Program-made: the position numbers and the translations under genes | The notes under the pieces: generated by a model | Told to the model about the DNA's origin: nothing | The model's database searches: none | What the model saw: the letters and a program-made list of their open reading frames with translations, nothing else | Sequence record: MW460245.1 | Reading direction: 5' to 3' (one strand) | DNA: 64,000 bases | In this document: piece by piece, positions 1 through 64,000 of the stretch | Layout of the letters: every line of letters begins with the position of its first letter | Numbering within the stretch: the stretch's first letter is position 1

Positions 1-222
1 GCCCCGCGTCATGCACGTCCTTCTTGTTGCCGAGCGCAAACGGGACGCCCATGCCGAGCTTGGGGGGCTGGGTATTGGTCCAGAACACCAGCACGAGCGC
101 GACTACGGCGTGCACGCCGGGCAGGCGGCCCCACGGCATCAGGTTCAGCAGGAACGCGGCGGCGAGACTGAAGACGATGAAGTACGGATTGACCGGCTGC
201 AGGATGTATTGCGGGCGGTTCA

Positions 223-1770
223 TCACTGGGCTCCTGATTGCCCGGCCGCGGGCTTCGCGGTCGCGGCAGCGGGCTTGGCGGGCGCGACAGGCACTGCCGG
301 CGCGGGTTTCGCACCCGGCGTGGCCGCGGCGGCAGGCTTCACGTTCGCGCCGGCATCGTCGCCCTTGTCGGCCTTTTCGCTCTTTTCGCCTTTGTCACCT
401 TTAGCAGCGGCCTTGGCGCCCTTCTTGCCCTTCTTGGACGATTTCACGACCTCTTCGTCGTCATCATCGTCATCGTCATCATCGTCGTCCGAGTCTTCAT
501 CATCCTCGTCGTCCTCATCCTCATCGTCGTCATCGTAACGCGAGGACTTCTTGCCTTTCTTGCCCTTGGACTTCTTGGACTTCGAGTCTTCTTCATCCTC
601 GTCATCGTCCTCGTCGTCCTCATCATCCTCATCATCTTCGTCCTCGTCGTCATCATCTTCGTCCTCGTCGTCATCATCGTCATCATCCGACTTGGACTTC
701 TTGCCCTTCTTGCCGCCCTTGGCAGCCTTCTTGCCTTTGCCCTTCTTCGACTTCGAGTCCTCTTCATCGTCCTCGTCGTCATCATCCTCGTCTTCGTCGT
801 CATCGAGGTCGTCATCGAGGTCGTCCTCGTCTTCGTCCTTCGACTTCTTCTTGCCCTTCTTCGCCTTCTCGTCCGACTTCTTGCCCTTCTTCTTCGACTT
901 CTTCGAGGAGCCTTCGTCCTCATCCTCGTCTTCGTCGATGTCGTCGTCCAGCTCTTCCTTCTTGCCCTTCTTGTTCGATTTCTTCAGACCTTTAACGCCC
1001 ATTTTTTCCGTCCATGAGTTGAAGTTACGGCGGACCTCGTCTTCCGACTCGGGTTCATCCACCAGGTTGCCCACGTCCCACAGCAAGTTGTCTTTGTCCT
1101 CATCGGTCAAAGCACGGCGCTTGCCAGGGAGAATCTGATACGTGTCGCTTGCGCTCTTCGCATCCTTGTCAAAGAAAATCTTCAGGTCGATGCCGTATTT
1201 CTCGTGCATGACGCTGTATGCCTTCGTACCGCCTGACTTGCCGTCGATAGTATTTACGCCCTTGAGGTTCTTGAGCTTGCCGACCATCGAGGACGTCAGA
1301 CGAATCGGTCGGTTCGCGGTGAACGTATCCGAGTCCTTGTCCTTGAAGCCAGTCTCACGTTCCTTCTTCGTCGGCTTTACTTTACGCGGACGCTGCTCCT
1401 GAATCGCACGCACGATACCGTTGCAGAAGAATTGCACCGCCACTTGAATCAGGCGGTCCTTCTGTTCCGGAACGTTGTCGCGTTCCCAGTTTGCGTATTC
1501 GAGCCACGGATCGTAGATCGACGTGTCGAACGAATGCGTCTCTGCGTTCCACGAAGGCGAATCGACGTAGAACTTGGTTGGCGAACCATCCTTCTTCTTC
1601 GTCTTGACCCAGTAGCCTGCTACCGAGTACAGACCACCGTGCAAGCGCACCGTAGTCCATTTTTGATTCGCCCACTTGAACGGTTCGATAGTGTCGGTGA
1701 TACGCCGACGCTTCTTACCGCCTCCCCCTGTGGGGATGTCATCCAAATCAGAACCTTTGCGGGCCATCAT
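223..1770 (-). CDS. Putative single-stranded DNA-binding protein with very long Asp/Glu- and Lys-rich C-terminal tail
   Basis: About 250-aa globular aromatic-rich N-terminus followed by alternating acidic and KKGKK blocks; RBS AAGGAG and GTAGTAAATA motif upstream; SSB call is inference from architecture. Confidence 0.5.
   Translation of the reverse strand: MMARKGSDLDDIPTGGGGKKRRRITDTIEPFKWANQKWTTVRLHGGLYSVAGYWVKTKKKDGSPTKFYVDSPSWNAETHSFDTSIYDPWLEYANWERDNVPEQKDRLIQVAVQFFCNGIVRAIQEQRPRKVKPTKKERETGFKDKDSDTFTANRPIRLTSSMVGKLKNLKGVNTIDGKSGGTKAYSVMHEKYGIDLKIFFDKDAKSASDTYQILPGKRRALTDEDKDNLLWDVGNLVDEPESEDEVRRNFNSWTEKMGVKGLKKSNKKGKKEELDDDIDEDEDEDEGSSKKSKKKGKKSDEKAKKGKKKSKDEDEDDLDDDLDDDEDEDDDDEDDEEDSKSKKGKGKKAAKGGKKGKKSKSDDDDDDDEDEDDDDEDEDDEDDEDDEDDDEDEEDSKSKKSKGKKGKKSSRYDDDDEDEDDEDDEDSDDDDDDDDDDDEEVVKSSKKGKKGAKAAAKGDKGEKSEKADKGDDAGANVKPAAAATPGAKPAPAVPVAPAKPAAATAKPAAGQSGAQ
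450..975. repeat. Low-complexity coding repeat ((TCR/TCC)n and CTTCTTGCCC blocks) encoding poly-D/E and K-rich modules
   Basis: Directly visible; produces spurious poly-Ser ORFs on the + strand. Confidence 0.9.
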
Positions 1771-2087
1771 TGCTCCTTTTGATTCGACTGTTCTGCGCTA
1801 CAGTCTTTATTTACTACATCGCTTTTTGTTGATAGATCATCGGCAGACCGCTGTTCCTGCAATGCCAGTACCACGTTGCGATGGGTGGATACCAGCAACG
1901 CACGAAGCTCCTCAGGGTCTTCGATACGAAGGGCCATACTCAATGAAACTTCCAGAGCCTGCATAACTGCTTGCAACTGGACTGCACGCTCTCTTGAGAG
2001 CTGGGTCATGTGCAATCGCAACACGTCCGCTACCTTTGCTGCGAGGGCTTGATCCTTGAGGCGTTCGTCCATCAGGATGCCCGACAT
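1767..2087 (-). CDS. Hypothetical helical protein (start uncertain: 2087, 2162 or 2237)
   Basis: Fills the gap between the sigma-like and SSB-like genes; stop overlaps the next start. Confidence 0.4.
   Translation of the reverse strand: MSGILMDERLKDQALAAKVADVLRLHMTQLSRERAVQLQAVMQALEVSLSMALRIEDPEELRALLVSTHRNVVLALQEQRSADDLSTKSDVVNKDCSAEQSNQKEQ
1808..1817 (-). promoter_or_regulatory. GTAGTAAATA phage promoter-like motif
   Basis: Exact motif ending 38 nt upstream of the SSB-like start. Confidence 0.6.
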
Positions 2088-2118
2088 CTGTTCTGCCTGT
2101 TGGGCGCGAAGACCGAAA

Positions 2119-3195
2119 CTAGACAGCAGCGAATTCTTGGCGGCGAGTTCTACCTTCAGCATGCTTTCGAGCACGCTCCCGCTGCTTGTTCTTTTTACGG
2201 ATTCGGTCAATTCGATCCTCGTACACTTGGTCAACAAAGAGCTCCAGTGTCTGGCGGTCTTCGTAGGTTATGAATTCTGGGATACCGAGCATCACGCGCA
2301 CAATACCGTTCGGGTCAGCGCGTTTTGCTGCCTTGCTTAATGCTTGACGAAGCTCATAGGACTTGTCAGCGTCCGTGAACCCCAAGACCTCCGTGATCGC
2401 ATCACCGTATTCCTCGGTAAGCGCCTCGAACGATTGGTCCTTGTTCATCTTGCGGATGATGTCATCTACTTCCGAGCGTGCGGACTTCAGCCAGTTCTGA
2501 ATGAAGGTCGTCAGCACGCCTTGCCGCGCGTCGCATCGGTTGATGGCCCTAATCATGACGGTCATGAAGACCTGAATAGTGTCATCAAGCGGATACGCGT
2601 GGTTGTAATCCTTGTAGCAAGCCTGAGCCTGCATGATGGTCATGCGTGTGTACTTCTCAACAATCTGGGAATGCCATTCACGCGCCTTCTCTGACCAGTG
2701 CTTCACCTGCTCAATCGCACCGTACAGATTCCCTGAAGGGCGCATACCTACTAGCTGCTCGATCGCCCGCATCTCAGCACGGCGTTGGAACATATCCATC
2801 TTGTGAAATGGACTGCTCAGCTTGGTGTAGCGCTGCGTCTGCGCCAGGAACAGATTGACAGCACCAAAGAGGATACCGCGATTGAAGTAATGCAGCTTCG
2901 CATTCTCAATCATCTTCTTTGGATTGTCCGACGTCAGAAGGTTAAAGAGGTGGATCGGCAGCTTACCTCGGTCGTCACTGCTGAACTTCGCAGAGGCTTT
3001 CCGAATCTGCCGACCCACCATCTTGGTCGCGTACACCTTGAAGAAGGTTGGGCACTCAATGATGATTGGCTCCAACGCATTCCACAGGAACATGTCGAGC
3101 GTCTGGAGGTACTGGAGGCTCGTATAATTGTCAGAAACTTTTTCCTTCGTGGCTTTAAGGTCTTCGAAGACCTTGGAATGCGTATAGGCTTTCAT
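2119..3195 (-). CDS. Phage RNA polymerase sigma factor-like protein (sigma70 region 2)
   Basis: IVEKYTRMTIMQA...LDDTIQVFMTVMIRAINRCDARQGVLTTFIQNWLKSA aligns by eye with RpoD region 2.1-2.4; no clear region 4. Confidence 0.65.
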   Translation of the reverse strand: MKAYTHSKVFEDLKATKEKVSDNYTSLQYLQTLDMFLWNALEPIIIECPTFFKVYATKMVGRQIRKASAKFSSDDRGKLPIHLFNLLTSDNPKKMIENAKLHYFNRGILFGAVNLFLAQTQRYTKLSSPFHKMDMFQRRAEMRAIEQLVGMRPSGNLYGAIEQVKHWSEKAREWHSQIVEKYTRMTIMQAQACYKDYNHAYPLDDTIQVFMTVMIRAINRCDARQGVLTTFIQNWLKSARSEVDDIIRKMNKDQSFEALTEEYGDAITEVLGFTDADKSYELRQALSKAAKRADPNGIVRVMLGIPEFITYEDRQTLELFVDQVYEDRIDRIRKKNKQRERARKHAEGRTRRQEFAAV

Positions 3196-3223
3196 GATGA
3201 ATGCTCGATGTTGCGTTACCTTC

Positions 3224-3233
3224 TATTTACGTC
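3224..3233 (-). promoter_or_regulatory. GACGTAAATA variant of the phage promoter motif
   Basis: 29 nt upstream of the sigma-like start. Confidence 0.45.
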
Positions 3234-3244
3234 CTACAGCGTAC

Positions 3245-3670
3245 TTACATGCCAGGAATCTTGTGCTTGATCGTCTCTACCAACTTCACCAAGTGCTTGC
3301 ACTGGGCAGGAATCATGCCAGGGTTCGTCACATCAGGATGCTGGCCGTTGCTATAGAAGATATCCGAAGCACCGCGGTTAGCAAGCGCCCATTCCCAGCG
3401 GTACAGGAAGTCATCGCACGAACACGAGACGTTGACGTTGAGCTTGTCGTCCAGGAACTTGATGACCGTCACATAGTGGCGGCGTTCATGGTTAGCGACC
3501 TTCTTACCATCCTGATCGAAATGGTGCGTGCTGTAAGACTGGCAAGCCACGAATGCCTTGCCGTCCTTCTTACCGTAGCCGGCCTTCATCTTCACCAGCT
3601 TGACGAACTGAGCGTTATCGATCCGATCCTTCGTAACGCGGCGCATGATCTGTTTCAGGTTCATCGACAC
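3245..3670 (-). CDS. SWIM-type zinc finger protein
   Basis: VSCSC...QCKH (CxC-xn-CxH) motif. Confidence 0.7.
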   Translation of the reverse strand: MSMNLKQIMRRVTKDRIDNAQFVKLVKMKAGYGKKDGKAFVACQSYSTHHFDQDGKKVANHERRHYVTVIKFLDDKLNVNVSCSCDDFLYRWEWALANRGASDIFYSNGQHPDVTNPGMIPAQCKHLVKLVETIKHKIPGM

Positions 3671-3720
3671 GATGTTTCTCCTGTAGTCTTTGTCCCAATT
3701 AAAATCGTGCGCCGTGAATC

Positions 3721-4074
3721 TCAGTAGATCAGGTCTTCCACATGCAAACTGAGAACGTGCGCAGCCGACAGCAGCGAATTGCGGAGACCGCGTGCGATCT
3801 CGTCGTTGCGCCAGAACTCACCGTTGGTGACATCGATGATTGCTGCACGCGTCGAACCGCGCACGAATTCCGGCGTCAGGTCCTCAGGCGAGGTTTGAAT
3901 CAGGCGAACCTGACCAACGCCTACCGTGTCATTCACACGAGCCTCGATGCGGTGTACCATACCGATGGTGGGCAAACCTTTGTCTGCGACGACAAGAATC
4001 TCTACTACGGTCGTCGGGAACTCCGCTGCTGCGCGGTATGCGTTGGATACGATGGTGTCTACGATAGTGCTCAT
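3721..4074 (-). CDS. Hypothetical protein
   Basis: RBS AAGGAG; operonic position. Confidence 0.6.
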   Translation of the reverse strand: MSTIVDTIVSNAYRAAAEFPTTVVEILVVADKGLPTIGMVHRIEARVNDTVGVGQVRLIQTSPEDLTPEFVRGSTRAAIIDVTNGEFWRNDEIARGLRNSLLSAAHVLSLHVEDLIY

Positions 4075-4092
4075 TACTGCGTACTCCTTGGG

Positions 4093-5043
4093 TTAACGGG
4101 AAAGCATGATGGTGGATTCGTTACGCTTGAGCAGCTTGATGCACTCCTCAATCTTTTCCCAGCCGTGAACTTCCAGCAGCTTACGGTATTGACCCCAACC
4201 GCCTTGGAAATTGCCGCTTGAGAGATGTTCAGGCGTTGCGCAGGCTTGGTGCTCCGAAGGGGACGCATGAATCGGTTCAGCGACGACGAGGTCATCGTGC
4301 AGCTTGATGTCCTTCTGTACCTCAGGGTTCGATTGGTCGTGGTTGTTGTACGACGTGCGCGCGCATCGAGCGGTCGACATGCGGATCAGGTCCGTAACCG
4401 GATACGACTTGCGTTCTTCCATCGTAACGAACGGCAGGTGCCAGCTGCGTGCGTCCTGCATCTTGTAGTGGTCGATCTTACGGAACGTCGCCTTCGCCTG
4501 CGCTACCTTCATCGTAAACGCAAGATCCTGAATCTCCGGCTGCGCGTCCTTGTGGTCACGAAGTTCGTACCAGTTATCCCATTCAGTGGATGTCAGGCAG
4601 ACGGTGATCCAGCCGTAGGGCTCCGTACCACGTCCTGCGATCTGCTTGTGGACACCTGCATTCGTGAATGCCTCTGCCCAGTCAGCAGCCGCATTAGCAG
4701 CAGCGCGCCACGCATCTTTCAGCGACAGCCATTCGCCAGTGACCGGGTGACGTACCAACGTACCTTCCGGAAGCTCTTCGCGTGCCTGCATACCCGGCTG
4801 ATTCTTGCCCCAGAAAACAGGACCTGCCGGATCATTGCGAATGTCGGCGATGAGCTTCGCCGTCGGGATAGCACGCGTGCTGCTTGCGTTGCGGCTGAAC
4901 ACGCGATGCGTCATGACTTCTGCGTGGATAGCACGCCAGTACCGCATGAGGAACGTCGTGATCGGCTTTTGCGTGCTGCCGTTGATCGACGCCTCGATGA
5001 CTGCAACCTTGCAGCCCTTACCATGTTCCCAATTGAATTCCAT
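4093..5043 (-). CDS. thyX: Flavin-dependent thymidylate synthase (phage ThyX/Thy1)
   Basis: AEVMTHRVFSRNASSTRAIP motif, STARCARTSY, HASPSEH. Confidence 0.85.
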   Translation of the reverse strand: MEFNWEHGKGCKVAVIEASINGSTQKPITTFLMRYWRAIHAEVMTHRVFSRNASSTRAIPTAKLIADIRNDPAGPVFWGKNQPGMQAREELPEGTLVRHPVTGEWLSLKDAWRAAANAAADWAEAFTNAGVHKQIAGRGTEPYGWITVCLTSTEWDNWYELRDHKDAQPEIQDLAFTMKVAQAKATFRKIDHYKMQDARSWHLPFVTMEERKSYPVTDLIRMSTARCARTSYNNHDQSNPEVQKDIKLHDDLVVAEPIHASPSEHQACATPEHLSSGNFQGGWGQYRKLLEVHGWEKIEECIKLLKRNESTIMLSR

Positions 5044-5050
5044 TTGTTCC

Positions 5051-5425
5051 TCAAATCTTCGGCCAAGTGACCTTGTGGTTGCCTGTCATGACTGCCTGCT
5101 TACCGTCCTTGCTGACAGCAGGCGGTCGCAAAGGGGTCAGGCGATCCTGAACCTGCGAATTCACGCGGTTGAGATGCTCTGACATATGCGCCATCTCGTT
5201 GTTCACGATCTCCATGGCATGCTTCAGTTCGTCAATGACCGGAAGAGCATGTACCAGCGGATAGACGGAGCCGTTCAATAAAGCCATCGAGGTCACTACT
5301 GCATTCTCTGCAAGCTGATCTACGCTGCGCGCCTGTGTAAGTAAGGTGATGAGAGTAGCGCACGCCTTCGTCATGCGGTCGGCACGCGCCGCCAGCTGCT
5401 CATCTTCGTAGGTGTGATAGGTCAT
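5051..5425 (-). CDS. Hypothetical protein
   Basis: ATGA overlap with the upstream stop. Confidence 0.55.
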   Translation of the reverse strand: MTYHTYEDEQLAARADRMTKACATLITLLTQARSVDQLAENAVVTSMALLNGSVYPLVHALPVIDELKHAMEIVNNEMAHMSEHLNRVNSQVQDRLTPLRPPAVSKDGKQAVMTGNHKVTWPKI

Positions 5426-6045
5426 AGCACGATCTTCGTCCGTGATACACCAGTGGAGGTCAGGTGAACGACGTAGGTATCGGAGCAGCATTGAACCGTT
5501 ACATCTGCTTTCAGGAAATCCTCGTCGTTCGGCTTGTTGATCTCAGCGTTGCACTTTGCCTTGATCCGCACGTACTTCGACATTTCACCCGTGATCGGAA
5601 TGTTCAACTCTCGTTCGAGAGCTTCATGAGCCTCTCGCACCGTTAAGAATCCAAGGTCGCGCTGGCGTACAGATACATACAAAACCCACAGCATCTTTTG
5701 AACGTCCTCGATCATCTTAAGGGGATTGATCGAGGTGTCTTCCGCGGGAAGTTGATACTTGCGGAAGTCTTCCTCGCCAGTGTCCTTGTGCGCAAGGTTC
5801 CCTCGTTCATTCGTTACGAACTCACCCTTCGGCAAATAGATACGTTCGAACTGGCCGTGCCAACCGCCGCTACGATGGACCTTCGTACCGTCAGAATAGT
5901 TGGTGGGCATGCACGCGCTACACAAGTGCTTACCCTTCCGGTCTTCGATGCCAGTCCAGTCGAACCATTTCGTTGGCGTCCCAGGCTGCATAGCAAGTGC
6001 AGTGTTCTCCATGCACCCGCAGTTACCGCATTGGTATAAGCTCAT
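5422..6045 (-). CDS. Hypothetical Cys-rich (CxxC x2) phage protein
   Basis: CGNCGC...CSAC motifs; TGATG translational coupling. Confidence 0.65.
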   Translation of the reverse strand: MSLYQCGNCGCMENTALAMQPGTPTKWFDWTGIEDRKGKHLCSACMPTNYSDGTKVHRSGGWHGQFERIYLPKGEFVTNERGNLAHKDTGEEDFRKYQLPAEDTSINPLKMIEDVQKMLWVLYVSVRQRDLGFLTVREAHEALERELNIPITGEMSKYVRIKAKCNAEINKPNDEDFLKADVTVQCCSDTYVVHLTSTGVSRTKIVL

Positions 6046-6287
6046 CACTGATCCTTGAGTGCTTCACGCATTTGAGTCACATGCACGCACGATGCCTGCA
6101 CGAAGATGCTGCCGTTGTAGCCGTTGCTGAAACAGACCAACGACGGATAGGATCGCGGATAACCATGTACCTCAGGTTTGTCATCCTCGCCCCAGTAATG
6201 CTTGATGGCCTGTGCGAAACCAGCCTGCGTGCGCACCACGTAGAAGTTACCGTGAACGTGCTTCCAATTCGGAGGAAGGTCTTTCAT
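6045..6287 (-). CDS. Hypothetical protein
   Basis: Coupled start and stop overlaps. Confidence 0.55.
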   Translation of the reverse strand: MKDLPPNWKHVHGNFYVVRTQAGFAQAIKHYWGEDDKPEVHGYPRSYPSLVCFSNGYNGSIFVQASCVHVTQMREALKDQ

Positions 6288-6832
6288 ACGACACCTCGGA
6301 GGGTGCGAACGATACGGCGCAGGCGAACGTTGCTCTTGTCTGCGAAGTAGTTCCGTTGCGGATGCTGGTGACGCGGCTGGCTGAGCAGGCGGTCGATGCG
6401 CAATGCGCGCGTATGCTCTTCACGCGTGAACTCTGGTACGTCGAAGTCCTTCCCTCGGTAGAACACGCGCCGCAGGAAGCCACCGCGGTTCGCTGTCTCC
6501 AAGATAGACTGAGCCATGATCTTGCCAAGCTCTGAATGGGCGTTCGTCACTACAGCCGAGGACCACAGGATCTTATCCTGCTTGAGCTTCTCTTGGTAGT
6601 ACGGTTGCCAGAACTCGAAGTCCTCGATGGCGCGCTTATCCTGCCAGTCCAGATCCATGTGTGCGAACGGATCGCGCTCGAATTCCGAAATGAAGCGTTG
6701 CAGTTCGTCAGGATTGGCTTGAAGCCATGTCTTGGTCCGCTTACGCAGCGGCCAGTAATGATCGATGAAGCATTGAACAGCCTCAGCTTCAGGAGCGAGG
6801 CAGGTTCCAGTCGAGTGCGTCGTAGCGTCCAC
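6284..6832 (-). CDS. Hypothetical protein
   Basis: Operonic; GTG start with RBS. Confidence 0.55.
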   Translation of the reverse strand: MDATTHSTGTCLAPEAEAVQCFIDHYWPLRKRTKTWLQANPDELQRFISEFERDPFAHMDLDWQDKRAIEDFEFWQPYYQEKLKQDKILWSSAVVTNAHSELGKIMAQSILETANRGGFLRRVFYRGKDFDVPEFTREEHTRALRIDRLLSQPRHQHPQRNYFADKSNVRLRRIVRTLRGVV

Positions 6833-6986
6833 GGAATACTCCCCATGCGAGTTTGATTCGAGTTCTCAGGCCACCCGTCGATAACGGGCGGGCCGGAATC
6901 CATTTGCCTTCCACTACCATATGCACGTCACACTTATCCAGCGTGCATGCGAAGATGCGTTGGGGCGCTTGATTACGTTTAGCCAT
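6789..6986 (-). CDS. Small hypothetical protein
   Basis: RBS upstream; operonic. Confidence 0.45.
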   Translation of the reverse strand: MAKRNQAPQRIFACTLDKCDVHMVVEGKWIPARPLSTGGLRTRIKLAWGVFRGRYDALDWNLPRS

Positions 6987-7494
6987 GTGTGTCTTTCTCC
7001 CTCATGTCAGGTTGAATGCAGCAGATACCGAGCTCACGCCAGCGCTCCACAAGAGGCATGTAGTCCTCATACACCAGGAAGACTTCACGAAGGTCACGAC
7101 CAGCGATGTGCTGGAGCGCCCACGGTTTGAATTCCTCATCAGGCATATGGATGTCATGCGGATCGTCAGTCGCCCAACCCTTGATGTGATTCGGCCGCAT
7201 GATAAGCTGATCGTCCTTGATCTTGAGGCTCACATGCTGTCGAAGCTGGTGCAGCGTGGTCAGGCGTGTCTTCTCTGCGCGCGACGTTATGAACAGCACG
7301 TCGAAGACAGAGGGTTGGCTCAGAAAGAACTGGCAGATCGTGACACCCTGTTCAATGGGAGTATCTCGCTCCCAGGCGTTGTGGAACGACTCCCAGTCTC
7401 CGTTATCGAGGAATCGAGCGCGTGCCTTGTTCGAGAGGAGACAACCATCCACATCGAACAGGCAGAGCTTTTTAAGCTTGCGGCGCGGCAGCAT
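6979..7494 (-). CDS. HAD-family phosphatase (PseT/PNKP 3'-phosphatase-like)
   Basis: LFDVDG motif I, ITSR motif II, IMRP...K, YED motif IV; alternative TTG start at 7530. Confidence 0.8.
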   Translation of the reverse strand: MLPRRKLKKLCLFDVDGCLLSNKARARFLDNGDWESFHNAWERDTPIEQGVTICQFFLSQPSVFDVLFITSRAEKTRLTTLHQLRQHVSLKIKDDQLIMRPNHIKGWATDDPHDIHMPDEEFKPWALQHIAGRDLREVFLVYEDYMPLVERWRELGICCIQPDMREKDTHG

Positions 7495-7768
7495 CGAGGG
7501 CCTTCCATGCGCGAACGAGACGGCGTTCAAGGACTTCGCGGTACTTGTCCATGTAGGACAGTTGATCGCGCAGGTCGAATTGCTCTTCGCCTACCAGCGT
7601 AGTGAACAACCCATTCTTGGTGATGAAGGCAGCAAGAGCAACGCCCTTCAGCTTGAGCTCTGCGTGCTCCTGGTAGACGCGCTGCATGTGCGCAGGCAGG
7701 AGGCGCACGTCGATATCACGAATGCTCACAGGTGCAGCGGAAGCGTTGGAAGTGTAGGTCGATGCCAT
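7472..7768 (-). CDS. Small conserved phage protein (crAss001_48-like helical hairpin)
   Basis: EHAEL..K...LAAFI...F..L..EEQ..L..QL..M..Y..VL..RL pattern. Confidence 0.6.
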   Translation of the reverse strand: MASTYTSNASAAPVSIRDIDVRLLPAHMQRVYQEHAELKLKGVALAAFITKNGLFTTLVGEEQFDLRDQLSYMDKYREVLERRLVRAWKALDAAAPQA

Positions 7769-7782
7769 TTCAGACTCCTTGT

Positions 7783-8454
7783 TTAACGACGAAGGCCCTT
7801 AGCGAGGGCAAAGAATTCCTGGCGAACCTCCGGCTTGCGGAAGTCACCGCCGAGTTGCGAGGTGATCGTGTCGCTGCATGCGTCCATCACGCCTCGCGTT
7901 TTGACGCACATATGCTCTGCTTCAAGGACGACCGCGACGTGAGGCGTGTCCAGGATGAACTTGAGCGTCTCGAAGATTTGGGCAGTCAGGCGTTCCTGCA
8001 CTTGCGGTCGACGGCAGAAGAAGTCCACGATGCGATTGATCTTGGACAGGCCCACCACGTCCTTGTTTGGGATGTAAGCAACAAATGCCTCGCCAATTAT
8101 TGGCAAAAAATGGTGCTCGCAGGTCGAGTGAACCGTTGCATGACCACGGATCATCTCGTCATATTTGAACTTGTTCTCGACGACGGTAGCCTTCGGGAAG
8201 TTGTTGTAGTCCAGGCCATAGAAGATTTCCTGGGTGAACATCTTGGCGATACGCTTCGGCGTCTCGTACAGCGAATCGTCCTTCAGGTCGAGATTCAGTT
8301 CGGCCATGATCGCAGCCATATGCGATTCGATCTCTGCGCGGCGCGGCTTATGGAGCTCCGGGTGATGGACCATCGGCGTTTCCAGACCCATTTCGTACAG
8401 GTGCTGGTGAACCTTATGGCCGATGCTTGCGTCTTTCTGATATTCCGTTTTCAT
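7783..8454 (-). CDS. folE: GTP cyclohydrolase I
   Basis: ETPKRIAK, STCEHHFLP, GLSK, RPQVQERLT, HMCVKTRG. Confidence 0.97.
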   Translation of the reverse strand: MKTEYQKDASIGHKVHQHLYEMGLETPMVHHPELHKPRRAEIESHMAAIMAELNLDLKDDSLYETPKRIAKMFTQEIFYGLDYNNFPKATVVENKFKYDEMIRGHATVHSTCEHHFLPIIGEAFVAYIPNKDVVGLSKINRIVDFFCRRPQVQERLTAQIFETLKFILDTPHVAVVLEAEHMCVKTRGVMDACSDTITSQLGGDFRKPEVRQEFFALAKGLRR

Positions 8455-9050
8455 TACAGGAGTCCTTTCTTAACTTGATCGATGATGTGTTGCTTGTATG
8501 CTTCGAGCTCCGGCTCACTCATTACAACGAGGTTGAGCTCATACGTCACGAGATCCATGTTCGGTATCTCTGTACGCGTTACTTCACCTGCATATTTTGC
8601 CGCAAGCTCTCGTCCCATTTCGGACGCAAGGACGTGCGGTACGAATTTCTGCAGGTCTGTCTTAAATTCCTTCTCGATGTGTAGTGCTGCGAGGCACCGC
8701 GCTGCCACACCGCGAGGGTTGTGTTTGGGATGCTCCGGGATTGCTTGCTTGCAGTCTTCGCACAAACGAACGCCCTCGTAATAAGGGATCGTGTTGGGAT
8801 GCGTACACTTGACGTTGACATGATCCTGCAGGTGCGCCTTGCCTCTGTCAGTTATGTGCCACGAGGAGCCAGTGCGATAGGGCGATGGCTTTCGTGTCAT
8901 GTAGACAAGCTTGTACGCAGACAGTTGCGCCAGAATCGTTCCAACAGCACCGACGTCAAGCCCTATCTGACCAGACACCTCAGAGGCTGTAGCGCCTCCA
9001 ACCTTAGCACCGACTGCGGCCAGTGCTTCCCTGTGATAAGTGGTTAACAT
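8454..9050 (-). CDS. Winged-helix DNA-binding protein (MarR-like N-terminus)
   Basis: TASEVSGQIGLDVGAVGTILAQL...LV...W.ITDRG; RBS AGGAG before ATG at 9050. Confidence 0.55.
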   Translation of the reverse strand: MLTTYHREALAAVGAKVGGATASEVSGQIGLDVGAVGTILAQLSAYKLVYMTRKPSPYRTGSSWHITDRGKAHLQDHVNVKCTHPNTIPYYEGVRLCEDCKQAIPEHPKHNPRGVAARCLAALHIEKEFKTDLQKFVPHVLASEMGRELAAKYAGEVTRTEIPNMDLVTYELNLVVMSEPELEAYKQHIIDQVKKGLL

Positions 9051-9076
9051 CGGTGCTCCTAATTGCGTTGATGTTG

Positions 9077-9397
9077 TTACGCCAGCGTGGTCGGTGCTGC
9101 TACTGCGCGGTTGAGCCACATGAAGGCTGTTTGGAAGTGGCGCATCGCTTCGTCTACTGCTGCTTCAGAGGACGTGACGGTCGATTGCGGCGCTTCCTTG
9201 TTTTCGAGGCGTTGCTGCTCGCGTGCTGCGATATGCGCGCGAACCTTCGTCAGCTGGTAACGCACGCCTTCGCCGAGACCTTTGTTTTCATTCATCAGGT
9301 CGACGTCGGACTGCGTCAGCTTGCGATAACCGCTGATCGGAGGCGGCGTGTACACTGCCTCGATAGGATCGTCATTGCTTTTGATCTGTTCCTGCAT
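9077..9397 (-). CDS. acb2: Acb2-like (T4 Vs.4 family) cyclic-oligonucleotide sponge, anti-CBASS candidate
   Basis: ISGYRKLTQSDVDLMNENKGLG...HFQTAFMWLNRAVAAP matches the Acb2 pattern GYRxLSQEEIDxMNxxKxLG...QTGxMxxxRAxAQP; RBS CAGGAG. Confidence 0.8.
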   Translation of the reverse strand: MQEQIKSNDDPIEAVYTPPPISGYRKLTQSDVDLMNENKGLGEGVRYQLTKVRAHIAAREQQRLENKEAPQSTVTSSEAAVDEAMRHFQTAFMWLNRAVAAPTTLA

Positions 9398-9827
9398 TTT
9401 GCTTCTCCTGTTGAACGAGGTGCATCGGCGTGAAGCGAACAGTGCCATCCTCAAGATTGCCATAGAACATCTCACGCGGGCGCGCGTAGATGTTTCGCTT
9501 GTGCGGCCAGAGGTGCTCGTAGATCACCAGCTGTTCTTGGTTCTCTGTGTGCAGTGCCTCGAACAGCACTCGGTAGAGACCGCCCTTGTAATGGCGGTGT
9601 GTTGCAAGCGCAAGAGCTTCCGTTTCAATCAGAAACGTCTGACCTGCGATTTGCTTGGTTGCGGCAGTGACACGTGCCCAATCTTCGATCGTCTCAGCAC
9701 GCCAGCGCAGCGTGCGGCCAACAGAAGCGTCTGCTCCTGGGAACTTGTTCTCAGCACGCCAGCGATCGATAGTGCTTCTGGAGATATGCAGGTACGCTGC
9801 TACCTCCTTGATGGTCATCGTTTTCAT
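9372..9827 (-). CDS. AlpA/excisionase-like HTH fused to DUF1653
   Basis: MTIKEVAAYLHISRSTIDRW...FP...RW plus HRHYKGGLYRVL..A.H.E...LV.Y...ARP..MF. Confidence 0.75.
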   Translation of the reverse strand: MKTMTIKEVAAYLHISRSTIDRWRAENKFPGADASVGRTLRWRAETIEDWARVTAATKQIAGQTFLIETEALALATHRHYKGGLYRVLFEALHTENQEQLVIYEHLWPHKRNIYARPREMFYGNLEDGTVRFTPMHLVQQEKQNAGTDQKQ

Positions 9828-10018
9828 GGGTACATGATCCCTACAGAGTTAACGACAGGAGCCTGATAACCGTTCTCATCAGAGAAGAGCGAACTACCAG
9901 TTTCGAGAGCGTAATCAGTGATAGCATCCTCGACATACGTTGTCAGACGGTGCTCGTCTTCCTCGGTGATGTGGTCAGGCCATTCGACTTCCACTACGTA
10001 ACGTCTCTTCAGTGCCAT
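9824..10018 (-). CDS. Small hypothetical protein
   Basis: TAATG coupling with the queE stop. Confidence 0.5.
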   Translation of the reverse strand: MALKRRYVVEVEWPDHITEEDEHRLTTYVEDAITDYALETGSSLFSDENGYQAPVVNSVGIMYP

Positions 10019-10881
10019 TATGCCATTGCCACGAAAAGGTGTTGTTGGAGGCTCAAGCAAATGTTGTTCGCAAGAGCGTACTCACCTGCGTATCGGTAAT
10101 TGGCCGCCGTTGCCTCACGGTTGATGAGCTCGTCGTCCCAGATGCTAGAGACTTCACCTGCGTAAGGCTTCTTGTAGACAGCCATCGGCGATACCATCAA
10201 GCGCTGCATGCCGTGCTCTTCGGCCCATGCAAATGCCCAGTCAGGGATCGTGTGATGCGGCGACTCAGGATCAGCATCGACCACGAACTTCAGGTAGTCA
10301 GCGCGGTTCAGCACCTTCTCCGACAGCTTACCGTACTTACCTGCCTTGTAGACAGCCTTCGGAGAGACAACCACCGTGATTTCAGAAAGCCAGAAGCTCT
10401 CAGCATCGCCTTTCTTGAACAGTGGCATCTCTGCATCCAGCAGCTCAAAGAAGGAGGCCTGCGTGCCGTTCGTTTCGATCTGGACTGCGAGGTATTCATC
10501 TCCGACGCGCTCGAGGAACGCAGCGAGGTTATGCTGGAGCGTAGGTTCGCCGCCGGTGATAACCAGTACACGTTTGCGTCGGTCAACGCGGAAGGTATCG
10601 ATGATCGAATCGATCTTGTCGAACGACATGACCTTACCTTCGTTGAACTGGAACGAGGTGTCGCAGAAACGGCAAGCGCCAGCCTCGCTCTTTGCTCCGT
10701 AGTTGCAGCCAGATAGACGGATGAAGACAGCAGGCATCCCGGCGTAGGGCCCTTCGCCCTGCAGCGTGTCGAAAATCGAGGTGACCAACAGTTCGTCAGG
10801 CTTCAGGATGTAATCGTATTCCGCTTTTGCAACGTTGCGGTCAACGTTCTGTACAACAATGGGGAACGTCTTATGCGTCAT
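10018..10881 (-). CDS. queE: 7-carboxy-7-deazaguanine synthase (radical SAM), atypical CX10CX2C motif
   Basis: SIFDTLQGEG...PAVFIRLSGC, CRFCDT, VITGGEP.LQ, QIETNG, VVSPK, SLQQH; RBS AAGGA before ATG 10881. Confidence 0.95.
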   Translation of the reverse strand: MTHKTFPIVVQNVDRNVAKAEYDYILKPDELLVTSIFDTLQGEGPYAGMPAVFIRLSGCNYGAKSEAGACRFCDTSFQFNEGKVMSFDKIDSIIDTFRVDRRKRVLVITGGEPTLQHNLAAFLERVGDEYLAVQIETNGTQASFFELLDAEMPLFKKGDAESFWLSEITVVVSPKAVYKAGKYGKLSEKVLNRADYLKFVVDADPESPHHTIPDWAFAWAEEHGMQRLMVSPMAVYKKPYAGEVSSIWDDELINREATAANYRYAGEYALANNICLSLQQHLFVAMA

Positions 10882-10895
10882 GGTGATTCCTTGGC

Positions 10896-11342
10896 TCAAT
10901 AGCTCATCTTGTGGTGGTCCCTCGTGTCTGCGTCGAAGATACCTTTGACCTTCTTCTTGAACACAGGTGCCGTGGAGTTGAATGCATGCCTTGTATTTAC
11001 TTTGCACGCCTCCGGTTTACCACGCTTCGTCTTGATGTACATACCGCGAAGCACCACGCAGTCCACGATAGGGATACCAGCCGTAGTAAGCGCATCGACC
11101 GAATCATGGACGTAGGAGTTCGTCGGTGAGCCTGCTTGAACCCACGCATCAATCGAAGGGTAATGCGGATGCTTCGTCTTGAAGACCAATCCACCTAGAC
11201 AGCTCTTGCCCTTGAAGATGACACGCTTCGGTTTGACGACCTTCTTGGCTTTCTTTGCCTTAGGACTTTTTGCGCTTGAGGCTGCTGCCTGTTGCTTTTT
11301 TGCCTGGTCCTTCTGGGAAGGTTTTGCCGTGGAATTTTTCAT
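10896..11342 (-). CDS. Hypothetical basic protein inside the deazaguanine operon
   Basis: Fills the dpdA-queE gap and overlaps the dpdA 3' end by 83 nt. Confidence 0.5.
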   Translation of the reverse strand: MKNSTAKPSQKDQAKKQQAAASSAKSPKAKKAKKVVKPKRVIFKGKSCLGGLVFKTKHPHYPSIDAWVQAGSPTNSYVHDSVDALTTAGIPIVDCVVLRGMYIKTKRGKPEACKVNTRHAFNSTAPVFKKKVKGIFDADTRDHHKMSY

Positions 11343-12600
11343 AGCGAGAGATTACAGCCTCGTAGTGTGCGTCTGTCTTGATTGTTGTCTGAGCGAGACC
11401 GGCCAGCCCCTTCGTCTTCGAAGTGCTACGCATCGGCTTCCACTTGTTCGCCATCACATCGCGAATGTAGTTCACCAGCAAAGTGAACTTGTTCAAGGTG
11501 ATGTTGAGGTCCATCTTCTGGTGCACCTCAGCCAGCGGCACCTTACCTGCGAGATAGTCCTCAGCCAGTGCACACAGGAAGCGTGTCTGTTCAGCACGTA
11601 CCCACAGGTTGTGTGCTTCGAGGATACGCCACGAATGAATGATGCGCAGGTCATCGATGGACGTGCAGATAGGGCAGTTGCACTGCGGGGTCTGACGATA
11701 CGCCTGGTTCTTCTTCAGGTCCAGCGTCTTGAAGTCAGCCGTGTCGTACATACCGACCAGCGCTCCGAGACGATGGCTCACCGAGTCAGCGCCGATATTC
11801 TTCACGTAGCCGCTACGTTCCAGCAGCGCATAGAAAAACATCATGAGCTTGGATGTTACACCCAGGACGTGGAAGTACTCAGTCTTCTTGTGGTAGCGGC
11901 TAATCACATACATCAGGTTCTCGACTGCTGCGTTCGTGCGGTCGATACCTGGCGGCGGCTTGATGCCGAGACCTGCGATTGCTACCACGTTCGCCTTACG
12001 ATCCAGCACGTCAAGTCTGGCTTTACGAAGTTCGACCGTCGACCCGTGACTGATGAGTGCCAGATCGATACCGGGATCGAGGCGCTTCAGGATGTAGTCG
12101 TCATTAGCCTTGATGAGGTGCGACACCTGACGGAAGTACGCAGGTTCGAAGGCGGTTCGCACCGGCAAGTCCAGAGGCATGCCGATGTTTGCGTCCTTGT
12201 TGTAGCGGTCAATCACGCCATCCGGATGCACGAAGTCCACGTTGGCTCGCAGCAGCTGGAAGCCACCCGAGTCTACGATGGACTTGATGCCCTGTTTCTC
12301 GTACGGTGCTTTCTTGTAGTCCTTTCCCACTTCAGGGTTCGCCAGAACGAGGGAAAGCCCGCATGCCTTGATGGCCGTCGGGCTAAAGATGGGAACGCAA
12401 ACGTCGAATTGCTCTTCAGGAATGACCGCACCACGTGCTGAGGACATGGCCTCTACGACGGTGCGATCCTTTGTACGCCAACGCTTGACCTTCGGGCCAA
12501 ACTCGGTCGTTTCTTTTTCATTGGGCTTGTTTTTGACGTACAGCTGAGCAGTCCGCTCGCTGTACGCCTCAACGCCCGCCGGTACATAGTGGACGGTCAT
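11260..12600 (-). CDS. dpdA: TGT-fold guanine transglycosylase, DpdA-like (DNA 7-deazaguanine insertion)
   Basis: DSGGFQ, MPLDLP, AIAG, FHVLG, GADS, zinc site CNCPIC...HNL; adjacent to preQ-pathway genes. Confidence 0.85.
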   Translation of the reverse strand: MTVHYVPAGVEAYSERTAQLYVKNKPNEKETTEFGPKVKRWRTKDRTVVEAMSSARGAVIPEEQFDVCVPIFSPTAIKACGLSLVLANPEVGKDYKKAPYEKQGIKSIVDSGGFQLLRANVDFVHPDGVIDRYNKDANIGMPLDLPVRTAFEPAYFRQVSHLIKANDDYILKRLDPGIDLALISHGSTVELRKARLDVLDRKANVVAIAGLGIKPPPGIDRTNAAVENLMYVISRYHKKTEYFHVLGVTSKLMMFFYALLERSGYVKNIGADSVSHRLGALVGMYDTADFKTLDLKKNQAYRQTPQCNCPICTSIDDLRIIHSWRILEAHNLWVRAEQTRFLCALAEDYLAGKVPLAEVHQKMDLNITLNKFTLLVNYIRDVMANKWKPMRSTSKTKGLAGLAQTTIKTDAHYEAVISRYEKFHGKTFPEGPGKKATGSSLKRKKS

Positions 12601-12612
12601 TGTGTTCCTTGG

Positions 12613-13725
12613 TTAAAGCGTTCGCAGCTCGTGAATGATATTGCGCATACCATCCGTATCGAGGTCGTCCATCTCTTCCATGAAGTAGAACGGATTCTCC
12701 TCGTAGGCGCGCATATGGCGGATCATGGTGTCGTGCCCCATGTCCCTGAACAACCATTTACTGCTCACGAACTCCGGATGCGAGGCGGCATCTGTCAGCA
12801 CAGGTGCGCACCCATAGATCATGGCCTCAGCAATGCAGTAGCCGTAGTTCTCTTCCCGCGAATGCGAGACCATCATGACAGCAGAGGCGAGCTCTTCGTG
12901 GTACTGCTGCTTGGTCAAGTTCACCTTGATATCGAGGACGCCATCTTCCTGCGCGAGAAGTGCCTGACGCACCACCGCATCGTCGTTCGAACGCAGCGTC
13001 TTACGTGAGGACGTGATGACGAATTGCCATTCCGGGAACTGTTTCTTGAGATCGCGGAACAGGTCGATGGTGACGATCGGATTCTTCTCGGTGTCCAAGC
13101 GGTTCGTCAGCAGGATTTTCTTCTGCTTCGGAATCAGCTTACCAAGCTTCTGGTACTCGGACAAGAAGATCGGATTCTTCGTGACCTTGATGCGGTCTGC
13201 CAGATGCAGTGCGTTCAGCGGAGCGAGACGCCTCGTCATCACTGCCTTCTTGTGGTACAGAGAACCAACGAACACCTTATCGCATGCTGCGATCCAGCCC
13301 ACCTCAGTGTATTGCTGATACGGCGCAGCAACCTCGAATGCGTCGCCCTTCGTGTACGAGGCAGCATGAAGAAACGACACGAGGTGCACCTTCACCTTGT
13401 TCATTTGCGCCATCAGACGAATCTGTTCGAGGCCCCAGAACTCCGTATCGAACACGAAGATGATGGCGCCGTCTTCGACCTCACCGCGATTGAACATGCC
13501 AGCGAGGTACTGGAGTTGGGTGCTCTTGTAGTGACACGTCGAGTTGATGTCGAGGAACGTACCGACCTTGATGTCGTCCTCCAGCAACGGCTCACCGTTG
13601 ATAATGAACACATCGAAGCCAGCCTTGCTGAGTGCCTCGGGAATGCGGCGATACCATTGCTCTGTGTAACGTTCGCTGAGCGGTTCGATCGGCAGGCAGA
13701 TGAGTTGCTTGCGGTCAGTATGCAT
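12613..13725 (-). CDS. GT-B fold glycosyltransferase (GT4-like)
   Basis: NRLDTEK and E-X7-E motif EENYGYCIAE followed by AMIYGC.PV. Confidence 0.85.
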   Translation of the reverse strand: MHTDRKQLICLPIEPLSERYTEQWYRRIPEALSKAGFDVFIINGEPLLEDDIKVGTFLDINSTCHYKSTQLQYLAGMFNRGEVEDGAIIFVFDTEFWGLEQIRLMAQMNKVKVHLVSFLHAASYTKGDAFEVAAPYQQYTEVGWIAACDKVFVGSLYHKKAVMTRRLAPLNALHLADRIKVTKNPIFLSEYQKLGKLIPKQKKILLTNRLDTEKNPIVTIDLFRDLKKQFPEWQFVITSSRKTLRSNDDAVVRQALLAQEDGVLDIKVNLTKQQYHEELASAVMMVSHSREENYGYCIAEAMIYGCAPVLTDAASHPEFVSSKWLFRDMGHDTMIRHMRAYEENPFYFMEEMDDLDTDGMRNIIHELRTL

Positions 13726-14182
13726 TGTCGTCGAGCTCCAGGTCACCCTCGAAGTCAGCCGGGGCGGTTTTGATGGCCTGCGTTACAGGGAACACGAACA
13801 CATGGCGGTCGCGCTCGAACTTGATTTGATCGCCTTCACGCAAGCATTCGATGTCGGTGAAGCTCCAGAACGCAGGGCCTTCCACTTCGTTCTGACCTAG
13901 CCAATGGAACGCAGAAGGATCGACACGCAGCATGAGCGTGATGTTGGACGGACGGTACTCAACGCGCGTCTTGGTTACGTCCATGGTCACGTAGCAGCTA
14001 AACTCCAGCCCCACCTTTTCATACGTGAGGATACCGCTGTTGTCACTTATGTACAGGTGATTGATGCTATGCACGCGCAACGCGTTCTGCACCTTTCGCG
14101 TGTGGTCGCGGACGAACTCTGCGTTGGTGAACAGGGTGGGGATGCCCTTGAGGCGCCCCTCTACTTCCAGTCCGATTTTCAC
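13715..14182 (-). CDS. Hypothetical protein in the modification operon
   Basis: Tightly packed between the deacetylase and the GT; N-terminal GLEVEGRLKGIPTLF. Confidence 0.7.
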   Translation of the reverse strand: MKIGLEVEGRLKGIPTLFTNAEFVRDHTRKVQNALRVHSINHLYISDNSGILTYEKVGLEFSCYVTMDVTKTRVEYRPSNITLMLRVDPSAFHWLGQNEVEGPAFWSFTDIECLREGDQIKFERDRHVFVFPVTQAIKTAPADFEGDLELDDNAY

Positions 14183-14185
14183 TTG

Positions 14186-14893
14186 TTACTCCGTTGTGTA
14201 TTGAATGTCGCCCCAGCGCATCTCGACCTTGTCTTTGCAGACTTCAAGAAGGTACGAATAGAATTTGGCGACGCGTTCTCTGACAGTAAAGCCGCCAACC
14301 TTCTCTGCATAGCGGGCCCTTACGTCCTGCATTTCGAGGCGATTCCAGTCTTCGTCAGTACACTTCACACATACACCTGCACCGTAATGCACAGTGTGCC
14401 ATTCGTAGATGTTGAAGTCCTGCTGTCGGATGTCCTCGAACAGGTAATACTTGGCATCGTTCTGCCAGAGGGAGGACTGCGAAAGGTAGAAGCTGTCCAA
14501 CAGTCGGCGCTTGTCCTTCGAAGCTTCCTCACCGAGGTACACACCTCGTTTCATGTCCACGCTGTAGAAATGAGTGGCGAAGTGCCGCCACCCCCTATTT
14601 ACAGCTTTGTGATCGTCGTGCCAGTCTTGGATCGACGGCACGTATATCTCGTTGTACTCACTCAATGGCAGTGCGTTCTGCTCCCCGAAGTACGGCGTGA
14701 CATGAAGATGCTCGGCGAAGTCCAGAGCTTCACGACGACGAACATTCGTCAGTTCGTTACACCACAGCACTGACACCTTGTAGTCAGGTACAGCCATGTT
14801 TACCGCAGCGCCCCAGCCTTTGCGGATGATGCTGTAGCAACCGATGAGCTCATCGTCCACGTGAGGAGCGATGATTAGAACCTTTGTAGGCAT
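14186..14893 (-). CDS. PIG-L/LmbE-family N-acetyl-sugar deacetylase
   Basis: IIAPHVDDELIG and WHDDH metal motifs. Confidence 0.85.
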   Translation of the reverse strand: MPTKVLIIAPHVDDELIGCYSIIRKGWGAAVNMAVPDYKVSVLWCNELTNVRRREALDFAEHLHVTPYFGEQNALPLSEYNEIYVPSIQDWHDDHKAVNRGWRHFATHFYSVDMKRGVYLGEEASKDKRRLLDSFYLSQSSLWQNDAKYYLFEDIRQQDFNIYEWHTVHYGAGVCVKCTDEDWNRLEMQDVRARYAEKVGGFTVRERVAKFYSYLLEVCKDKVEMRWGDIQYTTE

Positions 14894-14905
14894 TTGTTGC
14901 TCCTG

Positions 14906-15553
14906 TTAGCAGTCGGTATCCAGCGGAATGTCGATCAGGTATTCATCACTGAAAGACACGTTGAATCGATCGATGAAGGCCCAAACGTCCATGTCCGTCC
15001 AGTCATAGATCGGATAGATGAAGTTCAGGCCACCCAGGCCGTTCGGTACGTAGCACGTCAGCTCTTCACGGGACGCAATAGCACCGTTGCGCACGAAGTT
15101 GGTCGAACGGCCGTCACCTCGATCAAACTCAGAAATGCGCGTACCATCGATCTGCGTGGTGTAGCCTGCACGAACGCACTCCTCGAGAGATGCGAATACG
15201 ATCGGACGCTTGCGCGCAGACTCGTACAGGAATTCGCGGGTCAGCGGATGCACCTTGTTCGGACCTGTCGTCTTCGGATTGTGGACCACCTTCATAGGCT
15301 TGTCCCAGAACTCTCGGTCACGCTCATGATATGCAGCACGTGCCAGGAAGTCTACGACGACGCTATCCTTGCCGCCGCTATGGCCGACGAATGCACGGTT
15401 GAGATCGAAATTACCGCACGACTGAAGGCTTGCTGCATTGATACGACGCGTTGCCTCTGCGGCCTTTTCGAAGATGCCTGCCCAGCACTTAGCATATTCG
15501 ATGTCGTCGAACTGCGCGTAAGGCTTGGTATCCGGCTTAGAAATAACAGTCAT
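14906..15553 (-). CDS. PAPS-reductase-like PP-loop (adenine nucleotide alpha-hydrolase) protein
   Basis: HSGGKDS PP-motif, DGTRISE, YPIYDWTDMDVW; lacks the C-terminal ECGLH motif. Confidence 0.8.
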   Translation of the reverse strand: MTVISKPDTKPYAQFDDIEYAKCWAGIFEKAAEATRRINAASLQSCGNFDLNRAFVGHSGGKDSVVVDFLARAAYHERDREFWDKPMKVVHNPKTTGPNKVHPLTREFLYESARKRPIVFASLEECVRAGYTTQIDGTRISEFDRGDGRSTNFVRNGAIASREELTCYVPNGLGGLNFIYPIYDWTDMDVWAFIDRFNVSFSDEYLIDIPLDTDC

Positions 15554-16463
15554 TGTTGAAGATTCCTTGTTCATCGTGGAAGACACGCAGCTTACCTGCA
15601 GGGACTTGACCGCGTTGCAGCACCAGACGCGGGATCGTGAGGAAGTCAGCTTCGACTCCAGCGCCGAAATACGCGGCAAGCATGATGCGCGCACGAGAGA
15701 TGAGCGCACCGTCACCGAACTGTTCAACACTGTCCAGAACGATCCACACGTCGAGGTCTGAGGTCGAGGGCCACTGAGGTTCCTTGACCAGCAGAGTCAC
15801 CTTCAACTCATTCGCGATTGCTTGCCACTTCTCCGATTCAGCGAACACAGGCTTTTGCTCTTCGACGTCCAGCAGAGCGATAACCTTCTTGAATGCATCA
15901 GGACGTGACACACCGTCGAACACGTTCGGCAGGTTGTATTGCGTCATGAGACGACGCAACGTGGCGTGGGTCTTCATTCGGAAATCATCCGACGGACGCT
16001 TGCCATCTTCCTGATACGCCAGAGGCGGCAGGTAGAAGATTTGGTCATATGTCGAGAGCCACGACAGGATATAGCCTTCCATGCCCTTCACCATCGGGTG
16101 ATCGGGGAAGTCGGTGCACGCGATAGCGTACAGGTCCAGCACGCTGCGATCAGTGATGACGATATGCGCGTCGCCCTTCAGCTCTGCCTCTACCTCAGCC
16201 TTCACGAGATTCGAGATCATCCCGAAGTGTGCACGAGGATCAGCCGGGAAGTGTTCATCCTTCCAAGTGATCTTGCGATCTTGGCTACTGACGACTTCGG
16301 CGAGGACATGGTACTGACGCTTGAGGCGTGCAGTAGTCTCCAGTGCCATCGTCGTCTTGCCGCTGCTGTTGGTACCAGTGAAAGCAACCTTGTACTTCGC
16401 ACTGCGCGGCTTGAGGGTCGATTGGGATGCGTCCACGAATTGTTCCATGAGAGTCTTGGTCAT
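15537..16463 (-). CDS. P-loop nucleotide kinase (AAA_28/NadR/TMP-kinase-like) with extra C-terminal domain
   Basis: AFTGTNSSGKTT Walker A, ITDRS, EDGKR lid; C-terminal SDLDVWIV. Confidence 0.75.
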   Translation of the reverse strand: MTKTLMEQFVDASQSTLKPRSAKYKVAFTGTNSSGKTTMALETTARLKRQYHVLAEVVSSQDRKITWKDEHFPADPRAHFGMISNLVKAEVEAELKGDAHIVITDRSVLDLYAIACTDFPDHPMVKGMEGYILSWLSTYDQIFYLPPLAYQEDGKRPSDDFRMKTHATLRRLMTQYNLPNVFDGVSRPDAFKKVIALLDVEEQKPVFAESEKWQAIANELKVTLLVKEPQWPSTSDLDVWIVLDSVEQFGDGALISRARIMLAAYFGAGVEADFLTIPRLVLQRGQVPAGKLRVFHDEQGIFNNDCYF

Positions 16464-16468
16464 GATGA

Positions 16469-16837
16469 TTACTGGATGATGTAGTGACAAACGGCACCGC
16501 ATTCGCCGTCTTCGGAAACTTCGATGATGAGGTCACGCTTGACCCGATCACCTTGGTAGTGTTGATCGAGGCGCTTCGCCAGATCGTCTGCGATCATTTC
16601 ACAGCTCTTGTGATTCAGTTCCAGCGTACCATCCTCGTACCAGCCTTCCACCATATTCAGGAACTGATGGAACTCGATCTCACGATTGTCGTGATGCACT
16701 TCGATCTGGATGCGGAACTTGAACAGGTGACGATGACGGTCGCGCAGGTACGCAACGTCTTCTGGTGCGTTCGGATAGAAGTGATAGCCTTTGCGTTGGA
16801 AGGTGACGTAGATGAACTTCGGATTGTGTGCCAGCAT
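16469..16837 (-). CDS. dpdL: QueD-paralogue T-fold protein, DpdL-like (predicted CDG decarboxylase)
   Basis: LRDRHRHLF (LxxxHRHxF), REIEF, KSCEMIA, VSEDGECGA; lacks the QueD catalytic Cys. Confidence 0.7.
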   Translation of the reverse strand: MLAHNPKFIYVTFQRKGYHFYPNAPEDVAYLRDRHRHLFKFRIQIEVHHDNREIEFHQFLNMVEGWYEDGTLELNHKSCEMIADDLAKRLDQHYQGDRVKRDLIIEVSEDGECGAVCHYIIQ

Positions 16838-16867
16838 ATGAACCTCAGAGTGGGTTAGGACTCAATC

Positions 16868-16877
16868 TATTTACTAC
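16868..16877 (-). promoter_or_regulatory. GTAGTAAATA motif heading the dpdL-to-queE operon
   Basis: Exact motif 31 nt upstream of the dpdL start. Confidence 0.6.
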
Positions 16878-16890
16878 GTGAGTCGCATGA

Positions 16891-16930
16891 GAAAAGGAAA
16901 CAGGAGCCCGTCCCTGAGGAAGAGCTCCTG
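16891..16930 (-). terminator. Intrinsic terminator after queD
   Basis: CAGGAGC/GCTCCTG stem followed on the minus strand by TTTCCTTTTC. Confidence 0.65.
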
Positions 16931-16943
16931 ATCGTTACTGCGT

Positions 16944-17417
16944 TTAATCCATCACTGCGCCTACTGCGGATTCTCCAGTGTATATAGCGCTATTGCCACC
17001 ATGCTCGCGCACCTCGCACTCAACAACCCATACGCGATCACCGTACTTTTCATCGATGATGCGTGAGGCCACGTTGAAAGCGAATTGGGCAAAGCGTTCG
17101 CAGCCAACACCCGGTTCCATGACCACCACGTCCATGATACCACGACGTTGTGCTTCCATGAACCATTCGAGTTCCGGGTCGTCCTTCGCTACCACTGTCT
17201 TGTGGTCGAAGGTATTGACCAACTCAGCCTTCAGCTCTTTCAGGCCACCGAAGTCGGTTACCCACCCTTTGTCGTCCAACTCATGCGCCGCGAACTTGAA
17301 ACCGATCTGGACAGCGTAGCCATGAAGCTTGCAGCAGTGCGAGTGCGTCGCGCGCCATTGACGGAAGGCGCAGGACAGGCCCACGTCGTGGGTGTACGTT
17401 TTGGTACTAAGGAACAT
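16944..17417 (-). CDS. queD: 6-carboxy-5,6,7,8-tetrahydropterin synthase
   Basis: CAFRQWRATHSHCCKLHGY, WVTDFGGLK, FDH, VREH..NSAIY. Confidence 0.93.
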   Translation of the reverse strand: MFLSTKTYTHDVGLSCAFRQWRATHSHCCKLHGYAVQIGFKFAAHELDDKGWVTDFGGLKELKAELVNTFDHKTVVAKDDPELEWFMEAQRRGIMDVVVMEPGVGCERFAQFAFNVASRIIDEKYGDRVWVVECEVREHGGNSAIYTGESAVGAVMD

Positions 17418-17439
17418 TCAGGTTCTCCTGTTGTATGCT

Positions 17440-17694
17440 CTATTTACTACCTTCAGAAAGGTTGTCAACGATGACGCTCATCCCGTAGAGGGTACCAATG
17501 CTGCCGACATTCTTAACCTTGTCTAAGAAGCGATTAACACCGTCGTTGAACGCAGCATGCATTTCCCATTTGTCCGTTATGAACAATGGCGTTCTCCCAG
17601 CTTTCGCCCTTCGCATGTAGCGGAAGCGGCCTGCTTGTGCCTTATTCGGCGGATGCTTCCTGTGCCGCCGCATACTCATCAAACTGGATGCCAT
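17440..17694 (-). CDS. Hypothetical basic protein
   Basis: Operonic position. Confidence 0.45.
   Translation of the reverse strand: MASSLMSMRRHRKHPPNKAQAGRFRYMRRAKAGRTPLFITDKWEMHAAFNDGVNRFLDKVKNVGSIGTLYGMSVIVDNLSEGSK
17441..17450 (-). promoter_or_regulatory. GTAGTAAATA motif upstream of queD
   Basis: Exact motif 24 nt upstream of the start. Confidence 0.6.
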
Positions 17695-18035
17695 AGAATT
17701 TCGTCCTTGATGTCTTCTTCGAGGATGACGGAATGTGCGGTTTGAATATGCACGTTGACGTTCATGCTGTCACCGACGTTGTTGGCCAAAGAGCAGCAAA
17801 TTGAACCAGCCTGAATGAGTTCCTGATTCACCCATTTCTCGAGGATGCGTACGAGCAGGCCAGTGATGATCCTGCGTTGTACATCGACAGGGAATATCTG
17901 CTCTCGGGAAAGCTGATCCCTGATGACCTGCTCGCGAGCCTCCCGCAGTTCCTGCATGATGAGGCGAAACACCATTGCCTGTTCAGCAGGAGACTGCAGG
18001 TAATAAGGCTTCGTAATGTGGTCGCGATTGTTCAT
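17679..18035 (-). CDS. Hypothetical protein
   Basis: ATGA coupling with the HD gene. Confidence 0.55.
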   Translation of the reverse strand: MNNRDHITKPYYLQSPAEQAMVFRLIMQELREAREQVIRDQLSREQIFPVDVQRRIITGLLVRILEKWVNQELIQAGSICCSLANNVGDSMNVNVHIQTAHSVILEEDIKDEILWHPV

Positions 18036-18790
18036 CGCATCACCGGCTCATCTTCCGATCCTACTGGCATCACCACACCACCCTGCGAATAGTCCCACTC
18101 ATTGACCAAGTCCACAAATGCACGCAGTGCACGGGTCAGTTGGAAGCGGCGCATATCCCGCGCGTATTCTGTGAACAGCTCTGCAGTCACCTGGAACGTG
18201 TAGACTCCGTCCACGAAGGCTTGAAGCTGTTCAACGGTAGCGCAGTCCATCCGCTTCCGATTCATCTCCTCGTACAAGCCGATGAGTACCTGACGGCCAG
18301 CCGGCGTGTACAGCATCATGAGGTCGGCATCGCGCAGGCATTTCTGAGAATACGTCACAGGTTCAACAGGGAATTGTTTGCCGTCGAACCACGTACACTT
18401 GATGAGGTCCACCACCGTTTCCACATCGTAGTCACTTCGGGCGCTGTTAGTGAGATAGCGCGGCATGTATTCACGCACGAAGGTAACAGCGCTATCGATG
18501 TTCCGTTCGTCCGACGTGACTCCACCGCTGTGGTTGAAGTCATGCATGAGCGCTGCAACCATCAGGTTATTCGAAGTGCGCAGCGAGAATTGTTCCTTCG
18601 GACCATGCATGAAGGCGCTGATCGCGTGGAACGCTACCAGCATCATGTGACCGACGTTGTGGTAAGGGTTCGCGCAGTGGACGCCTTGGTCCATCATACG
18701 TGCTACCTGACCGATGACGTTGTGTTGGGCAATGAACTCCTTACGCAGTTCGCCCAGCTCGAATACATTCATAGTGCCAAAGCTAGCCAT
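18032..18790 (-). CDS. HD-domain phosphohydrolase (PDEase-like)
   Basis: NPYHNVGH, AALMHDFNHSG, LRDADL. Confidence 0.8.
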   Translation of the reverse strand: MASFGTMNVFELGELRKEFIAQHNVIGQVARMMDQGVHCANPYHNVGHMMLVAFHAISAFMHGPKEQFSLRTSNNLMVAALMHDFNHSGGVTSDERNIDSAVTFVREYMPRYLTNSARSDYDVETVVDLIKCTWFDGKQFPVEPVTYSQKCLRDADLMMLYTPAGRQVLIGLYEEMNRKRMDCATVEQLQAFVDGVYTFQVTAELFTEYARDMRRFQLTRALRAFVDLVNEWDYSQGGVVMPVGSEDEPVMR

Positions 18791-18791
18791 G

Positions 18792-19814
18792 TTAACCTCG
18801 TTGAGTCTTCGTGTATGAAAGGGACTTCTCCAACAGCTTCACTACCTCCTTCGGGAGCTTCTTGCCTGTGAGGTGATAGCTGAATGCTTCGGCAATCGTC
18901 TCCTTGTAATTCTTGCATGCATACTCAGAGATGACAGGAGCCAGCTCTTTGTTCGTCACGCGTTTCGGCCATAGGTACTGAAGGTCATCGCGGTAGTCTG
19001 CTTCCCACAGCAGATCCAACTCCTTCGCAGTGATGCCATGCTGCTGGCTGATCGTGCGGAGAATCAGCTTGTATGCCTCAGTATCCTCTTCTGACAGATT
19101 GCTCTTGAAGTCAGACGGACGGTCTTCCTGTGCAAGCAGGTCAGTAAGGAAGCGTTTGCAATCCTCCGCCTTCACTTGCCCAATCTTGATTGAGCTATTG
19201 AAGAGGCGAACCCACTTTGCTTCTAGCTTCGTGCTGTTCTTCAAAAACTCGTAATGCCAGTGATGACCGAGCTCGTGATGAATCACGTACTGCATTTCAC
19301 TGAGCGGCTGGCACTCGGGATGAATCTGGAAACGATGCGGCATCTTCTCGCTGTTGGCCGAACGCAGATACATGCCGGCATACTTGCCACCGTTGTAGGG
19401 ATGCACTTCCCACAGACACGTCGTCGGATCGATCAGGTAGTCGAGACCATTCGCCTTGAGGGTCTTGTATGCCTTGCTGAACCCTTTCAGGATCTTGTCG
19501 CGTGTTTCCTTTTCAGGAGTGTAGAACCAGCAAAGTGCTCCGAAGTCTTCGTGCGTCTTGCGGCCCTTATACAGGGAACCTACCTCGGTACCGTACACCT
19601 TGCCTGCTGCGGGATCAGGACCCAGATTCAGGATCACGTCCTTCTTAGGTACTTCGACCTGTACGCGAAGCTTGGGGATATGCGAGTTCTTTTCAAGGGT
19701 ACCGGTCACGATGCCCTTGTGAATGCTTTCCATCTTGAATAGGAACTTACGTGCGCTCTTGCCAGCTTCGTCGCGTACTGTTCCGATAAGGTAATCGCCA
19801 GCCGTGAATTCCAT
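18792..19814 (-). CDS. Zincin-like metallopeptidase-domain protein
   Basis: IHHELGHHWH (HExxH) and distal Y..KN..E.IAEAF; RBS AAGGA before ATG 19814. Confidence 0.6.
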   Translation of the reverse strand: MEFTAGDYLIGTVRDEAGKSARKFLFKMESIHKGIVTGTLEKNSHIPKLRVQVEVPKKDVILNLGPDPAAGKVYGTEVGSLYKGRKTHEDFGALCWFYTPEKETRDKILKGFSKAYKTLKANGLDYLIDPTTCLWEVHPYNGGKYAGMYLRSANSEKMPHRFQIHPECQPLSEMQYVIHHELGHHWHYEFLKNSTKLEAKWVRLFNSSIKIGQVKAEDCKRFLTDLLAQEDRPSDFKSNLSEEDTEAYKLILRTISQQHGITAKELDLLWEADYRDDLQYLWPKRVTNKELAPVISEYACKNYKETIAEAFSYHLTGKKLPKEVVKLLEKSLSYTKTQRG

Positions 19815-19835
19815 AGCGTTCCTTGCGGCGTGAGA

Positions 19836-19878
19836 ATAAAAAGAAGGCCCTGAGCCTCGGGGGAGTAGACTCAGGGCC
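19836..19878 (-). terminator. Intrinsic terminator
   Basis: GGCCCTGAG/CTCAGGGCC stem followed by TTCTTTTTATT on the minus strand. Confidence 0.7.
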
Positions 19879-19920
19879 CATAAAGATCGGCTGCATGCCA
19901 GCACCGATCATGAAGAAACT

Positions 19921-20907
19921 TTATTGCGCTGCTGCGGGCGTTGCCGGCTGCGGATGACCACCTGCTTCGATTTCAGCGACGACGGCTGCCGGAACCGAAG
20001 CCGTTGCCATCACGACGTTGGTACCTTCGTCCTGCGGCAGAGCAGGTTGGTACGGTGCGTCATCCATCGGAGTCGACACGGAGGTCAGGCCACGCTGCGA
20101 GGCAGGCATTTCCTCGGCAGGCTCAGCATCCGGCTGTACTTCCTGATCCGTTGCCAGCACCAGCGTTGCGTAGCGCGTCGAGGTGTTCGCGTAGAAGTTC
20201 GGATACACACCGACCAGGTAATCCCAGTCGACCGTGATCTCAACACCCTTGTGAGTGCCGATGTAGACCACGCTGTAATAGTCCTGCTCCGGGTTGCTGC
20301 TGCTGAACGACTTGTAGATGTCTTCCAGCGTCAGGCCTTCCTTCAGCTCGATGCTGAATTCGTGCATGAGGCGGCCCGACTTCACGTCCGGCATTTGCGC
20401 GTAGCCTGCGACTGCGCTGCTCAGGAGGTTCGCGTCGATAACCGGCGGCTTAATCACTTGGCCCTGCGGTGCTGCGGTACCGAACGTCGTCACCAGACCT
20501 TCGGTGCGCGGCACGACAGCAACACCACCTTCGCTTTCCTGCTCTGCCACCGAAGCCTTTGCAGCCTGCATGATCGGATGCTGGTCAAGCGGAACGTTGT
20601 TCTGCACAACCATTTCCGACTCTTCCTCTTCACCCGGAAGTGCTTCGAACAGTTCGGTGACAGCGATCTCGACGTCCGGATCGACATTGTGGAACTTGCG
20701 CTTGGCGAGGAACTTCGCACGCGGCACACAAAAGACGTTGCCTTGTTGGTCAGCATAGATGACGCTGATCGGGTACTCACCTTGGCGCGACTTCGGAACC
20801 GCTTCGTTGACGGTCATCAGGACGGTGTGCTCGGAACCTTTGTCCGTTTTCCACACAGAGCCCTGGGTCAGGAATTCGAGGTCGATCGGGGATACTGCAT
20901 TGCTCAT
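19921..20907 (-). CDS. Hypothetical protein with Pro/Ala-rich C-terminus
   Basis: RBS AAGGA before MSNAVSP; strong GC3 codon bias. Confidence 0.7.
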   Translation of the reverse strand: MSNAVSPIDLEFLTQGSVWKTDKGSEHTVLMTVNEAVPKSRQGEYPISVIYADQQGNVFCVPRAKFLAKRKFHNVDPDVEIAVTELFEALPGEEEESEMVVQNNVPLDQHPIMQAAKASVAEQESEGGVAVVPRTEGLVTTFGTAAPQGQVIKPPVIDANLLSSAVAGYAQMPDVKSGRLMHEFSIELKEGLTLEDIYKSFSSSNPEQDYYSVVYIGTHKGVEITVDWDYLVGVYPNFYANTSTRYATLVLATDQEVQPDAEPAEEMPASQRGLTSVSTPMDDAPYQPALPQDEGTNVVMATASVPAAVVAEIEAGGHPQPATPAAAQ

Positions 20908-20968
20908 GATTGATCCTTTAAGGAAAGGGATGTCGTCGGCCGACGAGTTAGTTTTTGCCCTACGCGCT

Positions 20969-21352
20969 TTATTTACTACCTGTGGGAACCTGCAGAGTAG
21001 TAGGATTTCCATCAGGCGCATGCGCGTTTGCAATAGCAAGAGCGAGGTCTGCATTCATGTTGAACGCCTTACGAACAACCTCTGCCAGCGACTGGTGGTT
21101 ACGACGGCAGCTTTGGTACTGCGCGTTCCATCGTGCAGCTTGATCCAGAAAGTCCTTCTGGTTGAGAGTGCGGTCTGGCATCGCGTCCAGATACTGATCG
21201 CAGTCCTCCAGAAGAGCCGGATCGATGTTGACCCGCTCCTTCTGCGGTACCATCGGTATGGTGGGCTGGACTTGAACAGGTGCAGTAGTGCAACCGACTG
21301 CGAACACCAGAACGATTACGGCGAGACAAAGGGCGATGGCTGTATAACGCAT
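20969..21352 (-). CDS. Outer-membrane spanin (o-spanin, lipoprotein)
   Basis: Hydrophobic signal with lipobox AVGC, Pro-rich linker, L.E.C...L; directly follows the i-spanin. Confidence 0.75.
   Translation of the reverse strand: MRYTAIALCLAVIVLVFAVGCTTAPVQVQPTIPMVPQKERVNIDPALLEDCDQYLDAMPDRTLNQKDFLDQAARWNAQYQSCRRNHQSLAEVVRKAFNMNADLALAIANAHAPDGNPTTLQVPTGSK
20970..20979 (-). promoter_or_regulatory. GTAGTAAATA motif
   Basis: Exact motif 63 nt upstream of the 20907 start. Confidence 0.55.
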
Positions 21353-21741
21353 TAACTTCCTCCACTTAACAGCAGCGCGTTAGCTGCCTTAACGGTAGCA
21401 GGCGTAATAGCGCACGTGGTCGCCTGCTGAGGGTTATCCTTCACGTATTGGGTGATGATGGTGCTTTGCTTTGCTTCGAGGAGCTTCTGCAAAGCACGGT
21501 TCGCCGATGCAGCGTTCTGGCTTTGGAGTTCCAGGTCGCTGATCTTTTTGTTGTCAGCCTCGCGACGTTGATTCTCGTCTCTGTCGCGGGCCTGGAGTTG
21601 GTCTTTGAAGCCTTGGACTTCCTTGTCACGAGACTTCTGACCTTTCGGGTAGCCATCCTCGTAACCAGAGCTATGACCCCATTCGTACACACCAAACAGC
21701 AGGGCGGCTACAGCGGCAGCACCTGCCAGATATTTCCACAT
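21352..21741 (-). CDS. Inner-membrane spanin (i-spanin)
   Basis: N-terminal TM helix, GY..GY, coiled coil, C-terminal Cys. Confidence 0.75.
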   Translation of the reverse strand: MWKYLAGAAAVAALLFGVYEWGHSSGYEDGYPKGQKSRDKEVQGFKDQLQARDRDENQRREADNKKISDLELQSQNAASANRALQKLLEAKQSTIITQYVKDNPQQATTCAITPATVKAANALLLSGGS

Positions 21742-21765
21742 ATGCGCTCCTAAGAAAAGTGCAGC

Positions 21766-22824
21766 TTAACTAAAATAACGGCTCTTGATTTTGTTCCGAA
21801 TCCAATCTGGACAAGAATCCGGGTCCCACAGAGATACACCTGCACGTTTTGCAGCCTTGCTTGGTTCCTTCTTGTGCTCGTACTCAAGCCAAGGGCTGCC
21901 CCTCATCTTCCACAGCGCCAACGATTTGTACGTCAGCACTGGGTACTCCTTCAGTGACGCCTTGATCTTCTTTGTTGCTTCACGGCCAGCGCAGTCACCA
22001 TCCATGAACAGCACAACGGTTTCGACGCCTGTAGCAGCAATGATCTCGCACTTCGCTTTGCCCCAGCTTTGTGTGCCGAGAATGGAGACAGCAGGTATGC
22101 CGGCCAATATCAGCTTGAGGGCGTCGCGCTGCCCTTCAACAAGCACCAGCGTAATCGGCTTACCTATCTCCTTGGCAATGCGCTTCGCCATCTTGACGCT
22201 GTAATCCAAAGGGAAGAGGCCGTGTGTCTTAGACCAACTACCCTTCGCGTTCACGTAAGACGGATGTTCAGCGTGTTTACGGAAGCGAGCCTTGATGTAA
22301 CCGACTAGCTCTCCGTTCACCGTGCAAGGCAGATATAAGCGACGCTCTGACCAATAGTCAAATTCCTCGTTGTAGAACTCTGCGCTGCGTGCTCCGATCT
22401 TACGCAACAGCTTGGTCGGTATGCCTCGCCAGCGCTTCCCTTTCGCCAGCTTGCGCACGTTACGCATGCGCTCCTGCACGAAGTCAGAAACACCCTCTTC
22501 GTCCTCTTCTACCTCGAGGCGCTTGAGGGCAGTGTGCAAGGTGTTAGCGAACTCATCCTTGGGCTTACCCTTAACGAACGGCTTGAGGCCAAGCTTCTCT
22601 GCGATGTCATCCCACTTACCACCTTGGCCACAACCATAGCATTTTCCGTACCCAGGTGAATTGGTTGTGTCGCCATGAAACACACGAAACGATGGTGTCT
22701 TCTCAGAGTGAAAGGGACATGCGACGAAGGTTGAGTCACCCATCGTCCTCTTCTCACCACTGTACTGCTGTAACTGCTCACGAACGAACGACAGCCGTTG
22801 AAAGCGGTCAAGTGCCTCGCTCAT
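21766..22824 (-). CDS. dnaG: DNA primase (CHC2 zinc finger + TOPRIM)
   Basis: CPFHSEKTPSF...CYGCG; LVEGQRDAL; FMDGDCAG. Confidence 0.9.
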   Translation of the reverse strand: MSEALDRFQRLSFVREQLQQYSGEKRTMGDSTFVACPFHSEKTPSFRVFHGDTTNSPGYGKCYGCGQGGKWDDIAEKLGLKPFVKGKPKDEFANTLHTALKRLEVEEDEEGVSDFVQERMRNVRKLAKGKRWRGIPTKLLRKIGARSAEFYNEEFDYWSERRLYLPCTVNGELVGYIKARFRKHAEHPSYVNAKGSWSKTHGLFPLDYSVKMAKRIAKEIGKPITLVLVEGQRDALKLILAGIPAVSILGTQSWGKAKCEIIAATGVETVVLFMDGDCAGREATKKIKASLKEYPVLTYKSLALWKMRGSPWLEYEHKKEPSKAAKRAGVSLWDPDSCPDWIRNKIKSRYFS

Positions 22825-22832
22825 GGAAACTC

Positions 22833-23531
22833 CTACGATTCGTCCGACGCCAAGCTTACCAGAGTCGGATCCTTAAACAGCCGGACATCAAGAGCATTGA
22901 AAGCCCTCAACATGGAGAGCTCTGACTGGAAGCTTGATGTCCACCGCCACCAATGACTACATACAGCCTGGGTCGGGAGAAACACAGGTCGATCGATGAT
23001 CGGCGGGAATCGGAAGAACACGTACCGCAAGGGATGGAGAGAACGAACGCGATCCACCACATCGTCTTCTGTCGACCACAATAGCTGCACACTACCATTT
23101 ACTGTGGACACCATACCATACAGGTAGATGGGAATCTGACGTGACAGGAAGGCAAAGTAGCCGTGTGATGACGCATTGTTAATCATCACCGCATAGTTGG
23201 TGCAGTCCTCAGCATCCAGCTCTTCTTGAAGACGGTGAAGCTTGTTGAGGTGCCTGCTACCTTCATACTGCGAATCGATTTGGGACAGCTTCTGGCTCAG
23301 GGATTTGTACAGCGGCTCCTCAGTCATGTAATCGATGCGCAGCAGCTTGTCGCGCTGCGGCAGACTCATGACCTCAGCCTCGTAAGTCGAATACGTGTAC
23401 CAGAAACCAGTGAAACGGCTTTGGAAGTGTGCGCCGCTTTCGCCACCTTCATACAACTTGAACGGTTGCGTAGGGCTGTTAGCAGCTAGAACAACTGCCC
23501 CGTAGAGCAGCTGGTCAGAAATGGGAATCAT
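22833..23531 (-). CDS. Hypothetical protein
   Basis: Operonic with the primase. Confidence 0.6.
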   Translation of the reverse strand: MIPISDQLLYGAVVLAANSPTQPFKLYEGGESGAHFQSRFTGFWYTYSTYEAEVMSLPQRDKLLRIDYMTEEPLYKSLSQKLSQIDSQYEGSRHLNKLHRLQEELDAEDCTNYAVMINNASSHGYFAFLSRQIPIYLYGMVSTVNGSVQLLWSTEDDVVDRVRSLHPLRYVFFRFPPIIDRPVFLPTQAVCSHWWRWTSSFQSELSMLRAFNALDVRLFKDPTLVSLASDES

Positions 23532-23547
23532 GCGAACCTCGTGGGCT

Positions 23548-23940
23548 TTAATGCGTACCTAATGGTTTCGGGATCGGTAGCTCCTCGTGACGGATGAAGC
23601 CACCGAAACATTGCGCGAACAAGAATGGGTTCTCTATCTCCGCATCCTGTAGCACCTTCAATACCGACTGAACTACCTTGAGGCGAGCCTCTTCATCGGC
23701 GGCATAGAAGTGCAGACTATAGAGCTCTGAATCGAACGTGAGGAAATCCTGCTCCACATTCTCTGACGCATTGAATCTTGCGATGGTCAGTTGGTAGTTA
23801 GCGAAGGGAGCATGTCGCGACTCCCTCACGTCGTTCAGCATCAACATGTACACGGTAGGGTCCCGAAACCGCTTACTATCGAACACCATCCAAGACTCAT
23901 CGTCCTCTCGGCGGTCGATCATGTAGCGAGGACCTTCCAT
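23548..23940 (-). CDS. Hypothetical protein
   Basis: Abuts the upstream stop; RBS GGAGG. Confidence 0.6.
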   Translation of the reverse strand: MEGPRYMIDRREDDESWMVFDSKRFRDPTVYMLMLNDVRESRHAPFANYQLTIARFNASENVEQDFLTFDSELYSLHFYAADEEARLKVVQSVLKVLQDAEIENPFLFAQCFGGFIRHEELPIPKPLGTH

Positions 23941-24174
23941 TCAACCTCCCTGTGCGAGGAGCCAGTTACGCAAGTCTTCGAGATTGTCGAGGAAGCGTTG
24001 TGGTATCCCTGACTGACCTTGTTCGTTGACAGCAGTGCGTGCCAGCTCTACATGCAACGCCTCGATCTTGCCCCTGACTTCATACAGCTCTTTGCGGCGC
24101 TGTTCAGAACGTTGGCGATGGCGTTTCACCTCAGCCTCCGTCAGCCTGAACAAGCTTGGATCATAGTGGCTCAT
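23941..24174 (-). CDS. Hypothetical coiled-coil protein
   Basis: ATGA coupling with the polymerase stop. Confidence 0.55.
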   Translation of the reverse strand: MSHYDPSLFRLTEAEVKRHRQRSEQRRKELYEVRGKIEALHVELARTAVNEQGQSGIPQRFLDNLEDLRNWLLAQGG

Positions 24175-27100
24175 GCTTTCTCCTTCTTTGACTTCGCCTT
24201 GTCGATAGCTTCCTTAGCTGCCTTCTTAGCAGCCTTGCGTTCAGCCTTTTCAGAGGCGTCGAATTCATCCAGTGCAGTCTGAATCTGCTCGTCCAGATCA
24301 GTAACACCAAGCAGCGGGAAATGCTTCTGCAAGTAGTTACGAATCTTCGGATTGCGCCACGACTCTAGAATCTCGTCCATCACTTCCTCTTGCGTACCTT
24401 CGAGGAGGCCAAGCTCGTCAGCATCCTTCACAGTTTGCTTGAGGTTCGATAGCAGGTTCGGAATCGTCCAGTCCCACTTGTACGACTGCGAGTCAACTGC
24501 CGCGGTCTCCAGTTCGATCTCCGGTTCAACCGTGAACTCCAGACCGAATTCATCCTTGTACCGCTTCGTGACTTCATACGTTGCAGCCCATTGAAGCATG
24601 TGGATGACTGGCAGCATCATGCTATAGATAACGCTCAGATAGTTCGCATCGTGAACCACTCGGTTATACAGCACCTTGAGTTCCCACAGCGTCCGGCTCT
24701 GACCTTGCATAGCTGCAATCTTCGGCGCATGCTTGTAGTAGAGCTCCATGAAGACTCGCGATGCCTTGATACCGATCTCCGATGCAAGCCCCTGAACAGG
24801 ACCGTTGGTACCGCGACGCACCTGCTGGGACACAATCGCACGGTCAGTCGTCATAGCAGCTGGGAGGAAGCGACGACGGCCGATCGGCGAGTACACGTAA
24901 TACTCTTTCTCTGCAAGCTCCGACATGTCCCGCGTCCACTTAGCGCCGGCCTTAAACTCAGTCATCATCTTGTCGATGATACCCTGCGCATAGTCGGTAC
25001 GATCCTCTGCGAGCAGCTCAGCCAGCTTCTTATCTGCGGCGTTCAGTTCCTTGCGAATCGTTTTGATATCACGTTCGCCTTCACCCTTCTCCGCAGCAAG
25101 GAGCTCGTTGTATAGCGTACTGATGGACGACTTGAACGCGTTCATGTCTGCCTGCTTCGTGTCGATACCAAGCGTTTCTGCACCCTTGCCGTACAGAACA
25201 CCGAACACGACGGCCTTAATCGCGTCACGCAGCGGATCGCTCTTCTCCACCCACTTACCGAAGAATCGGAACACGTTCTGGATGTGAATGTCGCCCTTCG
25301 TCTTGAGCTCCTTGAACACCGCATCACGTTCCTCTTTTGTGAGGCATTTGATGAGTTGCTTACGAAGCTTCTGACCTGCCTTGAATGCACCAGCAAGGAC
25401 CTTGTCACCCGAGATAACAGACCAGATGCGAACCTCGTGTGCGCTGTAGTCGTAACGAACGAACAGCCTGCCCTTGGTCGTTTCAAACATCCGCTTGATG
25501 TACTTCGCAATCTTCGAACGCTGCGGAATCGTTTGCAACGATGGATTACGAGACGCAAGACGACCAGTCACAACGTCCCAGAACGAGTAGTCAGGTCGCA
25601 GGTGACTGTCAGTTACCGAGTCAGCGTTGCGCGTCAGCTTCTTAAACCAGCCACGCACGTAGGTACTCAGAAGCTTCTCAGTTTCCTGATACGTCGAATA
25701 AGACTGGAGAACCTTGTTCTTATCCTTGTACGCCTTCACGAACGCCTTGTCTGCCTGAGGCTCGCCAGTCTTCGTGTGGTCGAGGGGTTCGAGGCCCATG
25801 ACATCAAAGAACAGAGTACGCTTGTGGTCAGGCTTGCTCCACTTGAACACCCAGTTCGATACGTCCTTCTTCACCTTCGCGAATGCGAGCAACGACTTCG
25901 CCTTCAGACCTGAATCACCGATGAGGCGCTTGTTAGCCTCGATCACCTCAGGTTGCTGTCGCATCTCGTTCAATGCTTTGGACAGTTCAGCCTTCAGCGG
26001 CGACTCTTGACCCATCAAGAACTTCAGGTACTTCATCGAAACAAGCGAACCGTCCTCTCGCAGGTGCGACAGCTGGTGCGCGGTATCACTCATCTGGTAC
26101 ATCATGTGGCGAATGAAATACTTTTTGTAGTTCCGTTCCTCAAGTTGCATCATCGATGCGCGCTTGATTTGTTGCTTCTTCATGGCCAGCAGACTCACAA
26201 CGTCCGTTGCCATGTACTTCATCACGCTCTTCTTGTTCGGGCGAATCGCGATGATGGTCGCGCGGTCTTCCTTCTTGAACTCAGAGGTGAAGTAGGTGTC
26301 GTTACCGTAGCTGCACAGGATCGGAGCGAGACCACCATGCTTACCCTTCATGAAGCCAGATAGCAGTCCGATGTTTTCATCCAGCAAGTGTTCACCTGCT
26401 GTAATCTCCCAGACGCGATACCAAATCATCGGTATCTTCAATGCGCGTCGGATGATCCGCAAGTCAAACATCCCGTTGAAGGTCAGCAGCGTTTGATCTT
26501 GTACGACCGTCTCGCTGAACAACTCCTTGAGACGTTTCTTGATGTACTTGCGTTCGTCTTTGCTCCAGTCGGCCAGCGGGTGATCGACCGAAATGATGTA
26601 GCCCTTGTTCGGCGTGTGGTCGAACGCAAACTGGATCGTCAAAAGCTTGTTGTGCAGCACGCTAAGGTTCTTCGTCTCCGTGTCGACCGCAATCTCCTTC
26701 GCCTTGCGGAACATCACGCAGACCTTGTCGAACATCTCGATGCTGTCCACATACTTCGGGATAACCTCAAGCTTCGACAGGTCATGAGGATTGCGACCTA
26801 GCATGAGGTTCATCAAGTGACGACAGTAGAACCCGATCAGGTTCGCGTGTTCAGAGCTGCGGTCAAGCATCTTGAACAGATCGAGGGTCGGTACGACCTT
26901 CAAGCTGTGGCGCTCACCATCAGCCTTGTAAGACATATCGAACACCCAACCATTCTTGTAACGCGCATCCTCAACATCGGGATACAAAGCCTCGAATGCC
27001 TCAGTACCAGATACAAGCATGTGAGTCGGCTTCAGCTTCTTCACCAGTTTCTGGATGCGCTGCGCGAATTGCGCCTCAGCATCGCGTCGAGCCTGTTTCT

Positions 27101-27398
27101 TGAGATGGAGATGCCGACGAGCATTGAAGTTCGCACAAGCGACCGAGAACGACGGAAGCCCCTCACCATCAGTGTAGGGGACTCCAGACTTGCGCGCGTA
27201 CTTGTACGAGTTGAGGATCGTGTTGCGGGTGATCTTGTCCCCGCCGAGTTGCTTCGTCTTGAGGTCACGACCGTCGATCGTTTGATAGACGATCAACAGC
27301 CTACGTTTGGAGCGTGACCAAGCCGGATCGATCGGCAAGGTCATGTTGTAACTGTCCGAAATCTCATCGACTTCGAACCGGTAGGAATCTTCGAGCAT
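24171..27398 (-). CDS. polA: Family A DNA polymerase with 3'-5' exonuclease and N-terminal UDG-like domain
   Basis: ExoI VDTET, ExoII FNGMFD, ExoIII YMATD; motif A DYSAHEVR, motif B K..VFGVLYG, motif C VHD; GGAGG RBS favours ATG 27398 (longest ORF starts 27467). Confidence 0.95.
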   Translation of the reverse strand: MLEDSYRFEVDEISDSYNMTLPIDPAWSRSKRRLLIVYQTIDGRDLKTKQLGGDKITRNTILNSYKYARKSGVPYTDGEGLPSFSVACANFNARRHLHLKKQARRDAEAQFAQRIQKLVKKLKPTHMLVSGTEAFEALYPDVEDARYKNGWVFDMSYKADGERHSLKVVPTLDLFKMLDRSSEHANLIGFYCRHLMNLMLGRNPHDLSKLEVIPKYVDSIEMFDKVCVMFRKAKEIAVDTETKNLSVLHNKLLTIQFAFDHTPNKGYIISVDHPLADWSKDERKYIKKRLKELFSETVVQDQTLLTFNGMFDLRIIRRALKIPMIWYRVWEITAGEHLLDENIGLLSGFMKGKHGGLAPILCSYGNDTYFTSEFKKEDRATIIAIRPNKKSVMKYMATDVVSLLAMKKQQIKRASMMQLEERNYKKYFIRHMMYQMSDTAHQLSHLREDGSLVSMKYLKFLMGQESPLKAELSKALNEMRQQPEVIEANKRLIGDSGLKAKSLLAFAKVKKDVSNWVFKWSKPDHKRTLFFDVMGLEPLDHTKTGEPQADKAFVKAYKDKNKVLQSYSTYQETEKLLSTYVRGWFKKLTRNADSVTDSHLRPDYSFWDVVTGRLASRNPSLQTIPQRSKIAKYIKRMFETTKGRLFVRYDYSAHEVRIWSVISGDKVLAGAFKAGQKLRKQLIKCLTKEERDAVFKELKTKGDIHIQNVFRFFGKWVEKSDPLRDAIKAVVFGVLYGKGAETLGIDTKQADMNAFKSSISTLYNELLAAEKGEGERDIKTIRKELNAADKKLAELLAEDRTDYAQGIIDKMMTEFKAGAKWTRDMSELAEKEYYVYSPIGRRRFLPAAMTTDRAIVSQQVRRGTNGPVQGLASEIGIKASRVFMELYYKHAPKIAAMQGQSRTLWELKVLYNRVVHDANYLSVIYSMMLPVIHMLQWAATYEVTKRYKDEFGLEFTVEPEIELETAAVDSQSYKWDWTIPNLLSNLKQTVKDADELGLLEGTQEEVMDEILESWRNPKIRNYLQKHFPLLGVTDLDEQIQTALDEFDASEKAERKAAKKAAKEAIDKAKSKKEKA

Positions 27399-27421
27399 TG
27401 AACCTCCGAGGGTGATACTGT

Positions 27422-27431
27422 TATTTACGCG
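27422..27431 (-). promoter_or_regulatory. CGCGTAAATA variant motif upstream of polA
   Basis: 24 nt upstream of the ATG at 27398. Confidence 0.4.
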
Positions 27432-27447
27432 TTCAAGGACGGTGACG

Positions 27448-28767
27448 TCAGGTCTGTTTGACGACAACGATCTCTGCGGCGCGTGTGATGGAGGTGTAAA
27501 GGTGTTCAGCTACTTGGTCCCGAAAGTAGTACGACTCATCAATCACCAACACTTTGTCCCACTGACTGCCCTGTGCCTTGTGACAAGTGATCGTGTCACC
27601 GAAGCACCAACTGTCCGACCCAGCGATGTCGCGGTAGTTCGGTTCAGGGAGTCTGTCATTGAACAGATAGGGCGGTACAACGGTCACGAGGTCTTTGGAC
27701 GAGTCAGACTTACGTAGAGCCTTGCGTGTGCCCTTGAAGCCGAGCCACTCAACATCCTCCTCAGGTCGAACGGGGATGCTAAGAATCTCCTCCTTCGACA
27801 TGATGAACTTTGGGATGTGCGACGGAGGGAACTTGTGTTGCTTCAGGAACGCGCTGTACTTTGGATTGATGATCTGGTGCTTCTGTTTGATCGGTACATC
27901 GGTGACGAACCAGATGGTGCCGTTCATGAAGCCCGCGTCATGGTTGTTCCGCGTACACATGAGCTTGTCACCAATGACGGGATAGAACAGTGGATCGAGG
28001 CCACCGTTGCGTGACGGGATGATCTCCGTTGCACCCTTCATTGCGCGGATATGCTGGTTCAGCTCATCACGAGTCTTGTTGCGTCCGACGATGACCTGAT
28101 CGGCCCATGCGAGGCGCGCGTCCTTGAGATCGACATAGTGCGAGAACACTCTGCTGTCACCGTACTTCCCAGGCTTGAGCCTCCGACCTTCACGAATCTC
28201 TGTTGCGAGCCAGATGATCGGAGAATCCTTCGCTTGACGATGAATCTCTGTCAGCAGATAGTCAGGATGTTCAGCGGTGAATGCACCAGTGCCTTCAACA
28301 GGCTTCAACTGGAAGGGATCGCCAAGCACAAGAATCTGGACACCGAACGATTCCAAGTCAGCACGTATCTCCTCGTTGACCTGCGACACCTCATCGAGGA
28401 TCAGCAAGCGTGCAGTAGCAAGTGGCGATTCACGGTTGATGGTCTTACCGACGAACAGGCCGGTAGCTTCATCGATGATCGGCTTATAGATGAGGCGGTG
28501 GATCGTTGAGGCGTCATCGCAGCCCTTGAGACGCAGCACCTTCGCTGCCTTGCCTGTGTACGCGGCGAACAGCATAGCGCCCCTGTACTCATTCTGGACG
28601 AAGTCAGAGACAACGGAAGCCATCGTGGTCTTGCCTGTGCCCGCATAACCGAAAAGCTTGAATACCTGGGTGCTACGCTTCTTACCTTTGACGTCCCAGC
28701 CTCGCAGCCACTTCACGATCTTGTTGAAGGCTTCGACCTGCTGCCCTCTTAGCTTAGGTAGAGTCAT
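27448..28767 (-). CDS. SF1B helicase (RecD2/Dda-like)
   Basis: GYAGTGKTT, TIHR, ILDEVS, GDPFQL, RQAKDS, TCHKAQGSQW, YTSITRA. Confidence 0.92.
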   Translation of the reverse strand: MTLPKLRGQQVEAFNKIVKWLRGWDVKGKKRSTQVFKLFGYAGTGKTTMASVVSDFVQNEYRGAMLFAAYTGKAAKVLRLKGCDDASTIHRLIYKPIIDEATGLFVGKTINRESPLATARLLILDEVSQVNEEIRADLESFGVQILVLGDPFQLKPVEGTGAFTAEHPDYLLTEIHRQAKDSPIIWLATEIREGRRLKPGKYGDSRVFSHYVDLKDARLAWADQVIVGRNKTRDELNQHIRAMKGATEIIPSRNGGLDPLFYPVIGDKLMCTRNNHDAGFMNGTIWFVTDVPIKQKHQIINPKYSAFLKQHKFPPSHIPKFIMSKEEILSIPVRPEEDVEWLGFKGTRKALRKSDSSKDLVTVVPPYLFNDRLPEPNYRDIAGSDSWCFGDTITCHKAQGSQWDKVLVIDESYYFRDQVAEHLYTSITRAAEIVVVKQT

Positions 28768-29072
28768 TCTTGATCCTTGGATCGCTTAACCCATGTTTTC
28801 CGCCCAGTCGCGTCATCGATTACGGGAACATATCCTCGAAGGTGCATACGGCGCGCCACCTCTTTGCGATTCTTAGGTCGCAGCATCCTGAGATCGTCCC
28901 ATGGAATCTTGTTACCTACGTCAGCAGTCGCTATGAATAGATCCTTCAGACGCTTAACCTTAAGGGGAGGTTCAGTAGAAGGCTCAAGAGGCTCAGTAGA
29001 CTCATATTGGATATGGTTCTGTTGCTCACAAAGGCGTCTGTATTTGCGCTCGTAGAATTCATAGTCTTTCAT
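28764..29072 (-). CDS. Hypothetical protein (AT-richer)
   Basis: Coupled overlaps on both sides. Confidence 0.5.
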   Translation of the reverse strand: MKDYEFYERKYRRLCEQQNHIQYESTEPLEPSTEPPLKVKRLKDLFIATADVGNKIPWDDLRMLRPKNRKEVARRMHLRGYVPVIDDATGRKTWVKRSKDQE

Positions 29073-30919
29073 TTGAATTGGCTCCGGATGCTTTCCATTT
29101 CTGCCTCATATTCTTTCGCAAGTGCTTCATCGCCTTTTTGTCTTGCTCTGTACGCGCGCGCGTTGAGGGCTTTCAGTTTGCTCTTGATCTCATCAGGGCG
29201 AATCTTCCTTTTCGGCTTCAACTCCTTTTCAGCTTTCTTACGCGCTTGGGCCCTTATGGACGTGTACGTCTTAAAGTCCCAGGACTGGTAGCAGCCGAAC
29301 ACGTCCATAGCGTCCGTCGTCAGTGTCGGAAAGCCTTTGTACCGACGCTGTAGCCTTGACGCAAGCCCTAAGGTCGGTACTACAGCAAGCATGGGTTTTT
29401 TGATGTTAGGAATTCGGATGTTGCCACGACCGATACATTGAACAGACTTATCGACAATAAAGTCCTCGTCAGCATCGTAGCCAAAAGGTCCAAGCAAGGC
29501 ATTCAGCAGCCGGGCAAGGTGAGGGTTTGGATTGATAGCAGGAAGGAACACTACTGCGTTGCTATCCCGGAATCTGTTGTCACCTTCAGCCTTGCCGTGG
29601 TTCAACTGTTTAAAGGTTTCGTCAAGGTCGTACTCATCGCGAAACTTGTGATTCAGAAACATGAGAGCGCGATGTTTGCAAGGGTGTTTCTTGTGCCACT
29701 TCGCGACGACCTCTGTAGACCTAGCAACAAGCCATCCGAGCATATCAGTATTACCTCCCCAGCCATGCAGCAACTTCACAAGCTCTCGCTGCGCGGCACT
29801 AGGTTTCCCTTTCAAAGGATCTTTGACTCTCTTGATGGCCGTCATAAGATCCTTCGTGCTGATACCGTTGACCTTCATGTAGTCACCAAGTAAGGTCAGG
29901 TTTTCCAAAGGAAGGATACAACCACCGTTAAGGTACTTGCCTAACGCAGGTACCCGATCGTCTGCAAGAAGAGGTGCTATAGTCAAATAGTCGTACCGGC
30001 TCGTTGCTTCATTGAGGCGGACACGGTAACCTTCCTTCGAGAACTTGTTCATGAACCACTTCGAAGCATCCGTCGGAGTGTTACCTTCCATTTCAAGGAA
30101 GTGGAACATCTGGGATGTCTCAAAGTCTGCACTCAGAATGTACACGTCCTGGAATCCAGAGAAGGGATGCGAGGGTAAAGACACCTGAATCATCCGACGG
30201 TTCTCAGAATCACCTTCGAAAAAGGCATAAGCCTGTGTGCGAACAATTTTGTCGTCGTCCGGAAGAATGCTTTGGTGCAGCTCATCAAGGAGTCTGAATG
30301 CATAAGCTGCCTTCTTACCTTGAAGGCTACTGACCTTCTTGTTCTCGGGAAATACGCGTGCATGAAGTACATGGATACCATGGTACACCTCCTTACCGAC
30401 CTTCAGAGGTGTTGTCTTGAACAAGCGATCGAAATATTCCTGGGCTGGTGCATCTAACTGAACCTTCCCTAGCATGTCAGCCCACTTACGAGACTCATCG
30501 AACAGGACAACCGTGTCCTTGATTATGTCTTTGTGATTCGACAGCGCGAGAAACGCCTTATGAGTCATGAAGAGGACGCAGCCTTCTTCCCAAGCTTGCT
30601 TCTTCTTACCGTCATTTGTGCGACCTGCGAGAATGTTGTTCACCTGTTCTTGGACAGTGTCATCATCCTTAGAGCCTTCCTCAGAATATGCGATGCGCAG
30701 TCGGCGCCGCTCTTTCGTGCTCAGCTGCTTATGAAGGCGCTCGGCAGTTTGTTTAAGAAGGTGGCGGGTTGTGGCCACGTAGAACACATAACGCGGCTTA
30801 TGTTTGAGGTCGAGGGCACGTTGGATATGTTGCTTCATCATCTCGATTGCAGCGTCAGTTTTACCGGCCCCTGGAGGCAGGCTGACGTACTTCACCATCA
30901 ACCTAGATAGTGCTGTCAT
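29069..30919 (-). CDS. SF2-helicase-like ATPase (possible origin-binding protein)
   Basis: Walker A PPGAGKT, VFYVATTRHL, MTH, VLFDE Walker B, SAD, QCIGRGNIR. Confidence 0.65.
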   Translation of the reverse strand: MTALSRLMVKYVSLPPGAGKTDAAIEMMKQHIQRALDLKHKPRYVFYVATTRHLLKQTAERLHKQLSTKERRRLRIAYSEEGSKDDDTVQEQVNNILAGRTNDGKKKQAWEEGCVLFMTHKAFLALSNHKDIIKDTVVLFDESRKWADMLGKVQLDAPAQEYFDRLFKTTPLKVGKEVYHGIHVLHARVFPENKKVSSLQGKKAAYAFRLLDELHQSILPDDDKIVRTQAYAFFEGDSENRRMIQVSLPSHPFSGFQDVYILSADFETSQMFHFLEMEGNTPTDASKWFMNKFSKEGYRVRLNEATSRYDYLTIAPLLADDRVPALGKYLNGGCILPLENLTLLGDYMKVNGISTKDLMTAIKRVKDPLKGKPSAAQRELVKLLHGWGGNTDMLGWLVARSTEVVAKWHKKHPCKHRALMFLNHKFRDEYDLDETFKQLNHGKAEGDNRFRDSNAVVFLPAINPNPHLARLLNALLGPFGYDADEDFIVDKSVQCIGRGNIRIPNIKKPMLAVVPTLGLASRLQRRYKGFPTLTTDAMDVFGCYQSWDFKTYTSIRAQARKKAEKELKPKRKIRPDEIKSKLKALNARAYRARQKGDEALAKEYEAEMESIRSQFK

Positions 30920-30948
30920 TTTCTACTCCGTAGAAGGATACGCTTTTA

Positions 30949-30958
30949 TATTTACTAG
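30949..30958 (-). promoter_or_regulatory. CTAGTAAATA variant motif
   Basis: 30 nt upstream of the 30919 start. Confidence 0.5.
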
Positions 30959-31122
30959 GCAAAGAGAAGTGATGCGAGACTGGAACCCTGCTGACGTTGT
31001 AGGATAGCGCGTATACCGCACATGCGACTCATCCGTTATAAGTATTAACGAATGGTACCAACATCGGTATACGCCAATCAGCAAGTTCTCTGCGAAGCGA
31101 AACAACTCTGGTAACTTACTGA

Positions 31123-31334
31123 TTGCGCGGAGCGCAAGCGGTAAGGTACAGAGGTGTGCCGCGAGCTAGGAGTGAAGCGGAGCGGAACTCCTACCCCGAG
31201 ACATCCCTGCATCTCACAACGTTACCGATTCTCTTGGGGTGGGCTGCGCCTACGGCTTGCCCAGCTCACGCGACTTCGGTCACCTACCGAAGCTCCTCCG
31301 TCGCTTCGTTGTAGATGACGCGAAGGTTTCGCGT
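31123..31334. other. Hairpin-rich divergent intergenic region, candidate replication origin or structured element
   Basis: Stems TTGCGC/GCGCAA, TAGGAGT/ACTCCTA, CTTCGGT/ACCGAAG, ACGCGAA/TTCGCGT at the strand switch. Confidence 0.45.
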
Positions 31335-31354
31335 TCGCAGCTCTTTGCTGACAG

Positions 31355-31364
31355 GCAGTAAATA
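31355..31364 (+). promoter_or_regulatory. GCAGTAAATA variant motif
   Basis: 34 nt upstream of the sbcD-like start. Confidence 0.5.
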
Positions 31365-31397
31365 TTCGGTATCTGACACTCACCATACGTTACGAAA

Positions 31398-32450
31398 ATG
31401 GATTTCATTACGATAGGTGATCTTCACCTCAAAGGTACCAACGGTAAGGGGGCCCTTGCCAAGTATTTTGCGGACTCTGACGCCGTGGTTTTACGGGAGG
31501 TCTACAAGATTCTGGACATTGCTCTCCAGAAGGCTATCCAGCATGTTGTGTTCCTCGGGGATGTGTGCTCTCACTGGGAAATGACTGACAGTGGATTCCA
31601 GAAGTTGTGCCGCATGTTCCACAAATACCCTGACCTCACCTTCCACCTCTACCCTGGGAACCATGACCAGCGTGACGAGGAGGATTCTGACGCCCAGGTA
31701 ACGTCGCTGGACTCGCTGGCGTTGCTCTGCAAACAAGGGAAGTTCGAGAACGTTCGCGTCTACTTGAAACCAGAGACTACCAAGATCGGGAAGCACAAGG
31801 TTCGGTTCCTGCCTTACCCGAGCTTAGACTTCGATCCTGACGCTCTGAACTTCTTCCACAACGATGTGTACGGTGCGAAGGGTGACAACGGGCGCTTGAA
31901 CAAATCGAAGGACTACAAGCTGTCGAAGAAACAGAAACGCGCGGTGGCTGTAGGTGGTCACCTGCATACCAACCAAGTTGTGGGCCGCAAGTATTTCATC
32001 GGTACCTGCATCCAGAATTACTTTGGTGAGGGGCGGAAGAAGTTCTATGGTCATGTGCGGTGGAATGGTCCTGACGACTACGAGGTTGAGTCGGTGCGAT
32101 GGTCTCCTAAGTATCGTCTTCACACCTGCACCGTAACGTCGAAGAAAGACCTTCAGAAGATTCCGTGTTCGAAATATGACCTCATCAAGCTGGTCCAACC
32201 TGATGGTTCCCTCGTCACGACGGCAGACTACCCGAAGGGGATCAACATCGTTGAGACATCGCCGTTCAAGAGCCGAGACTTGCTTCAGGAAGAGATCGAG
32301 ACCGACCTCAAGACTGGTGATGAGTTGACGGTCGATGTGGACGCCTTCTTCGATGCGTGGACGGCGAACGCAAACCTTGATCCTGACGAATTGAAAGGCA
32401 TGATGAAGACAAAGGCACGACTGATAGGCGTTAAGGAGAGGTCCAAATGA
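31398..32450 (+). CDS. sbcD: SbcD/Mre11-like metallophosphoesterase nuclease
   Basis: GDLHL, LGDV, GNHD, GGHLH. Confidence 0.85.
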   Translation: MDFITIGDLHLKGTNGKGALAKYFADSDAVVLREVYKILDIALQKAIQHVVFLGDVCSHWEMTDSGFQKLCRMFHKYPDLTFHLYPGNHDQRDEEDSDAQVTSLDSLALLCKQGKFENVRVYLKPETTKIGKHKVRFLPYPSLDFDPDALNFFHNDVYGAKGDNGRLNKSKDYKLSKKQKRAVAVGGHLHTNQVVGRKYFIGTCIQNYFGEGRKKFYGHVRWNGPDDYEVESVRWSPKYRLHTCTVTSKKDLQKIPCSKYDLIKLVQPDGSLVTTADYPKGINIVETSPFKSRDLLQEEIETDLKTGDELTVDVDAFFDAWTANANLDPDELKGMMKTKARLIGVKERSK

Positions 32451-32716
32451 GCAAGAAGAAAAAGAAGGGGCCACCGATCAAACGTGGCGTCTTCTGCGGC
32501 ATCATAAAGCGACAGCTACTGGTCGCTACATGTCCTCTGCCGAAAGGAAGCTGCGTGTGGAAACACCGCGTTACCGGGCAGTGTAAATATACGGAAGCAG
32601 ACCTGACGCCTGTGCAGTACGCTGAGCTGGTTGGTGCGAAGATGCCTGACCACTCGGAGTTGGTGCAGGTTCGTCAGATCGTTTTCACCGAGGTGAAGAA
32701 GGAGTTCCAGAAATGA
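32447..32716 (+). CDS. Small Cys/His-rich basic protein
   Basis: C..I...C...C.WKH...C pattern; ATGA coupling. Confidence 0.6.
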   Translation: MSKKKKKGPPIKRGVFCGIIKRQLLVATCPLPKGSCVWKHRVTGQCKYTEADLTPVQYAELVGAKMPDHSELVQVRQIVFTEVKKEFQK

Positions 32717-33111
32717 TGGACCTTGTTAGCTACCACACGATGCCGCCTGAGCATGTTGAGAATGCGGTACTCATCGCAAAGGCGATGAGCGTGTTTGCAG
32801 GCATGCAAACTGTCCGTGAGCACTGCACGCCTCTTGCACATCACCTTGACGGTACACCTGAGCTGTGGCAACCGTACCAACCAGGAAGCCAGGACTTCTT
32901 CAATGTCCTGAAGTTCTTTAAGGTGTCCTTGCACTATGCACCTAACTGGTTCTGCTTCGACTGCGTTGTGCCTACACCTGGTACACGGAGCAGCGGTACG
33001 TTGGCTTCGGCACCTGCAGCCAAAGGTCCATACACTCAGGCGATTGTATGCGCTGCCGTATGCAACCGAATCGCAGAAGTGATTAAAGGGCGGTGTAGTA
33101 AAGAAGTATAG
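32713..33111 (+). CDS. Hypothetical protein (weakly NinX-like)
   Basis: W.PY....D...VL...AIV.AAV; operonic. Confidence 0.5.
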   Translation: MMDLVSYHTMPPEHVENAVLIAKAMSVFAGMQTVREHCTPLAHHLDGTPELWQPYQPGSQDFFNVLKFFKVSLHYAPNWFCFDCVVPTPGTRSSGTLASAPAAKGPYTQAIVCAAVCNRIAEVIKGRCSKEV

Positions 33112-33163
33112 TTCGCGCGAACTAAGAAGTAACAATCCAACGCAACACTGAAAAGAGGCCTCT

Positions 33164-33889
33164 ATGAAATACCTTACCGTAACGGAAGCAGAGCAACAAC
33201 CCGGGAATTCCTTCTGGGTGCTCAACACCACGGACTCGTCGGACGTCGGCTATTCGGGCGACGTCCTTTTTGACGTTCCCAAGCTGAACGGTAACGCCGA
33301 CGCCGACCACATTCTGGTTGAGCAGACGTGGCTTCCGCAAGACCTGACAGAATGGGTTCCGAAGAACCAACTCTTGCAAGCATCGGAACTCCGCCGCTGC
33401 GTGCGCAAGGGTCTCATCTCGATCATCTCCGAAGCGGATGCAATCCGCATCATGCAGCGTCCGGGTGCCAAGGAAGAGCGTCAACGCATCCGCGCGGCGA
33501 AGCGCTTCATCCAGGAATCGGCGACTGCACGTGCGATGGGCTCGCATGCTGACGTGAAGCTGGCATCGGATTCGGACGCACTGGTCTCGGCATACACGCA
33601 GGTCAAGACGATCAACCCGGTCGAACTCGAACGCCAACAAAACGTGGCACGCGCTGCGCTGGCGAAGACGGAACTGGAAGATGGCGTCGAACCGTCGTTC
33701 GCAGCATGGGCACAGCGTCTGCACATGCAGGAAGACATCCAAGCCGTCAACGCGATCCTGAACAAGGGCAAGATGACGAAGCGCCAGCTCAAGGTCATCA
33801 TGAAGTACCTCGGTGCTGACCAAACGCAAGCGCGTGCGAACGTGACGAAGCGGATCGAAAAGATCAACGCGAAGAAGAAGGGCGGTTAA
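33164..33889 (+). CDS. Hypothetical protein
   Basis: RBS GAGG; strong codon bias. Confidence 0.75.
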   Translation: MKYLTVTEAEQQPGNSFWVLNTTDSSDVGYSGDVLFDVPKLNGNADADHILVEQTWLPQDLTEWVPKNQLLQASELRRCVRKGLISIISEADAIRIMQRPGAKEERQRIRAAKRFIQESATARAMGSHADVKLASDSDALVSAYTQVKTINPVELERQQNVARAALAKTELEDGVEPSFAAWAQRLHMQEDIQAVNAILNKGKMTKRQLKVIMKYLGADQTQARANVTKRIEKINAKKKGG

Positions 33890-33913
33890 GCCGTCCCTCA
33901 TCAAGGAGCTACC

Positions 33914-35152
33914 ATGAGAAAAGCAGATAAGGAACAAGTGGTACACCCGACTCACTACAACCGACATCCCAGCGGTATCGAGTGCTGGGACATCAACCAG
34001 TACATGAGCGCCAACATCGGCGCGGCGTTCAAGTACGTTTACCGTCGTGGTGAGAAGGGTGATCCGATTGTCGACCTGCAGAAGGCATTGCAGTACATCG
34101 ACAAAGAGATCGAGATGTTCAAGGAGATGATCGCCAAGAAATTCATCTCCGAAGGTCACCCGGTCAACCAGATGCTGGTTGTTGCCTCGAATCGTTCGGA
34201 TTTGATCCGCATCGTTGCCTTCGAACAGAATCCGCACGCAGCACGGTTCTACTCGCAGGTTGCACGCCCGTGTCCTCGTGTCGATATATACCTTGCTGAG
34301 CACCTGATGAGTGCGCGCGATGCTGTCGAAAAACTCATCGAAGAATGCAAGATCGGTGAACCGGGAGGTGAGTACCCGCTGCTGCCTTGGGGTCTGCTGG
34401 CCAAGTGCATCCCGCTTGACTCGCTCATGGTGCGGATGAACGTCGAACCGTTTGTTCGGGGCTCAATCACCTTGGAACTGGCAAAGAAGTACGCAGGTCA
34501 GGTATTCGAGTATGAGGACGTTCTGTACAAGGTTGAAGAGTCTGGAGTGACGGTGTGGGATCCGATGCCTGAAGCGAATGAGGACGAACCGGAGGAAGAC
34601 GGTTGCATGGAAGGTGGCGACTGCGAAGAAAAGGCTCGGTCGTTCGATGAAGAGCTGATCGCCGCTTCCAAGAAGTACGCCCATGACCTCAGCCAAGGCG
34701 ACTATGCGAACGTGCAACCTGACGAGTCATTCCTCGCTGGTGCGCGTCACTGCCGGTACTGGATGCGTGAGAACCTCCTCAACGCTATCGAAGGTCGCTC
34801 GCACTGGACTGACGCTCTCAAGAGCGAGCCTGCGGCAATTCCGCTGAACGTGCTGGCGAAGGCAGCTGGTGTCGACCTCGTAAAGCTGACTCAGGATATC
34901 GAGGCTGATCCTCTCTGCAAGTCGGCGATGGCTGACGCGTATGGCCTGCTGTCGATCGGTGACGGTACGGCGGAAGGAGCAACGATCGCTCTGAACAATG
35001 CTCACTTCCTCGACCTGATGCAGACTGTTCCCTACACCGCTTCGTTCAAGCGTATGTGCGCGGCGAAGGGCATCCGCGTCGAAGTGAACATCTACACCAC
35101 GCAAGGTGTGGCCGCTGCTGACAGCGCTGATCCTGAGAAAGCGTCAATCTAA
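33914..35152 (+). CDS. DUF3310 (SaV-like) domain fused to unknown domains
   Basis: VVHPTHYN...IECWDI...GAAFKYVYR.GEKG...DLQKA..YI. Confidence 0.8.
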   Translation: MRKADKEQVVHPTHYNRHPSGIECWDINQYMSANIGAAFKYVYRRGEKGDPIVDLQKALQYIDKEIEMFKEMIAKKFISEGHPVNQMLVVASNRSDLIRIVAFEQNPHAARFYSQVARPCPRVDIYLAEHLMSARDAVEKLIEECKIGEPGGEYPLLPWGLLAKCIPLDSLMVRMNVEPFVRGSITLELAKKYAGQVFEYEDVLYKVEESGVTVWDPMPEANEDEPEEDGCMEGGDCEEKARSFDEELIAASKKYAHDLSQGDYANVQPDESFLAGARHCRYWMRENLLNAIEGRSHWTDALKSEPAAIPLNVLAKAAGVDLVKLTQDIEADPLCKSAMADAYGLLSIGDGTAEGATIALNNAHFLDLMQTVPYTASFKRMCAAKGIRVEVNIYTTQGVAAADSADPEKASI

Positions 35153-35193
35153 CCCCTGTTGTTTTTCTGCAACAGCGGTGCGTGGATGACAGG

Positions 35194-35222
35194 TTGTGCG
35201 TCGTCTAGCTTTCGTGTACCAT
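35194..35222 (+). promoter_or_regulatory. Possible sigma70 early promoter TTGTGC-N17-TACCAT
   Basis: Intergenic, upstream of a run of small genes. Confidence 0.35.
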
Positions 35223-35300
35223 GAAGGCTAGGGACGCACCCTGTCCCTGAAGTGTTGTTTTCACACAACAAGTTTCTTCGTCAAAGAAAGGACGGCATGT

Positions 35301-35633
35301 ATGAAGTTCATCAACGCAAAGAAGCCCAAGGAGTACGCAGAGCAGGTTGTCAGCATCGACGCGCAAATCGCCGAACTGCGCGCCCAGATCGCAGCGCTGG
35401 AAGAGGAGCGCGATGACATCGTGGAATACCTCGATGCTCGTGTCGGCGAAACGTTCGAATACCGCGCACCTGACGGCACGCTTCGTCGTGGCGTGTTCAG
35501 CGTGACAGCTGGCAAGAAGATTCTTGACCGCGCGAAGGTCGAACGGTTTTACGAATCGATCGGCAAGCGCCTGCCGATGAAGTCTGCAAAGCAGTCCGAC
35601 AAGTTCACCGTTCTCGACGTGTCGGAAGAATAA
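35301..35633 (+). CDS. Hypothetical coiled-coil protein
   Basis: RBS AAGGA; codon bias. Confidence 0.7.
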   Translation: MKFINAKKPKEYAEQVVSIDAQIAELRAQIAALEEERDDIVEYLDARVGETFEYRAPDGTLRRGVFSVTAGKKILDRAKVERFYESIGKRLPMKSAKQSDKFTVLDVSEE

Positions 35634-35665
35634 CCAGTTCAATTCTCAAAGAAAGGAGAAACACC

Positions 35666-36115
35666 ATGCCGTGCCAAGACTACATGCCCGACACCGCCCA
35701 CGATCTCGCGCAGGAAGAGGAGATCAAACGCCTCAAGCGCCGTTGCAACATGCTGGCGCGTACCGCGTGCGCTGCGTTGACTTCGCTGGAAGCGTTGATC
35801 GAAAGTCCGAAGCTGATCCGCAACATCGATGACGGCGACGATCATACCGAGCGCGCACGCGACAAGCTGCTGACCGAAGTCGGCGGGCTGTCCGAACGGC
35901 ATCATGCGCAGTCGCTGCGGTGGTGGGCACGTCACCAGCGGCTCGACGCCGAGCGCAAAGCACGCAAAGTGGCAGAAGTCGAAGCGGCAGCAGAGGCTGC
36001 GCGTGAAATGGCTGCGCACAAGGTGCGTGCTGCCGATGTCCTCATGAAGCTGTCTGAGGAAGACCGCATGGCGCTGGTCGCTGTCGGTGCGCTGAGGGCT
36101 GAGGTGGTGCTGTGA
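35666..36115 (+). CDS. Hypothetical protein
   Basis: RBS AAGGAG. Confidence 0.7.
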   Translation: MPCQDYMPDTAHDLAQEEEIKRLKRRCNMLARTACAALTSLEALIESPKLIRNIDDGDDHTERARDKLLTEVGGLSERHHAQSLRWWARHQRLDAERKARKVAEVEAAAEAAREMAAHKVRAADVLMKLSEEDRMALVAVGALRAEVVL

Positions 36116-36309
36116 ACTTCGTCTGGCATTTTCTCGGTCTCGTTGTGATGCTGCATTTCGTTGGCTTTGCGACCGGACTTTATGACGTGCTGATTCTTAA
36201 GGCACAAGTTTCAGATCGTGGCGCGTTCCGGCGTGCCATCGCTATCAACCTCGCGATTGTGGCCCTCGCATGGGCCATCGCATATCTGGAGACACAACCG
36301 AATGTTTAA
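36112..36309 (+). CDS. Small membrane protein
   Basis: Two hydrophobic segments; GTGA coupling. Confidence 0.5.
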   Translation: MNFVWHFLGLVVMLHFVGFATGLYDVLILKAQVSDRGAFRRAIAINLAIVALAWAIAYLETQPNV

Positions 36310-36685
36310 CCTCGATGCAAACGTCGTGCGCGGTTACTTCAACAGTGACACGTCTGACACGAAGCGAGCGCTCGCGCACTTCTATGCCGCGGTTTACAGT
36401 GACTTCGCCGGCATGCGCGAGCATCAGGTGACGCTGACGCTTCTGGAAGACCGTGACAACAGCGGTGTCGGTGACTTCACCCTCAAATCGGTCAACGAAG
36501 CAGCGCAGCACATGCGGGATGCTGGCTTCAACGTCGAAGTTGAAGCGGACAAAGAGCAAGACGGCGATGCGCCTGACATCGAGGACAATCCGGACCTCGA
36601 AGAACCGAACTGGGATGATGGTGACTCCCTGGCCGATGCGGTGAATGAGCTGCTGCCGATCATCGAGGTCACGATCACCTGGTAA
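36302..36685 (+). CDS. Hypothetical acidic protein
   Basis: RBS GGAG before ATG 36302. Confidence 0.65.
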   Translation: MFNLDANVVRGYFNSDTSDTKRALAHFYAAVYSDFAGMREHQVTLTLLEDRDNSGVGDFTLKSVNEAAQHMRDAGFNVEVEADKEQDGDAPDIEDNPDLEEPNWDDGDSLADAVNELLPIIEVTITW

Positions 36686-36723
36686 TACCGCAGTAAGAAC
36701 CTAGTCAAAGAAAGGACTCAGCA

Positions 36724-37107
36724 ATGAATAGCACCGCAGCCCAACAAATGATTAACGCCATCAAAGGTGATCCCATGCTCGACGTCGCTCGTCACGCGGC
36801 CAACATGACCAACAGCATCAAGCAGTCGCGTGGTGTGGGGCGCGTGAAGAAAACGCCGGACCATCCGCGTTTTCGCTTGACGACGATTGTGGGTCATCGC
36901 TCGTGGTGCGAGGTAGCCCAGCAGGAAGGCTACACCATCAAGTATTGCAACATCACTGAGTATTACCTCGCCACCGATGCAGCAGGGGAACCGCGCGGTG
37001 CGTTCCCTTCGTGGCGAGCCGCATACCGTAACCTGACGAAGGACAACCCTCGTGCGGTCATGTATCGCATCCGCAAGGGCTGGCTGGACGTCGTCATCGG
37101 CTGGTAA
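36724..37107 (+). CDS. Hypothetical protein
   Basis: RBS AAGGA. Confidence 0.65.
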   Translation: MNSTAAQQMINAIKGDPMLDVARHAANMTNSIKQSRGVGRVKKTPDHPRFRLTTIVGHRSWCEVAQQEGYTIKYCNITEYYLATDAAGEPRGAFPSWRAAYRNLTKDNPRAVMYRIRKGWLDVVIGW

Positions 37108-37158
37108 ACCAAGCAGTTCCGTTCAATCGTTTTCACCCACAGAAAAGGGGTTTTCATC

Positions 37159-37623
37159 ATGCGTCGTATCTACATCCAGAACAAGCACTGCCCGGCAACC
37201 ATGTATGCTTCGGTCCGTCTGACGCGGGAGCAGTACAAGGCACTTCGTACCTTCATGCGGACGCCCGACTACCACTCGCAAGTCGGCTTCCCGGGCGGTG
37301 TGCGTCTGGCTACGATCGGTAGCGGCTGGTACCGGCTGACCTGCCCGTCGGAGTACAAGACGGAGCAGAAGATCATGGATGCAGTTCGCATCATCACGAA
37401 GAGCAATCATCAGGTTGCTGAGAAGCAGCGTGAAGGCAAACGCATCCAGAAGGCGCACAAGCCGAATGCAACCGCGTTCATCGACGGTCGTTTCGTGTCC
37501 ACGCAGCCGAACTTGACCCAGATTCCGCGGGCCGCTGTGCCGCCGGCACCGATCGTACAGGCACCGAAGCCGGCTGATCCGAATGCACTGGCGCGGCTTG
37601 CTGCCAAGTTCGGACGGCGTTGA
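37159..37623 (+). CDS. Hypothetical basic protein
   Basis: RBS AAGGGG. Confidence 0.65.
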   Translation: MRRIYIQNKHCPATMYASVRLTREQYKALRTFMRTPDYHSQVGFPGGVRLATIGSGWYRLTCPSEYKTEQKIMDAVRIITKSNHQVAEKQREGKRIQKAHKPNATAFIDGRFVSTQPNLTQIPRAAVPPAPIVQAPKPADPNALARLAAKFGRR

Positions 37624-37802
37624 TGGAAACCGTCATACTGTGGTTTCACATGATCTGGGACGCCTTCCTCTTCATTGCTATGGGGTGGGCAAGCCAGGGC
37701 TTGTATCAAGAGAACAAGGTGGAGGGCATCATCTGCGGTATCGTGATGCTCTTCCAGTTCGCTTTCCTCGTGCATGACTCGCTCATGCTTATCGCACACT
37801 AA
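37620..37802 (+). CDS. Small membrane protein
   Basis: Two TM segments; overlap coupling. Confidence 0.5.
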   Translation: MMETVILWFHMIWDAFLFIAMGWASQGLYQENKVEGIICGIVMLFQFAFLVHDSLMLIAH

Positions 37803-37831
37803 GCTAGACCAACCAAAGAAAAGGACACACC

Positions 37832-38272
37832 ATGAATGCTCGTACCATCGGCCTGAACGACATCAAAAACTTCGACGAAGCCACGCTGCATGAATCCCGT
37901 CACGGCATCGGCAAGACGCATGTTCTGGAGCGTGCGCCTGTCGAGAAGGCGGTAACGAAGCTGAAGGGCAACAAGCCGACCCAGATCGCCATCGAATACG
38001 ATGCGCCGCATTGGGTGATCCTGATCCACAACCCGGGTCAGTCGTTCTGGACGCCGCTGCTGTCGAAGCATCGTTTCAACGAGATCAAGGACGATTACGG
38101 TGTGGTCGTCAAGAAACGCCCGATCATCGAGTCGTTCGCTTCCTACGAGGAGGCGGAGAGGCATGCGAATGAGAATCTCTCGCATGCGGAGCTGACGAAG
38201 CGCCCGACGGGTTTCTGGGCATCGCTGTTCGGCGCAACGCGCATCCAGTTCGGTAGTTCGAACGCGCAGTAA
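37832..38272 (+). CDS. Hypothetical protein
   Basis: RBS AAGGA. Confidence 0.65.
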   Translation: MNARTIGLNDIKNFDEATLHESRHGIGKTHVLERAPVEKAVTKLKGNKPTQIAIEYDAPHWVILIHNPGQSFWTPLLSKHRFNEIKDDYGVVVKKRPIIESFASYEEAERHANENLSHAELTKRPTGFWASLFGATRIQFGSSNAQ

Positions 38273-38275
38273 GCC

Positions 38276-38285
38276 GTCGTAAATA
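38276..38285 (+). promoter_or_regulatory. GTCGTAAATA variant motif
   Basis: Intergenic, about 69 nt upstream of 38354. Confidence 0.45.
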
Positions 38286-38353
38286 GAAAACATCCGGGAG
38301 GGCGGAACTGTGCCAATCTCCCTCCCCTTCAAGACCACAAGATAGGAGTTTCA

Positions 38354-38614
38354 ATGAGTAAGCGCGTGCCGGATAAGGATACTGTTCTCCCGTTCAACCA
38401 CGAGGACGTGCGGCACATTGCATCGAACCAGAAACCTGCCCTCTGCATCACGTATGACGAGGCACAAGGCGAATGGACGATTGTGCCGAAGTCCGCGCGA
38501 GGCGGGATGTTTGTGTTTCTGACGGAACAACCGAAGAGTCATCACACGCATGTCCGCATCTACGGCATCGTGAACTCAGGGAAGGCTGCACGTGGTGAAA
38601 CGTTCAAGCAGTAA
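38354..38614 (+). CDS. Hypothetical protein
   Basis: RBS AGGAG. Confidence 0.6.
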   Translation: MSKRVPDKDTVLPFNHEDVRHIASNQKPALCITYDEAQGEWTIVPKSARGGMFVFLTEQPKSHHTHVRIYGIVNSGKAARGETFKQ

Positions 38615-39389
38615 TGCACTTGTCGTCTACGGTACCTACACAGGCGATATTGAGGACGTAGCGAAGCTCGCCCGGTTTCGTTACGGCCTTCGTGAGCTTC
38701 AAAAGGGACGGAAGCAATGGAACAACCTCCGCAAGCAAGTCCTGAACGTCATTTTGAGCTACGCCAACGAATTCGAAGGCGAACTTGAGACGGTGAAGCG
38801 CCTGCGCCTTGAAATCCGCAACACGACCAAGGGCGCGCCTGTTACACAGGGCCAAGAGACACCTGACGCGTTCCTCATGAATGGGGAATCCACTGAACTG
38901 TATAACGTCAATCGGGAGATCATCAAAAAGGTATACAAGACTCTAGCTCAGATATTCCACCCCGATAAGGGTGGCGACCCTGAGCTGTTCGATGCGATCT
39001 ACAAGGCATACAAGGCGAACGATCTTTCGTTCCTCGGTGAGCTGTACATGACCAGCCAAAAGATGCACGACGTCGAGTGGATCAAATCGAATGGTCTCGC
39101 GTTCCTTTCGCAGGAGATGCAGAGGCCCAGCGTAAATATAGCCATGTTACGGGCACGACCTGAATTCCTGATTTGTCAGCTTCACATGACCGGCAAGTTT
39201 GAGAAGGCTAGGGCCGCAACGCAGACGTACCTGCAAGGACTCATCCTCGTCCTGCAGCAAGAACTCAACCTCAATATCGGAGCTATCAATGGCCAAGGAA
39301 GAACTGAAGAAGAAAAAGAAGAAGTCGAAGGACGCGGAGGAAGCGACCTCTTCGAAGAAGTCCAAGAAGTCCAAGGAAGAGAAGGCTGA
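38592..39389 (+). CDS. Protein with an internal J-domain-like segment
   Basis: IIKKVYKTLAQIFHPDKGGDPELF..I..AY. Confidence 0.65.
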   Translation: MVKRSSSNALVVYGTYTGDIEDVAKLARFRYGLRELQKGRKQWNNLRKQVLNVILSYANEFEGELETVKRLRLEIRNTTKGAPVTQGQETPDAFLMNGESTELYNVNREIIKKVYKTLAQIFHPDKGGDPELFDAIYKAYKANDLSFLGELYMTSQKMHDVEWIKSNGLAFLSQEMQRPSVNIAMLRARPEFLICQLHMTGKFEKARAATQTYLQGLILVLQQELNLNIGAINGQGRTEEEKEEVEGRGGSDLFEEVQEVQGREG

Positions 39390-40041
39390 TAAGAAGGGCA
39401 AGAAGATTGCCAAGGCAGCCAAGGCTCAAGGCGTGAAGAAAAAGAAGAAGGGCCCCTGGGCCCCGGTAGCACCGGCTGACTTCAAGCCGTTCGACTGCGA
39501 GCTCGTCTTCAAGACGGAAAAGGACGGCCTGATCGGCAGCATGTTCCGCGCAACGCGTTACAAGGGCCGCTACGCTCCGGAAGTGGACGACAAGAAGAAG
39601 TTCCCGATGCAGTCCTACGACGTCGGTACGCTGACAGGCATCGCAGCACGCCTCGCAGGTGTGACGTTCAAGACGAACGCCGACAACCTGTACCCGGTCG
39701 ACATCAAGACCCGCAACGAGACGGAAACATACAAGAATGCGGAAGGCGAGAAGAAGGTTCGCCTGGTGCATCGCAAGGCAATGCGTCTGCCGGCGAACAC
39801 GCAGTTCCGCATCGTCATGCGCGTCATGGCTCGCAAGGCGAAGGGCAACGTGATCGGCGTCTCGTTCAAGGGCGTGTGGCAGTGGGTCGAAGTGAAGAGC
39901 AAGGTCAAGCCGGTCGAGCTCGACAAGAAGGATCCGATCTACCGCGCACTTCGCAAGTCGGTCCGCACGATGCCTGGCGCATTCCGCAACGTGCAACTGC
40001 CGCCGGGCGGCCGCCGCAAGAAGGTTGAAGACGACGAATAA
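39289..40041 (+). CDS. Hypothetical protein with Lys-rich N-terminus
   Basis: RBS GGAG before ATG 39289; strong codon bias. Confidence 0.75.
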   Translation: MAKEELKKKKKKSKDAEEATSSKKSKKSKEEKADKKGKKIAKAAKAQGVKKKKKGPWAPVAPADFKPFDCELVFKTEKDGLIGSMFRATRYKGRYAPEVDDKKKFPMQSYDVGTLTGIAARLAGVTFKTNADNLYPVDIKTRNETETYKNAEGEKKVRLVHRKAMRLPANTQFRIVMRVMARKAKGNVIGVSFKGVWQWVEVKSKVKPVELDKKDPIYRALRKSVRTMPGAFRNVQLPPGGRRKKVEDDE

Positions 40042-40063
40042 ATCGTTCGTCATGCTGTAAAGA

Positions 40064-40087
40064 AACAGGCACCACATGGTGCCTGTT
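40064..40087 (+). terminator. Hairpin, probable terminator
   Basis: AACAGGCACC/GGTGCCTGTT with a 4-nt loop. Confidence 0.55.
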
Positions 40088-40129
40088 GTCGCATTCAAGT
40101 ACAACACCAACCCTTTCCTAGAGGTTCTT

Positions 40130-40939
40130 ATGCAACGTACCATGGTCAAAGACTACAGCCTGCTCTCGTTCGACGTGGACGGCAAGGTTCACACGTCGAA
40201 GCGTCAGATTCGCATCATCACCGAAACGCGCACGAAGGGTTCGGTCGACGTGGTCCCGAACGGCTCGCAACTGGCAATCATCGGCAACGATACGTTCCTG
40301 TACAAGCGCAATCCGACGGGTGTGGTTCTCGTGAATGAACTGGTTTGCTATCGCAGCGCAGGCTGGATCCCGGGCGAAGTCAAGCCGTCATCCGGCTTCG
40401 GCAAGGCTATTGTCGAAGCGCTGTACTTGTTTGGTGCCATCACGCGTGACCAATACCACACGCACAAGAAGGCCATCAAGGCAGGCGAGGCAGAGGAAGC
40501 TGAGAAGAGCTCCTACGACACCCTCATCCACACGCTGCAATCGGCGGTGCGCAATCGTGGTACCAGCAATGTGCGCGCTATGCTGGACGAAGCCATCCTC
40601 GGCATCCCGGAGAAAGAGCGCGCAAAGATCGCCGCGCGAGTCACAGGGCTGCCTGCAGCTGGTTTCGAGTCGGCAGCTACCGAAAAGCCGAAGAAGGCTG
40701 AGAAGGTCGCGCGCAAGCAAACGCCGCACATGAAGAAGGCAGCAAAGCCTCAAGCAAAGAAGACGCTCCCGGCATCGCAAGCTGGCCTGAACCGTGCAGT
40801 GCAGTTGGACACGATGACGGCAGAAGGCAAGGCGAAGGTCGAAGCGGCTGTCGGTACGCTGACCGCAAAACCGGATGCAAAGCCGAAAGCAACGAAGGCG
40901 CGCAAAACGGGCGTGAAGGCATCGACGCCCCTCATCTAA
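40130..40939 (+). CDS. Hypothetical protein with Lys/Ala-rich histone-like C-terminal tail
   Basis: RBS GAGG; KKAAKP-type tail. Confidence 0.7.
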   Translation: MQRTMVKDYSLLSFDVDGKVHTSKRQIRIITETRTKGSVDVVPNGSQLAIIGNDTFLYKRNPTGVVLVNELVCYRSAGWIPGEVKPSSGFGKAIVEALYLFGAITRDQYHTHKKAIKAGEAEEAEKSSYDTLIHTLQSAVRNRGTSNVRAMLDEAILGIPEKERAKIAARVTGLPAAGFESAATEKPKKAEKVARKQTPHMKKAAKPQAKKTLPASQAGLNRAVQLDTMTAEGKAKVEAAVGTLTAKPDAKPKATKARKTGVKASTPLI

Positions 40940-40949
40940 GGAGAATCGA

Positions 40950-41444
40950 ATGAATCGAGCTCTTGCCTCGAAGCAGTACGACGAGAACCTTCACGAAGGC
41001 ATGCTGTTCCGCCTTTTCATTAGCTTCGATGACATGCTGTTGCGCGAGCAGGATGCTCCGTACTACACGACGGAAAGCGGGCGCATCATGTCGCGACTCG
41101 AGGCGTACAACGGCATCCGCCCCGAACACCTGATGCAGTTCACCTTGTTCCGTGACAAGGAAGGCGTTCCGAAGTACGCAGAAATCTTTGCGACCAACAT
41201 CGAGCGCCTGTACGCGAAGGGCATTCTCCTGCAGAAGGCTCTTAAGGTTCGTCGTCGCTTCGTCAACAAGCGCCGCATCGAACTGAACGAAGCGCAGCAA
41301 GCTGTGAAGGAGTCGCTGGCCTCGTCGCTCATGAGCGGCCTCCTCGAGTACCCGGAAGTGCCGCATAGCGTAACGCAACGTCTCGCAGAACACCTTGCGT
41401 CGAAGGTCACTGACCTGCTGAACGAAACTCTGTTCAAGGGCTAA
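40950..41444 (+). CDS. Hypothetical protein
   Basis: RBS AAGGAG. Confidence 0.7.
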   Translation: MNRALASKQYDENLHEGMLFRLFISFDDMLLREQDAPYYTTESGRIMSRLEAYNGIRPEHLMQFTLFRDKEGVPKYAEIFATNIERLYAKGILLQKALKVRRRFVNKRRIELNEAQQAVKESLASSLMSGLLEYPEVPHSVTQRLAEHLASKVTDLLNETLFKG

Positions 41445-41447
41445 GCC

Positions 41448-41645
41448 ATGCTGGCGCGAGTCATCCTGATGTTTGTGATCCTGACGTTTGCTGGTTTCTT
41501 CGGGTTCAAGGCGTATAAAGCCCTGCGCCTGAAGGATCGCCGTCTGGTTCGCCGTGATGCAGTAAAGAACGCAGCAATCCTGATCGTGTGTGCGCTGGTG
41601 TCGATGTGCGTTATCGCAGTCGCAACGCTCGCCGATCAACTCTGA
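41448..41645 (+). CDS. Small membrane protein
   Basis: Two TM segments flanking a basic loop. Confidence 0.6.
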   Translation: MLARVILMFVILTFAGFFGFKAYKALRLKDRRLVRRDAVKNAAILIVCALVSMCVIAVATLADQL

Positions 41646-41646
41646 T

Positions 41647-41752
41647 TCAGGGCTAACAGCAGGCAGGTTTACTCTAACCTGTAGTATGTTCGAGCGGAAT
41701 CGTGTCGCATCCTTGGCCGGAAGGACTCGTTTCACCCTGACCTGCTGCCTGA
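41647..41752 (+). ncRNA. Candidate structured ncRNA (multibranch)
   Basis: Closing helix TCAGG+CAGCAGG / CCTGCTG+CCTGA; inner hairpins CAGGTT/AACCTG and TCCTT/AAGGA. Confidence 0.4.
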
Positions 41753-41756
41753 TACC

Positions 41757-41831
41757 CGACCAGTTAGTAGAGTGGTAAACAGCCTAGTCGCCTAGCTAGG
41801 AAGCGGCGGGTTCGACTCCCGCACTGGTCGA
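41757..41831 (+). tRNA. Non-canonical tRNA-like RNA (8-bp acceptor, 8-nt anticodon loop UCGCCUAG)
   Basis: CGACCAGT/ACTGGTCG; T-arm GCGGG-TTCGACT-CCCGC; anticodon stem CCTAG/CTAGG; D-loop AGTGGTA. Confidence 0.75.
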
Positions 41832-41861
41832 CTACCACTTTCTCACCCATTGAGGTTTTAT

Positions 41862-42656
41862 ATGAAGCGTTTGTTCCGTGCAGCAGCAATCATCGCCATT
41901 GGCCTGTCGGTCGCGGCGTGTGGCAAAATCGAAACCGGTAACGCAGGTCTGCGTACCACGTACACTGGCAAGGTCGAACAGGAACCGATCGGTCAAGGCT
42001 TCTACACCAAGTTCACCTCGACGGTGAACGAGTACAGCCTGAAGAAGGTTCCCGTCGTTCTGGAGAACATGACGCCGAAGGTCGCAGGCGGTCTGCGCCT
42101 GAAGGAACTGGACGTGCAGGTGATCTACCAGATCAATCCGACGAGCCTGTATCGCCTGGCGACTCAGTACACGGGCATGGATGCCATCGATCCGAACGAC
42201 AGTGACATCCGCTGGCCGGCGTACCAACGCGTGAAGGCTGTATCGCTCTCCGAGATCGCAAACGTCGTCTCGCAGTTCGATTCGATGGAGATTCACCAGA
42301 AGCGTAACGCCATCGAGAACGATGCGAAGGCAGCTATCCAGAAAGCCCTCGACGCGTCCGATCCGGGCGCATTCCAAATCGTGGAAGTCATCGTCAAGCA
42401 AGTGCTGACCGATGAATCGGTGGAGAACGCGATCCGCAACGTCGCAACGAAGCAGAAGGAAAACGAGGCTGCACTCCTGGAAGTGAGCATCGCCAAGCGT
42501 CGTGCCGAGGCAGTCGCTGCAACTGCGAACACCCTGACGCCTGCATTCCTGCAGCACGAATACAACCAAGCGCTCGCGAAGTTCGCCGACAACAAGAATG
42601 TGACGGTGGTGCTGGATGGTTCCGCCTCGAACAAGATCCTGAACCTCAAGCAATAA
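41862..42656 (+). CDS. SPFH/band-7 (prohibitin-like) lipoprotein
   Basis: Lipobox AACG, I.TGNAGLRTTYTG, C-terminal coiled coil. Confidence 0.85.
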   Translation: MKRLFRAAAIIAIGLSVAACGKIETGNAGLRTTYTGKVEQEPIGQGFYTKFTSTVNEYSLKKVPVVLENMTPKVAGGLRLKELDVQVIYQINPTSLYRLATQYTGMDAIDPNDSDIRWPAYQRVKAVSLSEIANVVSQFDSMEIHQKRNAIENDAKAAIQKALDASDPGAFQIVEVIVKQVLTDESVENAIRNVATKQKENEAALLEVSIAKRRAEAVAATANTLTPAFLQHEYNQALAKFADNKNVTVVLDGSASNKILNLKQ

Positions 42657-42657
42657 C

Positions 42658-42849
42658 GTGAGCAAGCGACTCCCCTACGAAAGTGCCCCGTTCAACTACC
42701 GGGGCATCCACTGCGCCAATCAGAAGTGCGGCGTAGTGGTAGGCTTCACTGAAGGTATGCAGAGCTACACCCTTTGCCCGGCTTGCTACAAGGAAGCCGA
42801 ACGTGAACACGATGCGCAGACTGCGCAGCAACTCAAGGAATCGAAATGA
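42658..42849 (+). CDS. Small zinc-ribbon protein
   Basis: CANQKC...CPAC. Confidence 0.5.
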   Translation: MSKRLPYESAPFNYRGIHCANQKCGVVVGFTEGMQSYTLCPACYKEAEREHDAQTAQQLKESK

Positions 42850-43184
42850 ACGCAGCATACCAAGAACTTCTCGCGAAGAAAGCCGCACTCGAAAAGCAAA
42901 TCGAGGAAGTCCGTGCAGCCGAGAAGGTGCCGGCAATCGCGAAGGTTCAGGAACTGATTCGCCTGTACAACCTCAAGCCTGCTGAAGTCTTCGGCCCGGC
43001 AGAACTCCAGGGCGAACTGTTCCCGGCGAAACGCAAGCAAGGCGTTCCGAAGGGCACGAAGTTCAAGCCGAAGTACATGGATCCGAAGACTGGCAGCACG
43101 TGGAGCGGTCGTGGTAAGCCGCCGAACTGGATCAAGGGTGTGGCTGACCGCACTTCGTTCCTCATCAACAAGAACGAAGCATGA
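42846..43184 (+). CDS. hns: H-NS family nucleoid/silencing protein (Bv3F-like)
   Basis: YQELLAKKAALEKQIEEVR oligomerisation helix; PKYMDPKTGSTWSGRGKPPNWI DNA-binding motif. Confidence 0.92.
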   Translation: MNAAYQELLAKKAALEKQIEEVRAAEKVPAIAKVQELIRLYNLKPAEVFGPAELQGELFPAKRKQGVPKGTKFKPKYMDPKTGSTWSGRGKPPNWIKGVADRTSFLINKNEA

Positions 43185-43465
43185 AGGTCAAGTACGTAGC
43201 GGACGACGGCACTGAATTCTGGAACGAGGATCAGTGCCGCGCGTATGAAACCCTCATCAAGGCAGCATCGAATTCAGCATTCAAGCAAGTGGTGAAGGAG
43301 TTGTTTGACGGTTGTACCACGTGGTATCGCGGTTCGGATCCGAACGATCCTGACGTGAAGGTTTTCCGTGTTGAAGAAGATATGCAGAAGTTTACCGCTA
43401 ACCTCGTTCGCGCACTTCCGGCTCTCCAAGGAGAACTGACTCGCGCGCTCAACAAAGGAGTCTGA
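43181..43465 (+). CDS. Hypothetical protein
   Basis: KYVADDGTEF..E..C..YE phage-type motif; ATGA coupling. Confidence 0.65.
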   Translation: MKVKYVADDGTEFWNEDQCRAYETLIKAASNSAFKQVVKELFDGCTTWYRGSDPNDPDVKVFRVEEDMQKFTANLVRALPALQGELTRALNKGV

Positions 43466-43466
43466 C

Positions 43467-44273
43467 ATGGGTTTCAAGAAAGGATTCTTCCGCGGCCTGC
43501 TGGCCGGTATCGTCATCGGCGCAGTTGGTTTCTTGAGCGCGCAGGCAGCACACGCCAAGATTCCGCCGACTGTTCGCATCGGAGTGGACGCTTCGTATCC
43601 GCCGTTCGAGTACAAGAAGCCGAGCGGTGAACTGACTGGCTTCGGTGTGGATCTCGGCAACGAGATTTGCAAGCGCATGCAGGTCAAGTGCGTGTGGGTG
43701 GAGAACAGTTTCGACGGCATGATCCCAGGCCTGAAGGCTCGCAAGTTCGATCTGTTCCTGAGCTCGATGTCCATGACGCCGAAGCGCAAGGAACAGATCG
43801 ACTTCACCGACAAGACGGCTCGCACGCCGACGTTCCTGATCGCGAAGAAAGGTTCGACGCTGTTGCCGACTCCTGAATCGCTGAAGGGCAAGGCAGTCGG
43901 TGTGCTGCAAGGCTCCATGCAGGAGACGTATGCGAAGCAGGTGTGGATGCCGGCAGGTGCACAGGTGCTGTCGTATCAGAACCAAGACCTCGTGTATCAG
44001 GATCTGGTCGCTGGTCGTGTGGACGCAACGCTGCAATCCGGCGTGCAGGCGAAGCTGGGCTTTCTGAACACGGCTCAAGGCGCGAACTACCAATTCGTCG
44101 GCAAGGAAGTCTTCGATCCGAAAATCTTCGGACCGGGTCAAGGCATCGGCGTGCGCAAGGAAGATCAGGACCTGCGTGACGCGGTGAACAAGGCCCTCGC
44201 CTCGATCCGCGCCGATGGTACCTACAACAAGATCGCGAAGCCATATTTCGACTTCGACGTTTATGGAGAGTGA
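43467..44273 (+). CDS. Periplasmic basic amino-acid ABC substrate-binding protein (HisJ/ArgT family)
   Basis: Signal peptide AQAAHA; RIGVDASYPPFE, FDGMIPGLKARKFD, R.EQIDFT, VYQDL.AGR.DA, GIGVRKED, DGTY..IAK.YF. Confidence 0.93.
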   Translation: MGFKKGFFRGLLAGIVIGAVGFLSAQAAHAKIPPTVRIGVDASYPPFEYKKPSGELTGFGVDLGNEICKRMQVKCVWVENSFDGMIPGLKARKFDLFLSSMSMTPKRKEQIDFTDKTARTPTFLIAKKGSTLLPTPESLKGKAVGVLQGSMQETYAKQVWMPAGAQVLSYQNQDLVYQDLVAGRVDATLQSGVQAKLGFLNTAQGANYQFVGKEVFDPKIFGPGQGIGVRKEDQDLRDAVNKALASIRADGTYNKIAKPYFDFDVYGE

Positions 44274-44276
44274 CGG

Positions 44277-44621
44277 ATGAACATCATCCGCATTGACGGT
44301 CGTATCGATTACGAGAACACGACTGCGTGGTACATCAGTGCAATCATCGTCCATTTCCAACCCGGAAAGAACGAACACGAATCGCAGTTCCTCGGCGGCT
44401 TCTTCGTGAAAGCAGAAACCGAGTATCACGCTGTTGGTCAGCTCACGAAGGACTCTATCCTTCCTGTCGCCCCGACCTGCGCATGCCACGATATGGAGAT
44501 TCAGGTCGGCGCCATCGATCCGGAAATGATCGAGAAGGTTCCTGAAGCTTTCTGGAACAAGTGCCTGACTAAGGACGAGATCGAAGCTGTAAACGCTCGA
44601 CTGGGAGGGCAACTGCAATGA
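44277..44621 (+). CDS. Hypothetical protein
   Basis: RBS GGAG; operonic. Confidence 0.6.
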   Translation: MNIIRIDGRIDYENTTAWYISAIIVHFQPGKNEHESQFLGGFFVKAETEYHAVGQLTKDSILPVAPTCACHDMEIQVGAIDPEMIEKVPEAFWNKCLTKDEIEAVNARLGGQLQ

Positions 44622-44675
44622 TTCACCTCGAAAAGGTCTACCACAATGACTTTCTACCTCACAAAGGAGAAGGTC

Positions 44676-44840
44676 ATGAGCAGAACGGTGAAGGGCAGTA
44701 AGGCCCCTGGTTTCCAATACTGGAGCAAACGACCCGTCAAAGGGGAAACGCGCGCATCGCCAGGGGCGCATAAGTTTACCAAGAAACTCACGCACCGAGC
44801 CGAACGGCGGCAAGGGCGTAAAGAATGCAAAGAAGGTTAA
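44676..44840 (+). CDS. Small basic hypothetical protein
   Basis: RBS AAGGAG before ATG 44676. Confidence 0.5.
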   Translation: MSRTVKGSKAPGFQYWSKRPVKGETRASPGAHKFTKKLTHRAERRQGRKECKEG

Positions 44841-44859
44841 CCTCTTAAAGGAGTTCATC

Positions 44860-45291
44860 ATGGCAATCAAGGGTCAAAAGGCGCAAGCACAATCGAACCG
44901 CAAGCTGACGGCAGGTGAAGTGCGTGCGCAGCGTGCGATGGTGTCTGGCTTCGCAAGCGCAAATCAAGCGCAGGCAAACGAGCCGATCACGGCAATGAAG
45001 GCTGTCCCGGCAATCACCGGCGGCACGGAGGAGGCACTCGACTACCTGCAGAGCGCACTGAACGATATCAGCTACTCTGTCGAGCAGGTGATCAACATGT
45101 GCCAGCCGCACCTGCCGGAATACCTCTTCGCGCCTTCGGATGGCGAAGAAGGGTGCATCGGTTACGAGACGCGACACAACGGCGTCAGCAACTCGAACAC
45201 GGCGACGGTGAATCGCATCAACAGCCAGATCGATGAGCTGGATCGCATCCAACGCCGCGTCGAATTCCTGCGCGCGCACCTGAAAGTGTAA
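44860..45291 (+). CDS. Hypothetical protein
   Basis: RBS AAGGAG. Confidence 0.7.
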   Translation: MAIKGQKAQAQSNRKLTAGEVRAQRAMVSGFASANQAQANEPITAMKAVPAITGGTEEALDYLQSALNDISYSVEQVINMCQPHLPEYLFAPSDGEEGCIGYETRHNGVSNSNTATVNRINSQIDELDRIQRRVEFLRAHLKV

Positions 45292-45354
45292 GTGACGTTC
45301 CTGCAATTGGAAGGCTTCGCCTCGTTCGGAGCCTTCCCCTCTCCTGAGGACTTC

Positions 45355-45885
45355 ATGCACACCCCTCCCGAAGCAAATTCGGACTTGTTCCCGGATACCC
45401 AGATCGTCATCAAGCCTTCCGGTTACGACGGTCAGGCTCTTGCCCTCGACATCCTGCCTGTGATCCTCGAGGCGAACGACAAGCTGCACGAGCGTGTCTA
45501 CGCGACTCTGTACAACCCGGAACACACCTCGAAGTATTCGCGAGACTTCCGCACGATCCACTACAACACTGGTCAACGCAGTGGTATGACCAGCGCCATC
45601 ATGAAGCTGGCGAAGGAAGGCGATCTTGTCATCGCACCGGACACGAACTGGCTGGAAGGCTGGCAGGATGAGCTCGGTAACTGCGCAGCTATCTCCACCA
45701 CGAAGGATCGTGTTACCAACATCCGCTGCGCGTTCTGGCATACGCATGCAGAGACTGTGTTCAACAACATCTGGATCGTCGGTGCTTTCGGTCATCCATG
45801 GACCGCGTGGAGCCAAACCGATATTGGCCTCGTCCGTTCTCGTCTCATCAAGAACGGTCACCAGCGAATGATCCTGATCGGGTGA
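45355..45885 (+). CDS. Hypothetical protein with degenerate P-loop-like segment
   Basis: TGQRSGMTSAI..L...DLVIAP; RBS GAGGA. Confidence 0.55.
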   Translation: MHTPPEANSDLFPDTQIVIKPSGYDGQALALDILPVILEANDKLHERVYATLYNPEHTSKYSRDFRTIHYNTGQRSGMTSAIMKLAKEGDLVIAPDTNWLEGWQDELGNCAAISTTKDRVTNIRCAFWHTHAETVFNNIWIVGAFGHPWTAWSQTDIGLVRSRLIKNGHQRMILIG

Positions 45886-45894
45886 CTCCAGAAG

Positions 45895-45904
45895 GTAGTA
45901 AATA
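45895..45904 (+). promoter_or_regulatory. GTAGTAAATA motif directly upstream of tRNA(CAU)
   Basis: Ends 9 nt before the tRNA 5' end, as expected of a -10-type element. Confidence 0.65.
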
Positions 45905-45913
45905 AATCGTGTA

Positions 45914-45991
45914 GGGCGGGAAGCTTAACGGGTATAAGCACTCGGCTCATAACCGAGCGATAGATGGGTTCGAGCCCCTCACCGCCCACCA
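45914..45991 (+). tRNA. tRNA-Met or Ile2 (anticodon CAU), CCA encoded
   Basis: CTCGG-CTCATAA-CCGAG arm, D-stem GCTT/AAGC, TTCGAGC loop; atypical A8, G7-A66 mismatch, bulged T in the T-stem. Confidence 0.85.
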
Positions 45992-46008
45992 TTCACAAGG
46001 AGCAGCAA

Positions 46009-46467
46009 ATGGTAGATCGAAAGATTGTGCATCTTCAGGTCGGTGATGACAACTGGACGCCGACGGTCGAGGAACTGATGAGCATCGTCGAGATGTTCCA
46101 ATCGACGGAACTGGACAAGGGCACGGACGCTGCTCTCAGCGCCGTTGTCGCAACGCGTAATGCAGTTCAACCGACGGTCATCGAACTGAAGGATGGCGAG
46201 GAGCTTGTGCCTGTCGCCGTACCGATCAGCCTTTCGCAGGCAGTCGCAGCGCGCGTCCTGGGCGACCTCATCGCAAACAAGGTTACGGTCCAAGGCGACG
46301 CATCGCCTGACTTCCATTCGGGTGTTCACTACGCGATGGAAATGGTGCGTAAGAACATCACGCGCATCGTCTACGAGTACACGTCAGGTCAGCAGCCGGA
46401 CGCAGAGAATGAATGCGATCCTGGCGAATTCGATTCGGTCGATCTTGAACCTGACGTCGACCGTTAA
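46009..46467 (+). CDS. Hypothetical protein
   Basis: RBS AAGGAG. Confidence 0.7.
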   Translation: MVDRKIVHLQVGDDNWTPTVEELMSIVEMFQSTELDKGTDAALSAVVATRNAVQPTVIELKDGEELVPVAVPISLSQAVAARVLGDLIANKVTVQGDASPDFHSGVHYAMEMVRKNITRIVYEYTSGQQPDAENECDPGEFDSVDLEPDVDR

Positions 46468-46473
46468 GTCAAC

Positions 46474-46634
46474 GGGGAACGTGAGCAGAGAGGCTTAATG
46501 CGAGGAGGTCGCGTAATCTCCGAAAACATCAGCCGTCCTTCGACGCCTAATGCTGCGAGGCAAGCGCGTAGACTCCTGTTAGCCAGTGACCGCTCTCACT
46601 GGTGTACCGTACGTTCGAATCGTACCGTTCCCCA
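46474..46634 (+). ncRNA. tRNA-like RNA with 8-bp acceptor, 8-nt loop UCGCGUAA and 87-nt structured variable region
   Basis: GGGGAACG/CGTTCCCC; T-arm GTACG-TTCGAAT-CGTAC; D-stem GCA/TGC; stem GGAGG/TCTCC; insert hairpins CGTC/GACG and CCAGTGA/TCACTGG. Confidence 0.75.
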
Positions 46635-46661
46635 CCCATCACCACAGCCCTCGAGGTTCTT

Positions 46662-46868
46662 ATGCCGGTGAAGATTACCATTGCAGCACCTGAAGGCTTC
46701 CCGAAGTTCGCGGTCGCATCGTTGATTGCTGAGATGCTCAAGCAGCATGGCTGTCTGATCGACTATGAACTGGCAGCACCGAAGTACAACCACGCAACCG
46801 CATGCCTCGCTATGAGCCATGTCGATAAGAACGATCCTCGTAATCGCATTGTCATTAGCGAATCGTGA
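46662..46868 (+). CDS. Small hypothetical protein
   Basis: RBS GAGG. Confidence 0.5.
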   Translation: MPVKITIAAPEGFPKFAVASLIAEMLKQHGCLIDYELAAPKYNHATACLAMSHVDKNDPRNRIVISES

Positions 46869-46907
46869 AGGTTCTAAAGTGTTGTAAATGTGCAACAGTC
46901 TCGCAGG

Positions 46908-46937
46908 TTGACGTTGACTTTTCAAACGTGTTATGAT
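46908..46937 (+). promoter_or_regulatory. Possible sigma70 promoter TTGACG-N18-TATGAT
   Basis: Intergenic AT-richer region. Confidence 0.35.
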
Positions 46938-47027
46938 TCGGTCCCGCACTCCACACAGTTTGAAAACGCGGTCTGTTGTATGAATGCAACACTGAGCTTG
47001 ACAAGCAGTTAGCATCAAGACAGCAAA

Positions 47028-47037
47028 GCAGTAAATA
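47028..47037 (+). promoter_or_regulatory. GCAGTAAATA variant motif
   Basis: 63 nt upstream of 47100. Confidence 0.5.
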
Positions 47038-47099
47038 GTTGGTAGCTTGTTCATATGAACGGCGATTGACAGTCAATCCACTCTGAAAGGAAACACACC

Positions 47100-47714
47100 A
47101 TGGCAGTCCAGAAAGGCAAGAAGGGCAAGGCAGCAAAGGCGAACAAGAAGGCAGCAGGCAAGAAGGGCGCCAAGGAAGAAAAGCTGACCGCAGCCCAGAA
47201 GCGTGCGCTCAAGAAGGCCGAAACCGCGAAGGCAAAGGGTGAAGGCAAGAAGGGCAAGAAGGCAAAGGCCGAGAAGGAAGTGAAGGCTGCGAAGGGCGGC
47301 AAGAAGGCTGCGAAGAAGGACGTTCAGGTCGCATCGAACGGTCAGGTTTCGATCAAGGTCATCAAGCAGACGACCGGCGAAGAAATCAAGATCAACGCGC
47401 ATTCGTATGTCGTCGACGGTGTGGCGATTCCGAAGAGCACGGTCAAGCTCGTTCATGGCAGCACGATCTATCACGAAGTGTTCATCGTGGTCGGCGAACT
47501 GGAAGACCTGATCGAGCACAAGGGCCATGTCGTCTACAAGGTGAAGGACGGCGCACCGGTCATCCCGTTCGACCAATCGTTCGTGGCAGTGACGTTCGGC
47601 GCAGCGGCAGCAGAAGCTGCTGAGGCAGAAGACGACGAAGATGGCGACGACGACGATTCGGAAGACGATGACGACGAATCGGAAGACGGCAAGTCGTTCG
47701 ACTTCGAAGACTAA
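47100..47714 (+). CDS. Histone-H1-like Lys/Ala-rich N-terminus, small globular domain and acidic tail
   Basis: Composition; RBS AAGGA; terminator downstream. Confidence 0.75.
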   Translation: MAVQKGKKGKAAKANKKAAGKKGAKEEKLTAAQKRALKKAETAKAKGEGKKGKKAKAEKEVKAAKGGKKAAKKDVQVASNGQVSIKVIKQTTGEEIKINAHSYVVDGVAIPKSTVKLVHGSTIYHEVFIVVGELEDLIEHKGHVVYKVKDGAPVIPFDQSFVAVTFGAAAAEAAEAEDDEDGDDDDSEDDDDESEDGKSFDFED

Positions 47715-47740
47715 GCTGACCTGAAGCTAGGTTAAGCGTC

Positions 47741-47776
47741 AACGGGAACCTTGGGCAACCTTGGTTCCCGTTTCCC
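47741..47776 (+). terminator. Intrinsic terminator
   Basis: AACGGGAACC/GGTTCCCGTT stem followed by a T-rich tract. Confidence 0.65.
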
Positions 47777-47803
47777 TTTGAAGCAACTCGAAGGACTGCC
47801 GTC

Positions 47804-48115
47804 ATGAGCAAGAAAGCGAAAGTGGATACGCGTGATTACCTCGCGTTGTACAGCGCGAAATGCAAGCGCTGTGGTCACCTTGATCCGGATGAACCCAAGA
47901 AGTACAAGTGTACCAAGAAGAATGGTAATGACCAGTGTCCAGCTTCCGAGGTACAGATCGTGGTGGTAGGCAAGGCCATTCGCTTTGCGCAGGAAGTGCA
48001 GTTGGCGCGGTTGAACCGCGACGCGAAGAAAGAAGGCGAGATCATGAAGCTCGTCGCCGAGCAGAACTCGGCATTTAGGAACAAATTCTACTCTGAACTG
48101 GAGGCGTCCACGTGA
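47804..48115 (+). CDS. Zinc-finger-like hypothetical protein
   Basis: CKRCGH...C...CP. Confidence 0.6.
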   Translation: MSKKAKVDTRDYLALYSAKCKRCGHLDPDEPKKYKCTKKNGNDQCPASEVQIVVVGKAIRFAQEVQLARLNRDAKKEGEIMKLVAEQNSAFRNKFYSELEAST

Positions 48116-48918
48116 TGGATAAGGGTACGGACCCTGATAAGGGCAAAGCTAAGAAAAGCAAGAGTACCAAGAAGGCCAAGCGGTTAAGAGGAAGTGAGAT
48201 TAAGCTCACGAAGATTAAGCAATGGATCATGCCACGTGATGCAGTGTCGTACAAGGTACTGCGTCGGCTTGGTTTGCCGTACACGAAGTTCCATGAGCGC
48301 ATGATGCCGACGCTCAAGCTGTTGATGGAAAAGAAGGGCGTTAAGGCTTCACCCGTCCAGTTTCAGGACGACATCTTTGAGCCGTTCACCGACAAGGTGA
48401 TCGAGGGTTGGGAGCGCATCCCTGGCTGCAAGGCTCTCATCAAATCCAAGAGCATGACCTTCGTTTGCAAGGGCGCTGACAACTTTGACCGCGCGCAGAA
48501 GGCGAAGGAGAAGCTGGAGGAGTGTCTGGATCGTTTCTTCAGGCGCTGGGGTTACACGTACACGGCGCAATGGTCTGAGGGCAAGACGACGCTCAAGCTG
48601 TACATAGAGTACGTGTTCAGCAATGACCGCATGCCTGAGCTCAAGGTGGAGTCGGAGAACGAGGTCGTACCTGAAACCATTTTGACTTTGGGACGCACGC
48701 GCCTCGTATTCAAGTTCGGCAAGATAAATACGAAGGGACCGCACAGCGGCCGTGAACCTGAGGTCACGCTGAAGGTCGAAATATCGCAAGGTGGTCAGTG
48801 GAATGGGATTCATACGAGCCATTGTCTCTACTGCGAAATCTCGAACGTCATGCCGGCCATCACTGCCCTGGCGAACGTGCTGAACCAGAATCCCGACAAC
48901 ATGGACGTAACGGAATAA
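48112..48918 (+). CDS. Hypothetical protein
   Basis: TAATG coupling to the topoisomerase B gene. Confidence 0.65.
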   Translation: MMDKGTDPDKGKAKKSKSTKKAKRLRGSEIKLTKIKQWIMPRDAVSYKVLRRLGLPYTKFHERMMPTLKLLMEKKGVKASPVQFQDDIFEPFTDKVIEGWERIPGCKALIKSKSMTFVCKGADNFDRAQKAKEKLEECLDRFFRRWGYTYTAQWSEGKTTLKLYIEYVFSNDRMPELKVESENEVVPETILTLGRTRLVFKFGKINTKGPHSGREPEVTLKVEISQGGQWNGIHTSHCLYCEISNVMPAITALANVLNQNPDNMDVTE

Positions 48919-51047
48919 TGGCCAAGGAAAAGGAAGTCAAGAAGGGGAAAGCGAAGTACGATTCCTCTTCCATCGACATGCAGAGGTTCCCGGACAACAT
49001 CCGGCATAGCCCTGGCATGTATATCGGCGGTATCGATGGGTACAGCCGTTGGATCACTGCGAAGGAAAACCTCGATAACGCGCTCGACGAACACCTGGCG
49101 AAACGGAACAACTTCGTCCAGCTCTTCGTTACGAAGGATCGCGAGGTAGTGGTGATCGATGAGGGGCACGGTATCCCTCAAGGCATCAAGTCGTATGAGG
49201 TGAACGTCAACGGCAAGACGATCAAAGCCAAGATGCCGACGATGCAGGCCATTTTCGGTGAACTGCACACGTCGGGCAAGTACCGCAGCGAAGCGTACCA
49301 GACCTCGATCGGTACGCACGGTGTTGGTGCGAAGGCAACGAACGCGACTGCCGAGTATTTCAAGGTCTGGACGTGTTTCGAAGGGCAGTGGTACCACATC
49401 GCTTTCAAGAAGGGTCGACTGAGCACACCTGTCGAGAAGTGCAAGGCACCGAAGTCCCCTGAGGGTGTGAAGTTGAAGAAGGGTACGATGATCGTGTTCA
49501 AGCACGATGAGACCATCTTCAAGAAGAGCAGCAGTGCGATGCCTCTGAACTACGCTCGCGAATGGGCGGAGGTCATGTCGTACATCAACCCCGGTCTGAC
49601 GCTCAAGATCAGCGAAGCGGATGCGAAGGGCAAGTACAAAACGGACACGTATTTCTCCAAGAACGGCCCGAAGGATTACATTGCAGCGCAGCTCAAGAAG
49701 CTGGACGTGGCTGCTGAGTCCAAGATCCTCGAGTTCAAGAATGACCTGATCTCGATCTTCATCGCGTTTTCGGGTCATACCGAATGCGCGTTGAAAGGAT
49801 TCACGAACGGTTCGTACAACCGCGATGGTGGTCGTCATGTTGATGTCACCACCGGCGCCCTCTACAAGGCGCTTCTGGACTTCGATGGCAAGGCGTCGAA
49901 GGAGAAGGACAAGGTCAAGGAGAAGGTCAAAGCCGCTAAGAAGAAGGGCAAGGCTCCTAAGGCAAAGGGCAACGGTCCGGCATTCACGGAAGCAGACGTG
50001 CGCGAAGGTCTTGTCGGTATGGTGAACGCCATGCTGCACAAACCGACGTTCAACTCGCAGGACAAGGTCAAGCTATCGGATGATCGGATGAACTCCAAGC
50101 TGGAACAGGAGATCACCGAGTCGTTCATCGAATTCTTCAAGGACAACAAGGCGCTGGCAACGCGTTTGCGCGATCAGGCGATCCGCATGAATCAAGCGCG
50201 GTCGAAGTTCGTGGCGTCGAAGGCAGTGGCGTCGGCTTTGGGTAAGCTCAAGAAGGATGGCTTGCCTGCGAACTACAGTGGCTTCAACCCCAAGACCGCA
50301 GTCGAGGATCGTGAGCTGTTCCTGGTCGAAGGGGACTCAGCAGCAGGTGGTATCCGGAAGACCAAGATGCCGTGGCAATCGCTGCTGCCCCTGCGTGGTA
50401 AGGTCTTCAACGTCCTGAAGTCGAAGCAACGGAAGTCGAAGAAGGGTGAGAAGGATCCTCTGCTGAGCGAGGCAGTGCTGAACATCCTGACCGCGATCGG
50501 TTACGATCCCAAGGCGAAGGATCCCATCGCGAAGCTGACCGTCGGCAAGATCATCTTCGTGGCTGACCCGGACCCTGATGGTTGCCACATCAACTCGCTG
50601 TTGTGCGGTCTCATCTACAAGATGGTGCCGGAAATGTTCAACCGAGGTATGGTGTGTATCGTCAACATGCCTGAGTTCTACTCGGTGTACAACAAGCAAC
50701 TGGTGACTGGTCTCACTCTGTCTGACGTTCGGAAGAAGTTGGACAAGGTGAAAGCACCGAAGTCGCACCGGGTGCTGCACGCCAAGGGCTGGGGTGAAAT
50801 GGATGCCTCGCTCATGAAGCCGATCGCCATCGATGCCAAGACGCGTCACCTGATCCAGATCAAACCTCTGGAGACGGCAGACAAGACGGAGTTCGTGTAC
50901 CTCATGGACGAGAACGTGGAGTACCGACGTGAGCTGCTGCGCCTGCCAGGTTCGAAGGCTGCTGCCAACGATGCCGAAGCTGCCGCTTCGAAGGAGAAGA
51001 AAGGCAGTAAAGTAAAGGCAAAGAAGAGGAAGGTGAGCAATGGCTAA
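48918..51047 (+). CDS. gyrB: Type IIA topoisomerase ATPase/TOPRIM subunit (GyrB/ParE-like)
   Basis: ENLDNALDE, DEGHGIP, GTHGVGAKATN, LVEGDSAAG, PLRGKVFNV, DPDPDG. Confidence 0.95.
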   Translation: MAKEKEVKKGKAKYDSSSIDMQRFPDNIRHSPGMYIGGIDGYSRWITAKENLDNALDEHLAKRNNFVQLFVTKDREVVVIDEGHGIPQGIKSYEVNVNGKTIKAKMPTMQAIFGELHTSGKYRSEAYQTSIGTHGVGAKATNATAEYFKVWTCFEGQWYHIAFKKGRLSTPVEKCKAPKSPEGVKLKKGTMIVFKHDETIFKKSSSAMPLNYAREWAEVMSYINPGLTLKISEADAKGKYKTDTYFSKNGPKDYIAAQLKKLDVAAESKILEFKNDLISIFIAFSGHTECALKGFTNGSYNRDGGRHVDVTTGALYKALLDFDGKASKEKDKVKEKVKAAKKKGKAPKAKGNGPAFTEADVREGLVGMVNAMLHKPTFNSQDKVKLSDDRMNSKLEQEITESFIEFFKDNKALATRLRDQAIRMNQARSKFVASKAVASALGKLKKDGLPANYSGFNPKTAVEDRELFLVEGDSAAGGIRKTKMPWQSLLPLRGKVFNVLKSKQRKSKKGEKDPLLSEAVLNILTAIGYDPKAKDPIAKLTVGKIIFVADPDPDGCHINSLLCGLIYKMVPEMFNRGMVCIVNMPEFYSVYNKQLVTGLTLSDVRKKLDKVKAPKSHRVLHAKGWGEMDASLMKPIAIDAKTRHLIQIKPLETADKTEFVYLMDENVEYRRELLRLPGSKAAANDAEAAASKEKKGSKVKAKKRKVSNG

Positions 51048-52563
51048 GAAGGAGAAGGTCAAGAAGGGTAAGGGGCGCACCAGCATGCGTCCCGACTCGA
51101 AGGATCAGAACATCACCAAGGAAACACTGCGGGAGTTTGGTCGTCGCAACATGACGGCGTATGCTCTCGAAGTTAACCTGGGTCGTTCGATCCCTGAGCT
51201 GGTTGATGGTCTGAAACCAGTTCAACGTCGTGTGCTGTGGGCAGCATCGCAGTTCCCGAAGGGTGCGCACAAGACCGCGCAGATCGTCGGATCGTGTCTG
51301 GGTAACTATCACCCGCACGGTGACAGCTCTGTATCGTCTGCAATCGAGACGCTGGTGCACCATCCGACGCCGACTATGGAAGGTCACGGTGAGTGGGGTT
51401 CGCTGATTGATAGCGCAGCAGCCGCACGATACACCAACACCTGCCTGTCGAAGTTCGGCCGTACCTTCTTCGAATCGGACTACATCAACAAGGAGGTGAC
51501 GTCCTTCGTTCCGACGTACACGGACAAGGACGTTGAACCGGTGACGCTGCCGGCCCAGATGCCGTTCGTCCTGATGACAGGGGCGACTGGCGTTGGCGTT
51601 GGTATCACGACCGACATGCCGTCGTTCACGCCTGAGTCTCTGATCGACGTGATGGAACGTCTCCTGGACGGTGAGAAGCTGGATGCTAAGGACTTTGCCA
51701 AGTCCCTGAAATACGATCACAAGTGGGGCGGTAGTGTCGTCAACACGAAGGAGAATCGGAAGGGTTGGCTCCAGATGTTTGAGTCGCCTGAAGGGAAGGT
51801 TCTGTTCGAAGCCAATCTGGAAGTGTACCGTGACGAAAAGCGGATCGTCATCGCAGACTGGCCTCCTGGTCTGAATCCTGAGAAGTTCGTGGAGAAGGTT
51901 CGTGATCTTCCGGAGTGCGGTGGTGTCGATAACGTACAAGGTCTCAAGTACGAGATTCGCCTTCGCAAGGATCACAACTTCGACCAGTTCGACAAGTTCG
52001 AAAAGAAGGTGCGCAAGCTTTCCACAGTTTCACAATCGTTCAAGTGCGTGGTCACGAAGACACGCGCGAAGGTTGTCGATGGTGTGGTGAAGTCGAAGAC
52101 AGACATTCTGGCGATGTCAGTTCCTGAGCTGCTGGTCGCATGGCTCAAGGAACGGATCAAGCTGGAGCTCAAGTCGCTGGCGTTCCGCATCAAGAAACAG
52201 AAAGCCGCAATTGCATATAGCGAGCTGCTGCTGTACGCGACGAAGGGTTCCAACCTCGATGTCATCATTCATGCAGTGCGGAAAACGGACGATCCCGAAA
52301 AGCACATCATGAAGAAGCTCAAGCTGACGGAAGAGCAAGCCAAGCAGATCCTTGCGCTGCAACTTCGCCAGCTATCGCGGCTTGAGGAGAAGACCCTCAA
52401 CGCGAACCTGAAAGACCAGAAGAAGGTTCTGGCGCAACTGGAGAAGTGGGAACAGAAACCCAAGAAGCAGGTGCGCAAGTCCTTCGCACCGATTCTGGAT
52501 GCGATCAAGGCTGACCGCAAGCGTGTGAAGGAACTGGCCGAGCAGGAACTGACCATCGTCTAA
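51040..52563 (+). CDS. gyrA: Type IIA topoisomerase cleavage subunit (GyrA/ParC-like, no beta-pinwheel CTD)
   Basis: DGLKPVQRR, YHPHGDSS, AAARYT catalytic Tyr; only 507 aa. Confidence 0.95.
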   Translation: MAKKEKVKKGKGRTSMRPDSKDQNITKETLREFGRRNMTAYALEVNLGRSIPELVDGLKPVQRRVLWAASQFPKGAHKTAQIVGSCLGNYHPHGDSSVSSAIETLVHHPTPTMEGHGEWGSLIDSAAAARYTNTCLSKFGRTFFESDYINKEVTSFVPTYTDKDVEPVTLPAQMPFVLMTGATGVGVGITTDMPSFTPESLIDVMERLLDGEKLDAKDFAKSLKYDHKWGGSVVNTKENRKGWLQMFESPEGKVLFEANLEVYRDEKRIVIADWPPGLNPEKFVEKVRDLPECGGVDNVQGLKYEIRLRKDHNFDQFDKFEKKVRKLSTVSQSFKCVVTKTRAKVVDGVVKSKTDILAMSVPELLVAWLKERIKLELKSLAFRIKKQKAAIAYSELLLYATKGSNLDVIIHAVRKTDDPEKHIMKKLKLTEEQAKQILALQLRQLSRLEEKTLNANLKDQKKVLAQLEKWEQKPKKQVRKSFAPILDAIKADRKRVKELAEQELTIV

Positions 52564-52604
52564 ACGCGTTGCGCAGGCGCAACACTTCTGTTGTGGAAAT
52601 ACAA

Positions 52605-52633
52605 CAGACAGGTTGACAGAGTTGCTGTATAAT
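52605..52633 (+). promoter_or_regulatory. Possible sigma70 promoter CAGACA-N17-TATAAT
   Basis: Perfect -10 in an intergenic region. Confidence 0.4.
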
Positions 52634-52746
52634 CACTGTAAGCGTCACGGCGTCTTGTCACTTTGCTAACACAGCAGCGCACTTCAGATTTTCACGGAGT
52701 GCAGTTTGACAAGACGCTGTAACGCTCTCGTGGTTTGTTTTACCTT

Positions 52747-52756
52747 GTAGTAAATA
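52747..52756 (+). promoter_or_regulatory. GTAGTAAATA motif
   Basis: Exact motif 43 nt upstream of 52799. Confidence 0.6.
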
Positions 52757-52798
52757 TCTGGTGTAGTTACACACTCAACCCTTTCCAAAGGAAACATC

Positions 52799-53284
52799 AT
52801 GTCGGACATCCTCAAGCAAGTCAAAGAACTCATCGCCGAAAACAAGAAGCTGACGAAGGCCAACGAGAAGCTGGAAGCCAAGCTGGAGAAGGCTGAAGGC
52901 AAGTCGGAAGGCAAGGCAGCGAAGGGCAAGAAGGCCAAGGGCGGCAAGAAGGCCAAGGCTGAAAAGGCCGAGAAGGAAGAAAAGTCGGCGAAGAAGGGCA
53001 AGAAGGCGAAGGCCGAAAAGGGCGAGAAGAAGGCCAAGAAGTCGAAGGGCGACAAGGCTGAAGCCAAGGCGAAGAAGGCGCTCGAAAAGGGCGAGAAGGA
53101 AGCCAAGGCCGCCAAGAAGGGCAAGAAGGAAGAAAAGGAAGGCAAGAAGGCCAAGAAGTCGAAGGGTGACAAGGCCGAGAAGTCGTCCAAGAAGGACAAG
53201 AAGGCAGCGAAGGCTGAAAAGGCTTCGAAGAAGGAAGGCAAGAAGGAAGGCAAGAAGAGCAAGGGCGAAAGCTTCATGATCTAA
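52799..53284 (+). CDS. Histone-H1-like Lys/Ala/Glu-rich nucleoid protein
   Basis: N-terminal coiled coil, then repeats such as KKAKKSKGDKAE (twice). Confidence 0.75.
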   Translation: MSDILKQVKELIAENKKLTKANEKLEAKLEKAEGKSEGKAAKGKKAKGGKKAKAEKAEKEEKSAKKGKKAKAEKGEKKAKKSKGDKAEAKAKKALEKGEKEAKAAKKGKKEEKEGKKAKKSKGDKAEKSSKKDKKAAKAEKASKKEGKKEGKKSKGESFMI

Positions 53285-53308
53285 GCCTGCCGGCTTGATG
53301 CTTCACTG

Positions 53309-53343
53309 AAAAGGGTTGATAGCTCAAAGCTGTCAGCCCTTTT
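53309..53343 (+). terminator. Intrinsic (bidirectional-type) terminator
   Basis: AAAAGGGTTGATAGC/GCTGTCAGCCCTTTT stem. Confidence 0.75.
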
Positions 53344-53388
53344 ATCATTTCTCTGAATCCCCGAACACGAAACAGCAAGGAGAATCTG

Positions 53389-54366
53389 GTGGCTGCTACT
53401 CGGATACGAGTTTCGGACAATACCTTCGACAGGTTTCAGGCGGCGCAGGGGCTGCACGCCAAAACCAAGTCCCAGATGGAGAACATCGTCAATGCCCTTT
53501 CGGTTGGTTCGAAGGGCCCGCCTGACGCAGCAGTGGTCAAGGCGAAGGCTGAGAAGCGAATCAGCGCTCTCGGTGCGCTTGCGCTACAGATGGAAGCTGT
53601 CATCGCTTCGCTCAAGGGGCTGTACAAGCTCAAACGGTCGAAGCAGATGAAAGAGCTCGACAAGGCAATCTCGTCCCTGGACAACATCCTCGACATGCCG
53701 CGACCGCAAGGTACCACGACGCTGCTGCGTAAGTGTCGCAACGAACTGGTGAGCCTGAAGGAAGGCGTGTACCTCGAAACGGCAGTCGAGAAGAAAGACC
53801 TCAAGGTCAAGGTGTGCAAGCGTGCGCTGGTAAAGGTGCAGGAACTTCAGGCCGCGGCACGCGAAGCGATGAACGAGAAGAAGGCTGCGACCACGACGTC
53901 AGAGCTGGATGCGCAGACCGAAGAGGTGTTGAGTCGGACGAAGAGCTTTAAACTGCCTGTCGTCAAGGAAGGCGGCTTCGCCGTGTCACGCGCACCGGTC
54001 ATCCCTTCGATGGCTCTGGTTCCTGATCGCTTGAAGGCGAAAGGCTTCAAGGTCGACAACGCAGGCGGCTACCCGATCATCCACGATCAATTGGTGATCG
54101 GTATCAGTCGGACCTACGTTAGCGGCCCGTCCGACAAGCTGAAGAGCAAGAACAGTTCGCCGTCATTCGCAGGTGCGGACAAGATTCGCAAGAAACTCCA
54201 GAAGCAGCTCAACACCAAGCTGCGATTTGTGAGTGAGCGTGCTGGCATGGGTGCCGGCGCGAATGCAGCATGGTTCTGGGTGATGCCGGATGTCGAGTTG
54301 GACCGGTTGGCATCGGTGTCGCCTGGTAAGGCAGTTAAGATACCCAGTTGGGGGTTTGCTTCATAG
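53389..54366 (+). CDS. Hypothetical protein
   Basis: RBS AAGGAG; GTG start; codon bias. Confidence 0.7.
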   Translation: MAATRIRVSDNTFDRFQAAQGLHAKTKSQMENIVNALSVGSKGPPDAAVVKAKAEKRISALGALALQMEAVIASLKGLYKLKRSKQMKELDKAISSLDNILDMPRPQGTTTLLRKCRNELVSLKEGVYLETAVEKKDLKVKVCKRALVKVQELQAAAREAMNEKKAATTTSELDAQTEEVLSRTKSFKLPVVKEGGFAVSRAPVIPSMALVPDRLKAKGFKVDNAGGYPIIHDQLVIGISRTYVSGPSDKLKSKNSSPSFAGADKIRKKLQKQLNTKLRFVSERAGMGAGANAAWFWVMPDVELDRLASVSPGKAVKIPSWGFAS

Positions 54367-54372
54367 GAGGTT

Positions 54373-54879
54373 GTGATGCTGGTAAATGAAATGGTGGCTC
54401 TGCCGAGCCCTGAGACTCTCGAATACCTGTCGATGGTTATGTCTGCATCGCCGATTCCGGACATGAACATGGAGGAGTGGTACTGCGCCCTGAACTATTC
54501 GCTGGAGCAGATGGACGCGCAGATCGAACGTGAGTACGTGGCTTATGTGGACACGATCAACATTTGGTACGATGACCAGATTGGTTCGTCCCAGCTGCTG
54601 ATGGTGTTGAAGTCGGAAGACATGGTGCAGCGCAATGCAGAGCTTCAGGCTGACGCACCGAACCCGTTCTACACTCGGTACTACCCGTACATGGTGATGC
54701 TGGAGAACATGCCGCAGCTCAAGCGTAACTATCGGGCCGCCATTTCCAGCTGGGCGGATGCGCTGGTGCGTGACCGCACGCCTCTTATCTTCGGCACGGA
54801 GACGCTGATTGAGCGCGACTACCCGAAAGCGCCTGGGATGAACTTCTACGCAGACATGGATCGACGCTACAACGCATGA
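54373..54879 (+). CDS. 2H-phosphoesterase-fold (Acb1/T4 57B-like) protein lacking both catalytic His
   Basis: By-eye alignment to Acb1: WYCALNYS vs IHSTICYS; LLMVLKSE vs LVLVLDSE; YYPYMVM vs YTPHITL. Confidence 0.5.
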   Translation: MMLVNEMVALPSPETLEYLSMVMSASPIPDMNMEEWYCALNYSLEQMDAQIEREYVAYVDTINIWYDDQIGSSQLLMVLKSEDMVQRNAELQADAPNPFYTRYYPYMVMLENMPQLKRNYRAAISSWADALVRDRTPLIFGTETLIERDYPKAPGMNFYADMDRRYNA

Positions 54880-54887
54880 GGTAGGAC

Positions 54888-55370
54888 ATGGGTAAGCCCA
54901 CGAAGCATCACCAGACTATTGCCCTCGACCACTGCTGGGTGTGCAACGAACGGTTCAATGACGTGGTGAATCCAGGTAGTGCCTCACGTGAGGAGCATCA
55001 CGTCATACCAGTCCGCGCAGGTGGTAAGGACGGGCCGACGGTGAGCCTGTGTGCATCCCATCACTCCTGCCTTCATGCGATGGCTGAGTTCATGAGCGCG
55101 AAGCGGCAGCATGCGGCGATCTTGCTGATTCGGCAAGAGCCTGAGGACAGGAAGCGGAAGCTTATGTGGCTTGCTACGCGAGTGGTGAACGCCTTTGCTG
55201 CCATGTCCAACGATCCGAACAAGTTGACCCTTTGTTCGGTGGAAGTCAACAAGCGGCAGATCGAAATGATCGAGCAGCTCAAGAAGGTCACAGGATTCCG
55301 AAGTCGCGAGGCAGTGTTGCTGGCATGCCTCGAACAGACTTATAGCCGGCACTTCTCTCTACGCAAATAA
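54888..55370 (+). CDS. HNH endonuclease with possible C-terminal ribbon-helix-helix
   Basis: CWVC...EEHHVIP...GG...V.LCASHH..LH. Confidence 0.75.
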   Translation: MGKPTKHHQTIALDHCWVCNERFNDVVNPGSASREEHHVIPVRAGGKDGPTVSLCASHHSCLHAMAEFMSAKRQHAAILLIRQEPEDRKRKLMWLATRVVNAFAAMSNDPNKLTLCSVEVNKRQIEMIEQLKKVTGFRSREAVLLACLEQTYSRHFSLRK

Positions 55371-55738
55371 TGGAAAAGATCCTTCCCGAAGACAACAGCA
55401 ACGAAGCCAAGCTGTTGATGTTCCACATCGTCGGTGGCTCGGTCGTTATCGCATCAGCGTATCCTGATGTGGAGAACGGTACGTGGGTGATGGAGCGCCC
55501 CGCAGAGTTCATCGTTCAACCGACCGAGCAAGGTCTTCGCCCTGCCCTGCTGCCCTGGTTGTCGATGATGGGTGTTCTACCGACGCGTTCGGTGCGTCAC
55601 GTCGAAACGCTGCACATCATCGCCGTCGATCCGTGTCCGCAGGATCTGGCAGACAAGTACACCCAGATGACCAGCAAGGTGCAGATCGCACGCACGATGC
55701 CTTCGAACGACAGTTTCGCAGGCTTCGCAAAGCCGTAA
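55370..55738 (+). CDS. Small beta-rich (Sm-like) hypothetical protein
   Basis: LLMFHIVGG..VIA...RPA.FIVQP..G.R.ALLPW pattern. Confidence 0.55.
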   Translation: MEKILPEDNSNEAKLLMFHIVGGSVVIASAYPDVENGTWVMERPAEFIVQPTEQGLRPALLPWLSMMGVLPTRSVRHVETLHIIAVDPCPQDLADKYTQMTSKVQIARTMPSNDSFAGFAKP

Positions 55739-55828
55739 AACCGCATGAAAGAGCGCAACATATAGCAGGTTGACAAGCATGCTATACTAGAAGGGAGGAG
55801 AGGATTCTCCTTCCTCATCCGTTAATCA

Positions 55829-56533
55829 ATGGAGAAGTTGATGCAGAAGAAAGACGTGGTTGGTGGTAAGGTATCATCGAAGTCGATGAAGGAGGCGTTC
55901 AAGTGCAGTGAGTGTCTCCACTTCAAGAAACACGCTCACTCGGATCACGATGAGGTGTGTTCGAAGGAAGGCGTTCGCGGATTCGCCATCGCACCGAAGT
56001 GCTTTACCCCTGACGTTACTCAGATCGCAGGCAACACCGACCAGTTCGTGCAGCTGGCAATGCTCCTCGATTCGTACACACCGAAGCAGCAGCGCATCCT
56101 GCTTGGTGTTCTGCGTGGAGCGCGCAAGTCGAAAAAGAAGGCGCTGTCATTCGGGACGAAGGTCTACTTCCTGATGCACGGGAAGGAGTACATCTCCAAT
56201 TACTTCTTTGCGTATGTGATGGGCTACTCGTCGAAGGGCGAAATGATGCTGACAGGCTCTCCTGATGTTAAGAGTCGTGGCGCGTCATTCTTCTACTTTG
56301 CGAAGGATCCAGATGGACTGCTGACCGAGAGTCAGTGGAAGGTCAAGCGCAAGGCGTTGTTCGCGGCAGGCAAGATCAACGATCCGGACACCCGCAAGTT
56401 CAAGGTGAAGGTCGATGACGCGGCGGACCACAAGGTACCGTCGATTGACGATGCACCTGCTTCGTGGCACGACAAGAAGGACACGAAGAAACGCCGTCGT
56501 AACGATCCGCTGGAATTTGCTATCACGCGTTGA
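55829..56533 (+). CDS. Hypothetical zinc-binding protein
   Basis: CSECLHF...C...KCF. Confidence 0.7.
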   Translation: MEKLMQKKDVVGGKVSSKSMKEAFKCSECLHFKKHAHSDHDEVCSKEGVRGFAIAPKCFTPDVTQIAGNTDQFVQLAMLLDSYTPKQQRILLGVLRGARKSKKKALSFGTKVYFLMHGKEYISNYFFAYVMGYSSKGEMMLTGSPDVKSRGASFFYFAKDPDGLLTESQWKVKRKALFAAGKINDPDTRKFKVKVDDAADHKVPSIDDAPASWHDKKDTKKRRRNDPLEFAITR

Positions 56534-56541
56534 GGCCTTAG

Positions 56542-57510
56542 ATGGGACAGCCTGAAACTCTTCTCGAAGTTCTGGGCGACGACTACTCGAAGGATGTTGT
56601 AGGGGCAGTCTTCGCTTACGTATTTCACCGAATCAGCCACAAGGAGCTTGTGCGGTATCTGGCAACTCCTGACGACAAGCTGAGAGGGAAACGGATCTAT
56701 TCCAAGATCAAGGACAGCGGTTACGTCCTGAAGAATTGCAAGCTGTATGCTTTTGCGTATCACGCACACAGGCAGCGTGGAGCTCCGAAACCAAGCCCCT
56801 CCAAGTTTGGCGTGCAGGAAGATTATCGATGGTTGATGCGGATCAATCTGTCACACCTCGGTAAGTATGGTCGTGGTAAGCCGTGGTCCATTCAGGTCAT
56901 GGATCAAAACATCTCTGACTTCTTGGAGTCGAAAGAGATCACGGCATACATTGGGAAGTTCATCAACGCGAAGCTCCTGTTCCTCATCAAGTCTTACGGG
57001 GAATCGAAGGGATCGTTGATCGGTGAAATGAAGGCGGCGGCTTGTCGTGCGGCATACCTGCAATACCCGCGCGTCGATTCGCTTCTCCACTTCCAGAACA
57101 CGATGAAGACGGCAATCAAGAATGCAGGTCACACCAAGATCCTGTATCACACGAGGGAATGTCGTCAGGCACTGCAGGGACCGAATCACCAAGCAGTAAA
57201 TGAATCAATAGATAACACGATGCTCCAGCTTGAGGCTCCGCCCGGCTACATGGAGCACATCCGCGATTCGCTGGAGTCGTTGGCTTCGTTGAACCTTGCA
57301 CCGCGTGCTGCGCGTTTCATCCAGTGCGCGTGCGGGCACTATGACGAGGAGTTCTCTCTGTATCTGGAGACGGACAATTCCCTGGCGGTCGATCGGATGT
57401 CGTACACGCGTTACCTGTCGCACCTGCGCAAGTTCATCGGTATCACGGAGGAACAGCAGGTGAAATTCCTGAGTAAGATTCGCCCCTTAATCGAGGCACC
57501 ATCGGAGTAA
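56542..57510 (+). CDS. Hypothetical protein, weakly sigma-region-2-like
   Basis: LIGEMKAAACRAAYLQYP...HFQNTMKTAIKN. Confidence 0.4.
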   Translation: MGQPETLLEVLGDDYSKDVVGAVFAYVFHRISHKELVRYLATPDDKLRGKRIYSKIKDSGYVLKNCKLYAFAYHAHRQRGAPKPSPSKFGVQEDYRWLMRINLSHLGKYGRGKPWSIQVMDQNISDFLESKEITAYIGKFINAKLLFLIKSYGESKGSLIGEMKAAACRAAYLQYPRVDSLLHFQNTMKTAIKNAGHTKILYHTRECRQALQGPNHQAVNESIDNTMLQLEAPPGYMEHIRDSLESLASLNLAPRAARFIQCACGHYDEEFSLYLETDNSLAVDRMSYTRYLSHLRKFIGITEEQQVKFLSKIRPLIEAPSE

Positions 57511-57513
57511 ATC

Positions 57514-57855
57514 ATGCCATCCTTCATGGACAAGTTCAAGGTAGAAGCTGAGTCCCATTTGAAGACCAAGCCGAAGGCCAAGGCTTCCACGGGGGAGTCC
57601 CTGGACGAATTCTTAGCGCGCTTCCGGCTCACTGAAGAGCAGTACCGCACCATGTCGAAGGCTATGCCTTACGAGGAGCTTGTGTGCTGCCTCGAACTGC
57701 TACGGCCCTCCAAGCATAAGACCGCATATCGCGAGAAGCTTGAGAAGAAGATCAGGGGTTGGGTGCAGCTCATCGGTATCGGTAAGCCGTTGACGAGCGC
57801 GGAATTCAAGGCAGCCGCTCCGAAGTGGCCGATCAAGTATCAACTTCCGAAGTAA
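57514..57855 (+). CDS. Hypothetical protein
   Basis: RBS GGAG; operonic. Confidence 0.6.
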   Translation: MPSFMDKFKVEAESHLKTKPKAKASTGESLDEFLARFRLTEEQYRTMSKAMPYEELVCCLELLRPSKHKTAYREKLEKKIRGWVQLIGIGKPLTSAEFKAAAPKWPIKYQLPK

Positions 57856-57863
57856 AGGTCAAC

Positions 57864-58325
57864 ATGAACGATTTTCTCGCAGCATACGCCATCGGCGAGG
57901 CAGCAGTCGCACGCACGACGAAGGACATCGATGCCCTTCAGGATGTGCTGAATGACTTCAACGCCGCAATGCAGGTCATCACGAAGGGTCGCATCGAGGT
58001 GTCAGTGGGTGAACGCGCCAACAGCGCGAAGGCTTACTACGGCCTACCGGCCGCAGAGATTCGCAAGTTCTGTATGCCGATCATCTTGCACATGAAAGGG
58101 CAGGATCCGAAACAAGGCAAGGAGGTCGGATACATGCGCTGGGCTGGCTACGGTCTTGTATCAGGTCTTGAAATACGGATGCGTAGTACGTCCGACTCGA
58201 TGGCTCACAATATTCAGCAAGTACGTGAGCACTTCGTTCGCTTCCTCAAGGATGGTCGCAACGTCGCCTTCATCCAGGCGATGCTTGGTCCTGACTTCGA
58301 TGCCGAAATCAGCGAAGCGGCATAA
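57864..58325 (+). CDS. Hypothetical protein
   Basis: RBS AAGG before ATG 57864. Confidence 0.6.
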   Translation: MNDFLAAYAIGEAAVARTTKDIDALQDVLNDFNAAMQVITKGRIEVSVGERANSAKAYYGLPAAEIRKFCMPIILHMKGQDPKQGKEVGYMRWAGYGLVSGLEIRMRSTSDSMAHNIQQVREHFVRFLKDGRNVAFIQAMLGPDFDAEISEAA

Positions 58326-58548
58326 ATTCGAGACGGCGAAGCAGGTCAAGAAGTTCCTCAAAGGGAAATGGCTTGACCTGCACCTGATCCGCTCTGTCGA
58401 TGGGCTCCATGAAGTCCAACTCCGCAGCGAGGTACAAGTAGTAGTACCGCCCAAGCGCGAGCTCCTAGCACCCAAGGCAAAGAAGAAGCCGTCCAAGACT
58501 CAAAGTCCGCAGTCAAAGTCACTCACCTCTCTACTGAAACGAAAATGA
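58300..58548 (+). CDS. Small basic hypothetical protein
   Basis: Fills the gap; ATGA coupling downstream. Confidence 0.4.
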   Translation: MPKSAKRHKFETAKQVKKFLKGKWLDLHLIRSVDGLHEVQLRSEVQVVVPPKRELLAPKAKKKPSKTQSPQSKSLTSLLKRK

Positions 58549-58955
58549 ACTTCACCACGAACATTGCCGTACCTGAGGGTATGTCAGCCGACGAACTGGT
58601 CGTATCGGCACGAAAAGCACCGAACGTCGTTTCCGCGGAAGTCTCCGCCGACGGCAAATCGATCAAGGCTGTACTGGCTTTGCATCCTGACCAAGAAGCT
58701 GCTGTCGGTGTCCTGATGGCAGGTGTTCCCAACATGCAATCTATCGCAGCTGGTTCCGTTCCGCCTGACCACGCGCTGACCTTCAATGCTGGCTGCGTGT
58801 TCGGCTACAGCATGGCGTGTTCCGGTATCGGTGAGGTTGTCATTCGCCTGATGAGCGAACTCTCGAAGGATCAGCAGAAGGCCTTCCGCAGTCTCGCAAC
58901 GGTTCTGTCGGCAACTGCCCAGCAATGCAACGAACTCCTCAACAATGGTGAATGA
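58545..58955 (+). CDS. Hypothetical protein
   Basis: Operonic. Confidence 0.6.
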   Translation: MNFTTNIAVPEGMSADELVVSARKAPNVVSAEVSADGKSIKAVLALHPDQEAAVGVLMAGVPNMQSIAAGSVPPDHALTFNAGCVFGYSMACSGIGEVVIRLMSELSKDQQKAFRSLATVLSATAQQCNELLNNGE

Positions 58956-59613
58956 CATGATGACGCTGACTCCGCGGGAGAACCAACCTATTCAGGATGC
59001 CTTCGTGACTGAGGCAATTATCATGCGTATCGAAAAGGCTGTCGAGGAAGTGCTGGGCACGCATCGCATGAATCAAGAAGCCCTCGACACGTGGCTGAAT
59101 TGGAGCGGTACAATGCCTTTGGCAGAAGCTATCGCATTGACGGTCTTCCGGTCAAACACCCGATCGATGATCGATGCGAGCGGTCGAATCGAGGCGGTGT
59201 ATGCAGGTGCGAACCCTCCCGGCTACAACCGCTGGCCCGGCTCACCGTCGCTGACGCAATTCGTGGATCACGTTGCGCTGGCGATGCGAACGGACATCAT
59301 GTCTTACATCAAGGAAGTTTCGCTGAAGGACGACGATGCGGATGAAGACCTCGATCCAGAAGAGATTGAGGTGTTTACCAAGGGTAAACCGACACCTCCC
59401 GCGCGCCTCGGTATTCGTCTGGCTGAGGATACGATGGCGGCAATCGCAAAGACGCCAACGGCACGTGTCCTTGCGCTGCTGTTCGAAGCCCATTACAACC
59501 TGCATGCGAAATTATCGGCTGACGGTCTCATGGTCCAAGCCAAGGATCAGCTCGATCAGGCGAACCATGCACTATATGCGGCCCTCGGGGAGTCAGGCGA
59601 TGGTGATCAGTAA
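58945..59613 (+). CDS. Hypothetical protein
   Basis: Operonic. Confidence 0.65.
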   Translation: MVNDMMTLTPRENQPIQDAFVTEAIIMRIEKAVEEVLGTHRMNQEALDTWLNWSGTMPLAEAIALTVFRSNTRSMIDASGRIEAVYAGANPPGYNRWPGSPSLTQFVDHVALAMRTDIMSYIKEVSLKDDDADEDLDPEEIEVFTKGKPTPPARLGIRLAEDTMAAIAKTPTARVLALLFEAHYNLHAKLSADGLMVQAKDQLDQANHALYAALGESGDGDQ

Positions 59614-60055
59614 CGCATACGTTCTCCCGGATGACGTGCGATATGCGACGCGTACTGGTGAGACGCTCGTCATCCACTACCAGAGCGATGGCAAGTACAA
59701 GACCGCTCCTTATAGCACGTACACGAAGGAGGTCAATCGCCTGATAGATAAGGCTAAGGCTGATCTTTATCCGCCGAAGGAGAAACGCGATATGTTCGGC
59801 TTCACTAAGGCTGAACTACGCATCCTTAGCTTTGGTCTGAAATGGGGCCAACGCCCGCGAGGGTACACACCTCTGATGTACGCAAACGACCTCGGCATCA
59901 CTGACTTCTACCTCGATCTGGTCAATCGACGCTTCACTGAGCTTTCTGCTCCTTTCTTTGCCCGCCAACGGCCCATATCGCGTGTAGGTCGCGTCTTGCT
60001 GTTCGGCGAATTCTTCAGCGGTTATACCTTCCACGACTACTACCTTCTACCATGA
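59600..60055 (+). CDS. Hypothetical protein
   Basis: RBS GGAG before ATG 59600. Confidence 0.55.
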   Translation: MVISNAYVLPDDVRYATRTGETLVIHYQSDGKYKTAPYSTYTKEVNRLIDKAKADLYPPKEKRDMFGFTKAELRILSFGLKWGQRPRGYTPLMYANDLGITDFYLDLVNRRFTELSAPFFARQRPISRVGRVLLFGEFFSGYTFHDYYLLP

Positions 60056-60200
60056 GCAAACTCCTTGATACGGCCACCGTCGCTGTGGCTGAGTTGATCG
60101 CACGCGTTGGTGCGCAGCAGGCTGTCGCAAGTGCAGAGGTTGAGGCTTTGGCGATCATTCATCGTCTTGGTACGGCGATGGGGATCAAAGGCCGTTGTGA
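60052..60200 (+). CDS. Small hypothetical protein
   Basis: ATGA and GTGA coupled overlaps. Confidence 0.45.
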
Positions 60201-60985
60201 TACCGAATCAGAGTGCTTTCACTCGTGCTGAGGTCGTGGATTTTGTCCAGGACCTTCAGAACCAGCACTTCGAGGCTATGACTGCGGTGCACGATAAGGC
60301 TAACAACCTCGTCGGTAAGAATGCTGGGCTGGAGGCAAAGGTTCGCAGTCTGGAAGAGAAGATCGAGGCACTAGAAGTAGAGTTGAAGGACGCAAAAGCA
60401 GCGAATGCTGCGTGGGTGCAACATTCGCCAGGTCTCCGCCGCGTTCCAGAGGAAAAGGTTCAGCAAATCAGCTTCCGACCGAAACTGTTCGACGTGGTGA
60501 AGTTCAAGAGCGACGAATCGACGCCCATGAAAGGTGCTGACGTATGGGGCGTCGTGGTCTGCAAGGAAGGTTCGGAGCTTCAAGTAGCTGACCACAACGG
60601 TACTATCTACTTTGCAACTGAATCTTCCATTCAATGGTGCATCGATACTGGCAACATCAAGCCGGGTGATACCGTCGTTGTCGAGGAATACGATGGCAAC
60701 CATGCGCAGCACGTTGTCGATTCGGTGGAGCTTCCCTCACACATCGAGACTGTAAACGGCAATAAGTGGGACCTTGCCAAGCTTCGCAGCCATCTCAAGC
60801 CGAATGGTATCGCAACCATCACTGCTGTACTGACCGACGCGAAGGATCAGCCGTACGAGATTCGCAAGGTGGTGAACGTGGACGCATTCATGGATGCCCT
60901 AGCGTTGTACGTGCAGCAGCCGCAATACGAGACCCGCAAGCTGAAGGTAAAACAGCAACTCGAAGAACTCCTCAGCCGGACCTGA
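60197..60985 (+). CDS. Hypothetical protein (coiled coil plus SH3-like beta domains)
   Basis: GTGA coupling; codon bias. Confidence 0.6.
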   Translation: MIPNQSAFTRAEVVDFVQDLQNQHFEAMTAVHDKANNLVGKNAGLEAKVRSLEEKIEALEVELKDAKAANAAWVQHSPGLRRVPEEKVQQISFRPKLFDVVKFKSDESTPMKGADVWGVVVCKEGSELQVADHNGTIYFATESSIQWCIDTGNIKPGDTVVVEEYDGNHAQHVVDSVELPSHIETVNGNKWDLAKLRSHLKPNGIATITAVLTDAKDQPYEIRKVVNVDAFMDALALYVQQPQYETRKLKVKQQLEELLSRT

Positions 60986-60986
60986 T

Positions 60987-61562
60987 ATGCATACCCCATC
61001 TACTCCTATTGAAAACGAATTCCACGCCCGCATCGCTGGTTTGCTGACCAAGCGTGAGCAAGGCCACGTCATGGGCGTGCTGCGTGCGATGCGCGATGAA
61101 GGCAAGCTGGACACGACCGGTACCAAACTGTACACGATGGACGATATGCGCAAGTACGCGGACGAGTTCCATCAGTCGCGCATTGCGGTTTCGTCGGAAG
61201 GCTACCCGAAAGACTTCGTGCGCCTCGATCTCATGGTCGCACCTGACGGCACGTACCACGCTATCGGCGGTCCTCGCTTCGAAGCCCGTCCAGGCATGGA
61301 AGGCGCTGACCTCGAGTTCATCGGCCTCCGTCGTCTCAATGACGGGCTCCTGAAAACACGTATCTCCATCGCAACCGAGAAGGTATCGAACCACGGCCTT
61401 GCAGCAATGGTCGACAACAACCTCGAGAGCATGGAAGCGATCATCGAGGCGCTAGACGAGAAGAAACTGGCTGGTCTGTCGAACTACATGAAGAAGCTGA
61501 AGGACACTCTTGAGAAGGTGAAGGAGTTTCTGGACGTGTTGAACTTCTACAAGCGGAGCTAA
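60987..61562 (+). CDS. Hypothetical protein
   Basis: Abuts its neighbours. Confidence 0.65.
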   Translation: MHTPSTPIENEFHARIAGLLTKREQGHVMGVLRAMRDEGKLDTTGTKLYTMDDMRKYADEFHQSRIAVSSEGYPKDFVRLDLMVAPDGTYHAIGGPRFEARPGMEGADLEFIGLRRLNDGLLKTRISIATEKVSNHGLAAMVDNNLESMEAIIEALDEKKLAGLSNYMKKLKDTLEKVKEFLDVLNFYKRS

Positions 61563-61563
61563 T

Positions 61564-62070
61564 ATGACGACTATGGTAGCCCCAATTATCGGGCAAGAAG
61601 CTTTTGGCCCTCAAGGGTTGGGTCGCGTTACTGGTTACAATCTCACGTTCCCGAATCAATGGATCAGCATCATGCCTTATGTGCAGCGAGGCGAGCAGCG
61701 GTTCGAGCATGAAGACGGTCCTCACTATTCACCTGGCAATGTGTGGTTGATTCCCCTTGGTGGAGGCAAGCCGTACAAAGCGATTCAGGAATCGCCTGCA
61801 TCCAAGATCGTCACGACTGCACCTCCGCCGCGTCCTGTTGCACCTATCGCACTCCTCAGCACGAAGAAGCTGGTAGGTGAGTCGAAAGACGAGTGCATGT
61901 TCACCTACGACGAATTGTGGACGATGATGTTCTACTGCGACGAAGCGCGCGAGGCCTCGAACGGTGAGGTGATGCTGTACAAGGGCGGCGCCAAGAAGTT
62001 CATGGATAACATGCAAGCAGAGTACGAGAAGAAGGTAGCAGCGGCTGAGGCTGCGAAGGGGAAATATTGA
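61564..62070 (+). CDS. Hypothetical protein
   Basis: RBS GGAG. Confidence 0.65.
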   Translation: MTTMVAPIIGQEAFGPQGLGRVTGYNLTFPNQWISIMPYVQRGEQRFEHEDGPHYSPGNVWLIPLGGGKPYKAIQESPASKIVTTAPPPRPVAPIALLSTKKLVGESKDECMFTYDELWTMMFYCDEAREASNGEVMLYKGGAKKFMDNMQAEYEKKVAAAEAAKGKY

Positions 62071-62294
62071 TGACTGATAAATGGGCAGAGGCGCGCCGCA
62101 ACGCCATCGAAAGCGCGAAACACGTAGCAGGTAAGACGGTAGTATCTGTAACGAACGACGAGCGTGAACTGACGCTCAAGTTTAGCGACGGTACGATCCT
62201 CGAGATCGGCTGCGGCATGTATGCTAACCGCGACAACTGTGGTGACCATGCAGAGCTGGAATACGACCTGACGCTGCCGAAGGAGGGCGCATGA
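62067..62294 (+). CDS. Small hypothetical protein
   Basis: Coupled overlaps. Confidence 0.6.
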   Translation: MMTDKWAEARRNAIESAKHVAGKTVVSVTNDERELTLKFSDGTILEIGCGMYANRDNCGDHAELEYDLTLPKEGA

Positions 62295-62689
62295 GCACGT
62301 CACGTATCTCGTTCATCAACAAAATGCTCATTAGCCTGTGCTCGCACCATCGTATTCAGGTTGTCCGGGCAACGAATCCAGAGCAGCACGCAACGGTGTT
62401 TGATCTCAAGAGCAAAAGCATCACGCTCGGGTTTCAAGCTGATCCGCAGGTCGGCATCTTGCGATTCGCCTACATGGTCGGTCTGTTCGTCTTCGAAGAA
62501 GATCACAGTACGCGCATCGAGCAGGAATGCTACGCGTGGGAATGGGCGATTGACTTCATCCGAACCTGCGATCCGAAATTGAAGTTCAGCAGGTTGAGCA
62601 TTGCCTGGGCTGTTCGCCACCTGAAACAGTCGGCAGGTGAGCAGGTACCGCAGGAGTACATCGACTATTTTGACCTGCTGAGGGAATGA
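62291..62689 (+). CDS. Hypothetical protein
   Basis: RBS GGAGG; ATGA coupling. Confidence 0.6.
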   Translation: MSTSRISFINKMLISLCSHHRIQVVRATNPEQHATVFDLKSKSITLGFQADPQVGILRFAYMVGLFVFEEDHSTRIEQECYAWEWAIDFIRTCDPKLKFSRLSIAWAVRHLKQSAGEQVPQEYIDYFDLLRE

Positions 62690-62898
62690 TGCTGATAGAG
62701 ATGGGAGTGGTAATCACGCTCTGCATTTGGGCGTTCAGTGGAGTATGGTGGCCGTTCGCTGTCTTCATGGTCGGCCTTTTGATTAGCATCCTCTTCGAGG
62801 TATACCTCGAAGAACGCAAAGGACTTCAATATGAAAACCTCAGAGCAGCCGCTGCCGCCAATCGTAATGAACGAGGAGATTCGCGAGATCGCGAATAG
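62686..62898 (+). CDS. Small membrane protein
   Basis: Two TM segments. Confidence 0.5.
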   Translation: MMLIEMGVVITLCIWAFSGVWWPFAVFMVGLLISILFEVYLEERKGLQYENLRAAAAANRNERGDSRDRE

Positions 62899-63493
62899 GA
62901 ACGGCTTCCTGCGAACGCACGCCTGCTGCCAAGGCGTGGACAACAAGTTCTGCCAAGGCGATCACTGGCAAGGCAACCTGCAGGGCGTAGTGCGCGGCAT
63001 CGAACGCAGCATCCTCAGTGCCATCGTCAAGACGCAAGCTGGTGCGCGTGCGCTGGCCATTGCTGTCATCATGCAACGCGAAGACATGGCGCAAGCTGAG
63101 TCGGAGCGCAAGATGAACACGCAGCGTCTCACTGGTACGCAGGTCCTTCGTGACCATGAGATCGCCCTGCTGGTGAACCAGATCAGGGACGAGGCAGTAA
63201 AGTACAAGGACACGCAGCAACTCCGCGCACGCATCGCGCACCTCGTTGTGCCTGCTGTCCGCCGCAATGACGTGTCGCATGACGACCAGAACCATATCAT
63301 GCTGGATGTCATTCGCGATATGCCTGATGCGATCCCGGAAGAATGGATCATGGAGGCTATGCGGCGTGTGTTGAAGCACAACACGAATCACGATCCTGCA
63401 ATTAAGGCAGCCCTAGCCGAGGCGAAGAAGGCTGACCCGAAGAAACCGCGCGGTGTTCATCACGGCGCTCGTACACCCAAGACCAAGGAATAA
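62831..63493 (+). CDS. Hypothetical protein
   Basis: RBS AAGGA; codon bias. Confidence 0.65.
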   Translation: MKTSEQPLPPIVMNEEIREIANRNGFLRTHACCQGVDNKFCQGDHWQGNLQGVVRGIERSILSAIVKTQAGARALAIAVIMQREDMAQAESERKMNTQRLTGTQVLRDHEIALLVNQIRDEAVKYKDTQQLRARIAHLVVPAVRRNDVSHDDQNHIMLDVIRDMPDAIPEEWIMEAMRRVLKHNTNHDPAIKAALAEAKKADPKKPRGVHHGARTPKTKE

Positions 63494-63495
63494 TC

Positions 63496-64000
63496 TTGAC
63501 CAAGATCGTTCAAGTCGAGAACCTCGACTTTCAAAACCTCCTCAACACCGAAGACCTGTACGAGGTGCTCGGCCTGACGAAGGACGCAACGGTGAAGCAA
63601 ATCAAGGCAGCGTACCGCAAGCTGTCTATGAAGTTTCACCCGGACCGCAACGGCAGCTCTGAGGAGTCCATCAAGGCGTTCCAGAAGATCCAGCATGCCT
63701 ACGCGATCCTGTCGAAGCGGGAGAAGCGTGACTTCTATGACCTCGTCGGTGGTGAGTATCCGACTGAGGATCAGCTCAAGCAGAAGGCGCAGTCGCTGTG
63801 GGCGAAGGTGCTGACCGAAGTTATGGATCAGGCGGCGCAGCGCGATCAACTGGTGATCGCCATGTACAATCCAGTCTCCGATGCGCGCGGTATGCTCCAG
63901 CAGAACAAGCGGCAGATGGAGAACCAGCGCAAGAAGATGGCGCACATGGTCGAACGCTATCAATCGATGATGAAGCGGATGAAGCACGCGAAGGGTGAGT
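63496..64000 (+). CDS. DnaJ J-domain protein (truncated by the window end)
   Basis: TTG start after AAGGA; DLYEVLGLTKDAT..QIKAAYRKLSMKFHPDRN...F.KIQHAYAILS...KR..YD; absent from the ORF track because there is no stop in the window. Confidence 0.85.
   Translation, partial: MTKIVQVENLDFQNLLNTEDLYEVLGLTKDATVKQIKAAYRKLSMKFHPDRNGSSEESIKAFQKIQHAYAILSKREKRDFYDLVGGEYPTEDQLKQKAQSLWAKVLTEVMDQAAQRDQLVIAMYNPVSDARGMLQQNKRQMENQRKKMAHMVERYQSMMKRMKHAKGE

Follow-up and report, generated by a model that had tools for sequence, protein, structure and literature searches.

What base does a phage make that encodes the enzymes for 7-carboxy-7-deazaguanine and a transglycosylase for placing it in DNA, but no QueC, and that carries a glycosyltransferase and a sugar deacetylase in the same gene string? 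The question is raised by the first 64 kb (the window) of the 227-kb genome of the Burkholderia jumbo phage BCSR5, where the minus strand holds, between positions 7783 and 17450, a single string of genes from QueD to FolE. We favour, with slightly better than even confidence, a 7-deazaguanine DNA-modification system that depends on DpdL, does without QueC and has acquired a module for sugar decoration; judging from its gene content, BCSR5 probably has in its DNA a so far undescribed guanine analogue that bears a sugar.

Gene content and layout of the locus

The string reads QueD, DpdL, AAA_28 kinase, PP-loop enzyme, PIG-L/LmbE deacetylase, h155, GT4-type glycosyltransferase (GT), DpdA, h97, QueE, four lineage-specific genes and FolE. 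The gene identities proposed in the initial annotation (folE, queD, queE, a TGT-fold dpdA, a dpdL-like gene, kinase, PP-loop, deacetylase and GT) were confirmed by domain, profile and structure searches, and all genes listed there are in place. FolE, QueD and QueE convert GTP to 7-carboxy-7-deazaguanine (CDG). They are represented by QueD (6-carboxytetrahydropterin synthase, PTPS family; 16944..17417, minus strand, as are all features below; Pfam PTPS, 2.7e-15), QueE (7-carboxy-7-deazaguanine synthase, a radical SAM enzyme; 10018..10881; Pfam Radical_SAM, PHROG 'QueE-like' 3e-38, NCBIfam QueE models ~1e-20) and FolE (GTP cyclohydrolase I; 7783..8454; Pfam GTP_cyclohydroI, 2.4e-57). QueE and FolE are separated by four genes specific to BCSR5 (8454..10018): by Pfam, a 64-aa ORF, a protein with HTH_17 and DUF1653, one with an Acb2/Tad1 hairpin, and an ORF of 198 aa. 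A search of the related loci found homologues in none, and the four do not belong to the conserved system.

A promoter-like phage motif, GTAGTAAATA, precedes the start codon of QueD by 23 nt (17441..17450), and a second copy (16868..16877), 30 nt ahead of the start codon of DpdL, stands at the head of a packed string from DpdL to QueE with intergenic spacings of -17 to +70 bp. Within the window the motif occurs 11 times at ≤1 mismatch, against 0.59 expected, and on the sense strand in every case. The tight minus-strand operon first described thus stands as to packing and motif, but there are two motif copies, and a terminator-like hairpin with T-run (16897..16916; a consensus match only) splits QueD from DpdL.

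One of the closest points of comparison is Achromobacter phage Motura, whose backbone is syntenic with that of BCSR5 and shows the same gene order (identities of 59% for QueD, 59% for FolE, 51% for QueE and 27% for the TGT). Between QueD and DpdA, Motura carries QueC and an AsnB-type amidotransferase, indicative of a preQ0/G+ type route, whereas BCSR5 carries DpdL, the kinase, the PP-loop enzyme, PIG-L, h155 and the GT; the difference resembles the exchange of one cassette for another at a single position. Searching the whole 227-kb BCSR5 genome with Motura QueC gave no QueC (best E 0.4), while the same type of search with Motura QueD recovered the BCSR5 protein, so that the lack of queC initially noted in the window holds for the entire genome. 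The PP-loop enzyme was ruled out as a QueC, having no similarity to that of Motura.

DpdA, its probable partner and DpdL

DpdA (11260..12600, 446 aa) is a transglycosylase of TGT fold that is predicted to replace guanine in DNA with a deazaguanine base. As a single sequence it has no match in Pfam, PHROG, NCBIfam or the PDB; a 30-sequence profile matches archaeal TGT and QTRT1 (E 3e-9), and the 26 best Foldseek matches of its AF2 model (pLDDT 90) are all TGTs (E ~1e-10). The DSGGFQ motif, D144, D272 and the zinc site C307/C309/C312/H330 are invariant, and the enzyme is catalytically intact in its residues. Directly downstream lies h97 (10896..11189), a 97-aa protein whose homologues occupy the same place after the TGT in loci L006-L022, and which accompanies the BCSR5-type DpdA lineage both with and without the cassette; it is probably a DpdA partner.

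DpdL (16469..16837) belongs to a family of QueD-like T-fold proteins predicted to decarboxylate CDG. In tblastn searches it matches gp125 of Acidovorax phage ACP17 (60% identity) and the founding DpdL, CGPG_00067 of the Cellulophaga phage phiST (30%), it carries the LxxxHRH signature, and hhalign aligns it with QueD at a probability of 86%. The DNA of phiST contains 2'-deoxy-7-deazaguanosine (dDG), made by a DpdL/DpdA3 system (Hutinet et al., NAR 2023, PMC10516641). Both phages encode FolE, QueD, QueE, a DpdL with the LxxxHRH signature and a TGT-fold transglycosylase, and both are without QueC. They differ in that the 259-aa DpdA3 is of another lineage, with no detectable similarity to the DpdA of BCSR5, and in that BCSR5 has about six extra genes between DpdL and DpdA; phiST has no homologue of the GT, PIG-L, PP-loop enzyme or h155.

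A conserved quartet of probable tailoring genes

These four form the constant part of the cassette. The PP-loop ATP pyrophosphatase (14906..15553) has an invariant SGGKDS motif and falls into the PAPS-reductase/CysD/FAD-synthase family (PDB profile match to CysD at 1.4e-6 and also to FAD synthase; NCBIfam CysD 7e-6). The PIG-L/LmbE-type zinc deacetylase (14186..14893), a predicted sugar de-N-acetylase, matches Pfam PIG-L at 4.7e-5 with a score of 24 bits, under the curated cut-off, and its PDB profile match is weak (1uan, E 0.14); its motifs, APHxDDExIGC and D90/H92/H95, are intact and conserved. The orphan h155 (13715..14182, 155 aa) gives an AF2 model of pLDDT 90 with no structural match in the PDB or BFVD, and is represented in metagenomes by 362 clusters at 50% identity. 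The GT (12613..13725) is a GT-B enzyme of GT4 type (Pfam Glycos_transf_1, 9.5e-11) with an invariant EX7E motif (E292...E300) and a faint BshA match in NCBIfam; its N-terminal (acceptor) domain is unique and strongly conserved, PDB profile matches being to the C-terminal domains of group-1 GTs only. Motif scans of 185,579 bacterial and archaeal genomes found no relative of either the GT or the PP-loop enzyme.

The quartet was found in ~25 phage or metagenome loci, and among these it is complete wherever any member occurs. It adjoins two DpdA lineages, the BCSR5-type and an unrelated-looking X1/ACP17-type, on several phage backbones, and DpdL is almost always beside it; among 11 loci found by h155 alone, 10 of them assessable, DpdL is present in eight, a TGT in six and QueC in none. 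In this neighbourhood survey the cassette recurs in many phages other than BCSR5. Next to it is a variable slot holding second group-1 GTs, a GT2 with DUF2264, a CmcI-type sugar O-methyltransferase or the kinase. The latter, an AAA_28 P-loop protein (15537..16463; Pfam AAA_28, 5.5e-11; conserved Walker A GTNSSGKTT), occurs only in the cassettes of BCSR5, L006, L007, L012, L013 and L054; its initial placement with the core was thus not borne out, and by its distribution it is classed as an accessory enzyme of this slot.

The GT extends beyond the quartet. A DpdA-GT-DpdL triad is found in ACP17 and in the group of the Pseudomonas jumbo phage PA5oct, which like BCSR5 also encode QueE, QueD and FolE; these triads are without PP-loop enzyme, PIG-L and h155, and their GT is 22-25% identical to that of BCSR5. 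Expression of ACP17 dpdL and dpdA in E. coli gave no dDG, and the authors proposed that enzymes were missing (PMC10516641); gp124, located between the two genes, is a member of the BCSR5 GT family. The virion DNA of PA5oct withstands five restriction enzymes, and the pattern of resistance suggests a modified G (PMC12191111). The published accounts we found do not tie the triad GT to the deazaguanine pathway.

One pathway or two

Considered as a separate module, the quartet would share the operon but have as its target a different base, the backbone or some other nucleic acid, and the deazaguanine genes would yield undecorated dDG, as those of phiST do, or dCDG. We regard this as unlikely, though it is the strongest of the alternatives. 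DpdL and DpdA3 alone suffice for dDG in phiST (PMC10516641), DNA-metabolism genes of phages cluster in any case, and some quartets stand apart: L041 has no deazaguanine gene, nor do the 26 kb examined of the metagenomic contig L042, where the quartet sits in a RecA/clamp-loader/SbcCD replication and recombination module, and no TGT was found within 10 kb in L036 and L044. Against it, PIG-L and DpdL are fused into one protein in two loci of different DpdA lineages (L039 and L055), and the cassette accompanies DpdA across both lineages and several backbones. Moreover, in a tblastn search of 50,697 phage records, all 17 that match the GT also carry DpdL, the two matches lying within ~350 bp; the record sets are nested, with 29 for DpdL, 17 for the GT and 3 for PP-loop/PIG-L. 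Finally, no ThyA-family enzyme was found in BCSR5, which makes a hydroxymethylpyrimidine acceptor unlikely.

The proposal that the extra enzymes build a further-modified, possibly amino-sugar-bearing deazaguanine thus gains from linkage, from the fusions, from the constant GT-DpdL adjacency and from the sugar-tailoring neighbours, a body of support that is genomic throughout. The following steps for the GT, PIG-L, PP-loop enzyme and kinase are inferred from the linkage of the genes, the fusions and the nested record sets. DpdL would, by family membership and as proposed for phiST, convert CDG to 7-deazaguanine; the GT would add a hexosamine-type sugar to this product, by analogy GlcNAc from UDP-GlcNAc; PIG-L would strip the N-acetyl group and expose an amine; and the PP-loop enzyme, perhaps aided by h155, may, again by analogy, adenylate a partner with ATP, to be joined to the exposed amine or the sugar. 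The kinase, if present, would contribute an extra decoration. The fusions, together with the predicted action of DpdL on the free base, favour decoration before insertion and attachment via C7, after which DpdA would insert the bulky base into phage DNA, as eukaryotic TGT does with queuine. The model is weakest in its step order and in the C7 site. At C7, plain 7-deazaguanine has neither an oxygen nor a nitrogen that would obviously serve as a handle, so that a C7 sugar would require C-glycosylation or a DpdL that does not simply decarboxylate. In addition, GT4 enzymes usually form O-glycosides, and the single deazapurine precedent, huimycin, has its sugar on N2.

In another reading, the PP-loop enzyme takes the place of QueC without being its orthologue. 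It would adenylate the CDG carboxylate, the sole reactive C7 handle from the encoded pathway, and join it to the PIG-L-freed amine of a GT-made GlcN conjugate, giving an N-glycosaminyl 7-amido-7-deazaguanine (an ADG-type amide); DpdL would bind or carry the deazapurine instead of decarboxylating it. PP-loop enzymes like QueC use ATP to activate carboxylates or oxo groups, the SGGKDS motif is invariant, and the GT4, LmbE and ligase sequence of mycothiol and bacillithiol synthesis ends in such an amide. DpdL activity, moreover, is only predicted, and the E. coli experiment yielded no dDG (PMC10516641). We nevertheless consider this a little less likely still than a separate module: known members of the enzyme's own branch, PAPS-reductase/CysD/FAD-synthase, pass AMP to sulfate or phosphate; phiST encodes DpdL and its DNA carries dDG; and ACP17 and PA5oct pair the GT with DpdL without PP-loop enzyme or PIG-L, which implies a GT acceptor independent of PP-loop ligation.

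Burkholderia has its own queuosine pathway, so host QueC could supply preQ0 for a known base such as dPreQ0, while the GT and deacetylase, whose classes usually serve to make envelope and small-molecule glycoconjugates, act on host LPS, envelope or protein. Such a non-nucleic-acid target, for which the envelope-type GT genes among the auxiliary metabolic genes of X1 (PMC13384950) could be cited, is very improbable, as the quartet is found only in replication or nucleotide-metabolism modules and in no case close to genes for lysis or structure, its fusion with DpdL speaks for a common pathway, the acceptor domain of the GT is unique and without bacterial relatives in our scan, and DpdL would be pointless were preQ0 the inserted base.

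Relation to known sugar-bearing bases and conjugates

The favoured DpdL-dependent pathway with sugar decoration has partial parallels. In mycothiol (MshA/MshB/MshC) and bacillithiol (BshA/BshB/BshC) synthesis, a GT4 GlcNAc-transferase, an LmbE/PIG-L de-N-acetylase and an ATP-dependent adenylating ligase that uses the freed amine follow one another; the enzyme classes are those of BCSR5, where the order is inferred, but the analogy is one of logic and not of orthology, the ligase being CysRS-like there and of PAPS-reductase PP-loop type in BCSR5, with a presumed deazapurine or DNA acceptor. T-even glucosylated or arabinosylated 5-hydroxymethylcytosine and base J are sugar-bearing DNA bases made by GT-B enzymes against restriction, as proposed for BCSR5, but they are pyrimidines with a hydroxymethyl handle from a ThyA-type enzyme, of which BCSR5 has no homologue. 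We know of no glycosylated purine analogue in DNA. The only described case we found of a GT adding GlcNAc to a preQ0- or CDG-derived deazapurine is that of huimycin/dapiramicin, where HuiG of huimycin synthesis transfers GlcNAc to a 7-deazapurine (bioRxiv 10.64898/2026.04.15.718813). Huimycin is an actinomycete secondary metabolite and not DNA, its sugar is placed at N2 of the free base after O-methylation, and no DpdA is involved. Our literature search found no description of a DpdL-dependent amino-sugar decoration of 7-deazaguanine. In BCSR5, such a base would be expected to shield the DNA of the virion against restriction and against other defences that target DNA.

The 7-deazaguanine pathway of BCSR5

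Positions 7783-17450 match Burkholderia phage BCSR5 (MW460245.1), a jumbo myovirus of 227,351 bp from sewage, with 100% identity; record and window share one numbering, and the other 163 kb were searched as loci L002-L005. At 7783-17450, the GenBank annotation names only FolE and QueE and lists all other genes as 'hypothetical protein'. Searches of Pfam, PHROGs and NCBIfam bear out the initial annotation of minus-strand genes for FolE (7783-8454; E 2e-57), QueE (10018-10881), QueD (16944-17417), a glycosyltransferase with a Glycos_transf_1 domain (GT, 12613-13725) and an AAA_28 P-loop protein, here called the kinase (15537-16463). Two more proteins on the same strand, one PIG-L-like (14186-14893) and one a PP-loop protein resembling PAPS reductases (14906-15553), are matched more weakly. 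FolE, QueD and QueE are established to make 7-carboxy-7-deazaguanine (CDG), and TGT-fold DpdA enzymes to exchange guanine in DNA.

The absence of queC, initially noted for the window, extends to the whole genome: tblastn and phmmer searches with QueC and the AsnB-like amidotransferase of Achromobacter phage Motura, a syntenic jumbo phage, covered all 227 kb with 1,666 ORFs and found neither (no match better than E 0.4), whereas Motura QueD finds its BCSR5 counterpart at 59% identity. Genes for ThyA and a dUTPase lie close to the cluster in Motura and in two related metagenomic loci (L007 and L008); two ThyA-family queries from related loci gave no BCSR5 match (best E >1), and a dUTPase query from related phages found no homologue across the genome (window and L002-L005). 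Lacking a gene for a ThyA-family dNMP hydroxymethylase, BCSR5 is unlikely to use a hydroxymethylpyrimidine as acceptor, and we dropped the idea of hydroxymethylpyrimidine glycosylation. No protein of the cassette matches any PADLOC model, including those of the bacterial Dpd restriction-modification system (DpdA-K).

As a lone query, the 446-aa protein encoded at 11260-12600 (minus strand) matches nothing in Pfam, PHROGs, NCBIfam, PDB or PADLOC, and its TGT fold is detectable only through its family profile and fold search. It has 92 metagenomic relatives, some of which carry PF01702. Across an alignment of 30 homologues, D110 (in DSGGFQ), D144, D272 and C307/C309/C312/H330 are all invariant and line up with the catalytic and substrate-binding aspartates and the CxCxxC...H zinc-site motifs of archaeosine TGT (aTGT); the profile built from these sequences matches archaeosine TGT and QTRT1 (E 3e-9 to 1e-6), and the AF2 model (pLDDT 90.3) has TGTs as its 26 top Foldseek matches in the PDB (E about 1e-10). 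Invariant motifs, profile match and fold therefore identify the protein as an intact TGT-fold enzyme, as the initial annotation had it, and its gene stands in a phage genome beside those for 7-deazaguanine synthesis; action on DNA, not tRNA, is its predicted role. It shows no sequence similarity to the DpdA3 type: DpdA3 of phage phiST (CGPG_00065) has 259 aa and is not matched by the BCSR5-family profile, and as a phmmer query it finds only itself among a set of loci that did not include BCSR5.

The 122-aa DpdL-like protein is 60% identical to gp125 of phage ACP17 and 30% identical to phiST CGPG_00067 (E 2e-4 against the whole database, 3e-9 locally), the protein for which Hutinet et al. coined the name DpdL (PMC10516641). 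The LxxxHRH motif, described by the same authors as standing in place of the CxxxHGH of QueD (PMC10516641), is present as L31...H35-R36-H37 in a 15-sequence alignment, and a profile-profile comparison (hhalign) relates the protein to QueD with a probability of 86% (E 5e-6). The gene occurs with DpdA, FolE, QueD and QueE and without QueC. By family membership, the protein is a predicted CDG decarboxylase yielding 7-deazaguanine, a role that is itself a prediction for the founding phiST member (PMC10516641).

Transcription signals and local insertions

The promoter-like motif GTAGTAAATA is real, with 11 copies in the window where 0.59 would be expected. Its sites span 1808-52756 and lie on the minus strand before ~31 kb and on the plus strand after it, that is, always in the sense direction, a pattern that marks a divergent transcription switch near 31 kb and a likely phage-specific promoter class. 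Copies are found upstream of QueD and upstream of DpdL, and a hairpin followed by a T-run separates these two genes; other than this hairpin after QueD, scans for sigma-70 and terminator consensus sequences gave no signal above background.

Two insertions between QueE and FolE, both on the minus strand, are specific to BCSR5: a protein with HTH_17 and DUF1653 domains (9372-9827) and an ORF of 198 aa that faintly resembles TraR-type zinc fingers (8454-9050). A third BCSR5-specific gene in the deazaguanine operon (9077-9397, minus strand), absent from all related loci, encodes a small Acb2/Tad1-hairpin protein (Pfam E 2e-11), a candidate for sponging up the cyclic nucleotides used in immune signalling.

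The sugar-transfer and tailoring proteins

Besides the kinase, four proteins set the locus apart: the PP-loop enzyme, the PIG-L protein, an orphan protein of 155 aa (h155) and the GT, hereafter the quartet. The C-terminal domain of the GT scores 42 bits against a Pfam cut-off of 26.4 for Glycos_transf_1, its profile matches group-1 glycosyltransferases in the PDB, and E292 and E300 of its EX7E motif are invariant among 13 homologues. The donor domain is recognisable; the N-terminal half shows unusual conservation and no known relative in a PDB profile search. The protein is a GT4-type enzyme (GT-B, 'group 1'); its donor sugar is proposed by analogy and its acceptor from gene linkage.

The PIG-L protein scores 24.3 bits, below the PF02585 gathering cut-off of 28.2, and its profile finds only 1uan in the PDB (E 0.14); among 12 homologues, APHxDDExIGC is nearly invariant and D90, H92 and H95 are invariant, so that both the N-terminal (A/P)H(P/x)DDE metal/catalytic motif and a downstream histidine motif are present. 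In the PP-loop enzyme, SGGKDS is invariant and a DW..D..VW..I motif is conserved; NCBIfam CysD covers the C-terminal motif region (7e-6), and CysD (1.4e-6) and FAD synthase (1.5e-4) are the nearest solved relatives. It matches no QueC family in Pfam or NCBIfam, and a diverged QueC was rejected as its family assignment on these grounds together with the Motura QueC search and the PDB profile comparison. The predicted structure of h155 is confident (pLDDT 90) and has no structural neighbour in the PDB or BFVD, nor does its profile match any PDB sequence; at 50% identity, its family in the metagenome library falls into 362 clusters. The kinase has no sequence relative in the PDB. Among 185,579 bacterial and archaeal genomes, scans with two GT motif patterns found no relative, and for the PP-loop enzyme the only matches were generic ones of 30 aa to the PAPS-reductase motif. 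The module is conserved, apparently confined to phages, and forms part of the deazaguanine pathway's DpdL branch.

Distribution across phages and metagenomes

Motura shares the BCSR5 backbone of primase, QueD, a slot, DpdA, QueE, FolE and RecA, but carries QueC and a separate AsnB-like amidotransferase (L009, 10067-11953) at the position where BCSR5 has DpdL, kinase, PP-loop enzyme, PIG-L, h155 and GT. The two syntenic jumbo phages look like carriers of alternative cassettes swapped at a single position. Metagenomic loci related to BCSR5 through DpdA (L006-L016) repeat the order PP-loop, PIG-L, h155, GT, DpdA and h97, a small protein encoded downstream of DpdA, with DpdL nearby. Quartet and DpdL also adjoin a DpdA of quite another kind in two T4-like Xanthomonas phages, X1 (FolE, PP-loop, PIG-L, h143, GT, TGT, DpdL, QueE) and BUDD, the latter assessed by BLAST coordinates alone, and the quartet recurs in L030, L040, L043 and L055. 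A further group of DpdA relatives (L017 and L019-L022; TGT at ~10001-11296) is accompanied by h97, QueE and FolE, with DpdL, quartet and QueC all absent within 10 kb of the TGT; its members are candidates for the insertion of CDG itself or of another base.

To avoid the bias of a search started from DpdA, we also used h155 as query. All four quartet genes occur together in every locus so found, and of the 11 new ones 10 were assessable, with DpdL in 8, a TGT in 6 and QueC in none, counts that rest on fragments with flanks of at most 10 kb. The same contig was reached twice as L011 and L038, L012 and L046, L013 and L045, L014 and L037, and L016 and L035. Exceptions are L041 and L042, where the quartet lies among RecA, clamp-loader and SbcCD genes, with a CmcI-type sugar O-methyltransferase gene after it. 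In the 26 kb read of the L042 contig no deazaguanine gene appears; its downstream 18.7 kb (L059) contain only a marginal QueD-like end fragment (E 0.004), which has no Pfam support.

A tblastn search of all 50,697 phage records found the GT in 17, including ACP17, ten PA5oct-like records, Phosso, BUCT-ZZ01, X1 and BUDD; all 17 are DpdL-positive, with at most about 350 bp between the two matches. PP-loop enzyme and PIG-L occur in only 3 records, giving nested sets of 29 (DpdL), 17 (GT) and 3 (quartet). PA5oct gp168 is TGT-like, gp167 the GT and gp166 DpdL. Two proteins annotated as hypothetical, ACP17 gp124 (L032, 10969-11997) and PA5oct gp167 (L053, 6843-7904), belong to this DpdL-linked GT family, and each is encoded between a TGT-like gene and DpdL. 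Single ORFs that join a PIG-L catalytic domain to a following DpdL domain were observed at L039:7760-8653 and L055:9178-10008, two loci of different DpdA lineages.

Wherever its content could be identified, the slot beside the quartet holds a sugar-tailoring or phosphorylating enzyme: an AAA_28 kinase in BCSR5, L006, L007, L012, L013 and L054, a second group-1 GT in L008 and L039, GT2 with DUF2264 in L011 and, downstream of the GT, a gene of the CmcI/rhamnosyl O-methyltransferase family in L042 (11975-12718). In the last case a 137-aa ORF with faint SLOG-family matches only (11565-11978; E 0.02) separates GT and methyltransferase. L055, an X1-type cassette locus, encodes an Amidoligase_2 protein (glutamine-synthetase-like; 5359-6156) two genes upstream of FolE, which may be an additional tailoring enzyme, and a DUF723 gene between h155 and GT in L054 (10520-11344) may be a homing-endonuclease-type insertion.

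A proposed glyco-deazaguanine and its alternatives

Linkage, gene fusion and nested distribution suggest that the GT would decorate the product of DpdL. In mycothiol and bacillithiol synthesis, pairs of GT4 and LmbE enzymes handle GlcNAc, and by analogy with these pairs and with HuiG the sugar would be GlcNAc. In huimycin synthesis, HuiG transfers GlcNAc onto a deazapurine (bioRxiv 10.64898/2026.04.15.718813). PIG-L would then liberate the amine, the PP-loop enzyme and h155 would attach a further group at the expense of ATP, and the kinase or other slot enzymes would complete the decoration. Two points lead us to favour decoration ahead of insertion, with C7 as the attachment site: the free base is the predicted substrate of DpdL (PMC10516641), and DpdL occurs fused to PIG-L. 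The chemistry may be C-glycosylation, an N2 linkage made on the DNA, or an amide of CDG.

From genomic evidence and structural prediction, we tentatively propose, as a reading that is possible rather than probable, that guanine in the virion DNA of BCSR5 and its relatives is replaced by a 7-deazaguanine bearing a glucosamine-type sugar, derivatised further via PP-loop enzyme, h155 and kinase, built before insertion and installed by a TGT-fold enzyme that would tolerate a very bulky base. Triad phages with DpdA, GT and DpdL (ACP17, PA5oct) would have a simpler N-acetyl-hexosamine form, and the slot enzymes would give rise to lineage-specific glyco-deazaguanines. The further-modified, sugar-bearing base of the initial annotation stands in part: genetic linkage, the PIG-L-DpdL fusions and the adjacency of GT and DpdL in all 17 records speak for it, and the L041 and L042 quartets lacking deazaguanine genes speak against it. 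The latter are what would be expected if the phages contained plain 2'-deoxy-7-deazaguanosine (dDG), reported from phiST DNA, and a separate DNA-modification module that merely shares the operon, an explanation that fusions and strict adjacency make unlikely. Somewhat less likely again is that the PP-loop enzyme, set apart from QueC by family, stands in for it functionally, with a sugar-linked amide as the product. That the sugar genes have a target other than nucleic acids, with preQ0 supplied by host QueC, is highly improbable.

Relation to known modifications and significance

7-Deazaguanine DNA modifications are a main phage escape from restriction enzymes, CRISPR nucleases and modification-sensing nucleases. 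The eight derivatives known to us include none that bears a sugar. BCSR5 belongs to a known kind, the DpdL branch of these modifications; new is the conserved extra module, which predicts a new product. We found nothing relevant on glycosylated or glucosamine-bearing deazaguanines in the literature searched, nor any link of the cassette or of any glycosyltransferase to deazaguanine in DNA; BCSR5 may already appear among the DpdL phages tabulated in the supplement of the 2023 paper on DpdL. The cluster goes unmentioned in the X1 genome paper (PMC13384950). Two published experiments support the proposal indirectly. Expression of ACP17 dpdL and dpdA in E. coli gave no dDG, for which the authors suspected missing enzymes, leaving the GT gene between the two out of consideration (PMC10516641), and the resistance of PA5oct virion DNA to five restriction enzymes has been read as a sign of a modified G (PMC12191111).

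If true, our proposal would describe the first glycosylated purine analogue in any DNA, would likely explain why DpdL and DpdA alone yielded no product, and would offer a candidate identity for the modified G of PA5oct-like therapeutic jumbo phages. The module's marker h155 forms hundreds of distinct metagenome clusters, and the full quartet occurs in three cultured phages. The cassette opens new enzyme families to study: a GT with a unique acceptor domain, the orphan fold of h155, and, in a nucleobase pathway, an enzyme of the PAPS-reductase type. BCSR5 and phages of the PA5oct type are in therapeutic use or under consideration for it, and the chemistry of their DNA bears on how they can be sequenced and restriction-mapped and on how sensitive they are to host defences.

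What the first reader, a model, noticed from the sequence alone, without database searches (positions are those of the whole stretch)
9077..9397. Acb2/Vs.4-like cyclic-nucleotide sponge
Seen: conserved GYR, MN..K.LG, QT..M and RA.A.P. Known: Acb2 hexamers sequester CBASS cyclic dinucleotides, and some also bind trinucleotides and gcADPR. The RW segment of P. aeruginosa phage Acb2 is replaced here by an unrelated segment, which may shift the ligand spectrum. It lies inside the DNA-modification neighbourhood, forming an anti-defence hotspot.
Basis: partly seen in the sequence, partly recalled or inferred. Interest (0 to 1): 0.65.

Follow-up and report, generated by a model that had tools for sequence, protein, structure and literature searches.

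The report
Acb2-family cyclic-nucleotide sponge gene
A small gene of the Burkholderia jumbo phage BCSR5, so far labelled 'hypothetical', is a clear but divergent member of the known Acb2 family of phage proteins that soak up the cyclic-nucleotide alarm signals of bacterial CBASS immunity; it is a useful annotation, not a new kind of system.

Summary
Window 9077..9397 (minus strand) is an intact 106-codon gene with a good ribosome-binding site. It is QRE00057.1 of Burkholderia phage BCSR5, annotated as hypothetical. All four quoted motifs are present and fall on the most conserved columns of the family. It matches Pfam PF24729 (Acb2/Tad1 hairpin; 45 bits, cut-off 27) and the solved PaMx33 Acb2. 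A profile of its relatives hits PaMx33 Acb2 at 1e-32 and T4 Vs.4 at 1e-10. An AlphaFold model (pLDDT 90) returns only Acb2/Vs.4 structures as significant fold matches. The residues that hold cyclic dinucleotides in PaMx33 Acb2 (Y11, L14, K26, P90) are kept as Y24, L27, K39, P102. The residues that hold cyclic trinucleotides (R67, A70, I71, T74) read A79, D82, E83, R86. I therefore predict a hexameric sponge for cyclic dinucleotides that lacks the canonical cA3 pocket. The 'RW' replacement is real, but it is not an unrelated segment: it is a recurrent family variant (E83+R86 in 7 of 66 relatives). The gene sits in a variable slot between QueE and FolE of a 7-deazaguanine DNA-modification module. 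Verdict: a new member of a known kind, of modest interest. Binding and hexamer formation were not tested.

The parts
9077..9397 (-). acb2-like CDS: 106 codons plus TAA stop. Intact, with no breaks.
   Evidence: Pfam PF24729; PDB matches 8h2j/8ixz
9405..9409 (-). Ribosome-binding site AGGAG, 7 nt upstream of the ATG. It lies inside the 3' end of the upstream gene, which overlaps the acb2 start by 26 nt.
9098..9331 (-). Acb2/Tad1 hairpin domain, residues 23-100. The model has helix 1 at residues 29-65, a loop at 66-76 and helix 2 at 77-100.
9335..9352 (-). N-terminal motif Y16-T-P-P-P-I21 just before G-Y-R. An aromatic-x-P-P-P-I/V form occurs in 21 of the 66 aligned sequences. The others, like PaMx33 Acb2, have Q-H-K/R-K-I there. 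Its role is unknown.
9281..9328 (-). Stretch from the Y24 codon (9326-9328) to the K39 codon (9281-9283). These are the equivalents of PaMx33 Acb2 Y11 and K26, which hold cyclic dinucleotides. L27 (= L14) also lies here. P102 (= P90) is at 9092-9094.
   Evidence: alignments; residue roles from PMC10312549 and PMC12393519
9140..9163 (-). Residues 79-86 at the start of helix 2. A79, A80, D82, E83 and R86 stand where PaMx33 Acb2 has R67, W68, A70, I71 and T74, the cyclic-trinucleotide pocket.
   Evidence: residue roles from PMC10312549
7783..8454 (-). Context: GTP cyclohydrolase I (FolE), two genes downstream of acb2.
   Evidence: PF01227, E 2.4e-57; 59% identical to FolE of phage Motura
10018..10881 (-). 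Context: QueE-like radical-SAM enzyme, three genes upstream of acb2.
   Evidence: 50% identical to QueE of phage Motura
11260..12600 (-). Context: TGT/DpdA-like protein. It has no Pfam hit, but its relatives in other large phages are annotated as tRNA-guanine transglycosylase or TGT domain.

Best explanation
The gene encodes an Acb2-family 'sponge'.

Inferred mechanism, by homology with PaMx33 Acb2 and T4 Vs.4: six copies of the helical-hairpin protein assemble into a hexamer. Three pockets form where the N- and C-terminal segments of two protomers meet. Each pocket traps one cyclic dinucleotide made by the host CBASS cyclase (3'3'-cGAMP, cUA, c-di-AMP and the like). Y24 stacks on a base and K39 bridges a phosphate. 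The CBASS effector is then never activated and the infected cell does not abort the infection.

The second pocket type of PaMx33 Acb2 lies on the three-fold axis and holds cA3/cAAG through R67 and T74. Here it is rebuilt as A79, D82, E83, R86. I therefore expect no canonical cyclic-trinucleotide binding, that is, a dinucleotide-only range like T4 and CHI14 Acb2.

Shown here: an intact gene, family membership, fold, retention of the dinucleotide-pocket residues and loss of the trinucleotide-pocket residues.

Inferred only: hexamer formation, actual ligand binding, time of expression, and effect on Burkholderia CBASS.
For: - Pfam PF24729: 45.1 bits against a cut-off of 27. PHROG 717: E 3.6e-15.
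- phmmer to solved PaMx33 Acb2 (8h2j, 8ixz): E 1e-4 over residues 20-103.
- Profile of 66 relatives against PDB: PaMx33 Acb2 at 1e-32, T4 Vs.4 (7uq2) at 1.1e-10, next hit at 0.024.
- Leave-one-out profile: 104 bits.
- AF2 model: pLDDT 90.1, with two long antiparallel helices.
- Foldseek against PDB: ranks 1-9 are all Acb2 or Vs.4. The best hit is 8h2j_A, with TM 0.70/0.80 and rmsd 2.2 A over 86 columns. Rank 10 has E 0.9.
- Y24, L27, K39 and P102 align with Y11, L14, K26 and P90. Y11A and K26A abolish cGAMP binding in PaMx33 Acb2 (PMC10312549).
- R67A abolishes cA3 binding and T74A weakens it. T4 and CHI14 Acb2, each lacking one of the two, do not bind cA3. Here both are absent.
- A plausible target exists: CBASS type I and IIs systems are predicted in B. 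cenocepacia K56-2 (PMC12584637).
Against: - No binding, oligomer or expression data exist for this protein, and the tools cannot model a hexamer or a ligand.
- Identity to characterised Acb2 proteins is low: 27-28% to PaMx33 and about 20% to Vs.4 in the fold alignment.
- R86 puts a new arginine on the pocket-lining face of helix 2, so a rebuilt rather than a lost three-fold pocket cannot be excluded.
- 10 of 46 tested Acb2 homologues inhibit type I Thoeris, so family membership alone does not fix the ligand.
- The N-terminal 20 residues are modelled with lower confidence (pLDDT 69-80). They carry a subfamily motif of unknown role.
- The BFVD fold search gave only weak matches, the best at E 4e-3.
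Confidence: 0.78

Rival explanations
1. It has an Acb2 fold but is retargeted to a Thoeris signal (3'cADPR), like Acb2_43 of Hadary et al. It might do this instead of binding CBASS dinucleotides, or in addition.
For: 10 of 46 tested Acb2 homologues inhibited type I Thoeris. In Acb2_43 an added N-terminal strand builds the pocket (PMC12393519). The window protein has about 13 extra N-terminal residues and a subfamily-specific Y-T-P-P-P-I motif just before the pocket tyrosine.
Against: The dinucleotide-pocket residues Y24, L27, K39 and P102 are all kept. Acb2_43 uses T4, H5, L6 and V7 on a beta-strand rather than a stacking tyrosine, and it did not inhibit CBASS. The model shows no beta-strands, although a monomer model could miss strands that form between protomers.
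Confidence: 0.1
2. It keeps dinucleotide binding, and the rebuilt three-fold pocket (D82/E83/R86, without R67/T74) binds a different second ligand. On this reading it is a dual sponge with a new second specificity.
For: E at position 83 and R at position 86 occur together in 7 of 66 relatives that are only 30-53% identical to each other. All 7 lack R at the R67 column. Fisher p is 3e-6, not corrected for shared ancestry. This suggests a selected alternative design rather than decay.
Against: The two acidic residues D82 and E83 on the pocket face should repel phosphates. E83 and R86 are three residues apart on one helix, so a simple salt bridge that closes or stabilises the pocket explains their co-occurrence just as well. 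No ligand is known for this variant. The co-occurrence may be inherited from one ancestor.
Confidence: 0.08
3. It is a helical-hairpin protein with no sponge function: a decayed copy, or a hairpin domain used for another purpose, as in Tad1 or some unrelated role.
For: Helical hairpins are simple folds. PF24729 also covers the Tad1 hairpin. The gene lies among small genes of unknown function.
Against: Every near-invariant family column is kept, including the two residues shown by mutation to be needed for binding. No Tad1 chain appears in the PDB sequence or fold searches, and at 106 residues there is no room for a second domain. The reading frame is intact, with a good RBS and the same GC3 as its neighbours.
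Confidence: 0.04

Closest known systems
Acb2 of Pseudomonas phage PaMx33 ('p26'; PDB 8H2J, 8H2X, 8H39, 8IXZ-8IY2)
   Same: Same Pfam family, with a direct sequence match (E 1e-4) and a profile match (1e-32). It is the best fold match (TM 0.70/0.80, rmsd 2.2 A). The dinucleotide-pocket residues Y11, L14, K26 and P90 are all kept. It is a small phage protein of about 90-105 residues.
   Different: Only 27-28% identical. The cA3 pocket residues R67, A70, I71 and T74 are A, D, E and R here. The window protein has about 13 extra N-terminal residues and a Y-T-P-P-P-I motif where PaMx33 has Q-H-K-K-I. It comes from a 227-kb jumbo phage of Burkholderia.
Vs.4 (Acb2) of Escherichia phage T4 (PDB 7UQ2)
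   Same: Same family (profile E 1.1e-10) and fold (Foldseek ranks 7-9). It binds dinucleotides only and lacks the R67 equivalent (D61), which is the functional range I predict here.
   Different: About 20% identical. T4 keeps the T74 equivalent (T68), and the window protein does not. The published reason why T4 cannot bind cA3 is helix geometry (no kink, a smaller pocket), which I could not assess here.
Acb2_43 (Thoeris-inhibiting Acb2 homologue; PMC12393519)
   Same: Same family and hexameric hairpin architecture. Both have extra residues at the N-terminus.
   Different: Acb2_43 binds 3'cADPR through an added beta-strand (T4-V7), K19 and K55, and it does not inhibit CBASS. The window protein keeps the stacking tyrosine and shows no predicted strands. 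Its sequence was not at hand, so this comparison rests on the paper's description.
Nearest database relative, P0003 (87 aa, in a Mu-like prophage, locus L002 8001-8264)
   Same: 52% identical over residues 21-104. It shares the D-E-A-x-R variant of helix 2 and lacks both R67 and T74 equivalents.
   Different: It lies between the Mu-type major head gene and the tail genes of a temperate Mu-like element, not in a DNA-modification module of a jumbo phage. It has no long N-terminal extension.

Membership tests
Acb2 (anti-CBASS 2) sponge family | Sequence match to the curated family model (Pfam PF24729, Acb2/Tad1 hairpin) above its gathering score | tested here: met
   45.1 bits against a cut-off of 27, E 1.1e-11, residues 23-100
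Acb2 (anti-CBASS 2) sponge family | Significant similarity to experimentally characterised members (PaMx33 Acb2, T4 Vs.4) | tested here: met
   phmmer E 1e-4 to 8h2j/8ixz. Profile E 1e-32 to 8h2j and 1.1e-10 to 7uq2. Leave-one-out profile 104 bits.
Acb2 (anti-CBASS 2) sponge family | Protomer fold: an N-terminal segment plus two long antiparallel helices | tested here: met
   AF2 pLDDT 90.1 with helices at 29-65 and 77-100. Foldseek PDB ranks 1-9 are all Acb2 or Vs.4, with TM up to 0.70/0.80.
Acb2 (anti-CBASS 2) sponge family | Cyclic-dinucleotide pocket residues (PaMx33 Y11 and K26, plus L14 and P90) | tested here: met
   Y24, K39, L27 and P102 in three independent alignments. 61 of 66 relatives carry the same four residues.
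Acb2 (anti-CBASS 2) sponge family | Homo-hexamer with three dinucleotide pockets at protomer interfaces | not testable with these tools
   Only monomer prediction is available.
Acb2 (anti-CBASS 2) sponge family | Binds and sequesters CBASS signals without cleaving them | not testable with these tools
   Biochemical property, inferred from the conserved pocket only.
Acb2 subgroup that also binds cyclic trinucleotides (PaMx33, JBD67 type) | R67 and T74 equivalents on the three-fold axis | tested here: not met
   A79 (or a gap) and R86 stand there. A70 and I71 are D82 and E83. Both R and T are present in 39 of 66 relatives and both are absent in 16 of 66.
Thoeris-inhibiting Acb2 subgroup (Acb2_43 type) | Added terminal beta-strands that form a 3'cADPR pocket, with the stacking tyrosine not used | tested here: not met
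   No strands in the model, and Y24 is kept. Caveats: this is a monomer model, and Acb2_43 itself was not compared.
Tad1 (Thoeris anti-defence 1) | Hairpin plus a second domain, with similarity to solved Tad1 | tested here: not met
   The 106 residues are all hairpin. No Tad1 chain appears in the PDB sequence search at E up to 1 or among the top 50 fold matches.

The most novel reading that the evidence does not exclude
The protein represents a distinct Acb2 subtype with two marks. The first is an aromatic-x-P-P-P-I/V motif before the pocket tyrosine. The second is a coupled E83/R86 pair replacing the R67/T74 phosphate ligands. On the most novel reading not excluded by my evidence, its three-fold pocket or its extended N-terminus binds a signal not yet known for Acb2, so that one protein would cover CBASS dinucleotides plus a second, new ligand in Burkholderia.
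Probability: 0.1. Interest if true: 0.55.

Novelty: new member of a known kind. Interest (0 to 1): 0.3.

Why it matters
- **Annotation:** it gives a function to a 'hypothetical' gene of a Burkholderia cepacia-complex jumbo phage. BCSR5 appears in phage-therapy literature.
- **Host range:** it predicts that this phage can blunt cyclic-dinucleotide CBASS, a defence predicted in B. cenocepacia K56-2. That bears on reading host-range data. It also bears on whether sponge-sensing systems such as Panoptes (PMC12657218, listed) would detect this phage.
- **Family:** it adds a divergent sequence, with no relative above 52% identity among 1.84 billion cluster representatives. It also points to a recurrent E/R variant of the three-fold pocket whose ligand behaviour has not been described in the papers I read.
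- **Genome organisation:** it shows an anti-signalling gene in a variable slot of an otherwise conserved 7-deazaguanine DNA-modification module.

Tried and rejected
1. The word-indexed protein search found only the protein itself and one partial hit. The exhaustive phmmer search was needed.
2. Three long 'hits' (P0010, 1348 aa; P0027, 823 aa; P0050, 4145 aa) looked like tandem arrays of Acb2 domains. Pfam shows that P0027 is a run of FMN_bind repeats and P0010 is repetitive, low-complexity sequence, with no PF24729 in either. They are spurious. P0050 was not examined.
3. I tested whether the neighbouring PF21825 (crAss001_48-like) protein at 7472-7768 is a second, distant hairpin sponge. hhalign probability is 0.4%, so the idea is rejected. 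None of eight longer Acb2-containing relatives carries PF21825. One carries an HNH domain.
4. A search for a second Acb2 copy in the window found none among 830 ORFs.
5. The supplementary tables of PMC12393519, which would show whether this protein or its subtype was among the 46 tested homologues, are not held.
6. The 198-aa neighbour at 8454-9050 has no relative in the 5.8-billion-protein collection and no family match, so it says nothing for or against a 'hotspot'.
7. No sigma-70-like promoter or convincing terminator flanks the gene, so it is probably co-transcribed with its neighbours. This is a weak negative, because phage promoters may differ.
8. The BFVD fold search gave only weak matches (best E 4e-3), and these were not informative.
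9. GC and GC3 give no sign of recent acquisition.

Full report
**What the window is.** The window is identical to positions 1-64000 of Burkholderia phage BCSR5 (MW460245.1, 227,351 bp, isolated from sewage). A review lists it as a jumbo myovirus of B. cepacia in an unclassified genus (PMC12388082). The finding's coordinates, 9077..9397, equal the annotated CDS QRE00057.1, 'hypothetical protein', on the minus strand.

**The observation.**
- The frame is open for 106 codons and ends in TAA.
- The ATG at 9397 is preceded by AGGAG at 9405-9409 with a 7-nt spacer.
- A longer frame from a GTG at 9475 exists. The first methionine of relatives aligns with the ATG, and the record's annotators chose the same start.
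- The four quoted motifs are all there: G23-Y24-R25, M35-N36-x-x-K39-x-L41-G42, Q89-T90-x-x-M93 and R97-A98-x-A100-x-P102.
- They are not chance. Pfam PF24729 (Acb2/Tad1 hairpin) matches residues 23-100 at E 1.1e-11, with 45.1 bits against a curated cut-off of 27. PHROG 717 matches at 3.6e-15.
- A profile built from 65 relatives without the window protein scores it at 104 bits (E 1.8e-31). No other of 830 window ORFs scores better than E 0.4.

**Relatives.**
- The word-indexed search found almost nothing.
- The exhaustive phmmer search of 1.84 billion cluster representatives found 103 proteins at E up to 1e-3. Only one besides the protein itself is below 1e-10, and none is more than 52% identical. 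This is therefore a divergent member.
- I aligned the window protein with 65 full-length hits as alignment A1.
- The near-invariant columns are G23 (66/66), Y24 (64), R25 (62), L27 (64), L34 (62), N36 (64), K39 (64), M93 (65), R97 (65) and P102 (65). The window protein has the common residue at every one.
- The A1 profile hits the solved PaMx33 Acb2 chains at 1e-32 and 5.5e-32, and T4 Vs.4 (7uq2) at 1.1e-10. The next chain is at 0.024.
- The single sequence alone already hits PaMx33 Acb2 at 1e-4.

**Fold.**
- AlphaFold2 on A1 gave mean pLDDT 90.1 and pTM 0.70. The model has an N-terminal coil (residues 1-28; pLDDT 69-88 by block), helix 29-65, loop 66-76 and helix 77-100.
- Foldseek against PDB returned Acb2 (8h2x, 8h2j) at ranks 1-6 and Vs.4 (7uq2) at ranks 7-9.
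- The best match is 8h2j_A, with TM 0.70 by query and 0.80 by target, and rmsd 2.2 A over 86 columns. Rank 10 drops to E 0.9.
- The BFVD search was weak but listed several proteins named 'Acb2/Tad1 hairpin domain-containing'.

**Ligand pockets.** In PaMx33 Acb2, cyclic dinucleotides sit between the N-terminal parts of two protomers. Y11 stacks on a base and K26 forms salt bridges. Y11A and K26A abolish binding (PMC10312549). L14 and P90 add hydrophobic contacts (PMC12393519). Counting along the tool-printed alignment, and confirmed by the profile alignments and by MAFFT, these are Y24, K39, L27 and P102 here. 61 of 66 relatives share all four.

- R67A abolishes cA3 binding and T74A weakens it.
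- These residues are known to vary. T4 Acb2 has only the threonine and CHI14 Acb2 has only the arginine. Both bind dinucleotides but not cA3.
- In the window protein these columns read A79 (R in 49/66), A80 (W in 37/66), D82, E83 and R86 (T in 40/66).
- The pairwise alignment instead places R67-W68 in a gap. It agrees on D82, E83 and R86.
- Both R and T are present in 39 of 66 relatives. Both are absent in 16, including this one.
- I therefore predict dinucleotide binding without canonical trinucleotide binding. This is an inference from residues, not a measurement.

**The replacement is a family variant, not an unrelated segment.**
- Among the 16 relatives lacking both residues, a pattern of acidic-E-(A/G)-x-R recurs.
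- E at position 83 and R at position 86 occur together in 7 of 66 sequences. E occurs alone in 4, R alone in 1, and neither in 54. Fisher p is 3e-6, not corrected for shared ancestry.
- All seven lack R at the R67 column. They are only 30-53% identical to each other, and they include the nearest relative, P0003.
- The two positions are three residues apart on one helix, on the face that lines the three-fold pocket in PaMx33.
- A salt bridge that closes or stabilises that cavity is the simplest reading. A rebuilt pocket with a new ligand cannot be excluded.
- A second subgroup mark is the N-terminal aromatic-x-P-P-P-I/V motif just before G-Y-R. It is present in 21 of 66 sequences, and it does not track the loss of R-W.

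**Context.**
- All genes from 223 to beyond 22000 are on the minus strand and tightly packed.
- In the direction of transcription the order is as follows:

| Gene | Coordinates |
|---|---|
| TGT/DpdA-like | 11260-12600 |
| 97-aa gene | 10896-11189 |
| QueE-like radical-SAM | 10018-10881 |
| 64-aa gene | 9824-10018 |
| HTH_17 + DUF1653 protein | 9372-9827 |
| acb2 | 9077-9397 |
| 198-aa orphan | 8454-9050 |
| FolE | 7783-8454 |
| PF21825 protein | 7472-7768 |
| HAD/PNKP-like phosphatase | 6979-7494 |

- The TGT-like protein has no Pfam hit, but its tblastn relatives are annotated as tRNA-guanine transglycosylase or TGT domain.
- Achromobacter phage Motura has the same order, TGT-x-QueE-x-FolE (FolE 59%, QueE 50% and TGT 25% identical). 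It has a single 119-aa gene between QueE and FolE and no Acb2 in that locus. None of the four BCSR5 genes in that interval has a BLASTP match there.
- acb2 therefore occupies a variable slot inside a conserved 7-deazaguanine module.
- The placement is not conserved with the gene. The nearest relative sits between the Mu-type capsid and tail genes of a Mu-like prophage. Another lies near RusA and HNH genes on short contigs.
- GC (57.3%) and GC3 (66.4%) match the neighbours.
- No promoter-like or convincing terminator-like site flanks the gene, so co-transcription with the module is likely.
- 'Inside the DNA-modification neighbourhood' is correct. 'Hotspot' is only partly supported, because no other neighbour is a recognisable anti-defence gene.

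**Target.** B. cenocepacia K56-2 carries predicted CBASS type I and type IIs systems. The type I locus was upregulated during phage infection, and the type IIs system was validated in a heterologous E. coli host (PMC12584637). A cyclic-nucleotide defence is therefore plausible in the host group. Which nucleotide those systems make was not established here.

**Rivals.**
- A Thoeris-type Acb2 (Acb2_43-like) is possible in principle, since 10 of 46 tested homologues inhibit type I Thoeris. However, that protein uses an added beta-strand in place of the stacking tyrosine. Here the tyrosine is kept and no strand is predicted.
- Tad1 is excluded by size and by the absence of any Tad1 match.
- A non-functional hairpin is unlikely, given the intact frame and full retention of the near-invariant columns.

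**Verdict.**
- The gene is a new, divergent member of the known Acb2 family.
- It most likely acts as a hexameric cyclic-dinucleotide sponge without the canonical cA3 pocket.
- Interest is modest: thousands of Acb2 homologues are already catalogued (4,204 non-redundant), and variation at R67/T74 is already published.
- The only less ordinary points are the coupled E/R variant and the P-P-P motif, whose consequences are unknown.

Noticed in passing
window 7472-7768 (-): The 98-aa protein matches Pfam PF21825 (crAss001_48-related; E 7e-16) and PHROG 774, of unknown function. Hadary et al. excluded sponge homologues that also carry this domain, which hints that fusions exist. Here it is a separate gene three genes downstream of acb2. 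It is not related to Acb2 by profile comparison (probability 0.4%).
   Followed up: partly
window 9372-9827 (-): The 151-aa protein fuses an N-terminal HTH_17/AlpA-like DNA-binding domain to DUF1653. Its 3' end overlaps the acb2 start by 26 nt and contains the acb2 ribosome-binding site, which suggests translational coupling.
   Followed up: no
window 7783-15553 (-); locus L005 (Achromobacter phage Motura) 7067-12836: The 7-deazaguanine module (TGT-like, QueE-like, FolE) is syntenic with Motura. Motura has QueC and an asparagine-synthetase-like gene upstream of TGT. In the matching place BCSR5 has a GT1 glycosyltransferase (12613-13725), a weak PIG-L-like deacetylase (14186-14893) and a weak PAPS-reductase-like protein (14906-15553). 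No QueC or QueD was recognised between 4 and 17 kb. The modified base made by BCSR5 may therefore differ from Motura's.
   Followed up: partly
window 11260-12600 (-): The 446-aa TGT/DpdA-like protein has no Pfam, NCBIfam, PHROG or PDB sequence match. It was recognised only through tblastn hits (22-27% identity) to genes of other large phages annotated as TGT. It is a very divergent transglycosylase candidate.
   Followed up: partly
window 8454-9050 (-): The 198-aa gene directly downstream of acb2 is an orphan. Only the protein itself was found among 5.8 billion clustered proteins. It has no Pfam or NCBIfam match and one borderline PHROG 'transcriptional regulator' hit (E about 1e-3).
   Followed up: partly
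window 4093-5043 (-) and 15537-16463 (-): A Thy1 (ThyX-like) domain protein (E 1.4e-7) and an AAA_28 / thymidylate-kinase-like protein flank the module. This suggests further nucleotide-metabolism genes in the same transcription unit.
   Followed up: no
locus L002 8001-8264: The nearest relative of the window protein (P0003, 52% identity, the same D-E-A-x-R helix-2 variant) lies in a Mu-like prophage, between the Mu gpT-type major head gene and the tail genes.
   Followed up: partly
proteins P0014, P0017, P0029, P0046, P0052, P0057, P0097, P0102: Several relatives of 150-190 aa carry the Acb2 hairpin at the C-terminus behind a 60-110-residue N-terminal part with no Pfam match. One (P0029) has an HNH nuclease domain there.
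   Followed up: partly

Follow-up and report, generated by a model that had tools for sequence, protein, structure and literature searches.

The closest described counterpart of the locus treated here is found in the Cellulophaga phage phiST, in which FolE, QueD and QueE together with DpdL and DpdA3 lead to dDG (Cui, Hutinet et al., NAR 2023, PMC10516641). DpdL is defined by the signature LxxxHRHxF in place of the CxxxHGH of QueD, with CGPG_00067 of phiST as the reference; it was proposed as a decarboxylase of 7-carboxy-7-deazaguanine (CDG), which it would most likely convert to 7-deazaguanine (PMC10516641). Phage ACP17, which also carries a homologue of the glycosyltransferase (GT) described below, was already given as a DpdL/DpdA phage, and its dpdL and dpdA genes, expressed without the GT in E. 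coli, yielded no dDG (PMC10516641). Eight deazaguanine bases are known from DNA and none bears a sugar, in contrast to the base proposed below for Burkholderia phage BCSR5.

Glycosylation of phage pyrimidines is carried out by the alpha- and beta-glucosyltransferases of T4 and by the arabinosyltransferases of phages RB69 and DLP3, the latter being GT4-like, BshA-like enzymes that act on 5-hydroxy(methyl)cytosine in phage DNA (PMC13326640). In these systems, as in BCSR5, a GT-B enzyme using a nucleotide sugar is encoded beside base-modifying genes; their acceptor is a pyrimidine hydroxyl made at the nucleotide level, whereas the partner in BCSR5 would be a purine analogue introduced by base exchange. 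The GT HuiG of huimycin biosynthesis, encoded with homologues of FolE, QueD and QueE, transfers GlcNAc from UDP-GlcNAc to the exocyclic N2 of a 7-deazaguanine derivative (PMC7439116; bioRxiv 10.64898/2026.04.15.718813). It is likened here to the BCSR5 enzyme by description and not by sequence; its substrate is the free base O6-methyl preQ0, and its actinomycete cluster has QueC and neither DpdA nor DpdL, unlike BCSR5. Glycosylation of a 7-deazaguanine derivative that is already part of a nucleic acid, as proposed for BCSR5, is known from a GT4 enzyme, the tRNA-queuosine alpha-mannosyltransferase QTMAN/GTDC1, which acts on the cyclopentenediol of queuosine in tRNA. A GT4 enzyme followed by a zinc deacetylase of the LmbE family, as in BCSR5, is found in the pairs BshA/BshB, MshA/MshB and PIG-A/PIG-L. 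We know of no sugar deacetylase in the phage pyrimidine-glycosylation systems.

The window analysed comprised bases 1-64000 of the genome of the Burkholderia jumbo phage BCSR5 (MW460245.1), which is 227 kb in size. The first-pass annotation had placed a GT and a deacetylase, separated by one gene of unknown function, directly upstream of dpdA. The positions of the three genes were correct, and all are on the minus strand. The pair was found to sit in a larger unit with FolE, QueD, QueE, DpdL, a PP-loop ATPase and a P-loop kinase-like gene, which is composed as follows.

7783..8454, minus strand: FolE, GTP cyclohydrolase I, first step to 7-deazaguanine (Pfam GTP_cyclohydroI, E 2.4e-57; same annotation in MW460245.1)
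10018..10881, minus strand: QueE, CDG synthase (Pfam Radical_SAM, E 1.1e-11; PHROG QueE-like, E 3e-38; motif QGEGxxxGxPxxF read)
10896..11189, minus strand: small conserved ORF of 97 aa, placed after DpdA in BCSR5-type loci (no family match; homologues at the same position in 10 loci)
11260..12600, minus strand: putative DpdA-type DNA guanine transglycosylase of the TGT superfamily (DSGGFQ and CxCPxC; profile match to ArcTGT 1iq8; pI 9.4)
12613..13725, minus strand: GT4-type glycosyltransferase, GT-B, of a retaining family (Pfam, E 9.5e-11; AF2 model; VIA Z 28.1 to BshA 3mbo)
13715..14182, minus strand: 155-aa protein, partial beta/alpha barrel with weak resemblance to QueE (AF2 pLDDT 91.3; alignment A6)
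14186..14893, minus strand: LmbE/PIG-L-type zinc amidohydrolase, putative HexNAc de-N-acetylase (motifs PHVDDE and HDDH; profile matches to 1uan and 6p2t)
14906..15553, minus strand: PP-loop ATP pyrophosphatase of the PAPS-reductase/CysD/FAD-synthase family, SGGKDS (PHROG 2302, E 4.8e-12; partial match to Pfam PAPS_reduct)
15537..16463, minus strand: P-loop kinase-like protein, AAA_28/NadR-like, accessory (Pfam AAA_28, E 5.5e-11; in 8 of 74 clusters)
16469..16837, minus strand: DpdL, QueD-like T-fold protein, proposed CDG decarboxylase (signature LxxxHRHxF read; tblastn)
16944..17417, minus strand: QueD, 6-carboxytetrahydropterin synthase (Pfam PTPS, E 2.7e-15; PHROG QueD-like, E 6e-41)

A scan of the locus for promoters and terminators gave no signal above shuffled expectation. 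The TGT-like gene lies directly downstream of the GT gene at a distance of 12 nt, which bears out the assigned neighbourhood to dpdA, and the gene between GT and deacetylase is a single one encoding 155 aa, for which searches against Pfam, PHROG and NCBIfam-type models returned no family match.

The genes for CDG, the DpdL signature, a TGT-like DpdA and the lack of QueC are common to BCSR5 and phiST. QueC was absent from BCSR5 in a scan of the whole genome, and the canonical route would therefore stop at CDG. The DpdL motif was read directly as LRDRHRHLF, which fits the signature, and tblastn gave 60% identity to ACP17 and 30% at the position of DpdL in phiST. Between DpdL and DpdA3, where the BCSR5-type family has the GT, phiST encodes gene 66; this was considered as a GT or as a counterpart of the 155-aa protein and rejected, its product being a small P-loop protein. 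The GT, LmbE, PP-loop and 155-aa genes belong to no pathway described in the literature on phage deazaguanine DNA modification.

Assignment of the DpdA-type protein relied on profiles, as single-sequence PDB searches with DpdA, GT and LmbE gave no useful match. The protein has no Pfam or NCBIfam match of its own. It bears DSGGFQ and CNCPIC, and D110-Q115, C307, C309, C312 and H330 are invariant in alignment A5. The profile of this alignment, built from the BCSR5 protein and three relatives, matched ArcTGT 1iq8 with an E-value of 1.3e-5 and covered both motifs, which align to vDSGSFQ and CSCPVC of the archaeal enzyme. One relative (from locus L008; 22% identity, BLASTP E 4e-19) scored weakly on the tgt_general model, with 29.7 bits against a cut-off of 47.6.

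The E-X7-E GT-B enzyme of the first-pass annotation was recovered intact. The GT has 370 aa as annotated (12613-13725), the longest ORF extending to 13746, and it matched Pfam Glycos_transf_1 with an E-value of 9.5e-11 and 42 bits (cut-off 26.4), or 43.6 bits in the genome-wide scan, in which it was the single gene of this family in the 227 kb of BCSR5. The motif was read directly as E292...E300 in REENYGYCIAEA. All of 37 GT homologues have E300 and at least 90% of them E292; R209 and K214, which we take from PimA and MshA to be the GT4 diphosphate-binding basic pair, are likewise invariant or at least 90% conserved. The AF2 model (pLDDT 91.4, pTM 0.90) shows the GT-B fold of two Rossmann-like domains; many GT4 structures match it with VIA Z-scores of 22-28 over 300-340 residues, and Foldseek gave E-values of about 1e-12 to GT4 structures. 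The best structural match was BshA 3mbo (VIA Z 28.1), MshA and PIG-A ranked high, and tetrahydrobiopterin glucosyltransferase 9v0l was also among the matches. T4 AGT and BGT were absent from the best 50 matches listed per PDB structure search, which were filled by GT4 enzymes. Among Swiss-Prot models Drosophila QTMAN ranked fourth (Foldseek E 3.2e-13, TM 0.68), a rank indistinguishable from those of other GT4 enzymes, and a Pfam search of the GT gave no match to the QTMAN N-domain. The likeness to BshA was considered as a sign of a UDP-GlcNAc donor and rejected: the RB69 and DLP3 enzymes share with the BCSR5 GT the top matches BshA 3mbo, MshA and sucrose-phosphate synthase 6kih, and since BshA thus also tops phage DNA arabinosyltransferases, the ranking says nothing on a GlcNAc donor (PMC13326640).

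The deacetylase motifs PHxDDE and HxDH that had been claimed were likewise found, as PHVDDE at residues 10-15 and HDDH at residues 92-95, both read directly. In the LmbE family the first motif, (A/P)H(x)DD(E), supplies the zinc ligands His and Asp and the general-base Asp, and the second, HxxH (HPDH in MshB), the third zinc ligand and the oxyanion His. Conservation among 28 homologues is at least 90% at H11, D13, D14, H92 and H95, and D90, H92 and H95, which align to DRHPDH of TT1542 and BshB, are invariant. The BCSR5 protein scored 24.3 bits on Pfam PIG-L (PF02585), below the cut-off of 28.2, and its relative P0163 scored 28.6 bits; the family profile matched the structures of TT1542 (1uan, E 5e-4) and BshB (6p2t, E 0.03) across both motifs. 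The protein was therefore treated as a divergent member of the LmbE/PIG-L superfamily, its C-terminal half being family-specific. In 18 of 37 LmbE ORFs the domain is fused to DpdL; a DpdL-like remnant was not found in the C-terminal part of the BCSR5 protein. To our knowledge, every characterised LmbE enzyme deacetylates a GlcNAc glycoside made by a preceding GT. Transfer of a HexNAc followed by its deacetylation would for this reason be the most economical reading of the GT and LmbE pair.

The distribution of the family was assessed with a census of 74 non-redundant GT clusters from IMG/VR, dereplicated at 90% identity. The family is nearly all viral, with 202 relatives in IMG/VR (288 protein matches) versus one among 185,579 species genomes. 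DpdL is found no more than 3 kb from the GT in 65 of the 74 clusters and a DpdA-like gene in 61, of which 39 have it as the immediate neighbour; FolE occurs in 57 clusters and QueE in 54. In very different phage lineages and gene orders the GT stands between DpdL and DpdA, the stop codon of one gene often overlapping the start codon of the next, and an arrangement that recurs in dozens of unrelated viral contigs is far beyond chance. In every GenBank phage context inspected (X1/BUDD, ACP17, Phosso, BUCT-ZZ01 and the PA5oct-like PAC2) the GT homologue lies inside the FolE/QueD/QueE cluster. PA5oct, of which PAC2 is a close relative, has a modified G of no established identity, and a nuclease that recognises hypermodified DNA acts against it (PMC12191111). 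Some loci have tandem extra GT genes, up to three, as would be expected for an oligosaccharide. PRTase genes were counted only for five loci of BLAST cluster 11, the PRTase HMM being discarded since it drifted onto FolE.

LmbE is limited to one GT subclade, at least 39% identical to the BCSR5 GT, and occurs in 29 of the 74 clusters. The PP-loop gene is present in 26 clusters with LmbE and in none without it, while 45 clusters lack both LmbE and the PP-loop gene, yet retain DpdL-GT-DpdA. The pairing of GT and deacetylase emphasised in the first-pass annotation is thus real in BCSR5, but the tightest partners of the GT are DpdL and DpdA. Taken together, the data support the GT and LmbE-type enzymes as real, conserved components of a 7-deazaguanine/DpdA DNA-modification cassette.

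The PP-loop protein had an Atlas feature score of 0.95 and a structural TM of 0.76 to PAPS_reduct clusters. The 155-aa gene lies immediately upstream of the GT in 25 of the 74 clusters; its product has no Fe-S cysteines and an invariant N-terminal GxExEG (alignment A6). The best matches of its AF2 model in the wide VIA search were QueE structures (6nhl, Z 7.1; 5tgs, Z 6.6; 4njg, Z 6.0), which is near noise level; Foldseek gave no match, the Atlas no lead, and hhalign against QueE only a 19-column motif at 4% probability. The VIA matches of Z 6-7 are thus only a lead to a possible kinship with QueE. In some loci the PP-loop protein and the 155-aa domain are probably fused, for which hhalign gave weak support (20% probability).

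From these observations a glycosylated 7-deazaguanine in DNA is proposed, with an N-acetylhexosamine that would be deacetylated in the BCSR5 clade, and we give this proposal about an even chance. FolE, QueD and QueE, which are all present and belong to families of established chemistry, would form CDG. DpdL would convert CDG, most likely to 7-deazaguanine as in the published proposal, and the TGT-like DpdA, judged by its family, would exchange guanine in the phage DNA for the deaza base. The GT4 enzyme would then transfer a sugar from a nucleotide sugar to this base, most likely after insertion into DNA, as its gene linkage and intact donor site indicate. In the BCSR5 subclade the sugar would probably be an N-acetylhexosamine, from which LmbE would strip the acetyl group according to the rule of its family. 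More speculatively, the PP-loop ATPase and the QueE-like 155-aa protein might act on the same intermediate, possibly in an ATP-dependent derivatisation of the amine. The outcome would be a bulky guanine substitute, possibly bearing an amino sugar, that shields the DNA from restriction and similar defences. If DpdL delivers plain 7-deazaguanine, attachment would have to be at N2, O6 or carbon, because an O- or N-nucleophile on the major-groove side is not obvious in this base.

The first-pass annotation had inferred that a cationic glucosamine could be installed on a DNA base. Its two enzyme families are as named and conserved in a DNA-modification cassette; the amine, however, may be derivatised again and not left cationic, because the deacetylase travels with the PP-loop ATPase and usually with the 155-aa protein. 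Several points count against the glycosylated-DNA reading: plain 7-deazaguanine would lack an obvious point of attachment, the structural matches do not discriminate between donor sugars, the GT is mildly acidic (pI 6.0, versus 9.4 for DpdA), LmbE is fused to DpdL in many ORFs, and the LmbE Pfam score lies below the cut-off. The LmbE::DpdL fusions together with the probable PP-loop::155-aa fusion point towards substrates that may be free bases.

The foremost alternative is a route before insertion, similar to bacillithiol and mycothiol synthesis: the GT4 enzyme would form a GlcNAc glycoside, LmbE would free its amine, the PP-loop protein would adenylate the carboxylate of CDG held by the 155-aa protein and couple it to the amino sugar, and DpdA would insert the resulting 7-carboxamido base. 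An ATP-dependent third enzyme beside GT4 and LmbE is indeed common to BshA/B/C, MshA/B/C and BCSR5, and the strict coupling of the PP-loop gene to LmbE, the fusions linking both enzymes to base-binding domains, the QueE structures as best matches of the 155-aa model and the acidic GT all fit. So do the QueC-like RoyL, which couples AMP-CDG to amines, and HuiG, which glycosylates a free deazaguanine base. The likeness is one of logic and not of membership, as the third enzyme in BCSR5 is a PAPS-reductase-type PP-loop protein and not a CysRS-like MshC or BshC ligase; BshA/MshA-type enzymes and the BCSR5 proteins share just 11-16% sequence identity, and the context in BCSR5 is viral DNA modification without thiol chemistry, unlike mycothiol and bacillithiol synthesis. 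The core function of the GT cannot hinge on LmbE and the PP-loop protein, since the 45 clusters without either keep DpdL-GT-DpdA. Moreover, DpdL, as a proposed decarboxylase, would destroy the very carboxylate needed, the known reaction of the PP-loop branch to which CysD and FAD synthase belong is the transfer of adenylyl groups to oxyanions and not the formation of amides, and the QueE resemblance is near noise. On balance this route is considered unlikely.

Alternatively, the LmbE-like protein could, instead of deacetylating a sugar, hydrolyse an amide on the base itself, for instance in a carboxamide or N-acyl deazaguanine, with the PP-loop protein as a non-orthologous stand-in for the missing QueC and the GT adding a plain hexose. 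The many fusions of LmbE with the base-binding T-fold of DpdL, the borderline Pfam membership and the family-specific C-terminal half would agree with this. However, all characterised LmbE-family enzymes known to us act on GlcNAc-type amides or closely related conjugates, the restriction of LmbE to one GT subclade is as expected if the GT donor had changed alongside, and an amide-forming PP-loop protein and an amide-cleaving hydrolase would oppose each other on one base. We regard this explanation as rather improbable.

The GT, and with it LmbE, might act on neither nucleic acid nor deazaguanine but on some other acceptor, such as a pterin intermediate, a protein of phage or host, or a component of the envelope, and owe its place in the cassette to co-regulation of early genes. 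The great diversity of GT4 acceptors, the tetrahydrobiopterin glucosyltransferase among the structural matches and again the acidity of the GT leave some room for this; the position between DpdL and DpdA across lineages, the virtual absence of the family from cellular genomes and the presence of QueE in most loci, by which the pathway passes beyond pterins, make it quite improbable. That the GT-B protein has no catalytic role and serves DpdA only as a structural partner or to confer specificity, as its translational coupling to DpdA in many loci and the inactivity of ACP17 DpdL and DpdA alone in E. coli might suggest, is very improbable, since the donor-site residues R209, K214, E292 and E300 and about 55 further positions are invariant across the BCSR5-type family, as for an active enzyme.

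For the proposed glycosylated 7-deazaguanine, the position of the GT between the deazaguanine-making genes and the DNA-inserting enzyme suggests a sugar-decorated guanine substitute so far undescribed in DNA; no description of this GT was found in the literature on BCSR5, DpdA3, DpdL and deazaguanine glycosylation. In its general form the proposal states that at least 74 distinct IMG/VR lineages, together with BCSR5, X1/BUDD, ACP17, Phosso, BUCT-ZZ01 and the PA5oct group, would carry glycosylated 7-deazaguanine DNA by means of a DpdL-GT-DpdA core, the amino sugar of the BCSR5 clade being further processed by the LmbE/PP-loop/QueE-like module; we consider it to be evenly balanced between right and wrong.

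If correct, the base would be the first purine analogue with an attached sugar to be described in natural DNA, and two strategies of phages against nucleases, the replacement of G by 7-deazaguanine and glycosylation of the pyrimidine type, would merge in a new class of bases. If the product of DpdL is bare 7-deazaguanine, the linkage would need unprecedented chemistry, namely a GT4 enzyme that glycosylates N2, O6 or even a carbon. The proposal would suggest what the unexplained modified G of therapeutic jumbo phages of the PA5oct type might be, and it offers a possible explanation for the failed reconstitution of dDG by DpdL and DpdA alone. It would further be relevant to host defence by restriction, Type IV systems or glycosylases, and to artefacts in the sequencing of such phages. 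With 202 IMG/VR relatives (288 protein matches), a sizeable viral GT family with a testable substrate is defined, which may be a source of new enzymes for the site-specific glycosylation of DNA.

Nearly all genes of the cassette region are annotated as 'hypothetical protein' in the record of Burkholderia phage BCSR5 (MW460245.1; 227,351 bp, circular), to which bases 10000-18000 aligned with 100% identity at unchanged coordinates. Papers mentioning the phage (taxonomy, reviews, comparative genomics, therapy) apparently do not address its DNA chemistry. The cassette (7783-17417) comprised 11 co-directional genes on the minus strand, overlapping or tightly packed, including the following.

11260-12600, minus strand: DpdA, a putative TGT-like DNA guanine transglycosylase with DSGGFQ and CNCPIC motifs
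12613-13725, minus strand: GT, a GT4-type glycosyltransferase
13715-14182, minus strand: 155-aa protein, no family match
14186-14893, minus strand: LmbE, a PIG-L-type metal hydrolase with PHVDDE and HDDH motifs
16469-16837, minus strand: DpdL (122 aa), QueD-like, with the signature LxxxHRHxF
In the cassette, minus strand: FolE (Pfam match); QueE and QueD (family matches); PP-loop ATPase of the PAPS-reductase type (SGGKDS motif, family matches); P-loop kinase-like protein (AAA_28)

The arrangement described in the first-pass annotation, an E-x7-E glycosyltransferase and a PHxDDE/HxDH deacetylase separated by one gene directly upstream of dpdA, was thus recovered in full. GT was the only family-1 glycosyltransferase in the whole genome, in which no QueC homologue was found. 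The DpdL protein was 60% identical to that of phage ACP17, and 30% identical to the protein in the DpdL position of Cellulophaga phage phiST.

Small minus-strand genes interleaved with the cassette (6979-7494, 7472-7768 and 9372-9827) coded for a HAD/PNKP-type phosphatase, a crAss001_48-related protein and an HTH_17 plus DUF1653 protein; a HAD/PNKP-type phosphatase gene also adjoins FolE in comparison locus L009. A 106-aa protein encoded inside the modification region (9077-9397, minus strand) has a hairpin domain of the Acb2/Tad1 type (Pfam E 1.1e-11) and probably sequesters cyclic-nucleotide immune signals; L009 has a faint homologue close to its cassette. Immediately upstream of the BCSR5 cassette, a phosphohydrolase (18032-18790, PHROG 16069, E 4e-42) and a 'peptidase' (18792-19814, PHROG 17197, E 2e-86) are encoded on the minus strand, both without Pfam match. 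The only sizeable gap within the QueD-to-DpdA stretch (11260-17417) was the 106 nt between QueD and DpdL, where a terminator-like hairpin was located (16897-16914, minus strand) in a scan that was overall not above chance.

GT matched Pfam Glycos_transf_1 with 42 bits (cut-off 26.4), the E-x7-E pair being E292/E300. R209, K214, E292, E300 and many aromatic or acidic N-domain residues were invariant in the BCSR5-type family, which speaks for catalytic activity on a defined acceptor. The AlphaFold2 model, built from 32 homologues, was confident (pLDDT 91.4) and is that of a canonical GT-B/GT4 enzyme. Its closest structural match was BshA (Z 28.1), closely followed by sucrose-phosphate synthase, glycogen synthase, MshA and others; the best Swiss-Prot models (YqgM, MshA, Drosophila tRNA-queuosine mannosyltransferase, PIG-A) had indistinguishable scores. 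Phage DNA arabinosyltransferases share these top matches (PMC13326640), so a GT4 enzyme can act on DNA bases, although the sugar is not identified thereby.

DpdA had no Pfam match. Its profile matched archaeosine TGT (E 1.3e-5) across both motifs, and a relative (BLASTP E 4e-19) matched TGT models weakly. The GTs of BCSR5 and X1/BUDD were 47-48% identical; the BCSR5 DpdA showed no BLAST similarity to the X1/BUDD counterparts (L002:10112-11425 and L003:5727-7001) beyond the catalytic motifs, and in this comparison the CxCxxC zinc site was confined to the BCSR5-type protein. In these phages, the DpdA partner has apparently either been replaced or diverged at a much higher rate.

GT was detected by tblastn in 22 phage records and lay inside a FolE/QueD/QueE cluster in every inspected context (X1/BUDD, ACP17, Phosso, BUCT-ZZ01 and the PA5oct-like phage PAC2). 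Searches returned 288 relatives in the protein database (E ≤ 0.001), many on contigs >100 kb, 202 in IMG/VR, and a single relative, in a metagenome-assembled genome, among one genome each from 185,579 prokaryotic species. ORFs were called in 88 loci and assigned with iterated HMMs seeded with BCSR5 proteins; dereplication of GT at 90% identity gave 74 clusters. Within 3 kb of GT, DpdL was found in 65 clusters and a DpdA-like gene in 61, directly adjacent in 39; FolE was present in 57 and QueE in 54. The DpdA-like genes of smaller loci formed a separate BLAST cluster of ~330 aa, which hhalign linked with the DpdA family at 85-88% probability (E ~5e-6), the DSGG and DS(T)S motifs being aligned. 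From these counts and this link, the conserved core is DpdL-GT-DpdA, with stop and start codons often overlapping. The pairing of GT with a deacetylase to place glucosamine on a DNA base, as initially proposed, stands in part: the true unit is larger and its core partnership a different one.

The LmbE gene scored 24.3 bits against Pfam PIG-L, slightly below cut-off; H11, D13, D14, D90, H92 and H95 were invariant or nearly so in 28 homologues, and matches of the family profile to structures of the LmbE type (TT1542, E 5e-4; BshB, E 0.03) covered both motifs. LmbE occurred in 29 of the 74 clusters, in every case with a GT of ≥39% identity to the BCSR5 protein, and was absent from the other 45 (22-44%). 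The PP-loop gene was present in 26 clusters, never without LmbE, and the 155-aa gene in 28, directly upstream of GT in 25 of these. A C-terminal DpdL T-fold was fused to the LmbE N-domain in 18 of 37 LmbE ORFs (L008:5345-6238, L020:8797-9591, L029:2011-2757 and 15 more), which ties the putative deacetylase to a deazaguanine-binding protein. In three loci (L036:8946-10001, L037:7678-8733, L042:1255-2310) the C-terminal half of a 351-aa PP-loop protein opens with the GxExEG...PTLF motif of the 155-aa family, a probable PP-loop::155-aa fusion with weak hhalign support (20% probability). The 155-aa model was confident (pLDDT 91.3) and had no Foldseek relative. QueE structures were three of the top four matches in an independent VIA search (Z 6.0-7.1, close to noise), and an N-terminal motif resembles QGEGxxxGxPxxF of QueE; as hhalign against QueE was not significant, this was taken only as a lead.

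Genes added in related loci coded for further GTs, radical SAM enzymes, ParB-like proteins and purine phosphoribosyltransferases. Second and third GT4 genes (three tandem ORFs in L071; L008:6255-7589, L010, L014, L005:4007-5350) would fit assembly of a di- or trisaccharide in some lineages. Extra radical SAM genes of the smaller DpdL-GT loci code for a SPASM-domain enzyme between DpdL and GT and for a ~450-aa radical SAM protein beside the cluster (L054:8403-9353, L060:8547-9422; L068:1198-2607, L029:70-1440), and suggest that the base undergoes additional carbon chemistry in these lineages. In L049 (11973-12677) and 13 other loci, the DpdA-like gene is followed by a ParB_N-domain gene, reminiscent of the ParB-like DpdB that partners bacterial DpdA. 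In five loci (L005:2078-2551, L006:9327-9761, L017, L049, L055), BUCT-ZZ01 and PAC2 among them, the phosphoribosyltransferase gene is part of the cassette, a hint that deazaguanine nucleotides are made as well in some phages. L009 encodes a DUF2264 protein (5095-6240, Pfam E 1.5e-65) between the kinase-like and PP-loop genes, and Rhizobium phage RHph_I1_18 (L090), a DpdL phage without this GT, a macro-domain (Appr-1-p processing) protein after DpdL (6402-7226).

DpdL and DpdA3 were defined, and 7-deazaguanine (dDG) was found in phiST DNA, by Cui, Hutinet and colleagues, who listed ACP17 as a DpdL phage; dpdL plus dpdA of ACP17 or phiST gave no dDG in E. coli, and the authors raised the possibility that further enzymes are required (PMC10516641). 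In ACP17, GT sits between dpdL and dpdA, whereas phiST has a small P-loop protein there. PA5oct DNA is resistant to several restriction enzymes, with a pattern that points to modified G, and is attacked by a nuclease sensing hypermodified DNA (PMC12191111). HuiG transfers GlcNAc to N2 of a 7-deazaguanine, and the QueC homologue RoyL couples adenylated 7-carboxy-7-deazaguanine (CDG) to amines (PMC7439116; bioRxiv 10.64898/2026.04.15.718813).

It is highly probable that GT works in the deazaguanine pathway. Glycosylated 7-deazaguanine in DNA is the leading candidate for the product, at roughly even chances. For the BCSR5 clade, the predicted sugar is an N-acetylhexosamine that LmbE would deacetylate, because, to our knowledge, every characterised LmbE enzyme deacetylates after a glycosyltransferase. 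PP-loop/LmbE coupling is strict, which points to a further step of one of three kinds: an ATP-dependent reaction at the freed amine, a ligation resembling that of bacillithiol synthesis and involving CDG, or production of a special sugar donor. Given the fusions and the acidic GT, the base may alternatively be decorated while free, before DpdA inserts it. For glycosylated 7-deazaguanine, the attachment atom is chemically puzzling if DpdL truly yields bare 7-deazaguanine. A literature search found no description of a glycosyltransferase linked to deazaguanine in DNA, and the cassette looks like a widespread, undescribed variant in which deazaguanine replacement is combined with DNA glycosylation.
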